DNA of 64,000 nucleotides from an uncultured Lentimicrobiaceae bacterium (GCA_964654725.1 CAZZLL010000006.1:4641-68640); one strand, 5' to 3'. Numbered from the stretch's first letter, positions 1-64,000 are shown. Made by a program: numbers and translations. The notes: a model not told the origin generated them from the letters alone.

Positions 1-188
1 GTATTACTCTATTGGCATGGTCTATACATTTGACTTATTTATCTCTCCCAGAATATACAGTTCCCGTTCCAGTGGGCATTATAATCCCCATACTGATAAA
101 ACCCTGAAAAAATATCAACAGACACAGAATAAACGCAAATTGCTGATAGATCCTTTCAAAAAAACCAGGAAGAAAAGGAATTATTTGT

Positions 189-620
189 TTAAGCGGAAGA
201 AGAAGCTTCATTAAAAAAAGCCACCCCCAATCTATACGATTCCATCCCAAACCCACTTATCATGCCCTTGCAATAAGGTGCGATGACCGAGTTGCTCCGA
301 AACGCTTCCCGTTGAAAAATATGGCTGATATGGACTTCCACAACAGGAATATCTATAGCCGCAATGGCGTCAGCAATGGCTAAAGATGTGTGGGTGTAAG
401 CACCGGCATTTAACAAAATACCATCATAAAGGCCATCTGCTTCCTGAATCTTCCTGATAATATCCCCTTCGGAATTGGATTGGCAATACTCAATATTCAT
501 TTCAGGAAAATCCTTCCGAAGTTTTTTTAGGTAATCCTCAAAAGGAACATTCCCATATATATTCTTTTGTCTTTTCCCGGTCAGGTTCAGGTTGGGGCCG
601 TTTATGATGATGATTTTCAT
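189..620 (-). CDS. aroQ: Type II 3-dehydroquinate dehydratase
   Basis: 143 aa. N-terminus is MKIIIINGPNLNLTGKR..IYG. HISHIFQREAFR and GFG..SY motifs are typical of type II DHQase. Confidence 0.9.
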   Translation of the reverse strand: MKIIIINGPNLNLTGKRQKNIYGNVPFEDYLKKLRKDFPEMNIEYCQSNSEGDIIRKIQEADGLYDGILLNAGAYTHTSLAIADAIAAIDIPVVEVHISHIFQREAFRSNSVIAPYCKGMISGFGMESYRLGVAFFNEASSSA

Positions 621-824
621 AATCCGAATATTTTTATATCTTCACTAAATTATGATTTTATTTTGACTTAGTGAAATGCATCTATACAGATAGCAAATTT
701 ATGCAACTTCCAATTTCGTTATTGTTGACCACACGGCATGTAAGGTATGTGATCTGGTCGGGCATACTCTGAAGCATCATTTCCGGCCAGCATTTCTTCT
801 TTATCAAAAAAAGTGCTACATTTG

Positions 825-955
825 TAATTCACAAATAGGGGTGCCCAGTCATTTTTTCTACATGCTGGAAAATGATGTAATTCACGGGCTGAGATCAAAC
901 CCATTGAACCTGATCCGGGTAGTGCCGGCGAAGGGAGGGATATAAACTTTGAATG
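825..955 (+). promoter_or_regulatory. TPP (THI-box) riboswitch in the leader of the downstream TonB-dependent receptor
   Basis: Read directly: GGGGTGCCC (837-846), a variable stem, GGGCTGAGA (886-894), ACCC, then GAACCTGATCCGGGTAGTGCCGGCGAAGGGA (905-935). This matches the conserved core seen in E. coli thiM (GGGGUGCCC..GGCUGAGA..ACCC..ACCUGAUCUGGAUAAUGCCAGCGUAGGGAA). A possible P1 pairs ATTCA-AA (about 826) with TTTGAAT (948-954). The outer boundaries are approximate. Confidence 0.8.
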
Positions 956-1007
956 AATGGTGTTTCCCTATTTCCCATTCGAAGTTTAATGTTATAAAAC
1001 ACACACG

Positions 1008-3383
1008 ATGAAAAGAATTGTTTTTATGGCTGTTTTGGCAATCCTGCCGTTTTTCTTAGGTGCACAATTTAATATCAGTGGAAATGTCAGGGATGCAGAA
1101 AGCGGGGAGGCGCTCAGCGGAGCACATGTTATTATTGATGGCGCTTATTCACGGGCGATTTCCGGCCCTGAAGGAAGTTTCAAGATTAGCGGTCTTAAAA
1201 AAGGAAATTATTTACTTAAGATTAGCTTTGTTGGATATGAAGAGGCGAAAAAAGAAGTACAGCTTGAGAACGATGTTTCGCTGGATGTTGAATTAAACCC
1301 ATCTGCCCTGACTTCTGAAACCGTTTTTATTAATGCTTCCCGTGCTGATGAACAAAGCCCGCTCACATTCACAAATTTGAATATGGAGGCTATTGAAGAA
1401 TTGAATTCCGTGGAAGATATGCCATATATCATGGAGTTTACTCCCTCTGTGGTGACTTCTTCGGATGCAGGTGCGGGAGTGGGCTATTCTTCTATACGCA
1501 TCCGGGGAACCGACCTTACCCGCATCAACGTTACCATAAACGGCATCCCCTATAATGATCCCGAATCACATGCCGTATATTGGGTAGACCTGCCTGATTT
1601 CGCTTCTTCCGTTCAAAACCTGCAGATTCAAAGAGGTGTTGGTACGTCATCCAACGGGGCAGCCGCATTTGGAGCTTCCATCAATATACAAACTACCAAC
1701 GCTAGTCCGGAGCCTTATGCAGAGCTTCATTCAGGTGTTGGCTCATTTAATACCTTCCGGAATACCCTGAAATTTGGAACAGGGATTCTGAAAAATAAAT
1801 GGGCTGTTGATGCACGCCTTTCTCATATTAAATCTGAAGGCTACATCGATAGGGCTTTTGCAGATCTGCAGTCATTCTTCCTTACAGCTACCCATTATGG
1901 TAAAAAAAGTGTGCTGATGTTCAATGTTTTCGGAGGAAAAGAAAAAACATACCAGGCCTGGTACGGAGTACCTTCAGAACTGCTGCAGACGAACAGGACT
2001 TATAATCCCTATACATACGAAAATCAAACAGATAATTACCTGCAAAACCATTACCAGCTATTGTATTCAAAAACGCTGACAGATGATCTGATGTTCAATT
2101 TATCTGGCTTTTTAATCACCGGAATAGGGTATTATGAATCTTACGATGATGGAGCTGCCTTTACAACATACGGACTGGATGAGTTTATTCTTGTGGATCA
2201 GGATACCGTTTATAATAGCGATGTTATTCAGCAAAAGTGGCTGGATAATATTTTCTATGGACTGAATTATTCACTGGAATACAAATATAAACGCGGTAAA
2301 GCTATACTGGGAGGAGGATGGAATAACTATGAAGGAGATCATTTCGGTGAAGTAATATGGATGCAATATAATGCCGGGAATACGGAAAATCATTTTCAAT
2401 GGTATGAAAATACAGGAGAGAAAAACGATTTTAATATATTCCTGAAATCCGACTATTTTATCACAGAGAAAGTGAAATTCTTTGCGGATGTGCAATTCAG
2501 GAGAATAGATTTTTCTATGGATGGCTTACATGATGATTTCAGGGATTTGACTCAGGAACATGAATTTAATTTTGTGAATCCCAAAACAGGGCTGTATTTT
2601 ATGCCCAATGACCGCCATCATTTTTATGTTAGTTTTGCCCGTTCAAACCGGGAGCCCAGCCGGAATAATTACAGAGATGCTGATAACAATTACCAGCCGA
2701 AGGCAGAAAAACTTAATGATTTTGAGTTGGGATATACGCTGCGCAGAAAAAAATCCTTAATAAACCTGAATGTGTTTTATATGGATTACAAAGATCAGCT
2801 GATACTTACAGGTGAGATCAATAATGTGGGCATGCCCATCATGACCAATGTGGATAAAAGCTATCGTATGGGCATTGAATTGTCAGGAAATGTGGATATG
2901 ACCGATTGGTTGCAATGGAAACTAAATTATGCATTCAGTACCAATAAAATTATGGAATTTACTGAATATGTTGATGACTGGGATGCCTGGATACAGAAAG
3001 AACATAACCTGGGAACGGTGGATATGGCGTTTTCACCCGATCATATATTTTCCAGCATAATTGGGTTTGATTTAAACAAGAATTTTAGTTTTCAAATATT
3101 GTCAAAGTATGTGAGCAGTCAATTTATTGATAACACATCCAGCGAAACCCGCAGCCTGGATCCATATTTAGTGAACGATGCCAGATTGGTTTATAAATTT
3201 GTATGTAAGAAAAATACCTCCGGCAGGGTGTATGTTAAGCTGAATAATCTCCTGGATGAAGATTATGAAACAAACGCCTGGGTGTACCGCTATATCTATG
3301 AAGGAGCTTATCAAACAATGGATGGATATTTTCCACAGGCAGGAATGAATATTTTTACCGGGATCATTTTGACTTTTCAATAA
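1008..3383 (+). CDS. TonB-dependent outer-membrane receptor (CarboxypepD_reg + plug + barrel), probably a thiamine or thiamine-precursor transporter
   Basis: 791 aa. Signal peptide is MKRIVFMAVLAILPFFLGAQ. N-terminal FNISGNVRDAESGEALSGAHV resembles the CarboxypepD_reg fold. Plug motifs IRIRGTDLTRINVTINGIPYND are present, followed by a long beta-rich C-terminus. It lies directly downstream of the TPP riboswitch. Confidence 0.88.
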   Translation: MKRIVFMAVLAILPFFLGAQFNISGNVRDAESGEALSGAHVIIDGAYSRAISGPEGSFKISGLKKGNYLLKISFVGYEEAKKEVQLENDVSLDVELNPSALTSETVFINASRADEQSPLTFTNLNMEAIEELNSVEDMPYIMEFTPSVVTSSDAGAGVGYSSIRIRGTDLTRINVTINGIPYNDPESHAVYWVDLPDFASSVQNLQIQRGVGTSSNGAAAFGASINIQTTNASPEPYAELHSGVGSFNTFRNTLKFGTGILKNKWAVDARLSHIKSEGYIDRAFADLQSFFLTATHYGKKSVLMFNVFGGKEKTYQAWYGVPSELLQTNRTYNPYTYENQTDNYLQNHYQLLYSKTLTDDLMFNLSGFLITGIGYYESYDDGAAFTTYGLDEFILVDQDTVYNSDVIQQKWLDNIFYGLNYSLEYKYKRGKAILGGGWNNYEGDHFGEVIWMQYNAGNTENHFQWYENTGEKNDFNIFLKSDYFITEKVKFFADVQFRRIDFSMDGLHDDFRDLTQEHEFNFVNPKTGLYFMPNDRHHFYVSFARSNREPSRNNYRDADNNYQPKAEKLNDFELGYTLRRKKSLINLNVFYMDYKDQLILTGEINNVGMPIMTNVDKSYRMGIELSGNVDMTDWLQWKLNYAFSTNKIMEFTEYVDDWDAWIQKEHNLGTVDMAFSPDHIFSSIIGFDLNKNFSFQILSKYVSSQFIDNTSSETRSLDPYLVNDARLVYKFVCKKNTSGRVYVKLNNLLDEDYETNAWVYRYIYEGAYQTMDGYFPQAGMNIFTGIILTFQ

Positions 3384-3471
3384 AACTTTCGTAAATTTGA
3401 CGTAGCCAGAGTCTTAGAAACCAGGCTTCCTTGAATCCATTGTATAATCTCTAATACCGTAGGCCGCCATC

Positions 3472-3930
3472 ATGAAACAAAAACTTGTTGCTGTTGCACT
3501 TATTATAGCAGTAGTTATTTTAGGTTCTTTTATTTTTAAGAAAAATGACTCAAATGAGATTATTACAAATAAAACTGCCGTAAAGTTTAATAAGCCAAAG
3601 GAAATTACGGCTTGTGAAGCAGCAGGAATGTTAAAGTCATTAAAAGCAGGAGATGAGGATTTTCTATTGATAGATGTCCGAACAATAAAAGAGTTCAATA
3701 TAAATCGGCTGAATATGTCTATCGTTATTGATTTTTATAACGATGCGTTTGAGTCAATGATCGGAAGTCTGAATAAAGATGGCAGGTATATTTTATATTG
3801 TGATAATGGAAAAAGATCAAAAATTGCCACAAATATGATGAGTGAGATGGGATTTAAAGAAGTATATAATTTGCAGGGAGGGATTGAATTATGGCAAAAT
3901 CTGGGATACCCTGTCATTCACATTGAATAA
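3472..3930 (+). CDS. Rhodanese-like domain protein (membrane-anchored or secreted)
   Basis: 152 aa with an N-terminal hydrophobic helix. LLIDVRT..EF is followed by the active-site loop YCDNGKRS, then GGIELW. Confidence 0.8.
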   Translation: MKQKLVAVALIIAVVILGSFIFKKNDSNEIITNKTAVKFNKPKEITACEAAGMLKSLKAGDEDFLLIDVRTIKEFNINRLNMSIVIDFYNDAFESMIGSLNKDGRYILYCDNGKRSKIATNMMSEMGFKEVYNLQGGIELWQNLGYPVIHIE

Positions 3931-3933
3931 AAC

Positions 3934-4377
3934 ATGAGTGTTTCCAGGGAGATAAAGAACAAGAAAGCAGCCTATCAGTATTTTTTGTCGGAGGAATTTA
4001 TAGCAGGTATCCTACTTACAGGTACGGAAATAAAATCTATACGCGCCGGAAAAGCTAACCTGGCAGATTCATATTGTTATTTCAGGAAGGGGGAGTTGTT
4101 TGTCCGCAATATGCATATTGCCGAATACAAGCTGGGAACGCATTACAACCATGAGGCGAAGCGCGAGCGCAAACTATTGCTAACAAAAAGGGAGCTGAAG
4201 AAGCTTGCAACTAAAACCAAGGAAAAAGGTTTTACCGTTATTCCTGTCGTGCTTTTTATCAATGAAAAAGGCCTGGCTAAGCTTACTATTGCACTGGCAA
4301 GGGGAAAGCATTTTTATGATAAGCGTGACAGCATCAAGGAAAAAGACATGAAGCGCGAACTGGAACGGAGGAAGTGA
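3934..4377 (+). CDS. smpB: SsrA-binding protein SmpB
   Basis: 147 aa. Contains [32 protein letters not shown] and a basic C-terminal tail. Confidence 0.92.
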
Positions 4378-4485
4378 TTTCCTGATTGAATAGCACAATT
4401 ATTACACCCTTTCCTTTACAATGCATTCAAATGAATTCTCCCATACTCCTTCAGGAGGAAGGGCCGGGGTTGAGGTGTGATTCAT

Positions 4486-5115
4486 TCAATCGTCCAATTG
4501 CTCAATTTCTTCCTCCTCTTCTGCCTCCCACTCATATACCTCCCTTTGCGGGCCTTCTTTACGGTAATAAATGGCCAGGATGAAACCAGCCAACATCCCC
4601 ATAAAATGCGACTCCCAGGAAATGTTTTTCTGAGGGAAGAATTCAGGAAAAACTCCCCAGATTAAACTGCCATAAAGAAAAACTACCAGCATGGATATAG
4701 CCAATACCCTTTTCTCCCTGCGAAGGATCCCACTTAAGAATAAGAAAGTGGCCAGGGAATATACAAGACCGCTGGCACCGATGTGGATGTTTTCCCGTGC
4801 AAATACCCATACCCAAATGCCATGCATGACATAACTGAGAAAAAAAATTTTATAAGCAATCACCCGATAAAAATAATACAGAGCCCAGCTCAGAATAAAT
4901 ATGGGCAGGGAATTGGCAATCAGGTGCTGGAAATCACCATGCAACAACGGAGCAAAAAGGACCCCCTGTAAGCCATTCAAATGCAGGGGACGGATGCCAA
5001 GAAATGCCAGGTCTGTTTTAGATATAACCTCAAATATCTTTACCAGCCACAAAAGCATGGTAAATAAAAAAGGGAATACTAACGAGCTAAGAATAGTATT
5101 TCTGTCATTATTCAT
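4486..5115 (-). CDS. Rhomboid-family intramembrane serine protease
   Basis: 209 aa and polytopic. Has the GASG catalytic-Ser motif (HIGASGLVYSL), a downstream WESHFMGMLAG His helix, and an acidic C-terminal tail. Confidence 0.8.
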   Translation of the reverse strand: MNNDRNTILSSLVFPFLFTMLLWLVKIFEVISKTDLAFLGIRPLHLNGLQGVLFAPLLHGDFQHLIANSLPIFILSWALYYFYRVIAYKIFFLSYVMHGIWVWVFARENIHIGASGLVYSLATFLFLSGILRREKRVLAISMLVVFLYGSLIWGVFPEFFPQKNISWESHFMGMLAGFILAIYYRKEGPQREVYEWEAEEEEEIEQLDD

Positions 5116-5299
5116 ACGGACTTTAAAAGTATAATAAAATCAATTGGTATACAAGACAGGCTTGTTTCCTCCTTGAGAGGATATATAAATAAAAGATCAG
5201 ATTCAATTGGCAGATATGATAAAGAGTGGTCGGTGTTTAATTTTCATGAAATAAACAGGAGAATTTCTTAATTTCGCGGATAATAAAAAAAATCAGATT

Positions 5300-6241
5300 A
5301 TGAAAAAGTTAGCCGTTGTTGCTTTTGGTGGGAATGCTCTTCTCAGGGGCGATCAAAAAGGGACTATTGATGAACAGGAAAAAAATGCTTATGATACCTG
5401 TCTGAAATTATTGGTCCTGATCAATCGCTATAACCTGGTGCTCACCCATGGGAATGGCCCACAGGTGGGTAATATTTTATTGTCAAACACTGCCGGAAAT
5501 AAGCTGCATGGTTTACCTGAGATGCCATTGGATATATGCGTAGCTTATTCCCAGGGATTTATTGGATATGTTATTGAACAGCAGTTAAAGAATGTGCTGA
5601 AAGCCAATGATCTCGACAGGGACATTATTTCTATTATTACTGAAGTTCTTGTAAACAAAGATGATCCGGCTTTTCAGAACCCAACAAAACCTATTGGACC
5701 CTATTATACAAAAGAAGAAGCTGATAAAATTGCGAAGGAAACAAAATCTGTTTTTGCAAAAGACCCCAGAGGAAGGGGCTATCGTAAAGTTGTTGCTTCA
5801 CCCAGACCAATAAGCATTAGCAACCAGAAATCTATTGAACGGCTGGCACGTGATGGTCAGATTGTAATCTCAGTTGGTGGGGGGGGGATCCCTGCGTTTT
5901 ATGTTAAATCAAATAAATTACAGGGAATTGATGCAGTTATTGATAAAGACCTTGCATCTTCCCTTTTAGGTGTACAGGTTAGGGCAGATAAGTTTTTTAT
6001 CCTTACCGATGTACCAAAAGTATGCATCAATTTTAATACGCCCCAGGAAAAGAGCCTCGATAAGATAAATATTTCCAAGGCGAGACAGTATTTGGAAGAA
6101 GGGCATTTTGCCGAAGGAAGCATGGCACCGAAAATTCGGGCAGCTATCAATTTTGTTGAAAATACAGGGAACGATTGCATCATTACAGAGGCTTCGAAAC
6201 TTGGTATCGACGATGGCGGAACAAGAATAACAGTTATATAA
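5300..6241 (+). CDS. arcC: Carbamate kinase
   Basis: 313 aa. Contains VVAFGGNALL, THGNGPQVGNILL and VGGGGIP, which closely resemble enterococcal and clostridial ArcC. Confidence 0.9.
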   Translation: MKKLAVVAFGGNALLRGDQKGTIDEQEKNAYDTCLKLLVLINRYNLVLTHGNGPQVGNILLSNTAGNKLHGLPEMPLDICVAYSQGFIGYVIEQQLKNVLKANDLDRDIISIITEVLVNKDDPAFQNPTKPIGPYYTKEEADKIAKETKSVFAKDPRGRGYRKVVASPRPISISNQKSIERLARDGQIVISVGGGGIPAFYVKSNKLQGIDAVIDKDLASSLLGVQVRADKFFILTDVPKVCINFNTPQEKSLDKINISKARQYLEEGHFAEGSMAPKIRAAINFVENTGNDCIITEASKLGIDDGGTRITVI

Positions 6242-6262
6242 AAACATAAATCAGGAGGAAAT

Positions 6263-7264
6263 ATGGCTTTTAATTTGCGAAACAGAAGTTTTTTGAAATT
6301 ACTGGATTATAGTCCGAAGGAAATTCAATTCTTACTGGATCTGTCTTTTGATCTTAAAAAGGCAAAATATACCGGTACAGAGCAGCAAAAACTCAAAGGT
6401 AAAAATATTGCTTTGATCTTTGAGAAAGATTCTACCCGCACACGATGTGCCTTTGAGGTTGCTGCCTTCGACCAGGGAGCACATGTAACCTATCTGGGGC
6501 CATCCGGTTCCCAAATGGGCAAAAAAGAAAGTATTGCTGACACTGCAAGGGTTTTAGGACGAATGTATGATGGTATTGAATACCGTGGATTTGGCCAGGA
6601 AAAAGTGGAGGCCCTGGCGAAATATTCAGGTGTGCCGGTTTGGAATGGGCTCACCAATGAATTCCATCCCACACAGGTGCTAGCTGATTTTATGACCATG
6701 ATGGAACATTCCGACAAACCGTTGCATAATATGACACTATGTTATCTGGGTGATGCAAGAAACAATATGGGAAATTCTCTCATGGTTGGTTCTGCAAAAA
6801 TGGGGGTCGATTTTAGGGCTGCTGCGCCAAAGCAGTTTCTCCCTTCCGATGAATTGGTTAAACAATGCCGTGAAATTGCTAAAAAAACAGGTGCGCAAAT
6901 TACCGTTACAGATAACGTAGAAGAAGCCGTTAAAGGGGCAGATTTTCTGTATACCGATGTGTGGGTTTCTATGGGAGAGGCTGAAAGTGCCTGGAAAGAA
7001 CGTATCGAACTTATGAACCCCTATCAGGTAAATGTTGAACTGATGGCAAAGACCGGCAATCCACATACAAAGTTTATGCACTGCCTGCCGGCATTTCATA
7101 ACAGGGAAACAACTATAGGAGAGGAGATTTACCATAAGTTTGGCATGGAATCTATGGAGGTAACAGAAGATGTATTCGAATCACCGGCATCGGTTGTTTT
7201 TGATGAAGCTGAAAATCGCCTGCATACCATAAAAGCAGTAATGGTAGCTACCCTTGGAAGTTAA
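6263..7264 (+). CDS. argF: Ornithine carbamoyltransferase. Adjacency to arcC suggests a catabolic, ArcB-like role.
   Basis: 333 aa. [61 protein letters not shown] and FMHCLPAFH are near-identical to the E. coli ArgI/ArgF signature blocks. Confidence 0.92.
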
Positions 7265-7290
7265 TCGTTCAGGATTTCCTGCAAATAATA

Positions 7291-10254
7291 TTATTCGAAA
7301 AAGGCCTCAATGGTTTCCCTGTTGAGGCTTTTTAATGGATTGTTTGAAGAAATAAAGGTGTTGGCGAGTTCAGATTTCTTCTGCTGCAACTGGATGATTT
7401 TTTCTTCAATGCTGTTTATCGTGATAAAGCGATATACAAAAACACTTTTATCTTGTCGAATTCTGTGTGCCCGGTTGATTGCCTGGTTTTCAGCAGCAGG
7501 ATTCCACCATGGATCCAGCAGGAACACATAATCGGCTTCAGTAAGGTTCAGGCCAACCCCCCCGGCTTTTAAACTGATCAGGAATAAAGGGTTTTTTTCC
7601 TCTTTTGTAAATTGCTGAATGGCTTTTTCCCTGTTAACGGTTGCACCGGTTAACATGCTAAAACCCCAGTCGCGGTTTTTGAAGTACTGTGCAAATAATT
7701 TCAAATGTTTAACAAATGAGGAAAACACCAGCACCTTATGGTTCTCATTGATCAATATTTCGATACTTCTGCACACTTCCTCAAATTTACCGGATGTATA
7801 TTTATAATCTTCGCTTATCAAAGAAGGATGATTGGCCAGTTGTCGTAATTTTGTAAGGGCTTGTAATACAGCGAAAGCACTCTTTTCAACCCCTTGTTGC
7901 TCTATGTCCTCCAGGATCAGGTTCCTGATTTTGGATTTCTCTTTGTCATATATCTCCTTTTGTTCCTCTGTCATATCACAATAGTAGAATTCCTGCGTCA
8001 GGGGCGGTAGTTCTTTTGCTACCTGATTTTTAGTCCGTCTTAGAATAAATGGCCTGATCATGTGCTGCAGTTTATTCTTTTGCTTTTCATTGTCTTGTTT
8101 TTCAATGGGTGTCATGAAATGATCTTTGAAAAAGTTCATGTTACCCAGTAATCCCCGGTTTAAAAAGTTCATTTGCGACCAAAGATCCATCAGGGAGTTT
8201 TCGATAGGCGTACCGGTAAGTACTATGCGGTAAATCGAATTAAGCCGGATAATGGATTGATACGTTTTTGATTTTGGATTTTTTATAACCTGGCTTTCAT
8301 CCAGAATAATATAGTTAAACAGGTATTCCTGAAGCAGGCCTATGTCATTTCTTACAATTCCATAGGTAGTCAGTACGAGATCAAAATCACACAATGAATT
8401 ATTCATTTTTTCTCTGTTGCTTCCGGTGTATGAACAGAAAGTCAGATCAGGGGTAAACTTCAGGATTTCATTAATCCAGTTATGAATAAGCGATGCCGGC
8501 ATCACGATCAGGGAAGTATGCCTTTTTGTATCATGTTCAGGGGGTTTCTGACCATTGCCCTGATCAAAGAGGGATAGTTGGCAAGGTTTGTCAGTTAATG
8601 CCTGCCTCGGATTCGATTTTTTGTAGTGAAGCAACACAGCCAAAGCCTGCAGGGTTTTACCCAACCCCATGTCATCAGCAAGGCAGGCTCCGAAATGATA
8701 TTCCCCCAATAATTTTAACCAGTTAAACCCATCAACCTGGTAAGTCCTGAGGTATGCCATTAATTCTGATGGCAAGGTGCAGGCCGGAAGTTTATCCTGC
8801 TCGGCTAAGCGATAAAGTTCCTCAATATGTTTTCTTTTAATTCCCAAATGTTTGGTTGACAAAACCGGGAAATGATGTTTGTTGACCCGAATAACATCCT
8901 GTTGTTTTTTTCCAAACAGCAACAGGTCTTTATATTTAGAAAACCAACTTTCCGGCAGTATGGCTATCTCCCCATTTGGAAGCTCGTATTCCCGAATTCC
9001 GTTTAAGATGTTTTTCTTTAGCTGGATGAAAGGAACAGAAATGTCTTTTCCGAAATGAACAATCGCATAGATATCAAACCAATCCCGTTCCTTAGTATAA
9101 GAAAATGACAGCTGTATCTGTTCAGTAAAGTAGTTGATTTCAGTTATTTGCTGCTTAAGTATAACAGATTCCTCTTTCAACCATAATGAATGTTCATTAA
9201 CCCAACTTATGGCCTGTCGCAACAATATTTCCCTGTCGGTTGAAGTATCAGAGAAAGGCTTAAAATAACCTTCGCCATACATTTTTAATCCGCGGGATTG
9301 CAAATTATTCAGGATATGGTTTTCAAACTCCTCTTGCCTGGTATAGCATTCTATTTCATAGGCATTATTGTTCTCAAGAACATTCAGAAAACGTTTCCTC
9401 TTATTGCCGGGGAAAATTCGGTGTTTCCCATAAATGAATACCAGGGTCAGGGAAGGCAAGCCTGTATAGTCCGTTTCAATGGAAAGCTCAACTACAGGAT
9501 TCTCATGAAGCTCATTATATCCGATACCTTGGAAATGTACATCCTGATCCCTTGCTACTTTCAGAACGAAGCCTTCAAGGTATTTTCTTTCCATATTTCC
9601 TGGTATGCGAACGTATTCTTTGTCAAGGAAGGGTTGCATTTTTTTTCCGTCAACGGTTTTTGGGAAATAGTACAGATTTTGCCCCAGTAAAATCCAACAA
9701 GGTTGATTGGTGATGATCAAGCCGTTTTTTCCACAAAGGTTGATGTCAGTGTTGTTATGCCTTATGGTTTGGAAGTATTTTATACCTTCTTCGTCACGGA
9801 TGAAGTGGAAAAGGGTTTCAGCCTCTTGCAGATGAATGCTGATTTGTTCCGAAGTGTAAATATTTTTTCCCTTGCCCAAATAATAGAGTGGATTATTGCT
9901 TTCTCGGACAAGCCGTATACATTCGTCCATTTTCTTATCAACAAATGGCCGGATAAATTTCTGAATAAACTCTTTTGTTAACCCGGACATGAATTCTTTC
10001 AATGAAATTTTCTGATTCGTGAAGCGGCTGAAGATTTGATGATCATTGTATTCTTCAATACATTTCACAATTTTTAGCTGATGTTCATCCAGCAGTTTAT
10101 TGTATTTGTTTAGGTTCTTATCTGTAATGCGTTCATGAAAAGTAAGAAAAGGTTTTGTACTATTATTCACCATACTTGGTGCCAGCATAAGGCCCAGTTT
10201 ATTTCTGGGAGTAAGTGTGACTACAAATTTTAATGTTGCTGTTTCCTCAAGCAT
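7291..10254 (-). CDS. SNF2-family (Swi2/Snf2, RapA-like) helicase with an uncharacterised N-terminal region of about 500 aa
   Basis: 987 aa. Motif I is LADDMGLGKT, motif II ILDESQVIKN, motif III LTGTPIEN. The C-terminal helicase lobe has LISLKAGGVGLNLT and QAINRAHRIRQ. Confidence 0.85.
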   Translation of the reverse strand: MLEETATLKFVVTLTPRNKLGLMLAPSMVNNSTKPFLTFHERITDKNLNKYNKLLDEHQLKIVKCIEEYNDHQIFSRFTNQKISLKEFMSGLTKEFIQKFIRPFVDKKMDECIRLVRESNNPLYYLGKGKNIYTSEQISIHLQEAETLFHFIRDEEGIKYFQTIRHNNTDINLCGKNGLIITNQPCWILLGQNLYYFPKTVDGKKMQPFLDKEYVRIPGNMERKYLEGFVLKVARDQDVHFQGIGYNELHENPVVELSIETDYTGLPSLTLVFIYGKHRIFPGNKRKRFLNVLENNNAYEIECYTRQEEFENHILNNLQSRGLKMYGEGYFKPFSDTSTDREILLRQAISWVNEHSLWLKEESVILKQQITEINYFTEQIQLSFSYTKERDWFDIYAIVHFGKDISVPFIQLKKNILNGIREYELPNGEIAILPESWFSKYKDLLLFGKKQQDVIRVNKHHFPVLSTKHLGIKRKHIEELYRLAEQDKLPACTLPSELMAYLRTYQVDGFNWLKLLGEYHFGACLADDMGLGKTLQALAVLLHYKKSNPRQALTDKPCQLSLFDQGNGQKPPEHDTKRHTSLIVMPASLIHNWINEILKFTPDLTFCSYTGSNREKMNNSLCDFDLVLTTYGIVRNDIGLLQEYLFNYIILDESQVIKNPKSKTYQSIIRLNSIYRIVLTGTPIENSLMDLWSQMNFLNRGLLGNMNFFKDHFMTPIEKQDNEKQKNKLQHMIRPFILRRTKNQVAKELPPLTQEFYYCDMTEEQKEIYDKEKSKIRNLILEDIEQQGVEKSAFAVLQALTKLRQLANHPSLISEDYKYTSGKFEEVCRSIEILINENHKVLVFSSFVKHLKLFAQYFKNRDWGFSMLTGATVNREKAIQQFTKEEKNPLFLISLKAGGVGLNLTEADYVFLLDPWWNPAAENQAINRAHRIRQDKSVFVYRFITINSIEEKIIQLQQKKSELANTFISSNNPLKSLNRETIEAFFE

Positions 10255-10326
10255 TGCAATTCAGGCTGTTATTGGATTATTTTAAATTTTACTCCGTATT
10301 TAAGATAGTTTAATTTTTCCAATAAT

Positions 10327-10662
10327 CTAAAATGCCTGAACGATAACCCTGCGCTTTTTTTCTTCAGCTTCATTTCCAGCCTCGTCTGTTACATTATAAT
10401 AAACATAATAATTATAGCCCGATACATGGATGTTCACATCTTCTATGACTTCAATTTTGCTGCTGATGTCACCGTCTGCATCATCGAATGCTGTTGCTCC
10501 GGGGTCAATATACGGGCTGTCGAGTTGTGAATACACCGGATTTGCACCTATTATGGTAATAACCGGAGGGGTGGTGTCATCACTGGCTTTTTCGCAGGCT
10601 GTATAAACAAAAGCCATAAATATAAGGAGGATAAATACCTGAGGATTTTTAAGGATTTTCAT
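10327..10662 (-). CDS. Small lipoprotein consisting of a single DUF5011/Ig-like domain
   Basis: 111 aa. Lipobox is VYTAC, followed by EKASDD. PPVITIIGANPV...YIDPGATAFDDADGDIS...YYVYYNVTDEAGNEA..RRVIV is the typical DUF5011 pattern. Confidence 0.75.
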   Translation of the reverse strand: MKILKNPQVFILLIFMAFVYTACEKASDDTTPPVITIIGANPVYSQLDSPYIDPGATAFDDADGDISSKIEVIEDVNIHVSGYNYYVYYNVTDEAGNEAEEKKRRVIVQAF

Positions 10663-10806
10663 AAAATCTATGCATTTTTAACAAAATAATAAATAATCCT
10701 AATTTAGAAAAGAGTGCTAATCATAATACTTATCGGCTTTAGTATTAATATAATGCCTGCAGCCTCTTAATTGGCTGCCATTATTGGTTTCTAATGATAT
10801 CGAGGA

Positions 10807-11469
10807 CTATTGTTTTGTCAGAACAGCTGTGCTGCTGTCTACTCCGCTGCCATTTGTGTAAGTGATGATATAATTCATGTTTAGTGTTGAATTATCCGCA
10901 TCAACGCTTCCGTCGCCAATAACACTGCCACTATAATAATTGACATCCGCTTCAAAATCCTGATCAGGGATTGTAATGACGCTGCTGTTTACATCAATTG
11001 AAACATTACATGCATTTCCGTAATCCCCAAAGTTATGAATCCATAGCTTTTTATTATAGACGATTGAAATATCTATATCAGCTGAATAGTATAGGGTGTC
11101 CGGGTTTGTGCCCATTCTGTATTCTACAACCTGATAAGTGCCGATTCTAAAATCCATGGCATTTCTAACAATTACTGTTCGTTTAGCAGTGGCTGTATTT
11201 CCAGCGGCATCTGTAGCTGAATAAATAACTTCATACTCACCCACAAGATTGTGGTCTACCTTATTATTAACGACGACCGTTAATTCGCCATCTTCATCGT
11301 CTGTGGCTGAGGCTCCCGGATCTGCCCAGAGGTTGTTGTTCAGGATAATGGTCAGGGGGTTGTCTCCCAGAATGCTAATAACCGGAGCGGTGGTATCCTT
11401 TTTCGAACAGGATACCCATGCAGTAACAATAATCATTGTTGCCGCTAAAAGTTTTATTGTTCTGTTCAT
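10807..11469 (-). CDS. DUF5011/Ig-like domain lipoprotein with a beta-rich C-terminal domain of about 110 aa
   Basis: I moved the start to the internal MNRTIKLLAATMIIVTAWVSC signal/lipobox; the track ORF starts at 11553. Contains APVISILGDNPL...WADPGASATDDEDGEL...YEVIYSATDAAGNTA..RTVIV. Paralog of 11572-12234. Confidence 0.72.
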   Translation of the reverse strand: MNRTIKLLAATMIIVTAWVSCSKKDTTAPVISILGDNPLTIILNNNLWADPGASATDDEDGELTVVVNNKVDHNLVGEYEVIYSATDAAGNTATAKRTVIVRNAMDFRIGTYQVVEYRMGTNPDTLYYSADIDISIVYNKKLWIHNFGDYGNACNVSIDVNSSVITIPDQDFEADVNYYSGSVIGDGSVDADNSTLNMNYIITYTNGSGVDSSTAVLTKQ

Positions 11470-11571
11470 TCGATGGTGTTTTGGATTAACCCTTAAAAGT
11501 AATAAAAAAAAGTACTGTGCTACATGTTGCACAGTACTTTTTTTGCAGAACAATCCGGCAATCCAATAGCT

Positions 11572-12234
11572 TTATTGCTTAATATAAATGGTTTGTCCGG
11601 CATCTGAATTACCGCCTACGGTTTCATTGAAGTTTACCGTGATGGTTGTTCCGTTAATAGTGCCCTGTCCGTCAAATGTCCTGTTGGCAGGTGGGTTTCC
11701 TACATTGTTAACTGTTTGGGAAGGGATGGTGATGGTTGTTCCGGTAACAGTGCCGTAAACTTCACAATCGGCATAAGCCCCAAAGTTCGCAAATATGATC
11801 CTGTTGTTTACCGTATTGGAAGAAGAAATGGTTTCGGTAAAGGGATAGCTGGTTCCGCCAGGATAAGGGACAACACAGTCAGCGCTGTAGGTGCCTGAAT
11901 ATACCTCTGCTCCGTTCACTACATTAACAACCCTTTCTGCTACAGATTCATTTCCTGCTTCATCAGCAGCAGAATAATAAATCTTATAGCCGGCTTGAAA
12001 GTTCGGATTAACTTCGCTATCGTCAACAATAACATCAATCACGCCATCTTCATCGTCTTCAGCAGTGGCTCCGGGATCTACCCAGTTGTTATCGTTTAAA
12101 ACGATGGTTAAGGGGTTATCTCCCAAAATGGTAATTACAGGTCCTGTGTTATCTTCAGTTGAACAACTTTGAAAAAAAACAATGCTTGCACTGATAAAAA
12201 CAAGGCTGAGAAAAGATAATAAAACACGTTTCAT
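11572..12234 (-). CDS. DUF5011/Ig-like domain lipoprotein with a beta-rich C-terminal domain of about 110 aa
   Basis: 220 aa. Signal/lipobox is MKRVLLSFLSLVFISASIVFFQSC. Contains GPVITILGDNPL...WVDPGATAEDDEDGVI...YKIYYSAADEAGNES..RVVNV. Similarity to 10807-11469 is visible even at nucleotide level (GGGGTTRTCTCCCARAATG). Confidence 0.75.
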   Translation of the reverse strand: MKRVLLSFLSLVFISASIVFFQSCSTEDNTGPVITILGDNPLTIVLNDNNWVDPGATAEDDEDGVIDVIVDDSEVNPNFQAGYKIYYSAADEAGNESVAERVVNVVNGAEVYSGTYSADCVVPYPGGTSYPFTETISSSNTVNNRIIFANFGAYADCEVYGTVTGTTITIPSQTVNNVGNPPANRTFDGQGTINGTTITVNFNETVGGNSDAGQTIYIKQ

Positions 12235-12313
12235 AATAAATTTTGTTTATTGGTTTTATGTTTACAAAATTAAGCTAAAAATGTATATTTGTTTGCTAAA
12301 ACGAAAAAATACT

Positions 12314-12321
12314 TACATTTG
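12314..12321 (+). promoter_or_regulatory. Bacteroidota -7 promoter motif (TAnnTTTG) for the 12351 lipoprotein gene
   Basis: TACATTTG lies 30 nt upstream of the ATG. A second TATATTTG sits at 12284-12291. Confidence 0.4.
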
Positions 12322-12350
12322 TACAAACCAAAAACCAAAAGTATAAAAAA

Positions 12351-12701
12351 ATGAAAAAAGTAATTGGCTTATTTGTAATTGTTTCCATTGTTGGTTTTTC
12401 AGCTTGCAACCAAAAGAATGAAGAATCAGAAAAAGAGAAAGAAAGAATGCAGGCAGAGCTTGACAGCCTGAAGCAAAAGCAATATGAAGACTCTGTTGCA
12501 AAAGCTAAACAAGCATATGAGGATTCAATTGCAAAAGAAATGGATAAACTGAAAGCGCAAAAGGCTGCTGCTGAATCCGATGCTGAGAAGCAGAAAGAAA
12601 TGAGGCAGGAAGCAGCTCCCCAAAGGAAAGCTGCAAACAACAGAACAACATCCGAGGAAAGGAAGGTTCAACCCGGACAGGGTAGAAATGCCCCCAAATA
12701 G
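12351..12701 (+). CDS. Low-complexity K/E/A/Q-rich lipoprotein, predicted helical or disordered
   Basis: 116 aa. Signal/lipobox is MKKVIGLFVIVSIVGFSAC-NQ. The remainder is charged low-complexity sequence such as EKEKERMQAELDSLKQKQYEDSVAKAKQAYEDSIAKEMDKLKAQKAAAESDAEKQKE. Confidence 0.6.
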   Translation: MKKVIGLFVIVSIVGFSACNQKNEESEKEKERMQAELDSLKQKQYEDSVAKAKQAYEDSIAKEMDKLKAQKAAAESDAEKQKEMRQEAAPQRKAANNRTTSEERKVQPGQGRNAPK

Positions 12702-12920
12702 AACTGTTTTTTGTAAGTTCCGGGAGTGCATGGTATAATAAGTTTTTGATTTAGAGTTTTGCCTGTTTTGCGCCTATTCTATCATAAGAGCCTCCTGTAA
12801 AGTATATCTTTAAAGGGGTTTAGAAGAAGAGATTATTGAAGGATAAGTTTTTAAATACTTGTTGATGATATTTTTAAGAAAACTTCGCACAAAAACTTGG
12901 ATTTTATACTAAATTTTCCT

Positions 12921-12928
12921 TAGATTTG
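12921..12928 (+). promoter_or_regulatory. Bacteroidota -7 promoter motif (TAnnTTTG) for the 12966 lipoprotein gene
   Basis: TAGATTTG lies 38 nt upstream of the ATG at 12966. Confidence 0.4.
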
Positions 12929-12965
12929 CATTAAACTTAGTTAATAACTAAAATTTATTAAACAA

Positions 12966-13211
12966 ATGAAAAAACTTTTAACGTTATTAGTAATTGCAGG
13001 AATGTTTGCTTTTGGTGCGTGCAACCAAACTGCTGAAGAAGAAGCACAAGACCCAGCAGAAGATCAGGAACAAGTTGATCAGGAGCAACCAGCAGAAGAA
13101 ATGCCAGCTGAAGAAGTAACAGAAGAAGAAATGCCGGCAGAAGAAGAAATGCCAGCTGAAGAGGCAACAGAAGAAGAAATGCCAGCTGAAGAAGAAATGC
13201 CGGTTGAGTAA
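12966..13211 (+). CDS. Highly acidic repeat lipoprotein (EEMPAEE repeats)
   Basis: 81 aa. Signal/lipobox MKKLLTLLVIAGMFAFGAC-NQ is paralogous to that of the 12351 gene. The mature part is almost entirely E/P/A/M/Q, with an EEMPAEE(V/A)TEEEMPAE repeat. Confidence 0.6.
   Translation: MKKLLTLLVIAGMFAFGACNQTAEEEAQDPAEDQEQVDQEQPAEEMPAEEVTEEEMPAEEEMPAEEATEEEMPAEEEMPVE
13095..13208 (+). repeat. 48-nt in-frame tandem repeat, about 2.4 copies
   Basis: GAAGAAATGCCAGCTGAAGARGYAACAGAAGAAGAAATGCCRGCWGAA occurs at 13095-13142 and 13143-13190. A partial third copy is at 13191-13208. Confidence 0.85.
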
Positions 13212-13238
13212 TCTTAAGCATTTAAAGAATTAGAAAAA

Positions 13239-13268
13239 GGGAAGTTTTTCAGGCTTCTCTTTTTTTTG
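13239..13268 (+). terminator. Candidate rho-independent terminator after the acidic lipoprotein gene
   Basis: GGGAAG (13239-13244) pairs with CTTCTC (13254-13259), including one G-U pair, around a 9-nt loop. A T8 run follows. Confidence 0.4.
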
Positions 13269-13331
13269 TGGCATGTTTTTTCTGCCATCCATATCTTTGT
13301 GCCTCTAATATTATGTAAATCAAAAACAGAA

Positions 13332-14552
13332 ATGAGTAATAATCCGAAACTGGCTGTTGCCGGGAATAAAGGTGATTCCGTTCGCTCTGATTGTTATGTT
13401 GAGCTCAAGATCAAAAATGAGGGCGGCTTGCAGATCTCCCTGGAAAGTAAAGTCAGGGGCATGTATGGAGCATCTATAAAACAAAATATTCAGGATGTCC
13501 TTAGTTTTTATTCCATAAAACACGCCTCTGTGCATGTTGTGGATACCGGCGCCCTGCCCTTCGTGATTCAGGCCCGCATAGAAGCTGCCATTCATAATTT
13601 TCAGCCTGAAGACCGGTTTTATGAACCGGAAATTATTACAGAAAACCTTAATGCATCCGAAAGGGACTGCTTTCGCTTTTCGCGACTTTACCTTCCCGGA
13701 AACACGCCTAAATTAATGATCAATGCCGGGATACATCATCCTGACGGTATAATACTGGATTTGGAAGATGCCGTTGCTCCGGCAAAAAAGCAGGAGGCCA
13801 GGTTTCTGGTAAAGAATGCGTTGCGTTCGGTGAATTTTTACGGGGCTGAGCGCATGGTGCGTATCAATCAGCTTCCTGAGGGTCTGAAGGATTTGGCCTA
13901 CATCATACCCCATGGTGTGCAGTTGATTCTATTTCCTAAATGTGAACATGCCGATCAAATTGTTCAGCTGGAAGCTGAGATCAAAAAAATAAAGCTGGAA
14001 AGCATGGCTGATCAAGCTGTCTGGCTTATGCCTATCATAGAAAGTTCACTGGGTGTAATACATGCATATGAGATTGCTATTTCTTCTGAAAATATTGTTG
14101 CCATGGCCATTGGTCTTGAGGATTATACGGCCGATCTGGGAACACTCAGAAGCGCTGATGGAAAAGAATCCTTCTTTGCCCGCACACAGGTCGTCAATGC
14201 CTGCCGGGCCGCCGGGATACAACCTATAGATTCCGTGTTTTCTGATGTGGCTGATATGAAGGCATTAGAAGAGAATGTGAAAGAATCCAAAAAACTGGGT
14301 TTTGATGGGATGGGATGTATTCATCCCCGGCAAATTGCTATTATCCATCAGGGGTTTGCACCGGAAGAAGCAGAAGTTGAAAAAGCAAGAAAAATAGTAA
14401 AAGCATTTCTAGACGCGGAAAGCAAGGGGCTGGGTGTCGTTTCACTGGGTGCTAAAATGATTGACCCACCGGTTGTTAAAAGAGCTCAGCGAATAATTAG
14501 TCTGGCCGTTAAATTAGGGAAATTGGATAAAGACTGGATTAAAAGGGATTAA
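13332..14552 (+). CDS. citE: Citrate lyase acyl-carrier (gamma, CitD) fused to citryl-CoA lyase (beta, CitE)
   Basis: I moved the start to MSNNPK (ATG at 13332). The first ~97 aa, LAVAGNKGDSVRSD...VDTGALPFVIQARIEAAI, align to E. coli CitD (AVAGTLESGD...DDKGALDCILRARLEA). The rest, RFSRLYLPGNTPKLM...DGIILDLEDAVAP..K..AR...PIIES..G...IGLEDYTADLG...GCIHPRQI, is the CitE/HpcH-HpaI fold. Confidence 0.82.
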   Translation: MSNNPKLAVAGNKGDSVRSDCYVELKIKNEGGLQISLESKVRGMYGASIKQNIQDVLSFYSIKHASVHVVDTGALPFVIQARIEAAIHNFQPEDRFYEPEIITENLNASERDCFRFSRLYLPGNTPKLMINAGIHHPDGIILDLEDAVAPAKKQEARFLVKNALRSVNFYGAERMVRINQLPEGLKDLAYIIPHGVQLILFPKCEHADQIVQLEAEIKKIKLESMADQAVWLMPIIESSLGVIHAYEIAISSENIVAMAIGLEDYTADLGTLRSADGKESFFARTQVVNACRAAGIQPIDSVFSDVADMKALEENVKESKKLGFDGMGCIHPRQIAIIHQGFAPEEAEVEKARKIVKAFLDAESKGLGVVSLGAKMIDPPVVKRAQRIISLAVKLGKLDKDWIKRD

Positions 14553-14564
14553 AAGAAAGGGCGC

Positions 14565-16127
14565 ATGAAAAAATACGATGAACTGACAAAAAATGCGGTG
14601 GGACGTTATGTTCCTGCTATTGTGAATGGGAAAAAAATGATTCCTTTTCAGGGAGTCGGGAAATATATTCCTGAGGGCAGAAAATTTGCACCACGTATTC
14701 CCAGCTGTGCAAGCTATCCTGCCGACGGAAATAAAACACTTTCCAGCCTGAAAGAAGCTCTTATCAGAGCAGGCCTTAGAGATGGCATGGTTGTTTCAAC
14801 ACATCATCATTTCAGGAACGGCGATGTCATTGCAAACCAGGTATTCGAGATTGCCCATGAACTCGGAATAAAAGGCCTGGTATGGTTCCCATCAGCATCT
14901 TTTCCCTGCCATGCCCCCCTGATTAAATACCTGGAGGATGGTACGATAAACCGAATTGAAGGAAGTATGAACGGCCCTTTAGGAAAGTTTGCCTCCGAAG
15001 GAAATATGAAAGGTTTGGGTGTATTACGTTCCCATGGCGGAAGGTATCAGGCAGTGCAGGATGGGGAAGTGCAAATCGATATTTCTGTAATAGCTGCGCC
15101 GGAAGCAGATGCCTTTGGCAATGCTAATGGAGTGAACGGTGATGCTGCCTGCGGATTGCTGGGGTTTGCATTGGCCGACTCCCAGTATGCTGATAAAGTG
15201 ATAGTGGTTACAGATAACTTGGTGCCCTTCCCATGTATACCATGGCAAATTCATGGAAATTATGTGGACTATACCGTTGTTGTGGATAAGGTAGGCATCC
15301 CGGAGAAAATTGTTTCAGGAACAACGAAAATTACTAAAAGCCCTGACAGGCTATTGATAGCTGAACTTACGTCCCGTTTCTGTGATGCAGCAGGAATAAT
15401 TCAGGATGGATTTAGTTTTCAGTCAGGAGCTGGTGGAACCGCATTGTCTATCGGAATTTATTTTGCAGAACAATGTAGAAAGAAAGGCATAAAAGCCCGC
15501 TTCCTAAGGGGAGGCAGCAATAAATACCCGGTTGAGATGTTGGAAGAAGGCCTGGTAGATTATATTCTTGACGGACAAACCTTTGACCTGGAGGGCGTAC
15601 GTTCTATGCGTGAAAATCCTAATCACGTGAATACCAGTCCGTTTACATCGTACAATTACCACAGCAAAGGGAACTTTGCAAGCATGGTGGATGTGGTTGT
15701 TTTAGGAGCCACAGAAGTAGATGTGAATTTTAATGCCAATGTAGTTACCCATTCTGATGGATACCTCTTGCATGGCCTTGGTGGTTGGCAAAACTGCCTG
15801 TTCTCCAAATGCACCATATTACCAATACCGTTGTTTCGGGACCGTATTCCGGTTATCAGGGATGAAGTGACCACCCTTTGCGGACCTGGTGAACTGATAG
15901 ACGTCATCGTTACAGAAAGAGGAATCGCCATCAACCCACTCAGGAAAGATTTGATAGAGAAAACAAAAAATAGCGGACTTCCGCTGAAAAGCATTGAAGA
16001 ATTAAAAGATGAAGCCGAACGCATATGCGGGAAACCAGAGAAGGTAGAGCTGGGTGAGGAAATTATTGCTGTGATAAAATGGGTAGACGGCACTGTGATC
16101 GATGCCGTCCGTAAAGTTATCAAATAA
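14565..16127 (+). CDS. citF: Citrate lyase alpha subunit (citrate CoA-transferase)
   Basis: 520 aa. Contains GMVVSTHHHFRNGD, EGSMNGPLG, LRSHGGR, FQSGAGG and LGATEVDVNFNANV, typical of CitF. Confidence 0.9.
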   Translation: MKKYDELTKNAVGRYVPAIVNGKKMIPFQGVGKYIPEGRKFAPRIPSCASYPADGNKTLSSLKEALIRAGLRDGMVVSTHHHFRNGDVIANQVFEIAHELGIKGLVWFPSASFPCHAPLIKYLEDGTINRIEGSMNGPLGKFASEGNMKGLGVLRSHGGRYQAVQDGEVQIDISVIAAPEADAFGNANGVNGDAACGLLGFALADSQYADKVIVVTDNLVPFPCIPWQIHGNYVDYTVVVDKVGIPEKIVSGTTKITKSPDRLLIAELTSRFCDAAGIIQDGFSFQSGAGGTALSIGIYFAEQCRKKGIKARFLRGGSNKYPVEMLEEGLVDYILDGQTFDLEGVRSMRENPNHVNTSPFTSYNYHSKGNFASMVDVVVLGATEVDVNFNANVVTHSDGYLLHGLGGWQNCLFSKCTILPIPLFRDRIPVIRDEVTTLCGPGELIDVIVTERGIAINPLRKDLIEKTKNSGLPLKSIEELKDEAERICGKPEKVELGEEIIAVIKWVDGTVIDAVRKVIK

Positions 16128-16239
16128 GCAGAACTTATTTACAACTCAAAATTCAAGACCAAAACTTTTAGCGCACCACCAGCTTCCCTCCCCTCAGCGT
16201 GATCCCATCGTCCATGACCTTCCAGACGAATACAGGGTG

Positions 16240-17484
16240 TTAGAACCGGCAGAATACCTTAAGTTTTTTAACTGCTTCTTCATGGCCCATATTGGCTGCC
16301 ATTTTTAGGTCTTCACAGGCTCCGTACAAGTCTTTATCGAGGTTTTTGCATTCCCCTCTCAGAAAAAATGCATTTGCTGATGGAAATATTTTTATGGATT
16401 TATCCAGATCCTTAATGGCGCTTTTGAGGTCTTTTTTTTCGAAATGTATCATTCCCAACATATAATATGCCTGGTAGCTTTTTTTGTTTATTTCAATGGC
16501 TTTGTTGCAATCGTGAAAAGCCTGTACATCCCTGTCCATTTTCATGTATGTAAAAGCTCTGTTAATATATGCTTCTTCATATTCCCGGTTATAGGTGATG
16601 GCTTTGGAGAAATCTTTATTTGCTATATCATAATCTCCTTTTTGGCTGTAACACCAACCTCTTTTGTTAAAGATAACTGCATCCCTGGACTTAAAATGAT
16701 CCACCAGTTTATCATAATCCCTGATAGCTGCCTGGTATTTTCCGGATTTCATATAGGCATTTGCCCTGTGCTTGTAAACATCTTTATTGGCAATATCAAA
16801 TTTTATTGCGCTGGAAAAATCACTTCCGGCTTTTTGATACATCTCCTGTTCTTCAAATAATAATCCTCTTTGATAATAAGCGATGGCAAAGTTCTCTTTG
16901 TATTTGATGGCAAGATTGAAATCAGGCAGGGCCTCTTTATTGTTACCCTGCCTTCTGTATGACATGGCTCTTTTATAAAAAAGACTATGGTCTGCTTTAT
17001 CCCGCTTTTCGAGTAATTCAATTGCTTTGGAATAATCTTCAATAGCATTTATAAAGCTTGACTGTTGATGATAGAGGTCTCCTCGGTTTATATAAGCATC
17101 TGTATAATTCTCTTTTATTTTGATAGCGGCAGTATAGTCATCCAGTGCTTTGTTTGTTTTGTTTTCTTTTTCATGGGCGATGGCACGGTGGTAGAAAGCC
17201 TGGTAATAATCGGGTTTGGTTTTTATCGCCAGGTTGTATTGTTCTAAAGCCTTGCCCGTTTCTTTCAGGGCGAAAAAACACCTTCCTTTGTCAAGGTAGG
17301 CATCAAAATAATAAGGGCTTTTTACGATAACTTTATCAAACATTTCAATGGCTTTCTGGTATTTTTGCTGATGCATGAGTTCAACACCCTGATCATACAT
17401 TTGATTAGCCGACTGGCTCCAACAATTTGGTAGAAACATTGTTAATAATGCAGTTAAAAGAAAAAGATTTTTCATAATAATCAA
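16240..17484 (-). CDS. Secreted tetratricopeptide-repeat protein
   Basis: 414 aa with a signal peptide. Has at least 10 consecutive 34-aa TPR units (Y..A...Y..AI..[DN]P.Y..AY..RG pattern). Confidence 0.8.
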   Translation of the reverse strand: MIIMKNLFLLTALLTMFLPNCWSQSANQMYDQGVELMHQQKYQKAIEMFDKVIVKSPYYFDAYLDKGRCFFALKETGKALEQYNLAIKTKPDYYQAFYHRAIAHEKENKTNKALDDYTAAIKIKENYTDAYINRGDLYHQQSSFINAIEDYSKAIELLEKRDKADHSLFYKRAMSYRRQGNNKEALPDFNLAIKYKENFAIAYYQRGLLFEEQEMYQKAGSDFSSAIKFDIANKDVYKHRANAYMKSGKYQAAIRDYDKLVDHFKSRDAVIFNKRGWCYSQKGDYDIANKDFSKAITYNREYEEAYINRAFTYMKMDRDVQAFHDCNKAIEINKKSYQAYYMLGMIHFEKKDLKSAIKDLDKSIKIFPSANAFFLRGECKNLDKDLYGACEDLKMAANMGHEEAVKKLKVFCRF

Positions 17485-17493
17485 AGTATTCTT

Positions 17494-18138
17494 ATGATAG
17501 AAAAAGATTTGTCTGATTTGCGGTATGATTATAACAAAGATACATTAAAAAGGTCAGAAATTCCTTTGAATCCATTTGCGTTATTTGATGGATGGTTTAG
17601 CAAAGCTGAGAAAGAACATGTTGGGGAAGCTAATGCCATGGTGCTATCAACGGTCTCTTCAAAAGGGCGTCCCTCTTCGCGTATGGTGCTTTTAAAGTCA
17701 TATGATGAGGAAGGATTGGTTTTTTATACGAATTATAACAGTCTGAAAGGACAACATATATCAGGCAATAATTCAGTATGTGTATTATTTTACTGGCATG
17801 ATCTCCAGCGACAAATCAGGATTGAAGGCATTGTGCAAAGGATCAGCTCTCTGGATTCTGATACTTATTTTGCAAACAGGCCCAGGCAAAGCATGATCAG
17901 TGCTGTAATTTCTCCTCAAAGCAGGAAGATTCCCGACAGAGAATATTTGGACAAGCTGGTGAAAGAATTTAAAGAGGATAATAAAAGCTCTGATGTAAAG
18001 CGTCCTCCTGAGTGGGGTGGTTACCGGATAATTCCTGTTAAGTTTGAATTTTGGCAAGGCAGGAAAAACCGACTGCATGATCGCATTGAATACATACAGC
18101 AGCGACATCAGTGGCATACCAGAAGACTGGCACCCTGA
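17494..18138 (+). CDS. pdxH: Pyridoxamine 5'-phosphate oxidase
   Basis: 214 aa. Contains NAMVLSTV...GRPSSRMVLLK, RIEG, YF..RPR.S, and FWQGR.NRLHDRIEY. Confidence 0.9.
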   Translation: MIEKDLSDLRYDYNKDTLKRSEIPLNPFALFDGWFSKAEKEHVGEANAMVLSTVSSKGRPSSRMVLLKSYDEEGLVFYTNYNSLKGQHISGNNSVCVLFYWHDLQRQIRIEGIVQRISSLDSDTYFANRPRQSMISAVISPQSRKIPDREYLDKLVKEFKEDNKSSDVKRPPEWGGYRIIPVKFEFWQGRKNRLHDRIEYIQQRHQWHTRRLAP

Positions 18139-18140
18139 GC

Positions 18141-18359
18141 TTAATCATTGTTTTTAATGAATAATATCAGGTCTTCTACAAGTTCTTCCACATCTCCATT
18201 GGAATACCCTTTTTCCAGGGCAGCTTCTTGCAGGGAACCCCAGATAGGTTCTCCGCAGATAATGCATCGAATTCCCTTATCACTCAGATATTTTACGGTG
18301 ACGGGATATATGGTGGTGAGCTCTTCGATGGTAATGTCAGGCGTGATGGCAGTTTTCAT
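18141..18359 (-). CDS. DUF1858-like small protein (hybrid-cluster-protein-associated redox disulfide domain type)
   Basis: 72 aa. ITPDITIEEL...YP.TVKYL...GIRCIICGEP.WGSLQEAA fits the DUF1858 pattern with its CxxC. Confidence 0.6.
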   Translation of the reverse strand: MKTAITPDITIEELTTIYPVTVKYLSDKGIRCIICGEPIWGSLQEAALEKGYSNGDVEELVEDLILFIKNND

Positions 18360-18386
18360 TTTGGCGGTTAAATGAAATCTATATGA

Positions 18387-19154
18387 TTAAAAAGTTATTC
18401 TTGTTTCAGGCATAAGCTGTCTCAATGAATCTATCTGGCTGAAGGGTATATTATTTCCTTCCAGTTCTATCAACCGCAGGTTCTTCATGGAACTCATCCC
18501 ATACGGAATATTTCTCAGCTTATTGTTTTTAAGGTATAATAGTTCAAGCCACTTCAGTTTGGTAATATCAGTGGGCAGCGAATCTATCTGGTTATGGTCG
18601 AGTTTTAGAATGCGTAATTGTTCCATTTCCAATAATTCAGGAGGTATGCGTTGTAAATTATTGCGTTCAAAATAAACCTCTTCCAGACTTGTGATATCTT
18701 TTAAACCGGGAGAAATCGCATTAAGCTGGTTGCTGCCCATACGTAGCCTTTTGATCCTTTTCAGCGTATAAACCTCCTGGGGAATGCCTGTAAATTGGTT
18801 TTCCGTGAGGTATAATCCCTGTAAGTAAATCATATCTCCAACATAATCCGGAAGTGCTGTCAGGTTGTTTCTGGTCAATTCCAGGGTATTCAGGTATTTA
18901 AAATTAAACACTTCTTCAGGTACAGTTTTCAGTCCCTGGCTGAATAATACCAGTTTATATACCGAATCCGGATTGGCCATTGCGTCACTAACAGAGTGAT
19001 AAGCTTTCAGCGCATAGAGTTCATCCATATCAAAGAAAAGGTCTGGGTTAAAACCATTGTACACCAATCGTTTTGGGTCTTCCTTACAGGCAGTCAGAAA
19101 GACAATGGTTCCTAAAAGCAGCAATGCGACAATCATTGGTTTTCTCATAAACAC
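18387..19154 (-). CDS. Leucine-rich-repeat lipoprotein
   Basis: 255 aa. Signal/lipobox is LLLLGTIVFLTAC. About 7 tandem 23-aa LRRs follow (L..L.L..N.L..[IL]P..[IL]). Confidence 0.8.
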   Translation of the reverse strand: MFMRKPMIVALLLLGTIVFLTACKEDPKRLVYNGFNPDLFFDMDELYALKAYHSVSDAMANPDSVYKLVLFSQGLKTVPEEVFNFKYLNTLELTRNNLTALPDYVGDMIYLQGLYLTENQFTGIPQEVYTLKRIKRLRMGSNQLNAISPGLKDITSLEEVYFERNNLQRIPPELLEMEQLRILKLDHNQIDSLPTDITKLKWLELLYLKNNKLRNIPYGMSSMKNLRLIELEGNNIPFSQIDSLRQLMPETRITF

Positions 19155-19167
19155 AGAATTTTTTTTG

Positions 19168-19175
19168 CAAATTTA
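19168..19175 (-). promoter_or_regulatory. Bacteroidota -7 promoter motif (TAAATTTG on the minus strand) upstream of the LRR lipoprotein gene
   Basis: The plus strand reads CAAATTTA, which is TAAATTTG on the minus strand, 14-20 nt upstream of the candidate starts. Confidence 0.35.
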
Positions 19176-19364
19176 TTGAAAAAAAGATCACGCAAGAAAT
19201 CTAACCCGGATAATTCATAAACCTAAATCGTGAAAACCTGAATTATCTTTGTCGGGGTGTAACCAACATTATTTGAGCACATTATGCCATTTTGTGAATA
19301 ATGTAGGCTAAACACTTGGTTTTTTGGACATCATTGCGTGATCATGAGGGTAGAAAGACAAATC

Positions 19365-22190
19365 TTATTTAATCAAGTATGTGTATGACATGGAGTAAGT
19401 TCTTCCCATGCTGTATTTCAGGTAATTGAAATCCCCTTTATCAAAATGATGCACGGCCTTGTATTCTGCATCCAGGATGTTTCTAACACCGATTTCAAGG
19501 GAGGACCTTTCGCTGATGCCTTTGGAGATATTAAAGTTTAACGAAGGTACAGGTTGTTCATATACATAAGGAGTGGCCCCTTTAGTGATGATAAGAAGCT
19601 TCTCTCCTGTTACATTGAATCCAATATTATATTCCAGCTTTTTATCCTTGTTATGATAATTCAGGTATGCATTTACAATATAGGGAGCCTGTCCCAGCAT
19701 AGGTCTTTTATTATCCCTGTCGGGATCCAGAATATGAATGATTATCATCTCATCGGGATCGATCTCAACCACAGATTTAACCAATGTAAGATTACCCCCG
19801 AGAGTAAATTTGGATAAAGCCGGAACAAACTCCAGTTTCTTCCTGAATTCAAACTCCAGCCCATACAGGTAGGCATCGTTGGTGTTCACATACTGGATCT
19901 CAAAGTTTTGAGTTGTTACAGAAAGCTTCTGCTCAATGGGATTTTTGAATTGTTTGTAGAAGACACTGGCAGAAACTTTTTCTGCGGTTTTGAAAAACCA
20001 TTCCCACCGAAAATCCATATTGCTGATTACAGATCTTTCCAGGTCCTGGTTCCCTGTTACAAAAATACCGGTTTTGTAATCATAATAGTTGGTGCCGATT
20101 TCCTTGAATACGGGTCTGGCAATGGTTTGTGAGCCGGCAATACGCACATTCATTTTGTCATTCAGTGAGTAAATGAGGTTTAGAGATGGTAAAGGATCCA
20201 CTTCGCTCAATTCGCCGCTTTTGTGTAAATTGTCCGTTGTAGAAACTTTATTCGCAATATTAATATTAGAATTTTCGATTCTTACACCCGCAATGACTCT
20301 TATTTTTTCCGTTAACGGAAGGTCTGCCATGGCATAAGCTGCTATTACCGATTGATCAGCAGTATAGCTGTTGTTCAGGTTTTGGTTATGGTCGGAGGTA
20401 TAATAATATCCCAGGGGATAAGAAGGAGAGATGATCTCTGTGGTGAGGAATTCTTCGATATCGTTGGTAGACACGAAGGAATAGTCGTATTTTATGTCGA
20501 ATTTAACATCCGATACATCCCTGTATTTATAAGTAAATCCACCCCCAAACTTAAATTTGGATTTTTTTTCCCTGAACATGAAAGGCAACTCAAAATCTAT
20601 TTTTGCATTGATATTTGATTCCTTCATATCCCTGAAAAATCTTCCGGGTTTATCATTTGTTTTCAGTCGCATGGTTGTATCATCCGGATTGGTGTATAAA
20701 TTTTCAAAAAAGCGCAGATCGGGTTCGTTTTGATTCATATAGGTATATGAAACCAACCAATTGGCAACAAGCATATTCAGCCTTTGTATAATGTGTTTGC
20801 CATGTAACTGGTAAGAATCGAATGTTCTTTCAAGGTAACTCAGATTTCTGTCCCTGTCGTATGTGCTTTCATAGTGGAAATATCCATCCCTGAAAACAGC
20901 CGCAATTTTACCGTTTTGGTTTCTGAGGTATCTGAGTCCGATTTTATTCTTTTCATTCAGCTTAATGCTGATATTTGCAAGTGCATTAATATTTACATTT
21001 TGCGTGCCGCTCAAAATGGAGTCATAGATTTTCCAGGGCGAGGGGTTGATGTCTTCATCATAAATGCCATACTCCCCGTCATCATAATAGTCATAACCAC
21101 TGGAATAGCTTAGGGCAAAGTTATATCCAAGAGCTTTTTCGGGTTTATCAGGCGAAAGGGGTATTTGATTTCCAAGCGAGATTTTCTGGCTGAAATCCAG
21201 AAATGAACTTTTCGTGCTTGGCGACATTTCTGTGGAGAAAGAAGAGGAAATATCGTTCAATTCCTGTTCTGTGAAAGCTCCCTGTATGATTTGTCCAAGA
21301 CCTTCACTGATCAGTCTGTCAAGGGCATCCTGCGCGGGTCCGGGGATATCCCTGCTTCCGTCATCCATCCCAAACCAATCCATATTGCCTCCTTCGTAGG
21401 TCAGAAAATCATCGATTAAGTTTGATTGCGGGTTATAGCTGAAAGATGACGACCACTGGAGAGTAAATGTTTCCGGAAAATCATTTGTGGCCACATCTAC
21501 ATACCCTCCGGTAGATTCACCGGGGAGGTCGGGGGTAAAGGTTTTATGCACAATAACGTTTTCAATGATATTGCTGGGAAAGATATCCATCTGCACCGTG
21601 TTTTTTTCCGGATCGAGTGCCGGAATATCAGCCCCGTTTAGAGTAATCTTGGTATAGCGATCTCCCAGTCCCCTGACAAATATATATTTGTCATTCTGAA
21701 CAGATACACCTGTTACACGCTTTAGGGCTGCTGCTGCATGTTTGTCTCCTAAATTGGAGATTTGCTCGGAGGAGATACAATCTAACATAGATGCAGATTT
21801 CTGCTGAATTTTTTGCAGGGCCGCTTCTGTTTTGCGGGTGGATTTAGCTTTGATTTCAACAACATCCAGTGTCTGGGATGTTTCTTTAAGGCAGAGGTTC
21901 ATGATGGTAACTTCTCTGGCTTTTACTTCAATATCAGTAATTGTTTGTGATTGATAAGAAATATAAGAATAATTGAGGCTGTATTTTCCCGGGTCAAGTT
22001 GAAGGCTGTAGTTGCCATCAAAGTCGGTTATGGTGCCGGACAGAGTTCCTTCAATTTTGATGGCAACACCAATGAGTGTTTCACCGGTTTTTTCATCTGT
22101 AACCGAACCCCGGATAAATCCTTTTTGAGCCTTGGTGAAATTTGCGAAACAGACTATTATCGCAATCAGTAAAAAAATCTTTCTACCCAT
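19365..22190 (-). CDS. TonB-dependent outer-membrane receptor (CarboxypepD_reg + plug + barrel)
   Basis: I moved the start to MGRKIFLLIAIIVCFANFTKAQ; the track ORF starts at 22253 and would run through the upstream hairpin. Contains GFIRGSVTDEKTGETLIGV and plug motifs VTGVSVQNDKYIFVRGLGDRYTKITLNG. Confidence 0.85.
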   Translation of the reverse strand: MGRKIFLLIAIIVCFANFTKAQKGFIRGSVTDEKTGETLIGVAIKIEGTLSGTITDFDGNYSLQLDPGKYSLNYSYISYQSQTITDIEVKAREVTIMNLCLKETSQTLDVVEIKAKSTRKTEAALQKIQQKSASMLDCISSEQISNLGDKHAAAALKRVTGVSVQNDKYIFVRGLGDRYTKITLNGADIPALDPEKNTVQMDIFPSNIIENVIVHKTFTPDLPGESTGGYVDVATNDFPETFTLQWSSSFSYNPQSNLIDDFLTYEGGNMDWFGMDDGSRDIPGPAQDALDRLISEGLGQIIQGAFTEQELNDISSSFSTEMSPSTKSSFLDFSQKISLGNQIPLSPDKPEKALGYNFALSYSSGYDYYDDGEYGIYDEDINPSPWKIYDSILSGTQNVNINALANISIKLNEKNKIGLRYLRNQNGKIAAVFRDGYFHYESTYDRDRNLSYLERTFDSYQLHGKHIIQRLNMLVANWLVSYTYMNQNEPDLRFFENLYTNPDDTTMRLKTNDKPGRFFRDMKESNINAKIDFELPFMFREKKSKFKFGGGFTYKYRDVSDVKFDIKYDYSFVSTNDIEEFLTTEIISPSYPLGYYYTSDHNQNLNNSYTADQSVIAAYAMADLPLTEKIRVIAGVRIENSNINIANKVSTTDNLHKSGELSEVDPLPSLNLIYSLNDKMNVRIAGSQTIARPVFKEIGTNYYDYKTGIFVTGNQDLERSVISNMDFRWEWFFKTAEKVSASVFYKQFKNPIEQKLSVTTQNFEIQYVNTNDAYLYGLEFEFRKKLEFVPALSKFTLGGNLTLVKSVVEIDPDEMIIIHILDPDRDNKRPMLGQAPYIVNAYLNYHNKDKKLEYNIGFNVTGEKLLIITKGATPYVYEQPVPSLNFNISKGISERSSLEIGVRNILDAEYKAVHHFDKGDFNYLKYSMGRTYSMSYTYLIK

Positions 22191-22228
22191 TTTTTTTGTT
22201 TTTCTGATTGTTATTCTTAATGAAACAG

Positions 22229-22269
22229 AAAAAAGCTGAAAGGTAAAAATCACCTCTCAGCTTTTTTTG
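22229..22269 (-). terminator. Hairpin flanked by A/T runs (terminator or attenuator) between the lipoprotein gene and the TBDT gene
   Basis: AGCTGAAAGG (22234-22243) pairs with CCTCTCAGCT (22253-22262): a 10-bp stem with one G-U pair and a 9-nt loop. It is flanked by A5 on one side and T7 on the other, so either strand ends in a U-run. Confidence 0.45.
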
Positions 22270-22287
22270 TCTATAGATCACACCTTA

Positions 22288-23667
22288 TTATTTGTAGAAC
22301 AACGTCCAGCCATCAGCCCAGTTAGTACCACCTGGTTGGAAAGCACCATGATAAGCAGCAGCATCAAAAAATGTTGCAGCAGGAGTGGCAGCAGTAGGAG
22401 CAGCAGAAGCAGCAGCAGGAATTGGATCGATATCAGCGATATCTTCGTCAGTTCCTGTTAAGATATCTTCAATTACGTTTCCTCCATTGCTGAAAAGATT
22501 TGCAGCAACGTCAGCAGCATGAGTTGCAGGAAGTGTTCCTGCTTCTGCTTTAGCATAAATAGAAGTAGCAGTGTCACCACCGGCTAAGGATGAGAAAATA
22601 TTGTTGGCAAATGCAAGAGTAGCAGCGTTGTCAGTCATCCAGTCATAGCTACTATGCTTATCATCACGATACTCAATTCTGATTCCTTTAACAGCATTGT
22701 GGAAAATAGAGTTAGCATAGGTACCGGCAGCATTGTCTCTGAAAATCACAAAGTTTCCTAATTGGTTACCAATGTAAGTAGCATTGTAAATCATAGGCTC
22801 AGCATAAGGAGCAGATTCTTCGTTAGAACCTGTTCCACCATCCTGCTCAGCGCAGCGGTCGCCAGTTTTGTCGTCCTGGATAGCTACCCAAAATTGTCCG
22901 TATCCGTGGAAACCTTCGTCATAATCATACGAATCATCACCACAAAGAGCAACAAAAGCATGCTTTACGTTAGCAGCACCACCGAAGAATTCAATGCCAT
23001 CGTCGATGTTAGAAATAACTTCGATATAATCGAAAGTTGTTCCGCTACCAACAGCACCAAGGCTTAAACCGTTAATTTCGTTTCCGGCTCCGATGTCTGT
23101 ACCACCATGACGGATAGATACATACGTTAATGTACCGGAATTGTCGTCATCGGAAGCACCAGTGTTAGCATCAAAGCCATAATATGCATTGTACTCATCA
23201 GGAATACCTTCGATTCTTTTAGCTACGGTATTGTTCGTTGTAGCTTTACCAAGGATGACTAAACCACCCCAAAGACCTTGTACCTGCCTGATGAAAACAC
23301 CATCTTTTCCGTCACCTTTGCCGGTAAAAATGATAGGATCAGCTGCAGTTCCCTGGGCGTCAATCATTCCACCTTTCATCACAATCAATGCACTTGCATT
23401 CTCACCCTGACCGGGATTCGCTTCGATAAGTGTTCCGGCAGGAATGGTTAAAGTAGCTCCGTCTTGTACTAATACAAACCCATCTAGTAAATAAGTTTTG
23501 GTTGCATCTAAGGTTTTATTTCCGGTAATATCACCTGATAAAACCGTATACCCATCATTTGGGGTAGTAGGGTTGTCGTTGTTATCTTCATCTTTGTCAC
23601 AAGAAGATAATACAAGAGAAAAAGCAACAAATAAAATAGCTAATAAGCTAAAGTTTCTTTTTTTCAT
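22288..23667 (-). CDS. Lipoprotein of unknown function, G/D/N/T/A-rich, probably beta-helix-like
   Basis: I moved the start to MKKRNFSLLAILFVAFSLVLSSC (ATG at 23667). The acidic CDKDEDNNDN follows the lipobox. Recurring G..I.....G motifs are present, along with an Ala/Pro-rich segment near the C-terminus (PIPAAASAAPTAATPAA) and a terminal NWADGWTLFYK. Confidence 0.7.
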   Translation of the reverse strand: MKKRNFSLLAILFVAFSLVLSSCDKDEDNNDNPTTPNDGYTVLSGDITGNKTLDATKTYLLDGFVLVQDGATLTIPAGTLIEANPGQGENASALIVMKGGMIDAQGTAADPIIFTGKGDGKDGVFIRQVQGLWGGLVILGKATTNNTVAKRIEGIPDEYNAYYGFDANTGASDDDNSGTLTYVSIRHGGTDIGAGNEINGLSLGAVGSGTTFDYIEVISNIDDGIEFFGGAANVKHAFVALCGDDSYDYDEGFHGYGQFWVAIQDDKTGDRCAEQDGGTGSNEESAPYAEPMIYNATYIGNQLGNFVIFRDNAAGTYANSIFHNAVKGIRIEYRDDKHSSYDWMTDNAATLAFANNIFSSLAGGDTATSIYAKAEAGTLPATHAADVAANLFSNGGNVIEDILTGTDEDIADIDPIPAAASAAPTAATPAATFFDAAAYHGAFQPGGTNWADGWTLFYK

Positions 23668-23839
23668 ACTGTTGAAATTTGAATTGATAAATATTTGGTT
23701 TCTAATAAAAATAATGCAATTAAATACAATGCAAATCAACAGGTTTTGGAAGAACTGAAAATTAACAGAATGTTATCCTTAGGTTAAAAATAAAGATGAT
23801 ATGTCGGTTGTTCTTAATGTTAAATTAACACAGATATAA

Positions 23840-24269
23840 TTAGGTTTGATTTTCCTTTTGCAGCTTATTTTCAATGTGGATGTATTTGTTATCATCAATA
23901 AAAACAGAAATAAGCAGGGTGATCATGATAACACTCATGATACTGACTATTCTTTCTTCATGCGGAATGCCAACAATTCCTGGTTGAATGCCCAACCAAA
24001 CCACAGCTATCGGATATACAATCAGTGCTGCTAATTCAATAAGAAGGTGTGTAACGGGTTTTTCTGTCCATGGAAATTTCTTCCAAAGGTACATGACGAT
24101 CCAACGGGAACCCCATCCAGATAGCAAAGGTCATGAATGTTGCCTGGATAACTGCTCTGTAATATTCATTTGTAAACAGCTTTCCTTCACTCCACATAAT
24201 AATGGTGGGGAAAAGTATCCCCACCAATGGAATGCCTATAATTCTTAAGCATTTATCGTTGTAATCCAT
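23840..24269 (-). pseudogene. Frameshifted and 3'-truncated remnant of a LytS/His_kinase-type sensor kinase (membrane domain only)
   Basis: Two overlapping ORFs (24269-24036 and 24127-23840) together read ...LRIIGIPLVGILFP...ATFMTFAIW-G-SRWIVMYLWKKFPWTEKPVTHLLIELAAL.... This resembles the N-terminal TM region of Bacteroidota LytTR-partnered histidine kinases (W.GNRWI...FPW..KP). The frame switches near the C4/G4 run at 24111-24114. The sequence ends at ...IENKLQKENQT, where the dimerisation/His (NPHFLFN) region would normally begin. Confidence 0.5.
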
Positions 24270-24274
24270 CTTGC

Positions 24275-26671
24275 CTAAAATTGTATACGGTATAACATCA
24301 TTGGGAAGAAGCCCTGCTGGTAATCAGTAGTTATGCTATTGGTTGCCGGATCGTAGCTTTGCATAAAAATATTCTGATGATTGCTAATGTTTTTTAATTC
24401 CAGAGCCCACTCCTGATTGATTTTCTTTCCATTAATTCTAAATCCGATTCTCAGGTCCATTTTGAAGTAATCGTCGTATTTCTTTTCATATGATTGCTCA
24501 TATTTATACACGGTTTCTTTCTCGATAAAGGATTTTTCAATATCTATGGGAGTATATCGTTTTCCCCCTGCCCAAACTGTTTTCAGGTCTATTGTCATCA
24601 TGGAATGTTTGCCGATTTTACATTCATATCCTCCCAAAAGATTGGCAACATAATTCCCGTTAAAACTGGTGTTTCTTTGCACACCATCATATGCTGTATA
24701 TTTTGAGTTGAACAAGGATGTTGTCAGAAGGAAATAATAGCCCTTATCGAAGAATTTTTCCAGGGTTACTTCCACACCTGTATTTTCGCCGGTGCCATTA
24801 TTGACAAGGCTGTCGATACGCGGAATGGCAAAGAAATCTCCGGTGTTCAGCATAGAGTATTGTCCACTGCCGTCAACATCATCATAATCGTGTATAGGGG
24901 CATCATAAATGTATTGATAATAGGTTTCCAGTTTTATCCTCCAGTTTTCTGAAAGTATTTGGTCATATCCCAGCACCAGGTGTAAACTTTTGGTGAAGTT
25001 TAGGTCTTCATTGGTTTTAATAAAAGTACCATCATTCAGTTCTGTTTGATATACATAAACCAGGCGGGGCTGCATCTGACTGTGCAGTCCTGCACCGAAA
25101 CCAATGGTTCTTCCATTATCCGGTTTCCATTTTAAACCCAATCGGGGCTCTAATGAAAAGCTGTTATTATAGAATAACTGTTGCGCATATGCTCCGGAAT
25201 TCAGCGTAAGTTTATCTGAGAAATGATGTTGCCATTGGAGATACGCACGTATGAATTCCATGCTTCCTTTTTCTTTAGTATATGCTTTCATGATCTGCAC
25301 GTCGCTGTCCAGAACCGAATCCAGGTAATTGATCTGGTAAATATCAAAAATAATTCCTGTTTCAAGGTAATTCTTTGCACTGAATTTAACGGAATATTTT
25401 GTAGAAGCTGAGTATTTGACTTCCCTGGTATCGGAACGCAAATAAGGAAATGTGCTTTGATCTTCCCTGATTGAATCAATATCAACGTAATTACGTGTAG
25501 CAGAAACACTGAGATGGGTTTTGATCCTGGATTTTTCATTGAGGAAAACCAGGTGAGACAATCCGATGAATCCGATATCTGAACCAAATTTTGTATCGGT
25601 ACCATTCAATCCGTATGAAAATTCTGTACTGTCTTTTTCGCTGTCATTTAAATTAATATAGCTTAATCCACCAATTCCCAGCAGGCTAAATCTTCCCAGT
25701 TTCGTTCCCGGCAAATCCAGTTTAAAGGTCAGGTCCTGGTATTCAGGAATGGAGCTTCCGGTTCCGGGGTCATATCCCAGTTCTTTAAAAACACTAAGGG
25801 TTGAATATCGATAGGAAGCAAGGTATGAGGCATTTCCGTCCTTTGAAAAAGGGCCTTCCATTCCCAGTTCGAATCCATTGAAGCCAATTTGACCTGTATA
25901 TTCCCTTTGTTCATTGTTTCCGGTACGCATTTGCAAGTCGAACACACCTGAAAGGGCATTGCCATATTCTGCAGGAAAAGCTCCGGTGAAAAAATCAGAG
26001 TTATCCAGGAGGTTATTATTTAAAATACTTACCGGACCACCGGTAGTACCTAATGCACCAAAGTGGTTAGGATTTGGTATCTCCATGCCGTCCAGCCTCC
26101 ATAATATACCCATAGGAGAGTTTCCGCGTATGATGATATCGTTGCGGGAGTCATTGGCTGTTAATACCCCGGCATAATTGGCTGCCATGCGTGCAGGGTC
26201 TCCCAGGCTACCGGCATACCTGTTGGTTTCTTCGACCGTGAATGAACGCGCACTAATGGTGGCCATTTCATTCAGGGGCTTTTCCTTATCTATGCCCGCT
26301 TTGATAACCACTTCCTCGGAAGTAAGGACTTTCTCCTCCAATTCAATATTTAAAACAAGCTCCTTACCCGAACGCAGATCTAAATTGTTCAATATCGCCG
26401 GATGATAGCCAATGAAACTGATCTGAAGACTGTAACGTCCCACATCCAGATGCTCTAATCGAAAATTACCGTAAACATCAGTTGTTGTTCCGATAAGAGG
26501 GTCAGAATCCTTGATGATCACGGTTGCACCGATGAGAGGCATCAAGGAGCTTTTATCTGTTACCTTGCCACGAATGGTTTCCTGATAAGCATTTTGTGCG
26601 TCTAAGTTTGCAGTAATGCATGCTGCAGCAAGCAGCAAAAGGATTTTAAATTGTAGAATTAATCGCATCAT
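24275..26671 (-). CDS. TonB-dependent outer-membrane receptor (CarboxypepD_reg + plug + barrel)
   Basis: 798 aa with a signal peptide ending in AQ. Contains IRGKVTDKSSLMPLIGATV, the plug motif NDIIIRGNSP.GILWRLDG, and a C-terminal YRIQF. Confidence 0.88.
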   Translation of the reverse strand: MMRLILQFKILLLLAAACITANLDAQNAYQETIRGKVTDKSSLMPLIGATVIIKDSDPLIGTTTDVYGNFRLEHLDVGRYSLQISFIGYHPAILNNLDLRSGKELVLNIELEEKVLTSEEVVIKAGIDKEKPLNEMATISARSFTVEETNRYAGSLGDPARMAANYAGVLTANDSRNDIIIRGNSPMGILWRLDGMEIPNPNHFGALGTTGGPVSILNNNLLDNSDFFTGAFPAEYGNALSGVFDLQMRTGNNEQREYTGQIGFNGFELGMEGPFSKDGNASYLASYRYSTLSVFKELGYDPGTGSSIPEYQDLTFKLDLPGTKLGRFSLLGIGGLSYINLNDSEKDSTEFSYGLNGTDTKFGSDIGFIGLSHLVFLNEKSRIKTHLSVSATRNYVDIDSIREDQSTFPYLRSDTREVKYSASTKYSVKFSAKNYLETGIIFDIYQINYLDSVLDSDVQIMKAYTKEKGSMEFIRAYLQWQHHFSDKLTLNSGAYAQQLFYNNSFSLEPRLGLKWKPDNGRTIGFGAGLHSQMQPRLVYVYQTELNDGTFIKTNEDLNFTKSLHLVLGYDQILSENWRIKLETYYQYIYDAPIHDYDDVDGSGQYSMLNTGDFFAIPRIDSLVNNGTGENTGVEVTLEKFFDKGYYFLLTTSLFNSKYTAYDGVQRNTSFNGNYVANLLGGYECKIGKHSMMTIDLKTVWAGGKRYTPIDIEKSFIEKETVYKYEQSYEKKYDDYFKMDLRIGFRINGKKINQEWALELKNISNHQNIFMQSYDPATNSITTDYQQGFFPMMLYRIQF

Positions 26672-26887
26672 TTTTTGTTTTTTTTTGCAAATTTGAAAAT
26701 AATGACCAATAATCTCAATGGTAAACAGACAGAATAAACGAAATACCTGATGAGATAACCAAATATACTGACGAAAATAATAAGTTATGAATACCGGAAT
26801 TAGAATACATCCAAAAAAAAGAAGGATTCAGCAGCCTTTCTGCGAGCTTCTTGGTATCAGTATGCTTCATGGCATGCATGCCAAGCT

Positions 26888-27718
26888 TTATTTATTCTTA
26901 ATAATCGCATCCATTTGCTCAATGCTGTATGCTGCAAAGAAACCAAGGGCATCATTGCTGATATTTCCCTGCACATTGGCGGGCGGGCCACTAAACAGGG
27001 GGCTGTTGTAACCGGTTTCCTCCTGCAGTTGAAACAGAAAATCAGCGTACTCTTTTCGTATGGATGCCATCTCAAAAGTTATGGTATCGCCAATGTCTCC
27101 TTCATCTTCTTCAAACCACTGAGAAACAATACCATTTGTGTAGTTGCCATTAAAAAGGATGTCGTCTGTGACTATCACTTCATCAATGGTATCACTTAAT
27201 AGCACCCCATTATTATATACATTAAACATATAATACTCTGTGGTAGGGGGATCCAGGGCATATACCTTAACTGTCCAGATATCACCCCAGTCGCTTCTAA
27301 ATTCAATGTCGATTGAATCCAGCGGTGCAATTGGATTTATTTTGGAGGTTGCGGTATATTTTTCTGTTTTCCCGTCATTGTTAATGTCAATATCCTCAAT
27401 TTGCAGGGTATATGTTTTCCCGATTTCTCCCTTTACCGTGCTGTCAGTTTCGTAAATACCTGGTTGTAATTCTTTTAGCATGAATGTATTGATGCCATCA
27501 GTAATGCTCACGGTGGCACCACCAACTTTTGGTGCCGGTTGGTTTTCAAAGTAACTGCTTGTAGTAGTAAGAATAACCCGATGAGCACTGGCTTCATCCG
27601 TAAGGGTTCCTTCCACCACCAGACGGGTGTATGTGTCTTCCAGTTCTATATCAATCCTTTCCGTACATGAACTGGCTAAGACGAGGGTAAGTCCGATGAT
27701 ATATAGTGATTTGTTCAT
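26888..27718 (-). CDS. DUF4249-family lipoprotein (usual partner of the upstream TBDT)
   Basis: Start taken at MNKSLYIIGLTLVLASSC. IDIELEDTYTRLVVEGTLTDE....VILTTTSSYF...P..V.GA.V.I.DG matches the DUF4249 N-terminal pattern. The gene abuts the TBDT stop at 27731. Confidence 0.72.
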   Translation of the reverse strand: MNKSLYIIGLTLVLASSCTERIDIELEDTYTRLVVEGTLTDEASAHRVILTTTSSYFENQPAPKVGGATVSITDGINTFMLKELQPGIYETDSTVKGEIGKTYTLQIEDIDINNDGKTEKYTATSKINPIAPLDSIDIEFRSDWGDIWTVKVYALDPPTTEYYMFNVYNNGVLLSDTIDEVIVTDDILFNGNYTNGIVSQWFEEDEGDIGDTITFEMASIRKEYADFLFQLQEETGYNSPLFSGPPANVQGNISNDALGFFAAYSIEQMDAIIKNK

Positions 27719-27730
27719 GATCTTTATCAT

Positions 27731-30079
27731 TTAAAAATAAAAGTTATAAGTTAATGAAGGCACTATGCTGAATAAGTATGTCATTTCCGCATAGGTTTTT
27801 GTAGGATCATACTCTTCCTGTTCAAAATTGATCACCCATGCATTTTTTCGGGCATATGCATTGTAAATAGATAGGTTCCATTCTGAATGCCATTTTTTAC
27901 CGGTTTTTTCTTTGCTTTTGTATGTTAGAGAAATATCCAAACGATGATAATCAGGCAAGCGGTAGGCATTTCTGTTGGAATACACCGGACTGATCAGGCC
28001 TCCGTATTCGAACCTTCCGGTAGGAAATGTAACCGGTGAACCGGTGGCGTATACCCAGGTTGCACCCAGAGATAAGCAATTGTTCAGGTTGTAATTTAGC
28101 ACGATGGTAACATCATGCGTTTTATCATAAGGTGATACATAGGTTCTGCCATTATTAATATCCGGGAATGTACGTTCTGAGCGTGACAGCGTATAGGAAA
28201 TCCACCCGTTAATTTTCTCGTCATTCAGACGGGCTAAAAATTCGAGGCCATAGGAGCGGGCTGTGCCAAATCGGAGTTCTCCTTCCAGCTCCCTGTTGAG
28301 CAATAACATTGCATGATCTTTGAAATCAATAGCATTGTCTATCCATTTATAATAAACCTCAAGGGAAGTTTCTATGCGATTATTTATGAAATTCCTGAAG
28401 TAGCCTACTGCCGCCTGATCGGAAACCTGAGGTTTGACATTTGGACTGCTTGGAAACCATACATCCAGGGGTGTTCCTGCTGTAGAGTTTGTGGCAAGGT
28501 GTATGTATTGCCTGGTACGTGAATAGGATGCTTTTACGGAAGATGTTTCGCTTGTCTGATATTTCATGCCAATGCGTGGTTCCAGGCCGGAATATGTATT
28601 AAACAAGTCACCTCTTTTGTAAACGGTTGAATCTATCTTATTGAACAGATCATCATAACTATAGATCGTTCCCAAACCAATGTTATTAAACAATGAATAC
28701 CTTAATCCGTATTTTAAGGTGATCGGCGCACCTATTTTTTGTTCATTACTGACATATATTGCACTTTCCATGGAATTTGACCTGGGAACAACAAACTCAT
28801 TAAAGAAGGTTTCTTCTCCGATTCCCTTTGCGGATCCGGGATCTATCTGGTGATACATGCTGCTGATACCATATCGCATGGTATTGTTTGTGTTAATGTA
28901 AAAGGTGAAATCACTTTTGAACGTAATATCCTGAAGCAGTGATCTCCAGATGAACGAATTTGCTTCTCCTTCAGGTACTCCAAGATAATAGTCATAGTTG
29001 CTGTAAGTAAGGGTGAAATTGGAAAACAATTTTTTATTAAACAGGTGATTCCATCTTAAGCTATAGGTATTGTTTCCCCAGCCCATTTTAAAATCATCGT
29101 TTTTAAAGATATCCTTACCGTAGTAGGTGCTGAAGTATAAGCGGTTGTTATCATCAATGCGGTGATTAATTTTGGCATTCAGGTCGTAAAAATAAAGGGT
29201 GTTGTTGCGAAGTTCTTCATTTGAAGAGAAGGCCAGAAAGATGTCAGCGTACGTCCTTCTGCCGGAAACGATAAACGAAGTTTTGTCTTTATTGATGGGG
29301 CCTTCGAGGGTGAGCCGGCTGGAAATAGTCCCTATTCCGCCTGAACCGGAAAATTTCTTATGGTTACCGTCTTTCATACGTATGTCAAGTAAACTGGATA
29401 ATCGACCGCCATTGGAAGCAGGAATATCTCCTTTGTAGAGTTTGACCTCTTTTATGGCGTCATTATTGAATACCGAGAAGAATCCCATGAGGTGGGAAGC
29501 ATTGTAAACAGCAGCTTCATCCAGCAGGATCAGGTTTTGATCCGGGTTTCCTCCTCTGACAGAAAAACCTGAAGAACCTTCTGATGAAGCCTGCACTCCC
29601 GGAAGCAATTGTATGGCCTTGATTATATCAACTTCACCCATCAGAGCCGGAATTTGTTTGATGGTTTTTATGTCCATCTTTACGGCACTCATCTCTGTTT
29701 TTACAATGTTTTCATTGCTGGCTTTCCCTGTAATTTCAACTGCTTCCAGGGTTTTTTCTGTGGTTTTAAGTTCTACGTCCAGGGTCTGGTTTTTTACCAG
29801 GGTGATATTTTTTTCAACAGGGGCATATCCCATATAAGAAAAGATCAGGGTGTAGGTTCCTTTTTCAAGACTGAGTGAGTAGAATCCATAGAAATTGGTA
29901 ACCGTACCAGATTCCAGCTCTTTTATATATATTGTTGCTCCCAGTAAATCTTCTCCGGTATTTATATCTGTAACATGTCCGCTGATGATAATTTTGTTCC
30001 CTTCCGGATCCTTCTCCTCGTCAGCAACAGCCCATAAAGGGCATAGCATAATGAGTAAAATCAGTATTTCCAGTTTCAT
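27731..30079 (-). CDS. TonB-dependent outer-membrane receptor (CarboxypepD_reg + plug + barrel)
   Basis: 782 aa. Contains ISGHVTDINTGEDLLGATIY and plug motifs LPGVQASSEGSSGFSVRGGNPDQNLILLDEA. It ends in the aromatic sequence YNFYF. Confidence 0.88.
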   Translation of the reverse strand: MKLEILILLIMLCPLWAVADEEKDPEGNKIIISGHVTDINTGEDLLGATIYIKELESGTVTNFYGFYSLSLEKGTYTLIFSYMGYAPVEKNITLVKNQTLDVELKTTEKTLEAVEITGKASNENIVKTEMSAVKMDIKTIKQIPALMGEVDIIKAIQLLPGVQASSEGSSGFSVRGGNPDQNLILLDEAAVYNASHLMGFFSVFNNDAIKEVKLYKGDIPASNGGRLSSLLDIRMKDGNHKKFSGSGGIGTISSRLTLEGPINKDKTSFIVSGRRTYADIFLAFSSNEELRNNTLYFYDLNAKINHRIDDNNRLYFSTYYGKDIFKNDDFKMGWGNNTYSLRWNHLFNKKLFSNFTLTYSNYDYYLGVPEGEANSFIWRSLLQDITFKSDFTFYINTNNTMRYGISSMYHQIDPGSAKGIGEETFFNEFVVPRSNSMESAIYVSNEQKIGAPITLKYGLRYSLFNNIGLGTIYSYDDLFNKIDSTVYKRGDLFNTYSGLEPRIGMKYQTSETSSVKASYSRTRQYIHLATNSTAGTPLDVWFPSSPNVKPQVSDQAAVGYFRNFINNRIETSLEVYYKWIDNAIDFKDHAMLLLNRELEGELRFGTARSYGLEFLARLNDEKINGWISYTLSRSERTFPDINNGRTYVSPYDKTHDVTIVLNYNLNNCLSLGATWVYATGSPVTFPTGRFEYGGLISPVYSNRNAYRLPDYHRLDISLTYKSKEKTGKKWHSEWNLSIYNAYARKNAWVINFEQEEYDPTKTYAEMTYLFSIVPSLTYNFYF

Positions 30080-30097
30080 TTTTTCTTCGTTTAGCGG

Positions 30098-30775
30098 TTA
30101 GTTTTTGTCTTCACACAGTTTTTTGCCAAAACCACCAAAAAGCAATGAAACTGTTGCCTGGGGATAGTTAAAATCAGTAGCCTCGTAGTAATCATATTCG
30201 GTATTATTCAAAATATAGGCTTTGTCAATGCCAAATGTGAAGTTGTACCCTGCTCCCAGGTTCATCTTAAACCACCTGGTAATATTTAGTTCTAATTCTA
30301 TTTGTGGGTTGACAACCGAAATAAAATCACGGCCTTTGCGCAAATCAGGATCTTCATCCAGGTAGTCATCAGTAATAGAAATTTCACCCCAGCCTACTTT
30401 TGTGCTGATTGCCCAATGCATGAGTTTATGGGAATTGTGGATGTATCCCAGCCAAAAACCACCATGCCCGATATTAAGCCTGGGTTTGTCGATAGCTGTT
30501 ACTTCGCTGAGGTCATCCCGGAAATGCTCCGTGGATAATCCCATTCCGTACCCACCAATGTAAAAAGTTTGATTGATGAGGAGGGCGCCGCCCCCTCCTT
30601 TGATTACTGCAAATTTGTCGTATATGGATGTAAATCCAACGATGGGGGCACCAAATCCTGATGCCTGCCATTTAGTGTTTTTCCCAAAAATGTATTGGGG
30701 TTCTTTTTCTTCCTGAGCAGCGGTAATGAGCTGTATACCTGCCAGAATAGCTGCTGTGAGTAAAATCTTTTTCAT
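30098..30775 (-). CDS. Secreted Gly/aromatic-rich protein, possibly a small outer-membrane beta-barrel
   Basis: 225 aa. Signal peptide is MKKILLTAAILAGIQLITAAQ. The pattern of alternating hydrophobic residues and G-rich turns has no function I recognise. Its stop lies 18 nt upstream of the TBDT start. Confidence 0.55.
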   Translation of the reverse strand: MKKILLTAAILAGIQLITAAQEEKEPQYIFGKNTKWQASGFGAPIVGFTSIYDKFAVIKGGGGALLINQTFYIGGYGMGLSTEHFRDDLSEVTAIDKPRLNIGHGGFWLGYIHNSHKLMHWAISTKVGWGEISITDDYLDEDPDLRKGRDFISVVNPQIELELNITRWFKMNLGAGYNFTFGIDKAYILNNTEYDYYEATDFNYPQATVSLLFGGFGKKLCEDKN

Positions 30776-30975
30776 TGGTTTTATTATAATGCGTTAATTA
30801 TTTCCAGATCCCTGACGTTAAGCTTTCTTATTTGTTACATGATGAACAAAAAAATAGAATTATTCCATCAGTGAAAATTATTCCTTTAACGAACAAACAT
30901 TATGCCTTGTCAGTGCAAAGAGATATTATTCTTTTGTTAAACTGAAAGTCAAAAAAAATAAAAGCGCTTACAAGA

Positions 30976-31482
30976 TTAGAGGTATTCTTTCATGTCAACC
31001 AGCCAGGATTTGATCCTTTCTTCGTTTAAGTCAGCCTGAGTTTGGGTGTCTAATACGAGGCCTGCAAAAGTGTTCTTATTAATCAAAGCACGGGAACTTT
31101 CAAAGGTAAAGCCTTTTACTTTTTGCTGACCCACTAAGTTTGCTCCACGTTTTTTGAAAAGGTCTGCAAGAATTCCCACAGCATCGGCAAAATTCTCAGG
31201 ATATTGTTTTTGGTTACCTATGCCGAACACCCCGATTACTTTTCCATTCAAATCCATATCTTCAATGGCCGGAACAAATTCATCCCAGTAATTAGGCAAT
31301 TCCCCGTCAAACCAGGTTGAACTGCCAGCAATAATAACATCATAAGCAAGAAACTTCTCTTCGGTGATATCTTCTATGTTGACTTTCTCAATGTTGTTGT
31401 TTCCGATAATATCATAGATTTGCTCAGCTACTTTGGAAGTAAAGCTGGAATTAAAACTATATACGATAGCTGTTTTCTTCAT
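30976..31482 (-). CDS. Long-chain flavodoxin
   Basis: 168 aa. WFDGELPNYWDEF....DLNGK.IGVFG.GNQ..YPENFADA is the FldA-like core. The N-terminal phosphate loop reads YSFNSSFTS, not the canonical GS.TGNTE. Confidence 0.78.
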   Translation of the reverse strand: MKKTAIVYSFNSSFTSKVAEQIYDIIGNNNIEKVNIEDITEEKFLAYDVIIAGSSTWFDGELPNYWDEFVPAIEDMDLNGKVIGVFGIGNQKQYPENFADAVGILADLFKKRGANLVGQQKVKGFTFESSRALINKNTFAGLVLDTQTQADLNEERIKSWLVDMKEYL

Positions 31483-31494
31483 TATTGTTAATTT

Positions 31495-33543
31495 TTAAAA
31501 CTCGAGAACATCCAGGGCTGCCTGGTATATTTTATGATCATTAGGAAGAATGGCTTTTTCAAGGACGGTATTAAATCCTACGGGTGTATAGGTTGCACCA
31601 ATTCTTTTTACCGGGGCATCCAGATATTTAAAGGCTTCATCAGCAACAATGGCAGCAAGTTCACCGCCAAAACCACTGAAGACCTTATCTTCATGTACGA
31701 TAAGCACACGATTGGTTTTTTTAACTGATTCCAGGATAGCTTCCTTGTCGAGCGGGTTAAGGGATCGAAGATCCACAACTTCAACTGAATGGCCATTTTC
31801 TTTTTCCAGTTTTTCAGCTGCTTTGAGGCACTGGTGTGTAGTATTTCCAAAAGTGATCATGCTAAGGTCACTGCCTTCACGCCTGATTCTGGCTTTGCCA
31901 AAAGGAACTTCGAAGTCATCAGGAATAGGAGTTGCAGCTTCTGTCGCATTGTAAAGTGCTTTTGGCTCCAGGAACATTGTAATTCCTTCAGAACGCATAC
32001 TTGTTCTCAGAAGTCCGGCTGCATCATCAGCAAAAGAAGGATAAATCACCCGAATTCCGGGTAAACTGGTGAGGGTGCTTTCAATGGTTTGCGAATGGTA
32101 CAACCCGCCTCCGATATATCCACCGGAAGCAAGCCGGATGGTAATATTCGGACTAAACTTACCATTGGATCTCCAGTAGTCATGACTTGAGTCGACCAGT
32201 GCTTCCATGGCCGGCCAGAAATAATCTGCAAATTCAGCACCTTCTACAACTATGCGGATCTTCTTATTAAAGCGGCTCATGCCATTTGCCGTACCAACGA
32301 TATAGTCTTCTGCAATAGGCGCATTAAAGACCCTTTTTTTCCCAAACTCCTGTTGCATGCCTTTGCTAACGTTGAAAATGCCTCCTTTATCTTTATTGGC
32401 AATGTCCTGGCCCCAAAGGTAGGTGTCAGGATTTGCCCTGAATTCTGCCTTAAGGGTTTCATTCAGCGCTTCTATCATTTTCTTTTTATTTCCCTCAGAC
32501 TGGTGGAGGCCCTCGGGGTATTTATCTGCAGAATACGGTTCGGGAATTACGAAATTATGTATGCTTGAAGGATCGGGATCAGGTGCTGAAAGTGCAGCCT
32601 TATGAGCTTTTTTTACTTCTTCTTTAACTTCTTTTTCAATGGATTCTAGTTCTTCTTCTTCAAAGCGCTTGTATCGAATTAACAACCTTCTGAATTTTGC
32701 AAATGGGTCGTATTTCTGTACATAATTTCTTTCATTATCATTGCGATAAAGTTCGTGCCTGTCGGAGTTCGAATGTGATCCTATTCTTACGCAGTTTGCC
32801 TGGACTATAACAGGTTCCTGTTTTTTCTGAATGTGTGTTTTTGCCGCTGTCATGGCATTCATGGAATCAAATACATCTTTTCCGTTGCAATGTATGATGC
32901 GGAGGTTTTTGAAACCGCTAAAATTATTGGCAACTTTTCTGTTGGCTGTCTGATCTTCTTTTGGAACAGATATTCCATAACCATTGTCCTGGAACACGAA
33001 TAGTACGGGGAGTTTCTCATTGGAGGCGCCGTTTATAGCTTCGTATACATATCCCTCTGATACAGATGATTCACCCTGGGATGAGATAGCGATACCCTTG
33101 CTACCATAATAACGCAGAGCTCTTCCAAGTCCGGTTGCTTGCTGTACATGATTTCCCGTACATGATGAAACATTCTGAATATGCCATTCCGGTTTGGCAA
33201 AATGATTCGACATATGTCTTCCGCCGCTGGCCACATCTGTAGCTTTAGAGATGCCATTAAGTATTATTTCTTCAGCAGTAAGTCCGGCAGAAATCGCTGT
33301 GAGCATATCCCTGTAATAGGGGAAAAGATAATCATTATCCTTGTCAAAAATTTGCCCGATGGCAAGCTGAATACCGTCATGTCCGGCATAGGGTGCATGA
33401 TAGGACCAACCGATAGCCTGTTTCAGATAATTGGGGGCTCTGTTGTCAAGCATTCTGCCAAGAGCCATCAGATAAAACCATTTCTTCAGGATGTCTTTGT
33501 CGGTCTTCTTTATGTGAAATGTTTTTTCTATATCATTCATCAT
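31495..33543 (-). CDS. Fused alpha/beta E1 component of a thiamine-diphosphate-dependent 2-oxoacid (branched-chain type) dehydrogenase
   Basis: 682 aa. The N-terminal half has E1-alpha TPP-binding blocks (GESSVSEGYVYEAINGAS..KLPVLFVFQDNGYGISVP). The C-terminal half is E1-beta/transketolase-like (FNAPIAEDYIVGTANGMS..., FLEPKALY). Confidence 0.85.
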   Translation of the reverse strand: MMNDIEKTFHIKKTDKDILKKWFYLMALGRMLDNRAPNYLKQAIGWSYHAPYAGHDGIQLAIGQIFDKDNDYLFPYYRDMLTAISAGLTAEEIILNGISKATDVASGGRHMSNHFAKPEWHIQNVSSCTGNHVQQATGLGRALRYYGSKGIAISSQGESSVSEGYVYEAINGASNEKLPVLFVFQDNGYGISVPKEDQTANRKVANNFSGFKNLRIIHCNGKDVFDSMNAMTAAKTHIQKKQEPVIVQANCVRIGSHSNSDRHELYRNDNERNYVQKYDPFAKFRRLLIRYKRFEEEELESIEKEVKEEVKKAHKAALSAPDPDPSSIHNFVIPEPYSADKYPEGLHQSEGNKKKMIEALNETLKAEFRANPDTYLWGQDIANKDKGGIFNVSKGMQQEFGKKRVFNAPIAEDYIVGTANGMSRFNKKIRIVVEGAEFADYFWPAMEALVDSSHDYWRSNGKFSPNITIRLASGGYIGGGLYHSQTIESTLTSLPGIRVIYPSFADDAAGLLRTSMRSEGITMFLEPKALYNATEAATPIPDDFEVPFGKARIRREGSDLSMITFGNTTHQCLKAAEKLEKENGHSVEVVDLRSLNPLDKEAILESVKKTNRVLIVHEDKVFSGFGGELAAIVADEAFKYLDAPVKRIGATYTPVGFNTVLEKAILPNDHKIYQAALDVLEF

Positions 33544-33688
33544 CAGTATGTTATTAGTATAAAGCTCTCTGTTAATAATACAACAAACAATGCTCCCAAG
33601 TGTTCAGCATGCTTCACAGGAAGAATTGCTCATTATTAATATACACTTGTTGACAAATATATGAAATATTAATATCAGGAATTACTTA

Positions 33689-34270
33689 TCAATCCCTGAT
33701 AACATTGAATTCATGAGAATTATTGAATTTAATAATGGTGGAGGGTTTGATGGTGTTTAGTTCATTCTGGAACAGCCCAACCGTGTAATCAACTTTCTTT
33801 AATATTTCTTGCGAAATTTGCGAAAAGGTAGTGGCGTTTTCATCTCCGCTGATATTGGCAGAAGTACTAACTATAGGCTTATTGAAGGAGGCAAGCAGGG
33901 GTTGGCAAAAATCATGTTTAATGATCCGTATTGCAATACTGCCGTCTGAAGCTAAAACATTTTTAGCCAGGTTTTTGGCTTCGGGATAAATAATAGTAAG
34001 GGGTTTGTCGATACTGGAAATCAGATCCCAGGCAAATTCCGGAACTTCCTTAACGTATAAAGTGAGTTTTTGCAAATCATCCAGTAAAATGATAAAACTT
34101 TTATCTGCCCTTCTTTTTTTTAATCTCAGAATTTTCTGCACAGCCCTGGCATTGGTAGCATCACATCCAATACCCCAGATGGTATCGGTGGGGTAGAGAA
34201 TAGTTCCCCCCGCATTCAATGCCCTGACGCATTGATTTACTTCTGCTTGTATTTTTATTTGTGAATGCAT
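33689..34270 (-). CDS. tsaC: L-threonylcarbamoyladenylate synthase (YrdC/Sua5 family)
   Basis: 193 aa. Contains GGTILYPTDTIWGIGCDATN..AV.KI...K.R...KSFIIL and VSTSANISG. Confidence 0.85.
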   Translation of the reverse strand: MHSQIKIQAEVNQCVRALNAGGTILYPTDTIWGIGCDATNARAVQKILRLKKRRADKSFIILLDDLQKLTLYVKEVPEFAWDLISSIDKPLTIIYPEAKNLAKNVLASDGSIAIRIIKHDFCQPLLASFNKPIVSTSANISGDENATTFSQISQEILKKVDYTVGLFQNELNTIKPSTIIKFNNSHEFNVIRD

Positions 34271-34273
34271 GCG

Positions 34274-35254
34274 TTATAAATAAAACAACAACTGACTGGT
34301 TTTGATTGTTTTTGCGCATTTAAAATGTTTCTCCGGACACGTACTTTTGCCGTGGAGTCCACAAGGTTTGCAGTTTAAATCCATTTCAGTCTGAATGATA
34401 TGGGCCTTGTCTGATAATGGCCCGAAGCCAAACTCAGGCACGGTAGAACAGAATATAGCACAAACAGGGGCATTTACAGCACTGGCAAGGTGTTGCGGAG
34501 CAGAATCATTTACAAAATTCATGCGGGCATCCCTCATCAGGGCAGTGGTTTGCAACAAGCTGAGTTTTCCGGCAAGGTTCAGGATATTCTGATGCCGGCT
34601 TTTCGCTGCAATACGCTGACATAAAGCATTATCCGCTTTTGATCCGAGCAAATATATATGAAGGTCCTCTGCAGCTTCATTGGTAAAGTGAGTCCAGGAA
34701 TCCTCAGGAAACTGCTTGGTGAACCATAAAGATGCCGGAGCGATGCATATGTAAGCATGTGTTTTATACTGGGAAACAAACGCAAAATCTTTGTGGGAAG
34801 GGTATATGCTGACTTTTGCTACGTTTGTGTCGGTAAGGGTCTCAATTAATTTGTGGTTCCTTTCTGTTTCATGAAGAGAACCAATAGCATGTTTAACCCT
34901 TTTGCTAAAAAAAAGAGAAAACGGATTCTTACTGAATCCGATGGTATTTTTTGCGCGACTCAGTATAGTAAGGAATCCTGTTGAAGCAAATCGTTGTAAA
35001 TTAACCAGTAAATCATATCTTTCTTCCCTGATAATATTCAGTACATCCAGCAACTTCAGGTATTTTTTTTCTGATTTATCCCAGGTAATCACTTTATGAA
35101 GAAAAGGATGTTTGGCGAATAATCCTTCCATTCCTTGTTTAACAAGGATATCAATGTTTGCTTCTGAAAAATGCTTATGTAATTTTTCTAAAACAGATGT
35201 AGAAAGAATAACATCCCCGATGGATGCGGTTTGTATTATCAGAATTTTTTCCAA
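34274..35254 (-). CDS. Glycosyltransferase family 9 (heptosyltransferase-like)
   Basis: 326 aa. Contains KILIIQTASIGDVILSTSVLEKL and the later LIGS..D, NDSAPQHLA blocks typical of GT9. Confidence 0.8.
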   Translation of the reverse strand: MEKILIIQTASIGDVILSTSVLEKLHKHFSEANIDILVKQGMEGLFAKHPFLHKVITWDKSEKKYLKLLDVLNIIREERYDLLVNLQRFASTGFLTILSRAKNTIGFSKNPFSLFFSKRVKHAIGSLHETERNHKLIETLTDTNVAKVSIYPSHKDFAFVSQYKTHAYICIAPASLWFTKQFPEDSWTHFTNEAAEDLHIYLLGSKADNALCQRIAAKSRHQNILNLAGKLSLLQTTALMRDARMNFVNDSAPQHLASAVNAPVCAIFCSTVPEFGFGPLSDKAHIIQTEMDLNCKPCGLHGKSTCPEKHFKCAKTIKTSQLLFYL

Positions 35255-35349
35255 AGTAATTCAGGTCTTCTTATAATGTCAATAGTCTCTTCTTACTATT
35301 AAGATTCGATTCATTAGAATAAAATAGTAACACAAAGTTTAACTCAGGG

Positions 35350-36174
35350 TTATACATTTAGATTATAGTCTCTCAGGGCATTGTTGAGGGATGTTTTTTT
35401 ATCGGTTGATTGTTTCCGTTTTCCAATAATCAGGGCACAGGGGATCTGATATTTCCCGGAGGGAAACTCTTTTGGAATGCTGCCAGGTATGACTACAGAC
35501 CGTTCGGGTATTATTGCGTGGTATTCAACGGGTTTCTTCCCGGACACATCAATGATCTTAGTAGATTGCGTTATTACAACATTGGCACCAAGAACAGCTT
35601 CTTCCCCGACTTTAACTCCTTCAACGACGATACATCTGCTACCTATAAAACAATTATCTTCAATAATAACCGGGGCTGCCTGTACCGGCTCAAGCACACC
35701 TCCAATTCCAACTCCGCCACTGAGATGGACGTTTTTACCAATTTGTGCACAAGATCCAACAGTTGCCCATGTATCTATCATGGTATGATTGTCAACATAT
35801 GCCCCAATGTTTACATAGGAGGGCATCATAACTACTCCTTTAGCCAGAAAAGATCCATATCTGGCAATAGCATGCGGCACTACCCGTACACCCAGTTTAT
35901 TAAAGTTCTTTTTTAGCGGAATTTTGTCATGAAACTCAAACATTCCTGTTTCCATCTTGCTCATCTCCATCACGGGGAAGTATAGAATAACAGCCTTTTT
36001 CAGCCAGTCGTTTACTTTCCATCCTTGATTGCCGGGTTCTGCGATGCGTTGCTCTCCTTTGTCCAGCAGATCAATGACATATTTTATGTCTTCTTTTACT
36101 GCGGTAATCTTTAACATTTCCCTGTTATTCCAGGCATTTTCAACCAATTTCCTTAACTGTTCTGTTTTATTCAT
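35350..36174 (-). CDS. dapD: 2,3,4,5-tetrahydropyridine-2,6-dicarboxylate N-succinyltransferase
   Basis: I moved the start to MNKTEQLRKLVENAWNNRE (ATG at 36174). Contains LLDKGEQRIAEP and hexapeptide repeats (GAYVDN.TMIDTWATVGSCAQIGKNVHLSGGVGIGGVLEP). Confidence 0.85.
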   Translation of the reverse strand: MNKTEQLRKLVENAWNNREMLKITAVKEDIKYVIDLLDKGEQRIAEPGNQGWKVNDWLKKAVILYFPVMEMSKMETGMFEFHDKIPLKKNFNKLGVRVVPHAIARYGSFLAKGVVMMPSYVNIGAYVDNHTMIDTWATVGSCAQIGKNVHLSGGVGIGGVLEPVQAAPVIIEDNCFIGSRCIVVEGVKVGEEAVLGANVVITQSTKIIDVSGKKPVEYHAIIPERSVVIPGSIPKEFPSGKYQIPCALIIGKRKQSTDKKTSLNNALRDYNLNV

Positions 36175-36188
36175 TTGTATACAATTTG

Positions 36189-37856
36189 TCATTCCCCCAG
36201 GCACCCCCCATGTTTGCTGTTTATCGGGCACACCCAGGCTTCAGCATACCCGGCACGCACAACAAATTCCAGCTGCCTTTCTGCTTCTTCCTTGCTGCGA
36301 TAGCGTCCATAAAAATAGCGTATTATTCCATCGCTTCCTATACAACTTTTTACATTCCCCAGACGGGAAAAATAGGTATTTTCTATTTTTCCAGCACCAA
36401 CCTGAATGCTATAGGTGTATTTTATTTGAGTGCCGGGTAATGTTGAAGCCTTATAATTTATAGGTAAAGCAGGGTTTTGGGTGCTCTTTTTTACCTCTTT
36501 TGCTTTTTTTTGAGGCTTTAGGTGTTTTTTAAAATCAATTTGTAAAATATTTTTTACAATATGTTTATTTAACTGATCGGTTTCCCGGCATGAATAGGAG
36601 CAGGGATTTTCACCTCTGAAATACACAAAATATTCATCATCCACAGGTGTATTTATAGGATAACCAATGTTTTCAGGTTTTGTCCATTTTTGACCGTTGC
36701 GATAGGCAAAATAGATGTCATATCCGCCGGAATTCTGATGACCGCGGGAACTGAAGAACATCATTTTTCCGTCTTCAGAAAAACTGGGATAGTTTTCGTC
36801 AAAGCTTGTGTTTATGAGGTTACCGGCATTATTAATGGTGCTGTATTTCAAATGCTTCAGGATTTTCGCATAATAGATATCATGCTTTCCGTATCCGCCT
36901 TCCCGGTTGCTTACAAAATACATATTCCCGGAAAACATATCTGGAAAAGCATATACTTCATCGAAAGCTGAATTGATGCCTTCAGGTAGCTTCTCAGGCT
37001 TCGACCAGTTGGAACGGGATATGTGGTATGAATAATAGATGTCATAATTCCCATCCCGGTTTGAACTTAAGTAGATTTCCTTTCCGTCGGGAGAGACATA
37101 ACACAGGATATCATCAACTTTACTGTTTAATCTGGCCAAGCTTCTCGGGCGGTTCCAGTCTGATCCGGATTTGGTCCTGTAATAAATATCGCAGGCATAA
37201 TGTCCATTGTTCAATTTTCTTCTGCGTGTGAAAAACATTTTTTTGCCATCCCGGGTATACTGTACTCCTGCATCATCATACACCCGTTCATTTAAATCAT
37301 TGATTTCTTCCATTTCTACCTGAATAGGCCAACGCTCATAAACTATAGCATTTTTGCATCTTTCAATTTGGGTATTTACCTCGGTTAATTTTTCCCGGTG
37401 TTTATCAGTAAGGTGCATTCTGAACTTTTCATAGTATTGCAAGGCTTCATTGAATTTATAGTTCGATAAATATATATCAGCAAGAAAATAATAAGAATAG
37501 ACAGGGGCATTTTCCTGGGCAGTGGAATTAAAGTGATCAGCAACGGTTGTTTCAGCAGCTTTCTCGAAATAGGGAAGAGCTTTAGATTGAGGTTCGGATA
37601 ATTCGAGGTAACAAATTCCAATGTAAAAGTTAAGGTTTGAGTTGGCAGGATCTTGTTTTATCAGTTGCAGGAACATTCTCAGCGCATCCCTGTACATACC
37701 TGTCTCGTAGTATTCCCGGGCTATCCTGTAATTTTTCTTATAATCCTTGTCTTTTTTTTCATGCATATTACCTGCCAGGAGATTGCATGAATTGGCTGGT
37801 AATAACATATATATAATTAAGATGACAAGAAAGAAGGCTGCTTTCTTTTGTCTCAT
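36189..37856 (-). CDS. Paralog 1 of the TPR + PD40/TolB-like repeat + SPOR-like domain family
   Basis: 555 aa with a signal peptide. TPR block is YY..G.Y..AL..F..L...DPANSNLNFYIGICYLE. At least 4 PD40-type repeats are present (SPDGKEIYLSSNRDGNYDIYY; FSEDGKMMFFSSRGHQNSGGYDIYF). PENIGYPINTPVDDEY is present. The C-terminal YSIQVGAGKIENTYFSRLGNVKSCIGSDGIIRYFYGRYRSKEEAERQLEFVVRAGYAEAWV fits a SPOR fold pattern. Confidence 0.75.
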   Translation of the reverse strand: MRQKKAAFFLVILIIYMLLPANSCNLLAGNMHEKKDKDYKKNYRIAREYYETGMYRDALRMFLQLIKQDPANSNLNFYIGICYLELSEPQSKALPYFEKAAETTVADHFNSTAQENAPVYSYYFLADIYLSNYKFNEALQYYEKFRMHLTDKHREKLTEVNTQIERCKNAIVYERWPIQVEMEEINDLNERVYDDAGVQYTRDGKKMFFTRRRKLNNGHYACDIYYRTKSGSDWNRPRSLARLNSKVDDILCYVSPDGKEIYLSSNRDGNYDIYYSYHISRSNWSKPEKLPEGINSAFDEVYAFPDMFSGNMYFVSNREGGYGKHDIYYAKILKHLKYSTINNAGNLINTSFDENYPSFSEDGKMMFFSSRGHQNSGGYDIYFAYRNGQKWTKPENIGYPINTPVDDEYFVYFRGENPCSYSCRETDQLNKHIVKNILQIDFKKHLKPQKKAKEVKKSTQNPALPINYKASTLPGTQIKYTYSIQVGAGKIENTYFSRLGNVKSCIGSDGIIRYFYGRYRSKEEAERQLEFVVRAGYAEAWVCPINSKHGGCLGE

Positions 37857-37973
37857 GGCTTGCTTTTCCGGATTTATTGCAAGTTATGAAGGATGCATGC
37901 CCGGTATCATGCTGCTATGGTTGATTTTACAAACAGTCATCTGTTAATAATCACAGGGGCTTGGAATTTTTAG

Positions 37974-37981
37974 TAATTTTG
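37974..37981 (+). promoter_or_regulatory. Bacteroidota -7 promoter motif (TAATTTTG) upstream of ruvX
   Basis: TAATTTTG lies 22 nt upstream of the ATG at 38003. Confidence 0.35.
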
Positions 37982-38002
37982 CAATAATATATACAGCAAG
38001 AT

Positions 38003-38425
38003 ATGGGCAGGATAATGGCCATTGATTATGGACAGAAAAGGGTAGGGATAGCCATCACCGATGAACTTCAGCTTATTGCAAATGCATTGGGGACTGTGCA
38101 TTCTAAAGATGTATTTGCCTTTCTGCAAAAGTATATTTCAGCGGAAAAGGTTGATGTTATTGTTGTTGGTGAACCAAAACGCCTGAACAATACCGCATCA
38201 GATGCTGTTAAGTATATTGAACCTTTTGTTAAGAAATTGATTAAAACCTTTCCTGAAATACAGATTGAACGCATGGACGAGCGATTTACTTCAAAGATGG
38301 CCTTTCAAACTATGTTGGATGCAGGTTTGAAAAAGAAAGACAGACAGGACAAAGCAAGAATAGATGCCATTAGTGCAACTATAATATTGCAGTCATATAT
38401 GGATTACAGATCACATAAGCTATAA
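38003..38425 (+). CDS. ruvX: Holliday-junction resolvase-like nuclease YqgF/RuvX
   Basis: 140 aa. Contains RIMAIDYGQKRVGIAITD, VVGEP and DERFTS..A. Confidence 0.88.
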   Translation: MGRIMAIDYGQKRVGIAITDELQLIANALGTVHSKDVFAFLQKYISAEKVDVIVVGEPKRLNNTASDAVKYIEPFVKKLIKTFPEIQIERMDERFTSKMAFQTMLDAGLKKKDRQDKARIDAISATIILQSYMDYRSHKL

Positions 38426-38430
38426 ATTAC

Positions 38431-39015
38431 ATGTTACCAATTACCGCATACGGACACCCGACACTCAGAAAGAAAACAGAGAAGATCACCAGGGATTATG
38501 AAGGCCTGAATGATTTGATCGATAAAATGTTTGGAAGCATGTATGAGTCGAGGGGTGTAGGATTGGCTGCCCCACAGGTGAATAAATCCATCCGATTATT
38601 CATTGTTGATGCAACACCCTATGCATCTGAGGAACCTTCCCTGAAGGATTTCAAAGAAGTGTTTATTAATCCGCAGATTATTGACGAAAGTGGGAAAGAA
38701 TGGGCCTTTAATGAAGGGTGCCTCAGTATTCCTGATATCAGGGAAGATGTTGAACGGAAGCCGGAAATCAGAATACAATATTATGACCGGGATTTTAACT
38801 TTCAGGACAAGACTTTTAGCGGAATTGCAGCCCGGATCATACAACATGAATATGATCATCTTGAGGGAATTCTCTTTACAGACAGGGTAAGTCCTTTGAG
38901 GAAAATGCTGCTGAAACGCAAGCTAATGGATATTTCAAAAGGAAATATTCAGGTGGATTATAAAATGCTCTTTCCGCCCATAAAGAAAAATAAAACAAAA
39001 CGCATACATATGTAG
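38431..39015 (+). CDS. def: Peptide deformylase
   Basis: 194 aa. Contains GVGLAAPQV, EGCLSIP and HEYDHLEG. Confidence 0.92.
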   Translation: MLPITAYGHPTLRKKTEKITRDYEGLNDLIDKMFGSMYESRGVGLAAPQVNKSIRLFIVDATPYASEEPSLKDFKEVFINPQIIDESGKEWAFNEGCLSIPDIREDVERKPEIRIQYYDRDFNFQDKTFSGIAARIIQHEYDHLEGILFTDRVSPLRKMLLKRKLMDISKGNIQVDYKMLFPPIKKNKTKRIHM

Positions 39016-39066
39016 TATTTTAGTTGTATATTTGTTTTTTACAATTACTAAGAAATCTATTGCCCC

Positions 39067-39609
39067 ATGAAAAGAATACACCTTACATGTATGATTTTGA
39101 TTGTATTATCAATGGCATGTTCTTCACCCCGCGAGAAAGCAGAGTCTGCTATCAACGAACTCAACGAAGAACTATACAGTGATACCATTAATATCCTAAA
39201 TACAGAGAAGGCCAGGGAATTGATGGAAGCATATATTGATTATGTCGATAAGTTTCCGGAGTCGGAAAAATCCCCGGATTATTTATTCAAATCCGGAGAA
39301 CTTGCTATGAATGCATTTAATGGCATATTGGCGGTGAAAATATTTGAACGTATTTTAAATGATTATCCTGACTATGAAAAAGCCCCTGAAAGTTTGTTTT
39401 TGATGGGATTTACCTTTGAGGAGAGGGTAGAAAACCTGGATAAAGCCCGTGAAGTTTATCAGCAGTTTATTGATACCTATCCCGACCATGAATTTACCGA
39501 CGATGCCAGGTTATCAATTGAAAACCTGGGTGTTTCTCCGGAAGAACTCATAAAGCAGTTTGAAGTAAAAAATAAAGAAGAAGCAACCCCTGACAGCATC
39601 GCATCATAA
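39067..39609 (+). CDS. TPR-like lipoprotein (YbgF/BamD-like repeat)
   Basis: 180 aa. Lipobox is LSMAC. Contains PDYLFKSGE....A...FE.IL.DYPDYEKAPESLFLMG and YQQFIDTYPDHEFTDDA. Confidence 0.7.
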   Translation: MKRIHLTCMILIVLSMACSSPREKAESAINELNEELYSDTINILNTEKARELMEAYIDYVDKFPESEKSPDYLFKSGELAMNAFNGILAVKIFERILNDYPDYEKAPESLFLMGFTFEERVENLDKAREVYQQFIDTYPDHEFTDDARLSIENLGVSPEELIKQFEVKNKEEATPDSIAS

Positions 39610-40392
39610 GTTGCGTTCCAGGTTCTTTTTTAGGCCAACAGCATCAATATTTCCACGAATTTTTCCTTCAAAAGAATAAGCTATACTGCCTCTTTCTTCG
39701 GAAACCACAATGGCTAAAGCATCGCTGCTTTCTGTTATGCCCACTGCTGCCCTGTGTCTTAGTCCGTAATGTGATGGTAAACGTGTGTTTGTTGATAGAG
39801 GAAGGATGCATCGTGCTGAATAAATCTGGTTATTCTGAATAATGACTGCACCATCATGTAAGGGGCTATTCTTAAAGAAAATAGACTTTAACAATTGTTC
39901 TGAAATCCTGGCATTGATGATTTCTCCCGTTTCAGCTATTTGTCGAAGTTCATTATTTCTAGTTATTACGATAAGGGCACCCATTGATTCTTCAGCCAGG
40001 TTTTTACAGGCATTCACGACAGGGTCGATATTAAATGTTTCTGAATTCTCTAAATTTAATTTCCAGAATAAAAACCGTTTAGGTGTTTTATTAATAAATC
40101 CGGGCGTCCCAAGCATCAGGAGAAATTTGCGTATTTCGGGTTGAAAAACTACAATCAGGGCTATCACCCCTACGCTGATAAACTGCCCCAATATCTCACT
40201 GAGTAAGTCCATCTGTAATAATTTTACGACCTGCCAGATCAGGTATACCGAGATGATGCCAATGAAGATATTGATAGCTACGGTGCCTTTCACAAAATTG
40301 TATAGCCCATAAAGGAGCAAAGCCACCAGCAAAATATCCAACAGATCAAGCAGCCGAAACTGAATAAACAATATGGTGATTTCAGGGGTCAT
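39604..40392 (-). CDS. cdaA: Diadenylate cyclase (c-di-AMP synthase), membrane-anchored CdaA type
   Basis: 262 aa with 3 N-terminal TM helices. DAC domain motifs are GALIVI, LHDGAVII, HYGLRHRAAVGITE.SDA..IVVSEE.G.I. Confidence 0.88.
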   Translation of the reverse strand: MTPEITILFIQFRLLDLLDILLVALLLYGLYNFVKGTVAINIFIGIISVYLIWQVVKLLQMDLLSEILGQFISVGVIALIVVFQPEIRKFLLMLGTPGFINKTPKRFLFWKLNLENSETFNIDPVVNACKNLAEESMGALIVITRNNELRQIAETGEIINARISEQLLKSIFFKNSPLHDGAVIIQNNQIYSARCILPLSTNTRLPSHYGLRHRAAVGITESSDALAIVVSEERGSIAYSFEGKIRGNIDAVGLKKNLERNL

Positions 40393-40426
40393 GCATAGAA
40401 TTTATGAACAAAAATACAATATATCC

Positions 40427-41308
40427 TTATTTATCAGTTTTCATTTCTATATACTTACCAACAAGACTCACAGCTTGTTTGGCTTCTTTAACATCGTGTA
40501 CCCTTAGAATATCTGCTCCGTTCAAAAGTGCGATGGTATGAAGAACAGTGCTTCCGTTCAAAGCTTCAGATGGTTTTATGTTAAGCACCCTGTTGATCAT
40601 AGACTTTCTGGAAACGCCAACAAGAATTGGTTGTTCCAGAAAGGCGAATTCCTTCAAACGTGCCAGCAGTTCATAATTCTGATCCGTTTCTTTTCCAAAA
40701 CCAAAACCGGGGTCAATAACAATATCTTTAATGCCGGTTTTTATCATAGTATTTATTTGTTTTGAAAAGAACTGAAGAATATCCTGGCATACATCCTGAT
40801 AGCTTATGTTGTTTTGCATTGTATCAGGTTTTCCTCTGGTATGCATCCCAATATATGGCACTTGCAGTCTTGCTGCCGTTTCCAGCATCGTATGGTCAAA
40901 TGTTCCGCATGAAATATCATTGATAATATCTGCTCCTGCTGCAATAGCCTTTTCTGCTACGCTGGCCTTGTAAGTATCTACTGACAAAATAAGATCGGGA
41001 AAACGCTTCCTTATGCTCTTAATGACCGGTATTATCCTGGATTCTTCCTTGTGTGGTGTGACTTCAGAAGCCCCGGGCCGGGTGCTCATGCCGCCTATAT
41101 CAATGATATCTGCCCCTTCGGCAACCATCTTATCACACTGTTGCAGACAGAAATCCTTTGCCATGTATTTCCCTCCGTCATAAAATGAATCCGGAGTGAT
41201 ATTCAGGACGCCCATCACGCGTGCACGATCAAATGTTAATATCTTCCCGCGGCATAACAGGCTCCTCTTTTTTGAAAAAAATGTATCTTTAGCTTCTTGA
41301 AATTGCAT
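40427..41308 (-). CDS. folP: Dihydropteroate synthase
   Basis: 293 aa. Contains VMGVLNITPDSFYDGG, DIGG.STRPG, DT.KA.VA, INDIS and DPG.GFGK. Confidence 0.9.
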   Translation of the reverse strand: MQFQEAKDTFFSKKRSLLCRGKILTFDRARVMGVLNITPDSFYDGGKYMAKDFCLQQCDKMVAEGADIIDIGGMSTRPGASEVTPHKEESRIIPVIKSIRKRFPDLILSVDTYKASVAEKAIAAGADIINDISCGTFDHTMLETAARLQVPYIGMHTRGKPDTMQNNISYQDVCQDILQFFSKQINTMIKTGIKDIVIDPGFGFGKETDQNYELLARLKEFAFLEQPILVGVSRKSMINRVLNIKPSEALNGSTVLHTIALLNGADILRVHDVKEAKQAVSLVGKYIEMKTDK

Positions 41309-41344
41309 TGAAAAAAAAGATTATTTTGCTAAAATAAGGAATTG

Positions 41345-41914
41345 ATGGACAAGACTTCCAAACAATATGATATTATTATCGGGCAGTGCAGAAAGATATT
41401 TCTGGATAAGATGAAGGATTATGGCAGTGCCTGGAGGATATTACGCACCTCTTCCCTGACAGATCAGATCTATATCAAAGCGCAGCGAATCAGAAGCATA
41501 GAATCTAAGGGAAACAGCAAAGTTAATGAAGGTATAACACCGGAGTTTATGGGAATTGTTAATTATTCTGTAATGGCTTTGATCCAGATGGATTTGGGCC
41601 CCGGTGAAGAGGTGGATATGCCTGAGGAAAATGCAATAAATCTTTATTTAACATATGCCGAAAAGTCAAAGAGCCTTATGATGGATAAAAATTATGATTA
41701 TGATGAGGCCTGGCGGAATATGCGTATCAGTTCACTGACAGATATTATCCTTATGAAATTGATGCGCATTAAACAAATTGAAGACAATGAAGGAAAAACT
41801 TTTGTTTCTGAGGGAATTGATGCAAATTTTTTTGACATTGTTAATTATTCGGTCTTTGCCCTGATAAAATTAGTTGAACGAGCTGATAAAAACTTTAAAA
41901 ACTTATCTGAATAA
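41345..41914 (+). CDS. DUF1599-domain protein (two tandem copies)
   Basis: About 189 aa. An internal duplication is visible: K..DYGSAWRILR.SSLTDQIYIKA.RI appears again as DKNYDYDEAWRNMRISSLTDIILMKLMRI. The track begins at TTG 41342; I prefer ATG 41345. Confidence 0.72.
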   Translation: MDKTSKQYDIIIGQCRKIFLDKMKDYGSAWRILRTSSLTDQIYIKAQRIRSIESKGNSKVNEGITPEFMGIVNYSVMALIQMDLGPGEEVDMPEENAINLYLTYAEKSKSLMMDKNYDYDEAWRNMRISSLTDIILMKLMRIKQIEDNEGKTFVSEGIDANFFDIVNYSVFALIKLVERADKNFKNLSE

Positions 41915-43050
41915 TGAAGAAGCTGGCTATTTTTTCACGCATTTTTGTTGGACTGGTATTTATATTCTCAGGATTTGTTAAAGGGATAGATCCTATGGGA
42001 ACAGCTTATAAGCTGGAAGATTATTTTGTTGCTTACCAGATGACCTGGCTTATGGATGCTGCACTGATACTTTCAATATTGTTGTGTGTGTTTGAATTTG
42101 CCCTGGGTGTTTTATTGGTGCTCAATGTGAAGATTAAGCTGACTTCCTGGCTGGTATTCATAACCATGATATTTTTTACCATTCTCACCTTTTATGATGC
42201 CCTGGAGAATCCTGTTCCTGACTGTGGCTGCTTTGGGGAGGCTATCATACTTACAAACTGGGAAACCTTTTATAAAAACCTGGTGTTAATGTTCTTTACC
42301 ATTGTATTATTCATGTATAGAAAAAGCTTTGTGAATATTTACACCCTTGCCGGGGAATGGATTATTATTGTTTTTGTTTCCGGGTTATTTGCAGGATTTT
42401 CCTATTACAATTACAGCCATCTTCCGCTTATTGATTTTCGGTCATGGAAAGTAGGAAACCGCCTGGTTCCTGAAAATCCTAAACCCCTGGAGTTTTACAT
42501 TACATACAGAAATAAGGAAACCGGAGAAAAGAAAGAATATCTTTCTCAGAACATTCCATGGAAGGATTCCCTTTGGGTGGCTAAGTGGGAGTATGTTTCA
42601 ACACGTGAACATGATCCGAATGAAATCAAAGCTACTGCTGTTGCCTTTACTGATTTGAATGGGAACAATGTAACGGATGTCTTTATTCGTAATCCGGAGT
42701 ATCAGTTTCTTTTAATGGCTTATGACCTTGAAAAAGCTGGCGATAAGAAGATGCAGGAGATATTGGAACTATACAATAAGGCTGAAGATGCTTCCATTTC
42801 ATTTGCCTGCATTACCAGCAGTTCGCAGGAGCTGATCCGCGATTACCTTGAAAAATATGAACTTCCATACGAATTTTATTTTGCTGATGATACATCCTTA
42901 GAGATGATTATCCGGTCGAATCCCGGACTGGTATTATTAAAAAATTCTGTAATTATAGGTAAATGGCATTATAATGATTTCCCTGCATATGATGATATTA
43001 ATTTCCGTGAATTGGAAGAAAAATATCTACAACCTGAAAGCAGTGAATAA
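41914..43050 (+). CDS. DoxX/MauE-like membrane domain fused to a thioredoxin-fold-like C-terminal domain (BT_3928-type)
   Basis: 378 aa. N-terminus is IFSRIFVGLVFIFSGFVKGIDPMG with 4-5 TM helices and a CGCFG motif. A soluble C-terminal domain of about 200 aa follows. The ATG overlaps the preceding stop (TAATG). Confidence 0.68.
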   Translation: MKKLAIFSRIFVGLVFIFSGFVKGIDPMGTAYKLEDYFVAYQMTWLMDAALILSILLCVFEFALGVLLVLNVKIKLTSWLVFITMIFFTILTFYDALENPVPDCGCFGEAIILTNWETFYKNLVLMFFTIVLFMYRKSFVNIYTLAGEWIIIVFVSGLFAGFSYYNYSHLPLIDFRSWKVGNRLVPENPKPLEFYITYRNKETGEKKEYLSQNIPWKDSLWVAKWEYVSTREHDPNEIKATAVAFTDLNGNNVTDVFIRNPEYQFLLMAYDLEKAGDKKMQEILELYNKAEDASISFACITSSSQELIRDYLEKYELPYEFYFADDTSLEMIIRSNPGLVLLKNSVIIGKWHYNDFPAYDDINFRELEEKYLQPESSE

Positions 43051-43077
43051 CAATGTAAATGCTTTATTACACGTGCA

Positions 43078-44169
43078 ATGTTAAAATATATAATCAGGCG
43101 CTTGTTTTATGGATTATTCGTCTTTCTTGGTGTTATTAGCCTGATTTTCTTTTTGTTTCATGTGGTATTATTTCTCAGGGGTGATCCGGCACGAATGATG
43201 CTGGGCCAGCGTGCAGATATTGCTTCGGTGGAAGCCATAAACAAAGACCATGGAAGAGACAAGCCGCTGGGATTGCAATACCTGAATTACCTGAATGATT
43301 TGTCTCCAGTTTCTTTTCATACTAATAAAGACAGCACGAATTACTGGTATCTTGATGATGCAAAATACAGCAATACGATTACATTATTTAAAACAAGCCA
43401 TTCAAGCCGGTTGGTTTTGAAAGCACCTTACCTGCGCAGGTCTTATCAGTCAAAAAGAAAGGTCAATGAGATTATTGCAGAAGCATTTCCAAAAACAGCT
43501 CTACTGGCCATTACAGCTATGGGCTTTGCCATTGTTGCCGGGTTGATTGCCGGGATATTCAGTGCCCTGAAGAAGAATAGTTTTTTTGACCGGCTTGCTA
43601 TGGTTATAGCCGTTTTAGGCATGTCTCTGCCTTCTTTTTTTGCTGCCATTCTCATTGCCTGGATCTTTGCATATTTGCTCGTTGACTGTACTGATTTGAA
43701 CATGGTGGGTAGTTTATATGAGGTGGATGATTTTGGGCGGGGGGAGTATATGCAGATTAAAAACCTGATCCTGCCTGCCCTGACATTGGGAATAAGACCA
43801 CTGGCAGTAATTACTGAATTAAGCAGAAACTCCCTTTTGGAAGTTTTATCGCAGGATTACATTAGAACAGCCAGGGCCAAAGGCCTTAGTGAATTCAAGG
43901 TAATCAGCAGGCATGCTTTAAGAAATGCCTTGAATCCGGTTATTACCGCAGTTTCAGGTTGGCTGGCTTCGCTCCTTGCTGGTGCTGTATTTGTAGAATA
44001 TGTATTCGACTGGAAAGGGCTGGGTGTGGTTATCGTGGATGCCCTTCAAAAGTATGATTTTCCTGTGGTGATGGGATGTGTGCTTTTTATTTCCGCTTTA
44101 CTTGTATTTATTAATATTTTTGTTGATATAATATATGCCAGCCTGGATCCCAGAATCAGGCTGAAGTAG
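43078..44169 (+). CDS. ABC transporter permease (DppB/OppB-like, binding-protein-dependent family)
   Basis: 363 aa. Starts with the typical MLKYIIRRLFYGLFVFLGVISLIFFLF. The EAA-loop region DYIRTARAKGLSE..V...HALRNAL.P is present. Confidence 0.85.
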   Translation: MLKYIIRRLFYGLFVFLGVISLIFFLFHVVLFLRGDPARMMLGQRADIASVEAINKDHGRDKPLGLQYLNYLNDLSPVSFHTNKDSTNYWYLDDAKYSNTITLFKTSHSSRLVLKAPYLRRSYQSKRKVNEIIAEAFPKTALLAITAMGFAIVAGLIAGIFSALKKNSFFDRLAMVIAVLGMSLPSFFAAILIAWIFAYLLVDCTDLNMVGSLYEVDDFGRGEYMQIKNLILPALTLGIRPLAVITELSRNSLLEVLSQDYIRTARAKGLSEFKVISRHALRNALNPVITAVSGWLASLLAGAVFVEYVFDWKGLGVVIVDALQKYDFPVVMGCVLFISALLVFINIFVDIIYASLDPRIRLK

Positions 44170-44194
44170 TTTTAACCCTGAAACGCACAGAATT

Positions 44195-44959
44195 ATGAAA
44201 AAACAAATTGTTGCCGCTAACTGGAAAATGAATAATACATTTGATGAAGCTGAAGAACTCTTGCATAACTTGCTGGAAGAATTACAGGAAAAGAAACCTG
44301 AGAAAACAGATGTTATCATTTGTCCTCCATACCTTTATCTGGAACTTGCCACAGATTTTGCTGAAGAAAGTTTCTTTAGCGTTGGAGCCCAGAATATCAG
44401 TCATGAGGGCAAAGGTGCCTATACAGGTGAAGTTTCTGCCCCCATGTTGACTAGCATGGAAGTTGAATACTGCATTGTTGGCCACTCTGAGCGAAGGAGG
44501 TATTTTCAGGAAGATAATGTTTTGGTAGGTAAAAAAGTGAAAAAAGCTTTAGAAAACGGCATCAAACCTATTTTCTGTTGCGGAGAACTTCTGCCGGAGC
44601 GGGAGGCAGGGAATCACATGGCTATTGTGGAGGAACAGGTAAGGGAATCCTTGTTCTCACTTGATGAAGAGGATTTTAAGAAAACCATTATTGCCTATGA
44701 ACCGGTTTGGGCAATAGGTACGGGTAAAAATGCCACTCCTGAACAGGCTCAGGAAATGCATGCTTTTCTTCGGGCATTGGTTGCCGGGAAATATGGTGAT
44801 GCTGTTGCAGGAGCAACCGTAATTCTTTACGGCGGTAGCTGCAATGCGAAAAATGCAAAGGAGCTTTTTGCCCAAAAAGATGTGGATGGTGGCCTTATCG
44901 GTGGTGCCAGCTTAAACGCGAAAGATTTTATCACCATCGTGCATTCCTTTCCGAAATAA
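44195..44959 (+). CDS. tpiA: Triosephosphate isomerase
   Basis: 254 aa. Contains VAANWKMN, GAYTGEVS, VGHSERR, AYEPVWAIGTG and GGASL. Confidence 0.93.
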   Translation: MKKQIVAANWKMNNTFDEAEELLHNLLEELQEKKPEKTDVIICPPYLYLELATDFAEESFFSVGAQNISHEGKGAYTGEVSAPMLTSMEVEYCIVGHSERRRYFQEDNVLVGKKVKKALENGIKPIFCCGELLPEREAGNHMAIVEEQVRESLFSLDEEDFKKTIIAYEPVWAIGTGKNATPEQAQEMHAFLRALVAGKYGDAVAGATVILYGGSCNAKNAKELFAQKDVDGGLIGGASLNAKDFITIVHSFPK

Positions 44960-44966
44960 TCAGGAT

Positions 44967-45797
44967 ATGGATTACTTTGAGATTGCATGTAGCCGTATTA
45001 AAGATCATAATGTCAGGGAGATGCTTATTGCCAAACTTTCTGATATCGGGTATGAAAGTTTTGTTGATACGAAGAAGGGTTTTTTGGCGTATATCCCGGA
45101 AAGCTTTTATTGCGAAGAACATCTGAGGGAGTTAAAATCCTTGCCGGTATTTCAGAATATTGGTATTGACCTGAAAAAAATACCCGAAGAAAATTGGAAT
45201 GCCCTCTGGGAAGAAAATTTTCAGGCGGTAATTGTTGAAGACCTGTGCCTTATCAGGGCCGGCTTTCATGAAATCCGAAGACCAGACCTTACAGAAATTA
45301 TCATTGAACCCAAAGTGTCTTTTGGTCCCGGACATCATGCCACAACGCGCATGATGGTCAGGCATCTTTTTGAAACGGAGATAAAGGGAAGGCATGTACT
45401 TGACCTGGGTTGCGGAACTGGAATTTTGGCAATACTTGCTGAAAAACTTGGAGCTGAAAGTGTTGTTGCCGTTGATATTGAAGAATGGGCCTATGCCAAC
45501 ACCATGGAGAATATTAAACGAAATGGCGCAACGAAAATCCGGGCAGAACACGGAGATATTAATAGTGTAAAAGAAATGACATTTGATATTATCCTTGCGA
45601 ATATACATAAAAATGTACTTTTGGAGTATGCTGCTGATTTGAAAAACATGAGTGCGAAAAAGGGAGTTGTTGTGCTAAGTGGGTTTTATGCAAAAGATGA
45701 AGCTGAGATCAGGCTAAAATATGAAAACCAAAACTTTGAATTCCTTAAATCATTGAGTGCGAATAATTGGCATAGCATGGCCTTGATTAATCAATAG
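44967..45797 (+). CDS. prmA: Ribosomal protein L11 methyltransferase
   Basis: 276 aa. Contains FGPGHHATTRMM, the SAM-binding motif VLDLGCGTGILAI, and ANI. Confidence 0.88.
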   Translation: MDYFEIACSRIKDHNVREMLIAKLSDIGYESFVDTKKGFLAYIPESFYCEEHLRELKSLPVFQNIGIDLKKIPEENWNALWEENFQAVIVEDLCLIRAGFHEIRRPDLTEIIIEPKVSFGPGHHATTRMMVRHLFETEIKGRHVLDLGCGTGILAILAEKLGAESVVAVDIEEWAYANTMENIKRNGATKIRAEHGDINSVKEMTFDIILANIHKNVLLEYAADLKNMSAKKGVVVLSGFYAKDEAEIRLKYENQNFEFLKSLSANNWHSMALINQ

Positions 45798-45812
45798 AAA
45801 CCAATCCTGTAT

Positions 45813-48800
45813 ATGAAATACCTGTTTATTAGTTTATTTCTTATGGCTGTAATATTTCTTCTCCCTGAATATTCCAGGGCGCAGCAAATAAAGAAATTTT
45901 CGGAGGATACTGTTAAGTTTATCGAAGAATTAGGTGAATATTTTGACAATGTGAATCAACGGGATAAGAAAGATGCCGAGTTTATGATGGAAAACTTTAC
46001 CCTTGCCTGGCGTCAGAAAAAATTTTCTCCAACACAGCAAGTGATGATTTACCAGGTGTCAAATGCTATGCTGAGTAAGCGAATGCGCGCCATACCTCAT
46101 TTTTATGATTTTCTGAATGCCCTGTTGTCTTTTACAAAGAGTTCGCAGGATGATGCAAGTTTTATGGCCTGGATCAACAGCCTTCATGCCCTGATTGACA
46201 AATCTTCCAGTAAGTATTTCCTGGATTATGTTACTCAGACTATTCACCTCCTGAATAAGAACCATATTTATGAATCCAGGGCTACAATTTGGGCCACAGA
46301 TAATGAGAATTATCGTTTTGAGTTTATTGATAATACTATTCGGATAAGCTTTCCTTCCTTAACGCTGAGTTGCTATGCCAATGATGACAGTGCCGTAATT
46401 TTAAATACCAAAGGAGTTTATGATCCTTTAGCGTACAAATGGCAAGGTGAAGGGGGGCGTGTGTTATGGAACAGGGCAGGCTTTGCTCACGATGAAGTTT
46501 ATGCCGACCTTTCCTCCTATGAAATATTTATGAAATATTCTAAATATACGGCAGATTCGGTTGTGTTTGTGAATACTAAATATTTCAATAAACCCATGCT
46601 GGGTTACCTTGAAGAAAAGGTCCTGGCGGATGTAACACCGGAAAGGGCCAGCTATCCGAATTTCTCATCTTATGATAAGCGGACCCGTATCAGCAATCTT
46701 TTTGAAAACATTGATTATGAAGGGGGATTTGAAATGAAAGGAGCCCGCTTCCTTGGCTCTGGCGGGGAGAATAGGGATGCCTATATATATATTACAAAAG
46801 ATGGCCAGGATTTTATTAAGATCTCAGCAAAAAATTATACCATACGTACTGACAGGTTAGCTTCCAGTTTTGCTGCTGTTTCCATCTTCTTTGAAGGGGA
46901 TTCAATTTTTCACCCCGGACTGCAAATGAAATATATGGATGAGAACAAGGAACTGACCCTTACACGTGAACAGGAGGGCATGTCAGCCAGTCCTTTCTTT
47001 AACTCTTACCATAAAGTGGATATGTATTGTGAACAAATGATCTGGGATCTGAATAAATTTGAGATCAATTTTCAAATGATTCGGGGAGTTGGTACCGAGG
47101 GAAGGGCTGTGTTTGAATCAGAGGATTATTATACGGATTACAAATATTATCGATTGCAGGGTATGGATGAGCAGCATCCCCTACATGTTATCAGGAGTTT
47201 TAGCCAGAGATTTAATACAAAGGAAATTGAAATCGGCAAACTGGTCCGCTATTGGAATACAAACAAAGGCCAGGCCGATCCTATCCTCATAAACCTGTCA
47301 ATCATGGGTTTTATCCTCTATGACTATGATGATGGAATGATATATGTTAAAGATCGCCTGTTTAATTATATCAATGCAAAAAACGGAAAACGGGATTATG
47401 ATGTTATACAGTTTGAATCCGTAATCTCTGCCGAAGCCAATGCCACCCTGAGTCTTATAGATTTTGACCTGTTGCTGCGTGGCGTCGGACGGGTTTACCT
47501 TTCTGATTCACAATTGGTGTATATATATCCAACCAATCAGGAAATTACCTTGAAGAAAAACCGGGATTTCACCTTTGATGGTACTATCCATGCCGGTTTA
47601 TTTGATTTTTTCGGTCATGAATGCTCTTTTGAATATGACAAGTATAAGCTGAACCTTCCGGCTATTGACTCCATGAGTTTTCTGGTGAGGAGCTTCCGAC
47701 CTGATAAATACGGGAAATATTCCTTAAAGCGCGTGAAAACTGTTTTGTCAGACTTAAGTGGAGACATCCTGATTGATCATCCGGATAATAAGTCAGGTTT
47801 GAAACAGCGCCACGAATATCCCATATTTAACAGTAAAAAGGATTGCTATGTATATTATGATAAGAAAACAATACAAAAAGGAGTATATGACCGGGACAGG
47901 TTTTATTTCCATGTTTTCCCGTTTACCATCGACAGCTTGGTTAGGTTCACCACGGAGGGTCTTGAATTTAACGGATACCTGACTTCTGCGGATATTTTTC
48001 CGGATATTGAGGAGCCACTGACTGTGCGTCCTGACTATTCCCTGGGGTTTGTTCATAATACTTCTGTTTCCGGCCTCCCCATGTATAACGGAAAAGGACA
48101 GTTCAAAAAAACTGTTGATCTCAGCCATTATGGATTGCGCGGAGACGGATACCTGGATTATCTTTCATCGAAAGCGACTTCCAACGACTTTTATTTTTTT
48201 CCGGATTCCACCAATGCTATTGCCCAGGAATTTGTGATAGAGGAACAACTGGGGGCTACACAATATCCTGATGTAGATGCCAGGGAGGTGTATATTCATT
48301 GGGAGCCTTATAAAGATAATATGTTGATAAAAAAAATCGACAATCCCATTACGATGTATAAGCATGAGGTTGACCTGAATGGGTGGCTCTCATTAACACC
48401 GGCTTCCTTAACAGGTGATGGCACCCTGGATTTTGAAGATGCAAAAATGAATTCTGATCTCTTTCTTTTCAGGCAGCATGAAATTGATGCAGATACAGCT
48501 GATTTCAGGCTGAAGGCATATGAACTGGAAGATTTTGCTTTCTCAACAAAGAACTATAAGTCTCATATAGACTTTGACGAAAGAAAAGGAGTGTTTAAAT
48601 CGAATGGGGGCGGATCCCTGGTTGAGTTTCCGGTAAATATGTATGTATGCTTTATGGATGAGTTTGAGTGGTTTATGGATGAAGAAGAAATTGCACTGAC
48701 AAGTCGTCCGGATCCCAATGTGCCAAACACAGACAATTTGAACCTAAAAGAATTAGTGGATATTGAACTGGGAGGATCGGAATTTATTTCCGTGCACCCT

Positions 48801-50336
48801 GCACAAGATTCCCTGAGGTTTTTTACCACAAAAGGTAAGTTCAGTTTAAGGGATAATATCATAAAGGCAGAAGACGTGAAACTTATACGTGTTGCAGATG
48901 CTGCTATTTATCCCTTCGAAGGGGATGTGACCATTTACAAAAAGGCAGAGATGGAAACCCTTAAAAAAGCTAAAATTCTGGCAAATACTACAACGAAATT
49001 CCATACCATATATGATGCTGTTATTAATGTTCATGGTCGCTTCAACTATTCCGGTATGGGAAATTATGATTATGTGGATATAAACAGCAATTCCCAGCAG
49101 ATCTATCTTGATAAAATACGTGTAGATACTACTGGTCAAACCTATGGTACCGGAAATATCAAGGAAGAACAATCCTTTACCCTGAATCCGTATTTTGAGT
49201 ATACCGGTGATGTTACCCTTCTTGCAAACAATGAGTTTCTTACGTTCAGTGGCGGAACCCGGATCAGTCATGATTGTGATACCCTGCCCCGTTTCCAGGT
49301 AAAATTCGAGACAGAGATTAATCCGGAGGAAGTATTAATTCCTGTTAATACTCCACTAAAAGATATCAAGGGAAACAAACTGGAAGCAGGCATTATGTTC
49401 TCGCACACACAGAATGATATTTATCCTGCATTTCTTTCGGTTGTAAATAAATACAGTGATACAAAAATGGTTGGTGCCGAAGGATACCTGACTTTTGAAG
49501 ATGTTAGCAGGGAATACAGGATATCCTCAAAGGAAAAATTATTTGAGATGAGTCTGCCCGGAAATTTTCTCAGTTTGAGCCAGAGAAATTGTATGACATA
49601 TGGTGAAGGTAAGCTGGATATGGGAGCAAACCTGGGCCAGGTGAACATGCAATCGTTTGGGAATATTAAACACTGGATGGCTGTTGATTCCACACGTATC
49701 AATATGGTGATGTTAGTTGACTTCTATTTCGAAGAGCAGGCCCTGTCCCTGTTTGCAGAAACCATGGTAGGATATTTATTGCCGGCAGCTGAACTAACAG
49801 ATGATTTGTTCTCTAAAACCCTGGCAGAATTGCTTGGGCAGGAAGATGCTGATGAAGCGCTTTCAGATCTCAATATGTACGGGTTTATCAGGGAAAAGAA
49901 AATTTCCAAACAATTGCAGCATACCCTTTTCTTAACAGATGTAAACCTTTACTGGAGCGATATCACCCAATCCTTCATCTCTGATGGCCCTATTGGTATT
50001 GTTAATATAGGCGAATCAGAAATCAATAAATATGTGGAAGGTAAAATAGAGATCGCGAAAAAACGTAGTGGAGATGTGATTACGGTTTACCTGGAACCTG
50101 ATGAAACAGAATGGTACTTCTTTAGCTATTCCCGTGGTTTAATGCAGGCTTTTTCTTCTAATAAAGAGTTTAATACCTTTATTTTAGACCAGAAACCCGA
50201 AAAAAGAAGGATGGATGTAAAATCAGGGGAACCTCCATACCGCTATAGTTTGTCAACAGAACGAAAGAGAAGGTATTTCCTGAGAAAGTTTGAAAACACT
50301 GAACCTGAGCCGGAAGAAAAAGATGATGACTATTAA
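45813..50336 (+). CDS. Very large (1507 aa) secreted protein of unknown function
   Basis: A single uninterrupted ORF begins 15 nt after prmA. Signal peptide is MKYLFISLFLMAVIFLLPEYSRAQ. I recognise no catalytic or repeat motif. The C-terminal ~70 aa are basic and then acidic (KRRMDVKSGEPPYRYSLSTERKRRYFLRKFENTEPEPEEKDDDY). Confidence 0.7.
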   Translation: MKYLFISLFLMAVIFLLPEYSRAQQIKKFSEDTVKFIEELGEYFDNVNQRDKKDAEFMMENFTLAWRQKKFSPTQQVMIYQVSNAMLSKRMRAIPHFYDFLNALLSFTKSSQDDASFMAWINSLHALIDKSSSKYFLDYVTQTIHLLNKNHIYESRATIWATDNENYRFEFIDNTIRISFPSLTLSCYANDDSAVILNTKGVYDPLAYKWQGEGGRVLWNRAGFAHDEVYADLSSYEIFMKYSKYTADSVVFVNTKYFNKPMLGYLEEKVLADVTPERASYPNFSSYDKRTRISNLFENIDYEGGFEMKGARFLGSGGENRDAYIYITKDGQDFIKISAKNYTIRTDRLASSFAAVSIFFEGDSIFHPGLQMKYMDENKELTLTREQEGMSASPFFNSYHKVDMYCEQMIWDLNKFEINFQMIRGVGTEGRAVFESEDYYTDYKYYRLQGMDEQHPLHVIRSFSQRFNTKEIEIGKLVRYWNTNKGQADPILINLSIMGFILYDYDDGMIYVKDRLFNYINAKNGKRDYDVIQFESVISAEANATLSLIDFDLLLRGVGRVYLSDSQLVYIYPTNQEITLKKNRDFTFDGTIHAGLFDFFGHECSFEYDKYKLNLPAIDSMSFLVRSFRPDKYGKYSLKRVKTVLSDLSGDILIDHPDNKSGLKQRHEYPIFNSKKDCYVYYDKKTIQKGVYDRDRFYFHVFPFTIDSLVRFTTEGLEFNGYLTSADIFPDIEEPLTVRPDYSLGFVHNTSVSGLPMYNGKGQFKKTVDLSHYGLRGDGYLDYLSSKATSNDFYFFPDSTNAIAQEFVIEEQLGATQYPDVDAREVYIHWEPYKDNMLIKKIDNPITMYKHEVDLNGWLSLTPASLTGDGTLDFEDAKMNSDLFLFRQHEIDADTADFRLKAYELEDFAFSTKNYKSHIDFDERKGVFKSNGGGSLVEFPVNMYVCFMDEFEWFMDEEEIALTSRPDPNVPNTDNLNLKELVDIELGGSEFISVHPAQDSLRFFTTKGKFSLRDNIIKAEDVKLIRVADAAIYPFEGDVTIYKKAEMETLKKAKILANTTTKFHTIYDAVINVHGRFNYSGMGNYDYVDINSNSQQIYLDKIRVDTTGQTYGTGNIKEEQSFTLNPYFEYTGDVTLLANNEFLTFSGGTRISHDCDTLPRFQVKFETEINPEEVLIPVNTPLKDIKGNKLEAGIMFSHTQNDIYPAFLSVVNKYSDTKMVGAEGYLTFEDVSREYRISSKEKLFEMSLPGNFLSLSQRNCMTYGEGKLDMGANLGQVNMQSFGNIKHWMAVDSTRINMVMLVDFYFEEQALSLFAETMVGYLLPAAELTDDLFSKTLAELLGQEDADEALSDLNMYGFIREKKISKQLQHTLFLTDVNLYWSDITQSFISDGPIGIVNIGESEINKYVEGKIEIAKKRSGDVITVYLEPDETEWYFFSYSRGLMQAFSSNKEFNTFILDQKPEKRRMDVKSGEPPYRYSLSTERKRRYFLRKFENTEPEPEEKDDDY

Positions 50337-50396
50337 GATTTGTCTGTATCTTCCTTATGACTAAATTTGCAGCATTGGATTATACCCGTCAATTAT

Positions 50397-51023
50397 ATGC
50401 TAATTAAGGTTGTATTTGTTTTAATAGCCTATTTAATAGGATCTCTTTCAAGTTCGGTCATTATCGGAAGAATGGTCTACGGTATTGATATTCGTAGCAA
50501 AGGAAGCGGAAATGCAGGTGCTACAAATACGTTTCGCCTGCTGGGGCCCAGGATCGGAATTATTGTCTTGTTGTTCGATATTCTAAAAGGGTTTGTAGCC
50601 GTAAACCTGGCAGAATTTGTTTCAACAGAGACGATGAATGCTGAGCAAATATTATTTTACCAGCTCATATTGGCCCTGGCGGTTGTATGCGGTCATGTAT
50701 TTCCTGTGTTCACCGGATTTAAAGGAGGTAAAGGAGTAGCAACCCTCCTGGGTGTTTGTATTGCATTGACTCCGCTTTCATTGTTGTTTAGTGTTATGAT
50801 TTTTATCATTGTTTTTTCTTTTACTCAATATGTATCCCTTGGTTCCATGTTAGGTGCATTTTGCCTTCCTCTTGCTTATTTCTTCCTTCATGATGCAAAC
50901 TTACTTCCATTGATCATCTTTACAATTGCTGTAGCTGTTTTTATTCCGCTAACACATCGCAAAAATATTTATCGCCTGGTAAATGGAGAAGAAAAAAAGT
51001 TAAGGCTAAAAAAAGGGGGCTAA
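50397..51023 (+). CDS. plsY: Glycerol-3-phosphate acyltransferase PlsY
   Basis: I moved the start to ATG 50397 (MLIKVVFVLIAYLIGSL). Contains GSGNAGATN and FKGGKGVAT. Confidence 0.88.
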   Translation: MLIKVVFVLIAYLIGSLSSSVIIGRMVYGIDIRSKGSGNAGATNTFRLLGPRIGIIVLLFDILKGFVAVNLAEFVSTETMNAEQILFYQLILALAVVCGHVFPVFTGFKGGKGVATLLGVCIALTPLSLLFSVMIFIIVFSFTQYVSLGSMLGAFCLPLAYFFLHDANLLPLIIFTIAVAVFIPLTHRKNIYRLVNGEEKKLRLKKGG

Positions 51024-51294
51024 GCTTTTAGGTGTTTAATGTATTGTATATTAGATTTTTTGTGTTGAGTCCGGTATAGTTATCAACAGAAAAAACTTAA
51101 TAAACCTGTCTTTTTTCGTCATTTTCTCCAAATTTCTGCTAAATTTTCTATAAAACCGTCTAAATAAAGCGATGGTGTTAATAAGATTGTTTGTAATCCC
51201 ACGGGGCTCCATCCTGATGTCCTCTATATACCATATAAATTAGCAAATAGCAGACAGGAGGTTTGCGGAAATTTCAATTTACAAAATCAGGATT

Positions 51295-53988
51295 ATGAGA
51301 CACATATATTTTCAGATGATCACATGTAGCTTTTTAAGTACTATTTTTTTTGCATTGCTGATGCTTACCGGTTTTTCGGTGCAGGCAGATGGCATAAAAG
51401 ATCAGCCTGATGAAAAATCCGAAGAAAATGTTAATGTCGGGAAAAAGGAATTCAAAGAAGCTATAAAGTATTTTTATGCCGGCAAATACGACAAGGCATA
51501 CCCGCTTTTTGATGCCCTGGTTAAAAGCGACAAGGACAATTCAAATCTGAACTTTTATTTGGGTGTGTGTATTCTGAATACGACAAAAAATGTTTCTACT
51601 GCCAAACCTTATTTTGAAATTGCTATTAGAAAAACTACAGTTGATTACTACCCTAAATACAAAGAAGAAAGGGCACCGGCTTTTGCCTATTATTACCTGG
51701 GTATAATATATCACTTTGAATATGAATTTAATAAAGCGATTACGTATCTGAGGAAATTCAGATCGGCAGTGCCCTATGAACAGCGTGAACTTCGGGCAGA
51801 TGTTGACAGGAGAATGAATATGGCAAAAGATGCCAAAAAGCTGGTGAAAAAGCCAGTAGAAAATATTGATATAGCAGCCTTTCCCGGAATAAATAGTGCA
51901 TTTAATGATTTCGGTGCCATGGTCGATGATAATGAAACCCTTATGTTTTTTACGTCCAGAAGATACAGGATGGCAAAAAATGAAGAGGATTTACTCTCTC
52001 ATTCGAAAGACCTGATGTTTACAACCTGGGAGAATGATATCAAAATGCCTAAAGTTAGCAAGGCGAATGATGAATACAAAAGCAGTGTTTTCTTTATGGC
52101 GAAAGAAGGTGGAAACTGGTCTTTTCCGAAATATTTTGAAACAATAAACAATGCTGATGCAAACAATGTATTTGGTTGTCTTTCCTTCGACGGAAAGTAT
52201 CTCTTCTATAGTTCAGATGTAAAGGGGAATCAGGATATTTATTATTGCGAATCGGTTGGCATCAATCAGTGGACAGCTCCTAAAGCCCTGGGATCCAATC
52301 TAAATTCTACTTCCAATGAAACCAATGCCTGCCTGAGTCCTGATGGAAATACACTTTATTTTGTAAGCGACCGCAAAGACGGCTATGGTGGGAAAGATAT
52401 TTACTACAGCAATAAACTGGAAGATGGCACTTGGGGAAAGGCAGTCAATCTGGGAAGAAGGGTAAATACTAAAGAAGATGAGGAAAGCCCGTTTATAACT
52501 GAAGATGGCAATATGCTTTATTTTAGTTCAAAAGGGCATAGCAGCATGGGAGGCTATGATGTGTTTTATACGAAGTCTGTAGGGAATAAGTATTATAATA
52601 AATTTATTTCAAATAACTGGGGAAGACCTGAGAATATTGGTTATCCAATCAATACCGTGTATGATGATTTAAGCTATAAAGTTTTCAATAAGGACAGGAT
52701 TACCCTGTTTACTTCTGCGAATAAGGAAGGTGCCCGTCAAATGGACATTTACATGGTGAGTTATAAAGAACAGGTGGTGGATACGCAAGATGTTACTTAT
52801 GCAAAGGTGACCATTGAAGAGAAGAAAGAAGAGCTTATTCCTGATACAAAAATCGTTCAGGATGAACCGGAAAAGAAAATAATAACCGAGGAGCCAAAAC
52901 AGGAGGAGAAAACCTATGTGGAAGAAAAACCTGTCAAGCCCGGGATTATTGAAAAAGAGCCTGTGAAGAAGGTTATTCAGGATCCTTTTGTTAGCGGATT
53001 GTATACTATTGTTCTGGGTGAGGCAGACTACCCGGAAGGTTATTTTGATGGTGTTCCGGGTATAAAGTATTATCAGAATGAAGAAGGGAAGAAAAGGTAT
53101 TATGTGGGCGAATATACTGAGCTAAAAGATGCTGAGGCATATAAAAGGCAGCTCTGGGCTATCGGGTATACCAGTGCATATGTAACCTCAATTGATGGCG
53201 GGGCTGTGACAGGGAAATTAATTACTACCACTACTGTTGAGCAGAAAAAGAAGGAGCAACCGGTTGAGAAGGATTATACCCAGAAGAAGATCATTGAACC
53301 CGAAGAAAAAGTGGCAGAAATGAAAGAACAGGAACCTGATGTTTTTGCGAAAGAACCTGTAGAGGGGAAAACAAAACCCTACACAAAACAGATTCATTCG
53401 GGAGTAAAGCTATACACGGTTCAGGTGGGGGCTGGGAATATGGATATGGATTATTTTAATGAATTAAGCGGTGTTAAGACTTTCATTGGCAGTGATGGCG
53501 TGAAAAGATATACCGTTGGCGAATACACTTCTGTTATGGATGCCGAGTCCAGACGCAGGGAAATCAAAGCTAAAGGATATAAGGCATGGGTCAGGGAAAT
53601 GGAGAAGGAAATCGTTGTTGTTAAGAAGACTCCTGCACAAAAGGAAACACCGAAAGAAACAGATATGCCTCCCGCAGATACTGATTATCAATTGGTTGAT
53701 AAATATCCATGCCGGGACTATGATAACAATGTTTATTATGAAAAATATACTATCCAGATAGGCGCCGGAAATATGCGGTATGAGTACTTCAATAAGATTG
53801 ATAATGTTGTGATTTGCGAAGGATTGCATGGTTTGAAGCGGTTCGTAGTGGGAGAGTTTGACAATCTTTCTTCCGCACGTCTTTACCGCATGGATTTGGT
53901 TCAGCTTGGCTACCGCGATGCCTGGATACCAAGTTTAAAGGATCACCTGTGTAATTGCTATAAAATGTCTGATGTTTATCAGCACTAA
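51295..53988 (+). CDS. Paralog 2 of the TPR + PD40/TolB-like repeat family, with 3 SPOR-like domains
   Basis: 897 aa with a signal peptide. TPR block includes DKDNSNLNFYLGVCILN. There are 4 PD40-type repeats (LSFDGKYLFYSSDVKGNQDIYY; LSPDGNTLYFVSDRKDGYGGKDIYY; ITEDGNMLYFSSKGHSSMGGYDVFY). PENIGYPINTVYDD is present, then K/E/P-rich linkers. Three modules of about 65 aa follow (LYTVQVGAGNMDMDYFNELSGVKTFIGSDGVKRYTVGEYTSVMDAESRRREIKAKGYKAWV and two relatives). Confidence 0.75.
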   Translation: MRHIYFQMITCSFLSTIFFALLMLTGFSVQADGIKDQPDEKSEENVNVGKKEFKEAIKYFYAGKYDKAYPLFDALVKSDKDNSNLNFYLGVCILNTTKNVSTAKPYFEIAIRKTTVDYYPKYKEERAPAFAYYYLGIIYHFEYEFNKAITYLRKFRSAVPYEQRELRADVDRRMNMAKDAKKLVKKPVENIDIAAFPGINSAFNDFGAMVDDNETLMFFTSRRYRMAKNEEDLLSHSKDLMFTTWENDIKMPKVSKANDEYKSSVFFMAKEGGNWSFPKYFETINNADANNVFGCLSFDGKYLFYSSDVKGNQDIYYCESVGINQWTAPKALGSNLNSTSNETNACLSPDGNTLYFVSDRKDGYGGKDIYYSNKLEDGTWGKAVNLGRRVNTKEDEESPFITEDGNMLYFSSKGHSSMGGYDVFYTKSVGNKYYNKFISNNWGRPENIGYPINTVYDDLSYKVFNKDRITLFTSANKEGARQMDIYMVSYKEQVVDTQDVTYAKVTIEEKKEELIPDTKIVQDEPEKKIITEEPKQEEKTYVEEKPVKPGIIEKEPVKKVIQDPFVSGLYTIVLGEADYPEGYFDGVPGIKYYQNEEGKKRYYVGEYTELKDAEAYKRQLWAIGYTSAYVTSIDGGAVTGKLITTTTVEQKKKEQPVEKDYTQKKIIEPEEKVAEMKEQEPDVFAKEPVEGKTKPYTKQIHSGVKLYTVQVGAGNMDMDYFNELSGVKTFIGSDGVKRYTVGEYTSVMDAESRRREIKAKGYKAWVREMEKEIVVVKKTPAQKETPKETDMPPADTDYQLVDKYPCRDYDNNVYYEKYTIQIGAGNMRYEYFNKIDNVVICEGLHGLKRFVVGEFDNLSSARLYRMDLVQLGYRDAWIPSLKDHLCNCYKMSDVYQH

Positions 53989-54240
53989 GAAATAAATGCG
54001 TTTTTCTGCTTATAGGTTCGCTTTTTGCAGGTGTAAAAACGATACTTTCTTAAAAAAACAAGCGTACAAACATTTCAGCCTGTTAAAATAGGAATGTTAG
54101 TATGTTATTGATTATTAGTTATTAACACTGTGTCCCAATTTCTTTAAGACAAGCTTTTGGAGTCCTGATTTATTCTCAGGACTTATTAAATCTTATCCAT
54201 ATATACTTTTGATCAACGTTAACCTAAAAATCAAGCAATA

Positions 54241-54753
54241 ATGAAAAACTCAGTTCTTTTTAGCGAAGTTCAAAAGCAAACTCAAAAATGGATTTGGTTT
54301 GTTCTGATTATCCTTTTATTAACAACTTTAGTCGGAGCAATCCAACAAGTTATCTTCAACAAAGGCTTTGGGCCTAATCCAATCCCTGATTGGGGTTTCC
54401 TGGTAATAGGAGGCGTATTGCTGGCCTTACTGTATGTGTTGGTTAAAACAAAGCTTTATACTGAAATAAGTCCTGATGGAATTCTTTTCCTTTACAAACC
54501 CTTTTTTAGGAAACCAAGGCTTATTAGCTGGGATCATATTAGAAATTGTTATGTAAGGCTTTATGCTCCAATGAAGGAATACGGTGGCTGGGGTTTACGG
54601 ACAGCATTTACCGGTAATAACGGTAAAGCATATAATGTTACAGGAAATATTGGCATACAGCTAGAATTGACAAGCGGTGAGAAAATCCTTATTGGCACAC
54701 AAAAGGCTAAAGAAGCTGAAGCTGCCCTCGAAACACTGAAAAAGGAGAAGTAA
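54241..54753 (+). CDS. Small membrane protein (2 TM helices plus a soluble domain of about 90 aa), unknown function
   Basis: 170 aa. Two hydrophobic helices are visible (WIWFVLIILLLTTLVGAI; GFLVIGGVLLALLYVLV). The C-terminal domain is YTEISPDGILFLYKPFF....ISWDHI.... The stop is 1 nt before the next ATG. Confidence 0.55.
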   Translation: MKNSVLFSEVQKQTQKWIWFVLIILLLTTLVGAIQQVIFNKGFGPNPIPDWGFLVIGGVLLALLYVLVKTKLYTEISPDGILFLYKPFFRKPRLISWDHIRNCYVRLYAPMKEYGGWGLRTAFTGNNGKAYNVTGNIGIQLELTSGEKILIGTQKAKEAEAALETLKKEK

Positions 54754-54754
54754 G

Positions 54755-55762
54755 ATGGAAATAACAGATGCTATATTATTTGTGCAGGGTTTTGTCTGGG
54801 CAAGTCTGTTGCTCAGACAATCCTCCGCCCGAAGTACCTGGCTTGGATTTGCTTTTTTTACCATCTTTATTATTTACTTCCTGCGTTATTTAAATACAGT
54901 TTTTAATGCGCAAATCCCTATACAGATAATACAAATTGGATCAATCCTTGCCATTCTTCTGCTAAGTTGTTACCTGGTGAAGAATGCAGTTGGTCAATTA
55001 TCCAACATGTTTCTTTTATTATATGCCATAGTCGTGTTCTTGGCTATATTATTTTTAGTATACAGTTTATCACTTTCTGGAAAAAATATATTTTGGAAAT
55101 CTTTCACTTTGTTTGCTGCAGGTGACATCATATTTAATTGGTATATATTTATTTTTCAATGTAAAAGAAAAACTTTTGCCGGAAGTATTATGGGAGATCC
55201 TCAGCTAAGAGTTGATTTTAGCATTCTCCTGAATAAATCTTTCGCTGTTTTATTCGGGGTTGCCATTCTGATAATTACAATCACAAAGATAAATACTACC
55301 TTGATTTATAATGGTTTTCAATCCCTGTTGGGTATTTTGGCTTTCATTTCAGGTTATGTTGCCGTAACATCCAAATTCATTAAAGAATACCCCAAACAAA
55401 TAGCAAAGCAGCAGAAAGAAAATTCTGTACTGGCAAGTGATATTATGAAATTGATGCAGGAAAAAAAGTTATACCTGGATTGTGAGCTTACTTTAGGTAA
55501 AATGGCTGATATCCTTAAAACAAACGAAAATGAAATTAGCCAGGTATTGCATGGTGAAATGGGAACAAGCTTTTACAAACTAATAAATGACTACAGAATT
55601 GAAACTGTCAAGCAGAAATTGAAAGAATTTGATAGCAGAAACTATACCATTATGGCTTCTGCTTATGAGTCAGGATTTAATTCCAAATCAACATTTTACA
55701 GGATTTTTAAGGAATATACCAATATGACACCCAAAGAATACATAGAGATAATAAACGATTAG
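54755..55762 (+). CDS. Membrane-anchored AraC/XylS-family transcriptional regulator
   Basis: 335 aa. The N-terminal ~210 aa contain about 6 hydrophobic helices. The C-terminal ~100 aa form the AraC HTH (LTLGKMADILKTNENEISQVL...SFYKLINDYRIE.VK..L........I...AYESGFNSKSTFYRIFKEYT.MTPKEY). Confidence 0.8.
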   Translation: MEITDAILFVQGFVWASLLLRQSSARSTWLGFAFFTIFIIYFLRYLNTVFNAQIPIQIIQIGSILAILLLSCYLVKNAVGQLSNMFLLLYAIVVFLAILFLVYSLSLSGKNIFWKSFTLFAAGDIIFNWYIFIFQCKRKTFAGSIMGDPQLRVDFSILLNKSFAVLFGVAILIITITKINTTLIYNGFQSLLGILAFISGYVAVTSKFIKEYPKQIAKQQKENSVLASDIMKLMQEKKLYLDCELTLGKMADILKTNENEISQVLHGEMGTSFYKLINDYRIETVKQKLKEFDSRNYTIMASAYESGFNSKSTFYRIFKEYTNMTPKEYIEIIND

Positions 55763-55955
55763 TTGCAATGGAATTGATATTTAAAGGCAAAGTAAGGTGA
55801 TATCCTGATTAACAAGTATGAATAATTCAATTCTCAGGTGTATGGCAAACGCGCGGTCTTGTTTCATTTTCTTATCAATAATTTTTAACAAAATATCAGG
55901 AAGTATAGATTTTCTAAGCATTTCGTCTTAAATTTACATTTTTAGTGTAATAGCT

Positions 55956-58900
55956 TTGACGGGATTAATAAGAAATATAGCCACATTAATTTTCTTATTT
56001 TGCTTCATTCATCCTGTTGTTTTTGCTCAGAATGAATTCAGTTCTGAGGAAGAGCTGCGGGAAAAAGCAGAAGAATATCTTGTTAATGAGAAATTTGCTA
56101 AGGCTATGCCTCTATACGGCCAGTTGCTCAGCCTGTATCCTAAGGATCCTATGTATAACTATCTTTTTGGAATATGTGTGCTGTATGGTGACAGAAGAGA
56201 GCCCGAAAAAAGTTTTAAATACCTTGAATTCGCTCGGGAACACCTGAAGGGGGAAGCTAATATCAACTATTATCTTGGCCAGGCCTACCATTATAACTAT
56301 CAGTTTCGTGAGGCTATTCTTGCCTATACTGATTTCGTAAACACAGCACCGGAGAGGGATGTCAGGCGACTGAATGTTAGGAGAAAGATAGAAATGTGTG
56401 TACATGGACTGGAATTGCTTCAGCGTATCAGTGAGCTGTATGTGTTAGAGAAAGCCAATGTGAAAGAAGAGGATTTTTACCGCTTCTACCATATTGATGA
56501 TTTTGGAGGAAAATTGCTTTCCAAACCCTATACACTGCAATCAGGGCTTGATAAACGCAGGGATGCAAGCAATTTTGTTTTCTTTTCTGACACCAATAAC
56601 CTAATATACTTTTCAAGCTACGGAAGTAAACGAAAGACAGGGAAAGATATTTTTTTTTCCGTAAAGCTTGAAGATGGCAGTTGGAGTGAACCTGAACTGT
56701 TCAGTGATGTCATCAATACAAGCTTGGATGAAGACTATCCCTTTATGATGCCTGATGGCAAAACCTTCTATTTTAGTTCCAAAGGTCATAATTCAATGGG
56801 CGGTTACGATATCTTCGTCTCGCGCTTTGATACTGTTCAAAAGGTTTGGCAACCTCCGGAAAATATGGACTTTGCTATCAATACCCCGCATGATGATTTT
56901 ATGTTTGTTGCGGATACGGCTCTTAATTATGCCTATTTTTCTTCCACACGAAATAGTGTAGGTGGCAATGTAAATGTTTATAAAGTCCGGATTGATCAGC
57001 GACCTCTTGTTAAAACCGGGATATATCTGGCCGATAAAAATACACCGGTTACCCGGGAACAGGATTCCCTCTACAAGGCAAATATTAAGTACCTGTTAGA
57101 AAAATCAGACCTGGAAGTAAATGCAGATAAAGATCAGTTCAGGGAGGAAAAGACAGAGAAGAACATCCCTATAGCAAAAGTAGATTCTGAAAAACGTCTG
57201 GAAGAAATATACAGTGAGAAAAAAAGAGGGGATGTGCTTACAGATACAGCCTTTGCTATTGCCAATCAACTCAAGAGACAGGTAAAATGGGAAGAGGACA
57301 AACTGACCAATGCGAATAAGATTATCAATAGCCGCAAGGCCCAACTGAAAGAAAAGAATGCAGAGGTTAAGGAGGCCTATAAAAATGCAGAAAAACTGCC
57401 TTCGTCAGCTAAAGAAGTTGCTATGCGAAAGGCAAAAGCTTTGGAGGATGAATATAAGGTTATGGAGTCGGAGGTCAAAATAGCAGAAGACCTAAAAATT
57501 CGTATTAACCAACACTATCGGAACCGGAGGGAAACCTATGATATGGTCAATAGTTATGCCGGGCAGATACAGAAAATGTCAAAAACGAATAAGCTGGATA
57601 AAGCGGAGGAACTTTTCGATGAAATGCATGATATTTTGCAACGTGCCGACACCCTCGGTGATTATGCGAAAATAGCTTTTGAAAACCATCAGCAATATAT
57701 CAGTGAAGTGGAAACTGAAGCCATTCGTAATTATAGTAAAGCAACTCAACAGAAACGGGAGGCAGAAGATCTAAGAACAGATGCCCGGGATTTTCGTCAG
57801 GATGCGGCAGGAACCAATGATGAAAATATCAGAAATGATATGCTGGAACAGGCTTCTGTTGCTGAGAATGATGCAAATAAAAAGGAAGCTGAGGCCGATA
57901 GGAAAATGCAATTGGGAAAAAAATACCAGGCTGCTTCAGATAGTGCGATCAAAGCAACCAATATCCTGGATAAGATGATCAGTTATATCGACTATTATGA
58001 CGAAATGCTGGAGATAGATGAAAAAGAGATGGAACTGATGAACGGGAAAGAAAAGGAGGAAACCGGAAAGAAACCCATAGATAAAGAAGTAATTCAGGAA
58101 ATTGAACAAACCCTGAATACACAACTGGATGTGCTGGCAAAAGATTCGGCATATAACAGCAGGCAGTCCGAACGTATGTTGGCATTTGCTGCCAACAAGC
58201 TGGATTTATCAGAAGCTCTCGATATTGAAGCTGAAAAGTTACATGAGTCTGGCACGGAAGCTAATGATAAAAAATCAGCGGAACTTTATGAAGAATCCCT
58301 GAAGTTAAAAAGAGAGGCAGTAGCCGCATATCAAATACATAAAGAGTATCTGAAAAGAACGGAAAAGAAAAGCAAAAGCCTGAGTCTTGCAAAAGGAAAA
58401 GCTTCTGTTATCAATACAAAATTGAGGGAAGGGGATGAAAAAACTGCCAATAATCTAATTGATGAGTTTAATGTGGTGATAGTGAATCAACAAAATGAAT
58501 ATCCGGTTGCGAAAAATCTGACGAACAGGCTGACCCAAAAAAGAGATAGCCTGGCTGAAGAGGAGAAAGCTATCCTGGCCGAAGCCAATGATTTGTTGAA
58601 TGACGCTAAAAGTCTTCGGAAAAAATCCATCACCCAAAAGGAGAAAGCAGAAAATACAAATCGCAAAAAGAAAAAAGAAGATCTGCTGCAGCAATCCGGT
58701 GAACTTGAACAACAGGCTCAGCAAAAGGAGGCTGAGGCTAATGTTCTCTTCGATAAAAACCTGGATAATCAGCAGGTACTTGAAGCCACAAGTACCCTTA
58801 TAGATTTTATTGGCAGTGCCAATGAGCAGTTCAGCAATACTCCATCCAATGTGAGTGCCCTGAGATTTAAGAAAGATTTTAATCTTCAGGATTTCGTAAA

Positions 58901-60944
58901 GACCATCTCAAAGCAACTACAATTAAATATTTTTAGTAATTCTTATGCTGATGAGGATGAAAAAGTTGCTGTTGCGGAAATGCCTGTGAAAGAACTACCC
59001 GTTGATTCAATGACTTCCGGTACGGAGGAAGTTGTATTCGAAAATTCAGTAAAAGAAGAGCAGGTTGATACTCCCATGAAAAGGAAAAATGAGGACGAGC
59101 AAAAGCTGAAAACTGACAACCAATGGAATGAGGATAGCTATCAGCTTATACTGGCAGATGATGCCTATTCCCGAACCAGGATTATCGACAATACGTTAGA
59201 ATTGATACTTGCCCAGGCCAATATGTACCGACAACGCATGCAGAATGCCGGAGAGGACGAGTCGAAAAATCACCAGGAACACATTGACAGCCTGATGATC
59301 GTTAAAAGGCGCCTGGAAATGGAGAAAGAAAATATTGTATCTCTGTCCGGAAATCAAAATAAATCCCTTAAAGCAGGGCAGGAGAAGGATATTGATGAAT
59401 ACGTTGGCAAGTTAGAAGATGATGCAGCCATAGGCTTTAAAAATGTGAATGATATGCGAAAACAGGCTTACATGATGCCTGAAGGAACTGCAAAAGAGGA
59501 ATTGCTGACAGAGGCAGATTCATTGGAAAGTAATGCAATGGCAAAGCAAAAGGCCGCATACAGCATGGGCTCTTTGCAAAATATGAACCGCTTTTATACC
59601 AACGATATTGCCCTTAATATTGAGAAAGAGCGCTATGCAAACCGAAATGAAGATGCTTTTGGTGAAGCAACAACGAAAACCTATACAGCCCGTTGGCATC
59701 TGACACGGGCTTCATCATACTCAGACAGTGCAGCTCAGGCGCAGCATTATGCTGCACTGATAAGATACCTGGAAAATGCAAGACGGGAAGAAAAGAAAGC
59801 ATTGGAATTACAGCAGGAAGCCCTGGAATTTTACCGGAAAGAAAGCGGGATCGTATTGGCAGAAGAACCCAAAGTAACTTCAGAATTAATACAGGAAACA
59901 AAATCCATGACACGGGATCCGGATGTCAGGGAAGATAAGAATATTATTCCCGGATCTTCGCCTGAGGTTTTTTACCGGATACAAATAGCCGCTTCAAGAA
60001 TACCTTTAAACTTTGCTGCATATAACATCAATAAGGATATTGTAACGGAAGATATTTCGGGCTCTGATATGGTGCGGTATATGGTGGGTATGTATGAACA
60101 GCTTACCGAGGCACTGGAAAACCGCAAAGAAATAAGGAGTAAAGGTTTATCAGATGCTTTTGTAGTTGCTTATCACCAGGGTAAACGCATACAGGTTGGT
60201 GAAGCCAGGCGTTTACAAAATACCGGGGCTGTCTCTCAGGTTATAACAGATAAAAGCGCGTTGGGAACTCTTTTGAACACGGATGAAAGCCGGAAAATAC
60301 TACCTGTTGGTAAGGTGGAGGGGTTCTTTTATTCGGTGCAGGTGGGCGTTTTTAGCAGAAAAAGAAGTGCTGCCGACTTGAAATATCTATATCCCCTGTT
60401 TGAAGATATCCTGACAAATGGCAACTACAGGTATTACGCCGGAATATTCCAGAAATCTCATGAAGCCATCAAAGCCAGGAATGAGATCCGAAACCTGGGA
60501 CTGAAAGACGCCTTCGTAGTTCCGGTGCGGAATGGGAAACGTATCAGCCTGGCACAGGCTGGTGAACTTGAAAGGACTAATGCTCCGAAAGCGGATGCAC
60601 AAGGTTTTGAAATTTTTATCATGCCATCTGAAAAAGAAACTTCTAAAGAAGAGATAAATGCTGCGGATATTGTATTCAAAATTCAAATTGGTGCCTATAG
60701 CAAAGAAGTCCCGGTTGAAGTGGTGGACCTGATGATTTCAGTGAGCGAGCTGGGACTGGAAAAATATATGCGGGAAGACGGGCTCACCATATATACCATC
60801 GGAAAATTTTCTGATTATGAAGAGGCCGGAAAATGGAGGCTGAAAATTCACGAAAAAGGAATCCCGGATGCTTTTATCGTTGCCTATGCAAATAATGTAA
60901 AGATAAGTGTAAGTCAGGCACTGGAAATCATTAAAAGAAATTAA
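55956..60944 (+). CDS. Paralog 3 (1662 aa): TPR + PD40/TolB-like repeats + K/E/A/Q-rich, probably coiled-coil region of about 970 aa + 3 SPOR-like domains
   Basis: There is no in-frame ATG before the signal peptide. The track starts at TTG 55956 (LIRNIATLIFLFCFIHPVVFAQ). TPR block is YGQLLSLYPKDPMYNYLFGICVLY. PD40-type repeats include MMPDGKTFYFSSKGHNSMGGYDIFV, and PENMDFAINTPHDD is present. The charged helical region spans about 57060-59960. SPOR-like modules start at about 59967 (FYRIQIAAS...), 60321 (FFYSVQVGVFS...) and 60669 (IVFKIQIGAYS...). Confidence 0.75.
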   Translation: MTGLIRNIATLIFLFCFIHPVVFAQNEFSSEEELREKAEEYLVNEKFAKAMPLYGQLLSLYPKDPMYNYLFGICVLYGDRREPEKSFKYLEFAREHLKGEANINYYLGQAYHYNYQFREAILAYTDFVNTAPERDVRRLNVRRKIEMCVHGLELLQRISELYVLEKANVKEEDFYRFYHIDDFGGKLLSKPYTLQSGLDKRRDASNFVFFSDTNNLIYFSSYGSKRKTGKDIFFSVKLEDGSWSEPELFSDVINTSLDEDYPFMMPDGKTFYFSSKGHNSMGGYDIFVSRFDTVQKVWQPPENMDFAINTPHDDFMFVADTALNYAYFSSTRNSVGGNVNVYKVRIDQRPLVKTGIYLADKNTPVTREQDSLYKANIKYLLEKSDLEVNADKDQFREEKTEKNIPIAKVDSEKRLEEIYSEKKRGDVLTDTAFAIANQLKRQVKWEEDKLTNANKIINSRKAQLKEKNAEVKEAYKNAEKLPSSAKEVAMRKAKALEDEYKVMESEVKIAEDLKIRINQHYRNRRETYDMVNSYAGQIQKMSKTNKLDKAEELFDEMHDILQRADTLGDYAKIAFENHQQYISEVETEAIRNYSKATQQKREAEDLRTDARDFRQDAAGTNDENIRNDMLEQASVAENDANKKEAEADRKMQLGKKYQAASDSAIKATNILDKMISYIDYYDEMLEIDEKEMELMNGKEKEETGKKPIDKEVIQEIEQTLNTQLDVLAKDSAYNSRQSERMLAFAANKLDLSEALDIEAEKLHESGTEANDKKSAELYEESLKLKREAVAAYQIHKEYLKRTEKKSKSLSLAKGKASVINTKLREGDEKTANNLIDEFNVVIVNQQNEYPVAKNLTNRLTQKRDSLAEEEKAILAEANDLLNDAKSLRKKSITQKEKAENTNRKKKKEDLLQQSGELEQQAQQKEAEANVLFDKNLDNQQVLEATSTLIDFIGSANEQFSNTPSNVSALRFKKDFNLQDFVKTISKQLQLNIFSNSYADEDEKVAVAEMPVKELPVDSMTSGTEEVVFENSVKEEQVDTPMKRKNEDEQKLKTDNQWNEDSYQLILADDAYSRTRIIDNTLELILAQANMYRQRMQNAGEDESKNHQEHIDSLMIVKRRLEMEKENIVSLSGNQNKSLKAGQEKDIDEYVGKLEDDAAIGFKNVNDMRKQAYMMPEGTAKEELLTEADSLESNAMAKQKAAYSMGSLQNMNRFYTNDIALNIEKERYANRNEDAFGEATTKTYTARWHLTRASSYSDSAAQAQHYAALIRYLENARREEKKALELQQEALEFYRKESGIVLAEEPKVTSELIQETKSMTRDPDVREDKNIIPGSSPEVFYRIQIAASRIPLNFAAYNINKDIVTEDISGSDMVRYMVGMYEQLTEALENRKEIRSKGLSDAFVVAYHQGKRIQVGEARRLQNTGAVSQVITDKSALGTLLNTDESRKILPVGKVEGFFYSVQVGVFSRKRSAADLKYLYPLFEDILTNGNYRYYAGIFQKSHEAIKARNEIRNLGLKDAFVVPVRNGKRISLAQAGELERTNAPKADAQGFEIFIMPSEKETSKEEINAADIVFKIQIGAYSKEVPVEVVDLMISVSELGLEKYMREDGLTIYTIGKFSDYEEAGKWRLKIHEKGIPDAFIVAYANNVKISVSQALEIIKRN

Positions 60945-61417
60945 TATTTTAATCGCAGGTCGTATTCTCCGCCTCTGATAACCCAGCAGTTCTCATCACA
61001 TATGTGGTATTTTTTCGTCTCAAACCGCTCTCCGTCCAAGGCCAGAATGGCTTTGCTGCCGGACTTGTACGTAGCTGTTACCGAATAGTATTCATTCAGG
61101 GGCATTTCAATCTCATAGCTTTCATAATATGCTGTATCTATCCATTCTATTACATTTTCTTCTATGTTTCCGATATAGAAAACCAGTGGTACCTTGGGGT
61201 TTTCATCATTGATGGTAACATCCACATAAACCAATCCCCACTCCGGTTCTTCCAGCTCGCAGTCGCTGAAATCATAAGTTTCACAATCATCCACCATTGG
61301 TTTATCGCAGCTGATAATTATGGAAAAAACTAATAAAGATGCAATAAGATGAATGTAATTTTTGGGAGGTATGGAAGACGTTGCATTTATTCTATAACCA
61401 GGAAATATTTTTTTCAT
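60941..61417 (-). CDS. Small Cys-containing lipoprotein, unknown function
   Basis: Start taken at MKKIFPG...LIASLLVFSIIISC (lipobox). The start overlaps the 3' end of the ankyrin gene by 26 nt. Its stop shares the TTAA tetranucleotide (60941-60944) with the convergent paralog-3 gene. Confidence 0.45.
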   Translation of the reverse strand: MKKIFPGYRINATSSIPPKNYIHLIASLLVFSIIISCDKPMVDDCETYDFSDCELEEPEWGLVYVDVTINDENPKVPLVFYIGNIEENVIEWIDTAYYESYEIEMPLNEYYSVTATYKSGSKAILALDGERFETKKYHICDENCWVIRGGEYDLRLKY

Positions 61418-62804
61418 AATAGGTATGTGAACGGGTTTGTATATAAAATAACAAAGAAACATTAATTCTGTGGGGCGGGAGTTTGTAAGTGTTTAAGTCA
61501 AAATATTCATAGGAAAACCTGAACCCTAACCAATGATGTTCACTTAGCCAACCAAACTCAGGGACCATATAAAGCGCTCCTTCCTGTTTTTTTTCTGTAC
61601 CGTGGTAATTTGCCCAGGAGTAAACTCCTTTTAGCCCGAGAAACAGCCCATGGTTGGAAAAAGGTCTTGAGGAGAGGATAAAATCTTTGGTGAGTTCACT
61701 GTACAGCCAGGATCTGTTTTCCCAGAGCTGATAGTAAACCGGATGCTGAATCTCTTGTAAGGTTCTTTTTGCCCATGGCCTGGTTTGATATCCAAGGGAA
61801 AACGCAAGGCCGTGTTTGGCATCATAAATACCGGTTCCGCCTCCAATTAAATAATCCCGATGATTAAAGGATGATTTGATGTCGATGATCAGCTTGCTGA
61901 AGTAAGGCATTAATTCCTTCTTGATAGATTCATTTGACAGCAGCTTAATTATTTCATTGTCTCGCTTTGCAATAGCAATATTCAGGAGGGCATTATTATT
62001 TTTAAACCCGGCTGTCTGATCAGCCCCCTGTTCCAACAGGTATTTAACTATATGTCCCTGTTTATTTAATACAGCAATGGTTAGGGCTGAATAATCCCTG
62101 TTGTTCAGGTAGTTCAGTCCGGCATGGTAGGTTAAAAGAATTTCGACAATATCAAGGAAGCCTTTTTGTGCTGCAAGCATAAGGGTTGTGTTTCCTTGTA
62201 TATCCGCATAATCAGGGTCTGCACCCTTTTCAAGCAATAAGGATACAATTTCTGTGTAACCGGAATAGGTAGCCAGCATGAGGGGAGTGTTTCCCTGGTA
62301 ATCCCGGGCATTGATGTCGGCTCCATAGAATAAGAGCATATCCGTCAGGATATAGTAACCGTAAGCAGCAGTATAATGAATGCATTGTAGTTTATCGTAA
62401 TCTTTTGAATAGATATTTGCCCCTTCCCGTATAAGATAATCGGCGATGTCTTCATGGCCGTTTATGCAGGCAACCATGAGAGCTGTTATGCCATTGGAGG
62501 GTTTTGCATTGATATTAGCTCCTTTATAAATAAAGTAAATAAGCATGGCTTCGTTCCCGTTTTCAGCAGCGTACATAAGAGGTGTTACGCCATAATAACT
62601 GGCCCAATTTATGTCAGCACCGCGCTCTATCAATTCTTTGCTGCGGTCCAGATCATTATCAGCGGCAGCTACAAGAAGTTCGAAGCTCAAAGAATCTTTA
62701 TTGCCCGCAGATAAACTGTCTTTCTGCGAAAAAGCTGGATTCGGGTTAAACAGAAAAATGATGCATGAGAAAAAAAACAGTATAAACCGGTATTTCTTAT
62801 CCAT
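61392..62804 (-). CDS. Secreted ankyrin-repeat protein with a beta-rich C-terminal domain of about 170 aa
   Basis: 470 aa. Signal peptide is MDKKYRFILFFFSCIIFLFNPNPAFSQ. About 8 ANK repeats are present (G.TPLM.AA..G....V..LL..GAD.N pattern, e.g. GNTPLMLATYSGYTEIVSLLLEKGADPD). The C-terminal region is rich in aromatic/Gly alternation (GLFLGLKGVYSWANY, LGFRFSYEYF). Confidence 0.8.
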   Translation of the reverse strand: MDKKYRFILFFFSCIIFLFNPNPAFSQKDSLSAGNKDSLSFELLVAAADNDLDRSKELIERGADINWASYYGVTPLMYAAENGNEAMLIYFIYKGANINAKPSNGITALMVACINGHEDIADYLIREGANIYSKDYDKLQCIHYTAAYGYYILTDMLLFYGADINARDYQGNTPLMLATYSGYTEIVSLLLEKGADPDYADIQGNTTLMLAAQKGFLDIVEILLTYHAGLNYLNNRDYSALTIAVLNKQGHIVKYLLEQGADQTAGFKNNNALLNIAIAKRDNEIIKLLSNESIKKELMPYFSKLIIDIKSSFNHRDYLIGGGTGIYDAKHGLAFSLGYQTRPWAKRTLQEIQHPVYYQLWENRSWLYSELTKDFILSSRPFSNHGLFLGLKGVYSWANYHGTEKKQEGALYMVPEFGWLSEHHWLGFRFSYEYFDLNTYKLPPHRINVSLLFYIQTRSHTYYEKNISWL

Positions 62805-62865
62805 TTACAAAGATATTTATTTAAACCAAATCATTAAATTTGTATCAACAGCAAATTTTGTTCCG

Positions 62866-64000
62866 TTGGATATTCATCAGATATTATTGAGATATTGGGG
62901 ATACACATCCTTCCGGCCGCTGCAGGAAGATATCATACATTCTGTACTGGACGGTAAGGACACCTTGGCCCTTATGCCAACGGGGGGGGGTAAATCTATT
63001 TGTTTCCAGGTGCCTGCTTTGGCTGTAGAAGGCTGCTGCCTGGTAGTTACACCCCTTATTGCTTTGATGAAAGATCAGGTTGACCAGCTTGTAAAACGCG
63101 GCATTAAAGCCACAGCCATTTATTCTGGTATACACAGGGATTCCATAAATACGGCATATATGAACTGCATTTACGGAGGATATAAATTCCTGTACCTGTC
63201 TCCTGAGCGCCTGGAAACGGAATCTTTCCGGATGAATGTACAGAGGATGAAAATTAATTTACTGGCCGTGGATGAATCCCATTGCATTTCACACTGGGGA
63301 TATGATTTCCGGCCATCTTATCTGAAAATAGCAGACATAAGAAAGCTGTTGCCGAATGTACCTGTTTTAGCAGTTACCGCTACAGCAACTGAAAAGGTCG
63401 TTCTGGATATCCAGAAAAACCTTGGCTTTATTAAGCAAAATATTTTCAGAAAGAGTTTTGAAAGGAAAAACCTGGCCTATATAGCAATAAAAGAAGAGGA
63501 TAAAATGGGTCGGTTGACCCGGATCGTGAAGAATGTGAAGGGAAGTGGAGTCGTTTATGTGCGGAATCGCAAACGGACCAGGGAAATAGCAGAATTTCTG
63601 AATCGCCAGGGCTTTAGCGCTGATTTCTATCATGCCGGACTGGATGCAACAACAAGGGAAAAGAAGCAAACAGGGTGGATGAAAAACAGACCCCTGATAA
63701 TGGTCTCAACAAATGCCTTTGGTATGGGTATTGATAAAGCGGATGTGCGCTTTGTTGTTCATATGGATTTGGCTGACAGTCCGGAAGCATACTTTCAGGA
63801 GGCCGGACGTGCCGGAAGAGATGGGAAAAAATCCTTTGCGGTCATTTTGTATGATGATGCTGATATCGCTGAATTAAACAGACAATGGGAGTTTACGTAT
63901 CCAGAAATACACATTATCCGAAAAATCTACAGGCAACTTGGAAACTATTTGAAAATCCCTGTTGGAGCGGGCAGAGACAATTCATTCGATTTTGATCTGT
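62866..64000 (+). CDS. recQ: RecQ-family ATP-dependent DNA helicase, 5' portion; the ORF runs off the window
   Basis: This ORF is not in the supplied track, presumably because it has no stop in the window. I translated it by eye: ...LLRYWGYTSFRPLQEDII.SVLDGKDTLALMPTGGGKSICFQVPAL...VVTPLIALMKDQVDQL...LAVDESHCISHWGYDFRPSY...LAVTATAT...VYV.NRK.TREIAEFL...G.SADFYHAGL....R......W......IMVSTNAFGMGIDKADVRFVVH.DL..S.EAYFQEAGRAGRDG. The start is uncertain; TTG 62866 is the candidate. Confidence 0.85.
   Translation, partial: MDIHQILLRYWGYTSFRPLQEDIIHSVLDGKDTLALMPTGGGKSICFQVPALAVEGCCLVVTPLIALMKDQVDQLVKRGIKATAIYSGIHRDSINTAYMNCIYGGYKFLYLSPERLETESFRMNVQRMKINLLAVDESHCISHWGYDFRPSYLKIADIRKLLPNVPVLAVTATATEKVVLDIQKNLGFIKQNIFRKSFERKNLAYIAIKEEDKMGRLTRIVKNVKGSGVVYVRNRKRTREIAEFLNRQGFSADFYHAGLDATTREKKQTGWMKNRPLIMVSTNAFGMGIDKADVRFVVHMDLADSPEAYFQEAGRAGRDGKKSFAVILYDDADIAELNRQWEFTYPEIHIIRKIYRQLGNYLKIPVGAGRDNSFDFDL

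Follow-up and report, generated by a model that had tools for sequence, protein, structure and literature searches.

TPR-PD40-SPOR proteins in a Lentimicrobiaceae genome and their relation to the PorE and CHU_0125 envelope scaffolds

Described envelope scaffolds and wall anchors

[quoted passage not shown] It binds PorP through the propeller, and the wall-binding domain is essential (PMC12773672). CHU_0125, the 'Pal' of Cytophaga hutchinsonii, is likewise a lipoprotein with a plan of TPR, PD40 and wall anchor, the anchor being OmpA_C, and its deletion impairs outer-membrane integrity (PMC5891637). The closest solved propeller fold to the proteins discussed here is that of TolB, which is periplasmic and links outer-membrane components to envelope processes during constriction. 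CpoB (YbgF), a small periplasmic protein with a coiled coil and TPR, acts at the division site with Tol-Pal and contains neither a propeller nor SPOR.

Another wall-binding domain is SPOR, known from FtsN, DamX, DedD, RlpA, B. subtilis CwlC and C. hutchinsonii CHU2221. In known SPOR proteins, usually a single copy of the domain follows a membrane anchor, a lipobox or an enzyme domain. Binding to denuded glycans and localisation to the septum are common to every SPOR domain so far characterised (PMC6895207; bioRxiv 10.1101/2022.07.01.498525), and the glutamine which contacts the glycan has been described (PMC6895207). The SPOR domain of CHU2221, from Bacteroidota, also binds denuded glycans and localises to septa (bioRxiv 10.1101/2022.07.01.498525).

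The DNA considered here is a 64,000-nt stretch from an uncultured Lentimicrobiaceae bacterium (GCA_964654725.1 CAZZLL010000006.1:4641-68640), referred to as the window, with the focus on positions 51,295-60,944. A preliminary description had placed four open reading frames in this region and a third paralog elsewhere in the window, and all five were found where it put them. A897, B170, C335 and D1662 lie on the same (plus) strand within 9.7 kb, and the paralog, E555, is on the minus strand. The reading which we consider somewhat better than evenly probable as a whole is that A897, D1662 and E555 are three separately evolving, secreted periplasmic scaffolds of the PorE/CHU_0125 superfamily in which SPOR replaces OmpA_C, with a predicted wall-binding function; that tpiA-prmA-X1507-plsY with a TPR-PD40-SPOR gene behind it is the ancestral, conserved context; and that the B170-C335 cassette is incidental. 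A search of the literature found no published description of these TPR-PD40-SPOR proteins, and a paper on the BAM of F. johnsoniae (PMC12611786), checked for a related subunit, contained none of relevance.

A897, E555 and the identity of their SPOR modules

A897 (51295..53988) encodes a secreted protein of 897 aa with TPR, a five-blade propeller and three SPOR modules, as established from the open reading frame, Pfam, NCBIfam, AlphaFold and Foldseek, in which TolB propellers are the best matches. Its TPR-like helical domain (aa 40-185, 51412..51849) is modelled by AlphaFold as helices with pLDDT >90 and is matched weakly by Pfam TPR. This is followed by a TolB/PorE-like beta-propeller (aa 190-490, 51862..52764) with a disordered insert at residues 229-259, recognised by Pfam (PD40, 5e-19), NCBIfam, AlphaFold and Foldseek (best match TolB 6pnv, E 4.7e-9). 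Four PD40 repeats had been counted here beforehand; the AlphaFold model has five blades. When the full A897 model was compared with TolB in Foldseek, approximately 270-365 columns aligned, which we assigned to the propeller. Against the TolB equivalog model (TIGR02800) A897 scores 31.8 bits and does not reach the cut-off of 343. TolB has an N-terminal alpha/beta domain and six blades, whereas the proteins described here have five or three blades, lack the alpha/beta domain and carry TPR and SPOR in addition.

E555 (36189..37856, minus strand) is a short paralog with TPR, a propeller and one SPOR, identified from its open reading frame, Pfam (PD40 1e-19; TPR_2 1e-7), NCBIfam, BLASTP and HMM. 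In BLASTP, A897 matches E555 at 28% over the full length and D1662 at 22-31% in the TPR and propeller region only, the likeness to E555 being much the greater. The heads of all three proteins match two curated NCBIfam families in part. The PorE model (NF052230) gave 106.9 bits (8e-31) for A897, 76.4 bits (1.5e-21) for D1662 and 131.2 bits (4e-38) for E555, and its cut-off of 600 was not reached. The CHU_0125 model (NF053607) gave 146.9, 78.4 and 134.5 bits, respectively, under a cut-off of 620 and over the TPR and PD40 part only; among curated families it scores best with the A897 head (CHU_0125_OmpA, E 8e-43, model positions 22-455 of 639). Together with Pfam and AlphaFold, these partial matches bear out the design proposed in the preliminary description, namely TPR, a TolB-like propeller and a peptidoglycan-binding C-terminus, related to PorE. 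The substitution of SPOR for OmpA_C proposed there also holds by Pfam, module profiles and AlphaFold/Foldseek, and no match to OmpA_C (PF00691) was found in A897, D1662 or E555 at E<=0.1. Relatives of the TPR-propeller heads form a continuum of OmpA_C only, OmpA_C with SPOR, and SPOR only, an instance of peptidoglycan anchors being exchanged naturally within one scaffold superfamily.

A role of the PorE type in T9SS would fit these partial matches (8e-31, 4e-38 and 1.5e-21 for A897, E555 and D1662), as well as the PorP-binding propeller and essential wall-binding domain of PorE (PMC12773672). It is nevertheless very improbable: the scores of 76-131 bits are far under the 600-bit cut-off, OmpA_C, CRD and the lipoprotein signal are all missing, no T9SS family was matched among the Pfam-scanned immediate neighbours of the four genes, and the conserved neighbours are plsY, X1507 and clpS rather than T9SS genes. 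Compared with PorE, these proteins have type I signal peptides and one to three SPOR on disordered linkers, and D1662 differs further in its truncated propeller and a spacer of approximately 970 aa. The signal peptides of A897 and D1662 are type I-like without a conserved lipobox Cys. E555 was considered as a lipoprotein, and this was rejected because the Cys near its signal varies among orthologues. Since none of the three is a lipoprotein, unlike PorE and CHU_0125, any attachment of theirs to the outer membrane must be indirect.

The C-terminal modules are true SPOR domains. They were delimited by an iterated HMM, three in A897, three in D1662 and one in E555. A897 module 1 (aa 567-639, 52993..53211) and module 2 (aa 705-773, 53407..53613) were placed by HMM, alignment and model, and module 3 (aa 816-886, 53740..53952) by Foldseek and an AlphaFold model of aa 815-887 with a pLDDT of 93.2. 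The Pfam SPOR (PF05036) cut-off of 21 bits is passed by A897 (24.2) and D1662 (41.1). The single E555 module (aa 479-549, 36210-36422, minus strand) scores 13.6 bits, under the cut-off in Pfam alone, and still joins the same iterated HMM as the A897 and D1662 modules. When modules were isolated, 42 out of 60 matched Pfam SPOR. In searches of PDB sequences, phmmer with the C-terminal regions of A897 and D1662 found no match and the module profile alone succeeded, retrieving the SPOR of CwlC (1x60, E 2e-7), FtsN (1uta, 0.026) and DamX (2lfv, 0.33). The model of A897 module 3 has the RNP-like beta-alpha-beta-beta-alpha-beta fold of SPOR, and its top PDB match in Foldseek was again CwlC SPOR 1x60 (TM 0.69, probability 1.0), with DedD SPOR 11th. 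The beta1 Gln (xVQxGA) is kept in at least 90% of the modules, and all 33 giants of alignment A1 share the corresponding residues of D1662 (Gln 1343, 1462 and 1577). By profile, predicted fold and this Gln, the domain is the same as in FtsN, DamX, DedD, RlpA, CwlC and CHU2221. The three SPOR-like domains previously described in A897 are thus supported by HMM and AlphaFold, and the question of whether the C-terminal modules fold as SPOR/RNP-like domains is answered positively. The arrangement differs from that of known SPOR proteins in that the SPOR domains, one to three in tandem, come after a soluble head of TPR and propeller, with no FtsN-type transmembrane or essential domain.

From domain homology, the TPR-PD40-SPOR proteins would be exported to the periplasm by a type I signal peptide. 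There the SPOR domains are predicted to bind glycan strands that cell-wall amidases have freed of peptides ('denuded'), which would enrich the proteins at septa and new poles, and tandem SPOR on flexible linkers may add avidity. The TPR and propeller head may bind a protein located in the outer membrane or beneath it, as in PorE-PorP and TolB-Pal. Head and SPOR together would then couple an outer-membrane component to the septal wall during division. A different function, to which we assign a rather low probability, is that of general tethers, similar to Pal, which link the outer membrane to peptidoglycan and serve envelope integrity as CHU_0125 does, SPOR being an alternative anchor without septal specificity. 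At the family level the heads are indeed matched best by CHU_0125_OmpA, an 'outer membrane integrity protein' whose deletion harms the outer membrane (PMC5891637), and some relatives bear both OmpA_C and a SPOR-like module, which suggests that both anchors can work in one protein; against this stand the denuded-glycan binding and septal localisation of every characterised SPOR domain (PMC6895207; bioRxiv 10.1101/2022.07.01.498525), the conservation of the glycan-contacting Gln in the modules and the absence of a lipid anchor to the outer membrane.

Some points fit less well with the preferred reading of these proteins as septal-wall scaffolds. One is the lack of a lipoprotein signal noted above. 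A897 module 1 has Val in place of the key Gln, and the E555 module remains under the Pfam cut-off.

The giant family and its conserved neighbours

D1662 (55956..60944, with a TTG start) is, at 1,662 aa, a member of a widespread family of giant proteins, as judged from its open reading frame, Pfam (SPOR 2.4e-10, 41.1 bits; PD40 3e-7) and NCBIfam. Its head consists of TPR (aa 30-165) and about three PD40 blades (aa 175-350; head 56043..57005), placed by alignment A1, NCBIfam and BLASTP. A charged alpha-helical spacer (aa 360-1330, 57033..59945) was recognised by its composition, periodicity and unconserved columns in A1, and three SPOR (aa 1336-1423, 1455-1541 and 1570-1661; 59961..60938) follow by Pfam and HMM. 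D1662 had been described as sharing the plan of A897. The order of TPR, PD40 and three SPOR is indeed the same, but there are only about three blades and the helical insert of approximately 970 aa is absent from A897. In NCBIfam, the D1662 head aligns with the C-terminal half of the propeller (CHU_0125 positions 258-445, PorE 287-420), whereas A897 covers PorE positions 171-425; the BLASTP alignment pairs it with A897 aa 316-545. The possibility that A897 is a giant which has lost its spacer was rejected, because in head and modules A897 resembles E555 and the OmpA-type relatives more than it does D1662.

The plan of the giants is a conserved head of approximately 345 aa, a variable helical spacer of approximately 1,000 aa and three SPOR, with total lengths of 1,500-2,500 aa, and D1662 fits it. 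In alignment A1, D1662 is aligned over its whole length with 32 relatives, and in 43 of the best 80 GTDB loci the match extends from the N-terminus through the final SPOR. All of the 120 best relatives (1,494-2,494 aa) have a spacer of the D1662 kind and 107 of them have three SPOR modules. Hundreds of protein clusters belong to the TPR-PD40-SPOR family, which occurs in 43 or more GTDB species representatives. The spacer is unconserved in sequence and conserved in character across A1. In D1662 it contains 36% D/E/K/R and 3% P+G, with a hydrophobic periodicity of 3.55-3.57 residues. Its heptad a/d contrast is 0.334, as against 0.252 +/- 0.016 in shuffled sequences, and is strong only in aa 430-700.

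The truncated propeller and long spacer of D1662 point less to a short perpendicular tether than to an extended, oligomeric scaffold. The earlier idea of tethers of graded length is therefore doubtful for D1662, since its spacer, if extended, would far exceed the width of the periplasm: at approximately 0.15 nm per residue (own estimate), it would reach approximately 140 nm. A further possibility, which we regard as doubtful, is that proteins of the D1662 family assemble into an extended filament or lattice in the periplasm, as a coiled-coil 'cytoskeleton' running along the wall with X1507, and make no point-to-point tether. The length, charge, low P+G content and heptad-like periodicity of the spacer are consistent with such a structure, as are its presence in all 120 best relatives and the tight synteny of X1507; moreover, three blades alone would need oligomerisation to close a propeller. 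Yet with a heptad signal strong only in aa 430-700, the remainder may fold back into bundles, and only about half of the loci show the synteny with X1507.

X1507 (45813..50336, plus strand) encodes a secreted protein of 1,507 aa and is by synteny a conserved upstream neighbour of both giant and A897-type genes. It is followed by plsY (glycerol-3-phosphate acyltransferase; 50367..51023, plus strand; Pfam 4e-53), which by synteny lies just upstream of the TPR-PD40-SPOR gene slot. X1507 and/or plsY are directly upstream of the giant gene in 36 out of 70 other loci, with a median plsY-to-giant spacer of 55 bp, and in about half of the sampled species the giant gene comes directly after tpiA-prmA, an X1507-type secreted protein of 1,500 aa and plsY. 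A897-type genes are likewise placed after X1507/plsY, and the locus of the closest A897 orthologue reads X1507-plsY-A897-TonB receptor, with neither the cassette nor a giant gene. In the window X1507-plsY is also upstream, but A897, B170 and C335 are interposed before D1662. The conserved neighbours of TPR-PD40-SPOR genes are thus plsY, tpiA, prmA, clpS and X1507. Because plsY, tpiA, prmA and clpS are housekeeping genes, this synteny may reflect inertia rather than function. X1507 itself has relatives in 1,040 clusters at E<=1e-30 and gave no Pfam, NCBIfam or PDB match, including in searches with a 20-sequence profile and member by member.

Late cell division and outer-membrane constriction in Bacteroidota are poorly understood, and we know of no FtsN orthologue in this phylum. 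A large family which fuses a PorE/TolB-like protein-binding head to SPOR predicted to target the septal wall supplies candidates for Bacteroidota division, and X1507, a neighbour as widespread and without a recognised fold, is another. The practical value lies in a testable gene set, the mechanism being only proposed. Speculatively, D1662-type giants and X1507 might constitute an undescribed Bacteroidota envelope or division apparatus with a Tol-Pal/FtsN-type role. An oligomer would complete the propeller from three-blade halves and grip an outer-membrane partner while the SPORs clamp amidase-processed septal glycans, and a signalling gene might have been recruited between paralogs in some lineages, including this one.

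The DUF6141-AraC cassette between A897 and D1662

B170 (54241..54753) is the first gene of a two-gene cassette and encodes a two-TM protein of the DUF6141 family, as assigned from its open reading frame, Pfam, hydropathy and orthologue loci. Its DUF6141 (PF19638) score of 24.5 bits is under the cut-off of 27 and covers model positions 7-157 of 164, and orthologues of B170 score above the cut-off at 31.4 and 32.9 bits. C335 (54755..55762; open reading frame, Pfam, hydropathy) encodes a polytopic membrane protein with a C-terminal AraC/HTH_18 (PF12833) at aa 250-330 (57.6 bits against a cut-off of 33.6, E 1.5e-15), a C-terminal double HTH. Its earlier description as a six-TM AraC-type protein is right as to the AraC-type membrane protein, with a TM count of six or seven by hydropathy and reading of the sequence. 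Translational coupling to B170 had also been proposed; the B170 stop and C335 start lie 1 nt apart, but they do not overlap.

The two genes travel together, with a B170 orthologue directly upstream of the AraC gene in all nine orthologous loci, in sugar-utilisation, IS-element or T9SS-cargo contexts. Apart from the window, seven of the nine cassette loci have unrelated neighbours and one is on a short contig with no similar gene. The remaining one, a Crocinitomicaceae contig (L089) fetched via an orthologue of the regulator, has the cassette 2.4 kb downstream of a giant-family gene. Among 80 other giant-gene loci none has the cassette beside the giant gene. A metagenome scan for relatives of C335 returned only three full or partial orthologues, on contigs of 3-4 kb.

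The preliminary description had seen in the four genes a regulated set with an embedded dedicated regulator. On that account they form one envelope module, in which the membrane AraC protein and its DUF6141 partner sense an envelope signal and control the flanking genes. We consider this quite unlikely. The shared strand within 9.7 kb and a TAnnTTTG motif of the Bacteroidota -7 type, 30 bp ahead of B170, are compatible with it, as is the Crocinitomicaceae locus. So are L111 and the P0008 contig, from one other lineage, where plsY is followed by two TPR-PD40 genes with a hybrid histidine kinase between them; the pattern of paralogs around a signalling gene therefore recurs, but the L111 kinase shares no homology with C335 and lacks a DNA-binding domain. 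The cassette's absence from the 80 giant loci, its unrelated neighbours in seven of the nine loci outside the window, and the closest A897 orthologue locus, which lacks both cassette and giant gene, all argue against a module. A periplasmic domain of appreciable size is missing from both B170 and C335, and gaps of 252 bp between A897 and B170 (53989-54240) and of 193 bp between C335 and D1662 (55763-55955) permit separate transcription units. What the four genes share is local proximity; they do not make up a conserved system. Under the preferred reading, the DUF6141 and membrane-AraC pair would be an independent, portable regulatory cassette which came to lie between A897 and D1662 by chance.

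The window and L089, from two distant lineages, both have the cassette within 3 kb of a giant gene, which by a rough estimate is above chance; the preferred reading treats it as a coincidence. Scans of the window for sigma-70 promoters (38 found, 33 expected) and intrinsic terminators (9 found, 8.5 expected) were at background, and TAnnTTTG was not enriched in the window (79 against 74). A repeat search of the window revealed only PD40 and SPOR paralogy at the coding level and one inverted pair near the cassette, which at 31 nt and 74% is probably due to chance.

SPOR-bearing relatives of PorE and CHU_0125

The analysis mainly brought out a set of uncharacterised proteins that are related to PorE and CHU_0125 and carry SPOR domains; among them is a widespread family of giant proteins with a conserved X1507-plsY context. 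All five genes of the preliminary description (a four-gene stretch and a third paralog) were found in the ORF list. A897 (897 aa, 51295-53988), B170 (170 aa, 54241-54753), C335 (335 aa, 54755-55762) and D1662 (1,662 aa, 55956-60944) lie on the plus strand and E555 (555 aa, 36189-37856) on the minus strand. D1662 begins at a TTG codon, and its N-terminus is consistent with those of its homologues in an alignment of the giants (A1). The G+C content of the window is 39.6%, and the named relatives all come from uncultured Bacteroidota.

A897, D1662 and E555 contain PD40 repeats (Pfam), and their C-terminal modules, previously called SPOR-like, proved to be true SPOR domains. A897 (24.2 bits) and D1662 (41.1 bits) exceed the Pfam SPOR cut-off of 21 bits, whereas E555 falls below it; searched in isolation, 42 of 60 modules matched. 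Two HMMs, one seeded with the A897 and E555 modules and the other with those of D1662, converged on one common set of 385 domains from 139 proteins, which shows that the two module types are homologous; they also align directly by BLASTP. Compared with solved SPOR domains, a 60-module profile matched CwlC (1x60, E = 2e-7), FtsN (1uta, 0.026) and DamX (2lfv, 0.33). An AlphaFold2 model of A897 module 3 (pLDDT 93.2) has the beta-alpha-beta-beta-alpha(-beta) order. Its top Foldseek match was the SPOR domain of CwlC (TM 0.69, probability 1.0), and that of DedD was also listed. In SPOR-glycan complexes the beta1 glutamine touches the lactyl group of MurNAc (PMC6895207). At least 90% of modules keep it, and in 33 giants none of the three modules departs from it; A897 module 1 is the exception, with Val at this position. 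These results speak against modules without a SPOR fold, an outcome that the preliminary description had named as refuting it.

The full-length AlphaFold model of A897 consists of a signal helix, a TPR-like domain (aa 40-185) and a five-blade propeller (aa 190-490), both with pLDDT >90, followed by three SPOR domains. These are set apart by disordered linkers of ~25-73 residues, with E, K and P abundant in the two longer ones. The best solved structural matches of this head are TolB propellers. The N-terminal halves align to the NCBIfam models CHU_0125_OmpA and T9SS_PorE over the TPR and PD40 regions only, with scores far under the cut-offs. PorE is a lipoprotein with TPR, a five-blade propeller, CRD and OmpA_C (PMC5053529); its wall binding by OmpA_C is essential and its propeller binds PorP (PMC12773672). 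CHU_0125, required for outer-membrane integrity, has a TPR-PD40-OmpA_C plan (PMC5891637). In contrast to PorE, the window proteins lack OmpA_C and CRD (Pfam), and their signal peptides are type I without a conserved lipobox. With CHU_0125 they share the TPR-PD40 plan but not OmpA_C. They are relatives of both proteins that stand outside both families. The domain-level reading of the preliminary description, with TPR and a TolB-like propeller joined to SPOR in place of OmpA_C, is correct. No description of TPR-PD40-SPOR proteins was found in open-access papers or bioRxiv.

Among the A897 matches, the nearest relatives all have SPOR-like modules. Some more distant ones carry both OmpA_C and a SPOR-like module, which implies that members of this superfamily have swapped or gained wall anchors more than once. 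The A897 relatives P0011, P0012, P0015, P0024, P0077, P0096 and P0117 have OmpA_C (precomputed Pfam) together with one SPOR-like module, so that a single TPR-PD40 protein holds two different peptidoglycan anchors.

From these features a mechanism can be proposed in which the proteins would be exported to the periplasm. Their SPOR domains would bind denuded glycans, leading to septal or polar enrichment, with tandem domains adding avidity. The TPR-propeller head may bind an outer-membrane-associated partner, by analogy with PorE-PorP and TolB-Pal.

The giant family and its genomic context

A897 and E555 share 28% identity over their full length, whereas A897 and D1662 align (22-31%) only in the TPR and propeller region (BLASTP). 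D1662 and A897 are proteins of different kinds. The beta region of D1662 (aa 175-350) aligns to the last three blades of A897 and of the PorE and CHU_0125 models, and thus represents an incomplete propeller. The ~970 residues that follow are 36% charged and contain 3% P+G (11 prolines); hydrophobic periodicity (3.55-3.57 residues) and heptad contrast are well over those of shuffles, most strongly at aa 430-700. An extended scaffold made of oligomers is suggested by the partial propeller together with the long helical region. A picture of perpendicular tethers, graded in length as proposed earlier, fits D1662 poorly, since a 970-residue helix would measure ~140 nm if fully extended.

Of 1,695 relatives from a protein search, the best 120 are all 1,494-2,494 aa long with SPOR modules, and 107 of these have three. 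The head and three SPOR domains are conserved in alignment A1, the spacer sequence is not. In a search of GTDB species representatives, the match ran from head to last SPOR in 43 of the 80 best loci; these 43 belong to Bacteroidales, Flavobacteriales (Crocinitomicaceae, Cryomorphaceae, Fluviicola), Sphingobacteriaceae and others. Existing labels for these proteins are 'hypothetical', 'PD40 domain-containing' and, once, 'FtsN'.

An X1507 homologue and/or plsY lies directly upstream on the same strand in 36 of the 70 giant loci with enough upstream sequence (median plsY-giant spacer 55 bp), often preceded by tpiA and prmA. X1507 (45813-50336, plus strand) is a secreted protein of 1,507 aa that matched nothing in Pfam, NCBIfam or PDB, also when searched as a profile. 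It is very widespread, with relatives (1,040 clusters at E<=1e-30) that are nearly all ~1,500 aa and colinear, and it keeps tight synteny with plsY and the slot of the TPR-PD40-SPOR gene. At the locus of the closest A897 orthologue (52% identity) the order is X1507-plsY-A897-TonB receptor; in the window, A897 and the B170-C335 pair are inserted between plsY and the giant gene. On the 3' side of the giant gene, clpS was found in 33/80 loci and an M48-like peptidase in 20/80. The former, directly after the giant, encodes a 95-aa ClpS adaptor and the latter is a metallopeptidase lipoprotein; ClpS had no match in the window. Two genes (60941-62804, minus strand) converge with D1662. One encodes a 173-aa protein without a family match, its stop codon overlapping that of D1662 by 4 nt. 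The product of the other (470 aa) has at least six ankyrin repeats, and its C-terminal ~170 aa match no family.

The B170-C335 cassette

B170 has two TM segments (hydropathy) and C335 six or seven (read by eye from profile and sequence), with no large extramembrane loop in either by hydropathy. C335 contains an HTH_18/AraC domain (Pfam); the DUF6141 match of B170 is slightly below the cut-off, which its orthologues exceed. No description of DUF6141 was found in open-access papers or bioRxiv. The B170 stop and C335 start are 1 nt apart, and the same spacing was found in 9/9 loci examined, where a B170 orthologue directly precedes one of the about 40 full-length C335 orthologues. Around the pair in these loci lie genes for xylose and fucose, IS elements or genes for T9SS cargo. 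This constant pairing amid unrelated neighbours indicates an autonomous two-gene unit. At the locus of the closest C335 orthologue (L087:4193-6208), IS110-family and Y1 transposase genes lie ~1.3 kb from the cassette, which fits a mobile cassette or a variable region.

The four genes had been presented as a candidate system, a reading that the evidence mostly does not support. By tblastn with the window genes, B170 was found in 0/80 giant loci, and one of the 80 has an HTH domain like that of C335, ~2 kb away. Moreover, the cassette is absent from the locus of the closest A897 orthologue, as is a giant gene. That a cassette or signalling gene and the TPR-PD40-SPOR genes nevertheless form one module is improbable, although some loci speak for it. 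In a Crocinitomicaceae contig (L089, 1-8990), a giant-family gene is followed by clpS, an acetolactate decarboxylase-like gene, a 232-aa ORF and then the cassette, at a distance of 2.4 kb. Proximity to a giant gene in two of five independent cassette lineages is above chance by a rough estimate from a small sample. In L111 (2830-10739) and the contig of P0008, plsY is followed by a TPR-PD40 gene (479 aa, without a wall anchor), a hybrid histidine kinase and a TPR-PD40-2xSPOR gene. The kinase has TPR sensor repeats, HisKA, HATPase and two receiver domains but no HTH. Here again two paralogs enclose a signalling gene, one not homologous to that of the window.

Regulatory elements and other window features

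TAnnTTTG is the Bacteroidota -7 promoter consensus. It occurs at 54204-54211 (plus strand), 30 bp upstream of B170, and at 55951-55958 (plus strand), overlapping the TTG start codon of D1662; over the entire window it is not enriched. Scans of the region for promoters, terminators, repeats and Rfam families were uninformative.

Elsewhere, a cluster at 19365-30079 (minus strand) contains three large genes for CarboxypepD_reg-domain, outer-membrane receptor-like proteins of 962, 798 and 782 aa, with a Plug domain detected in two and a TonB barrel in one. A TonB-dependent receptor gene (1008-3383) has a TPP riboswitch close to its upstream side (827-954, plus strand; Rfam RF00059, 57 bits), which suggests thiamine-regulated uptake.
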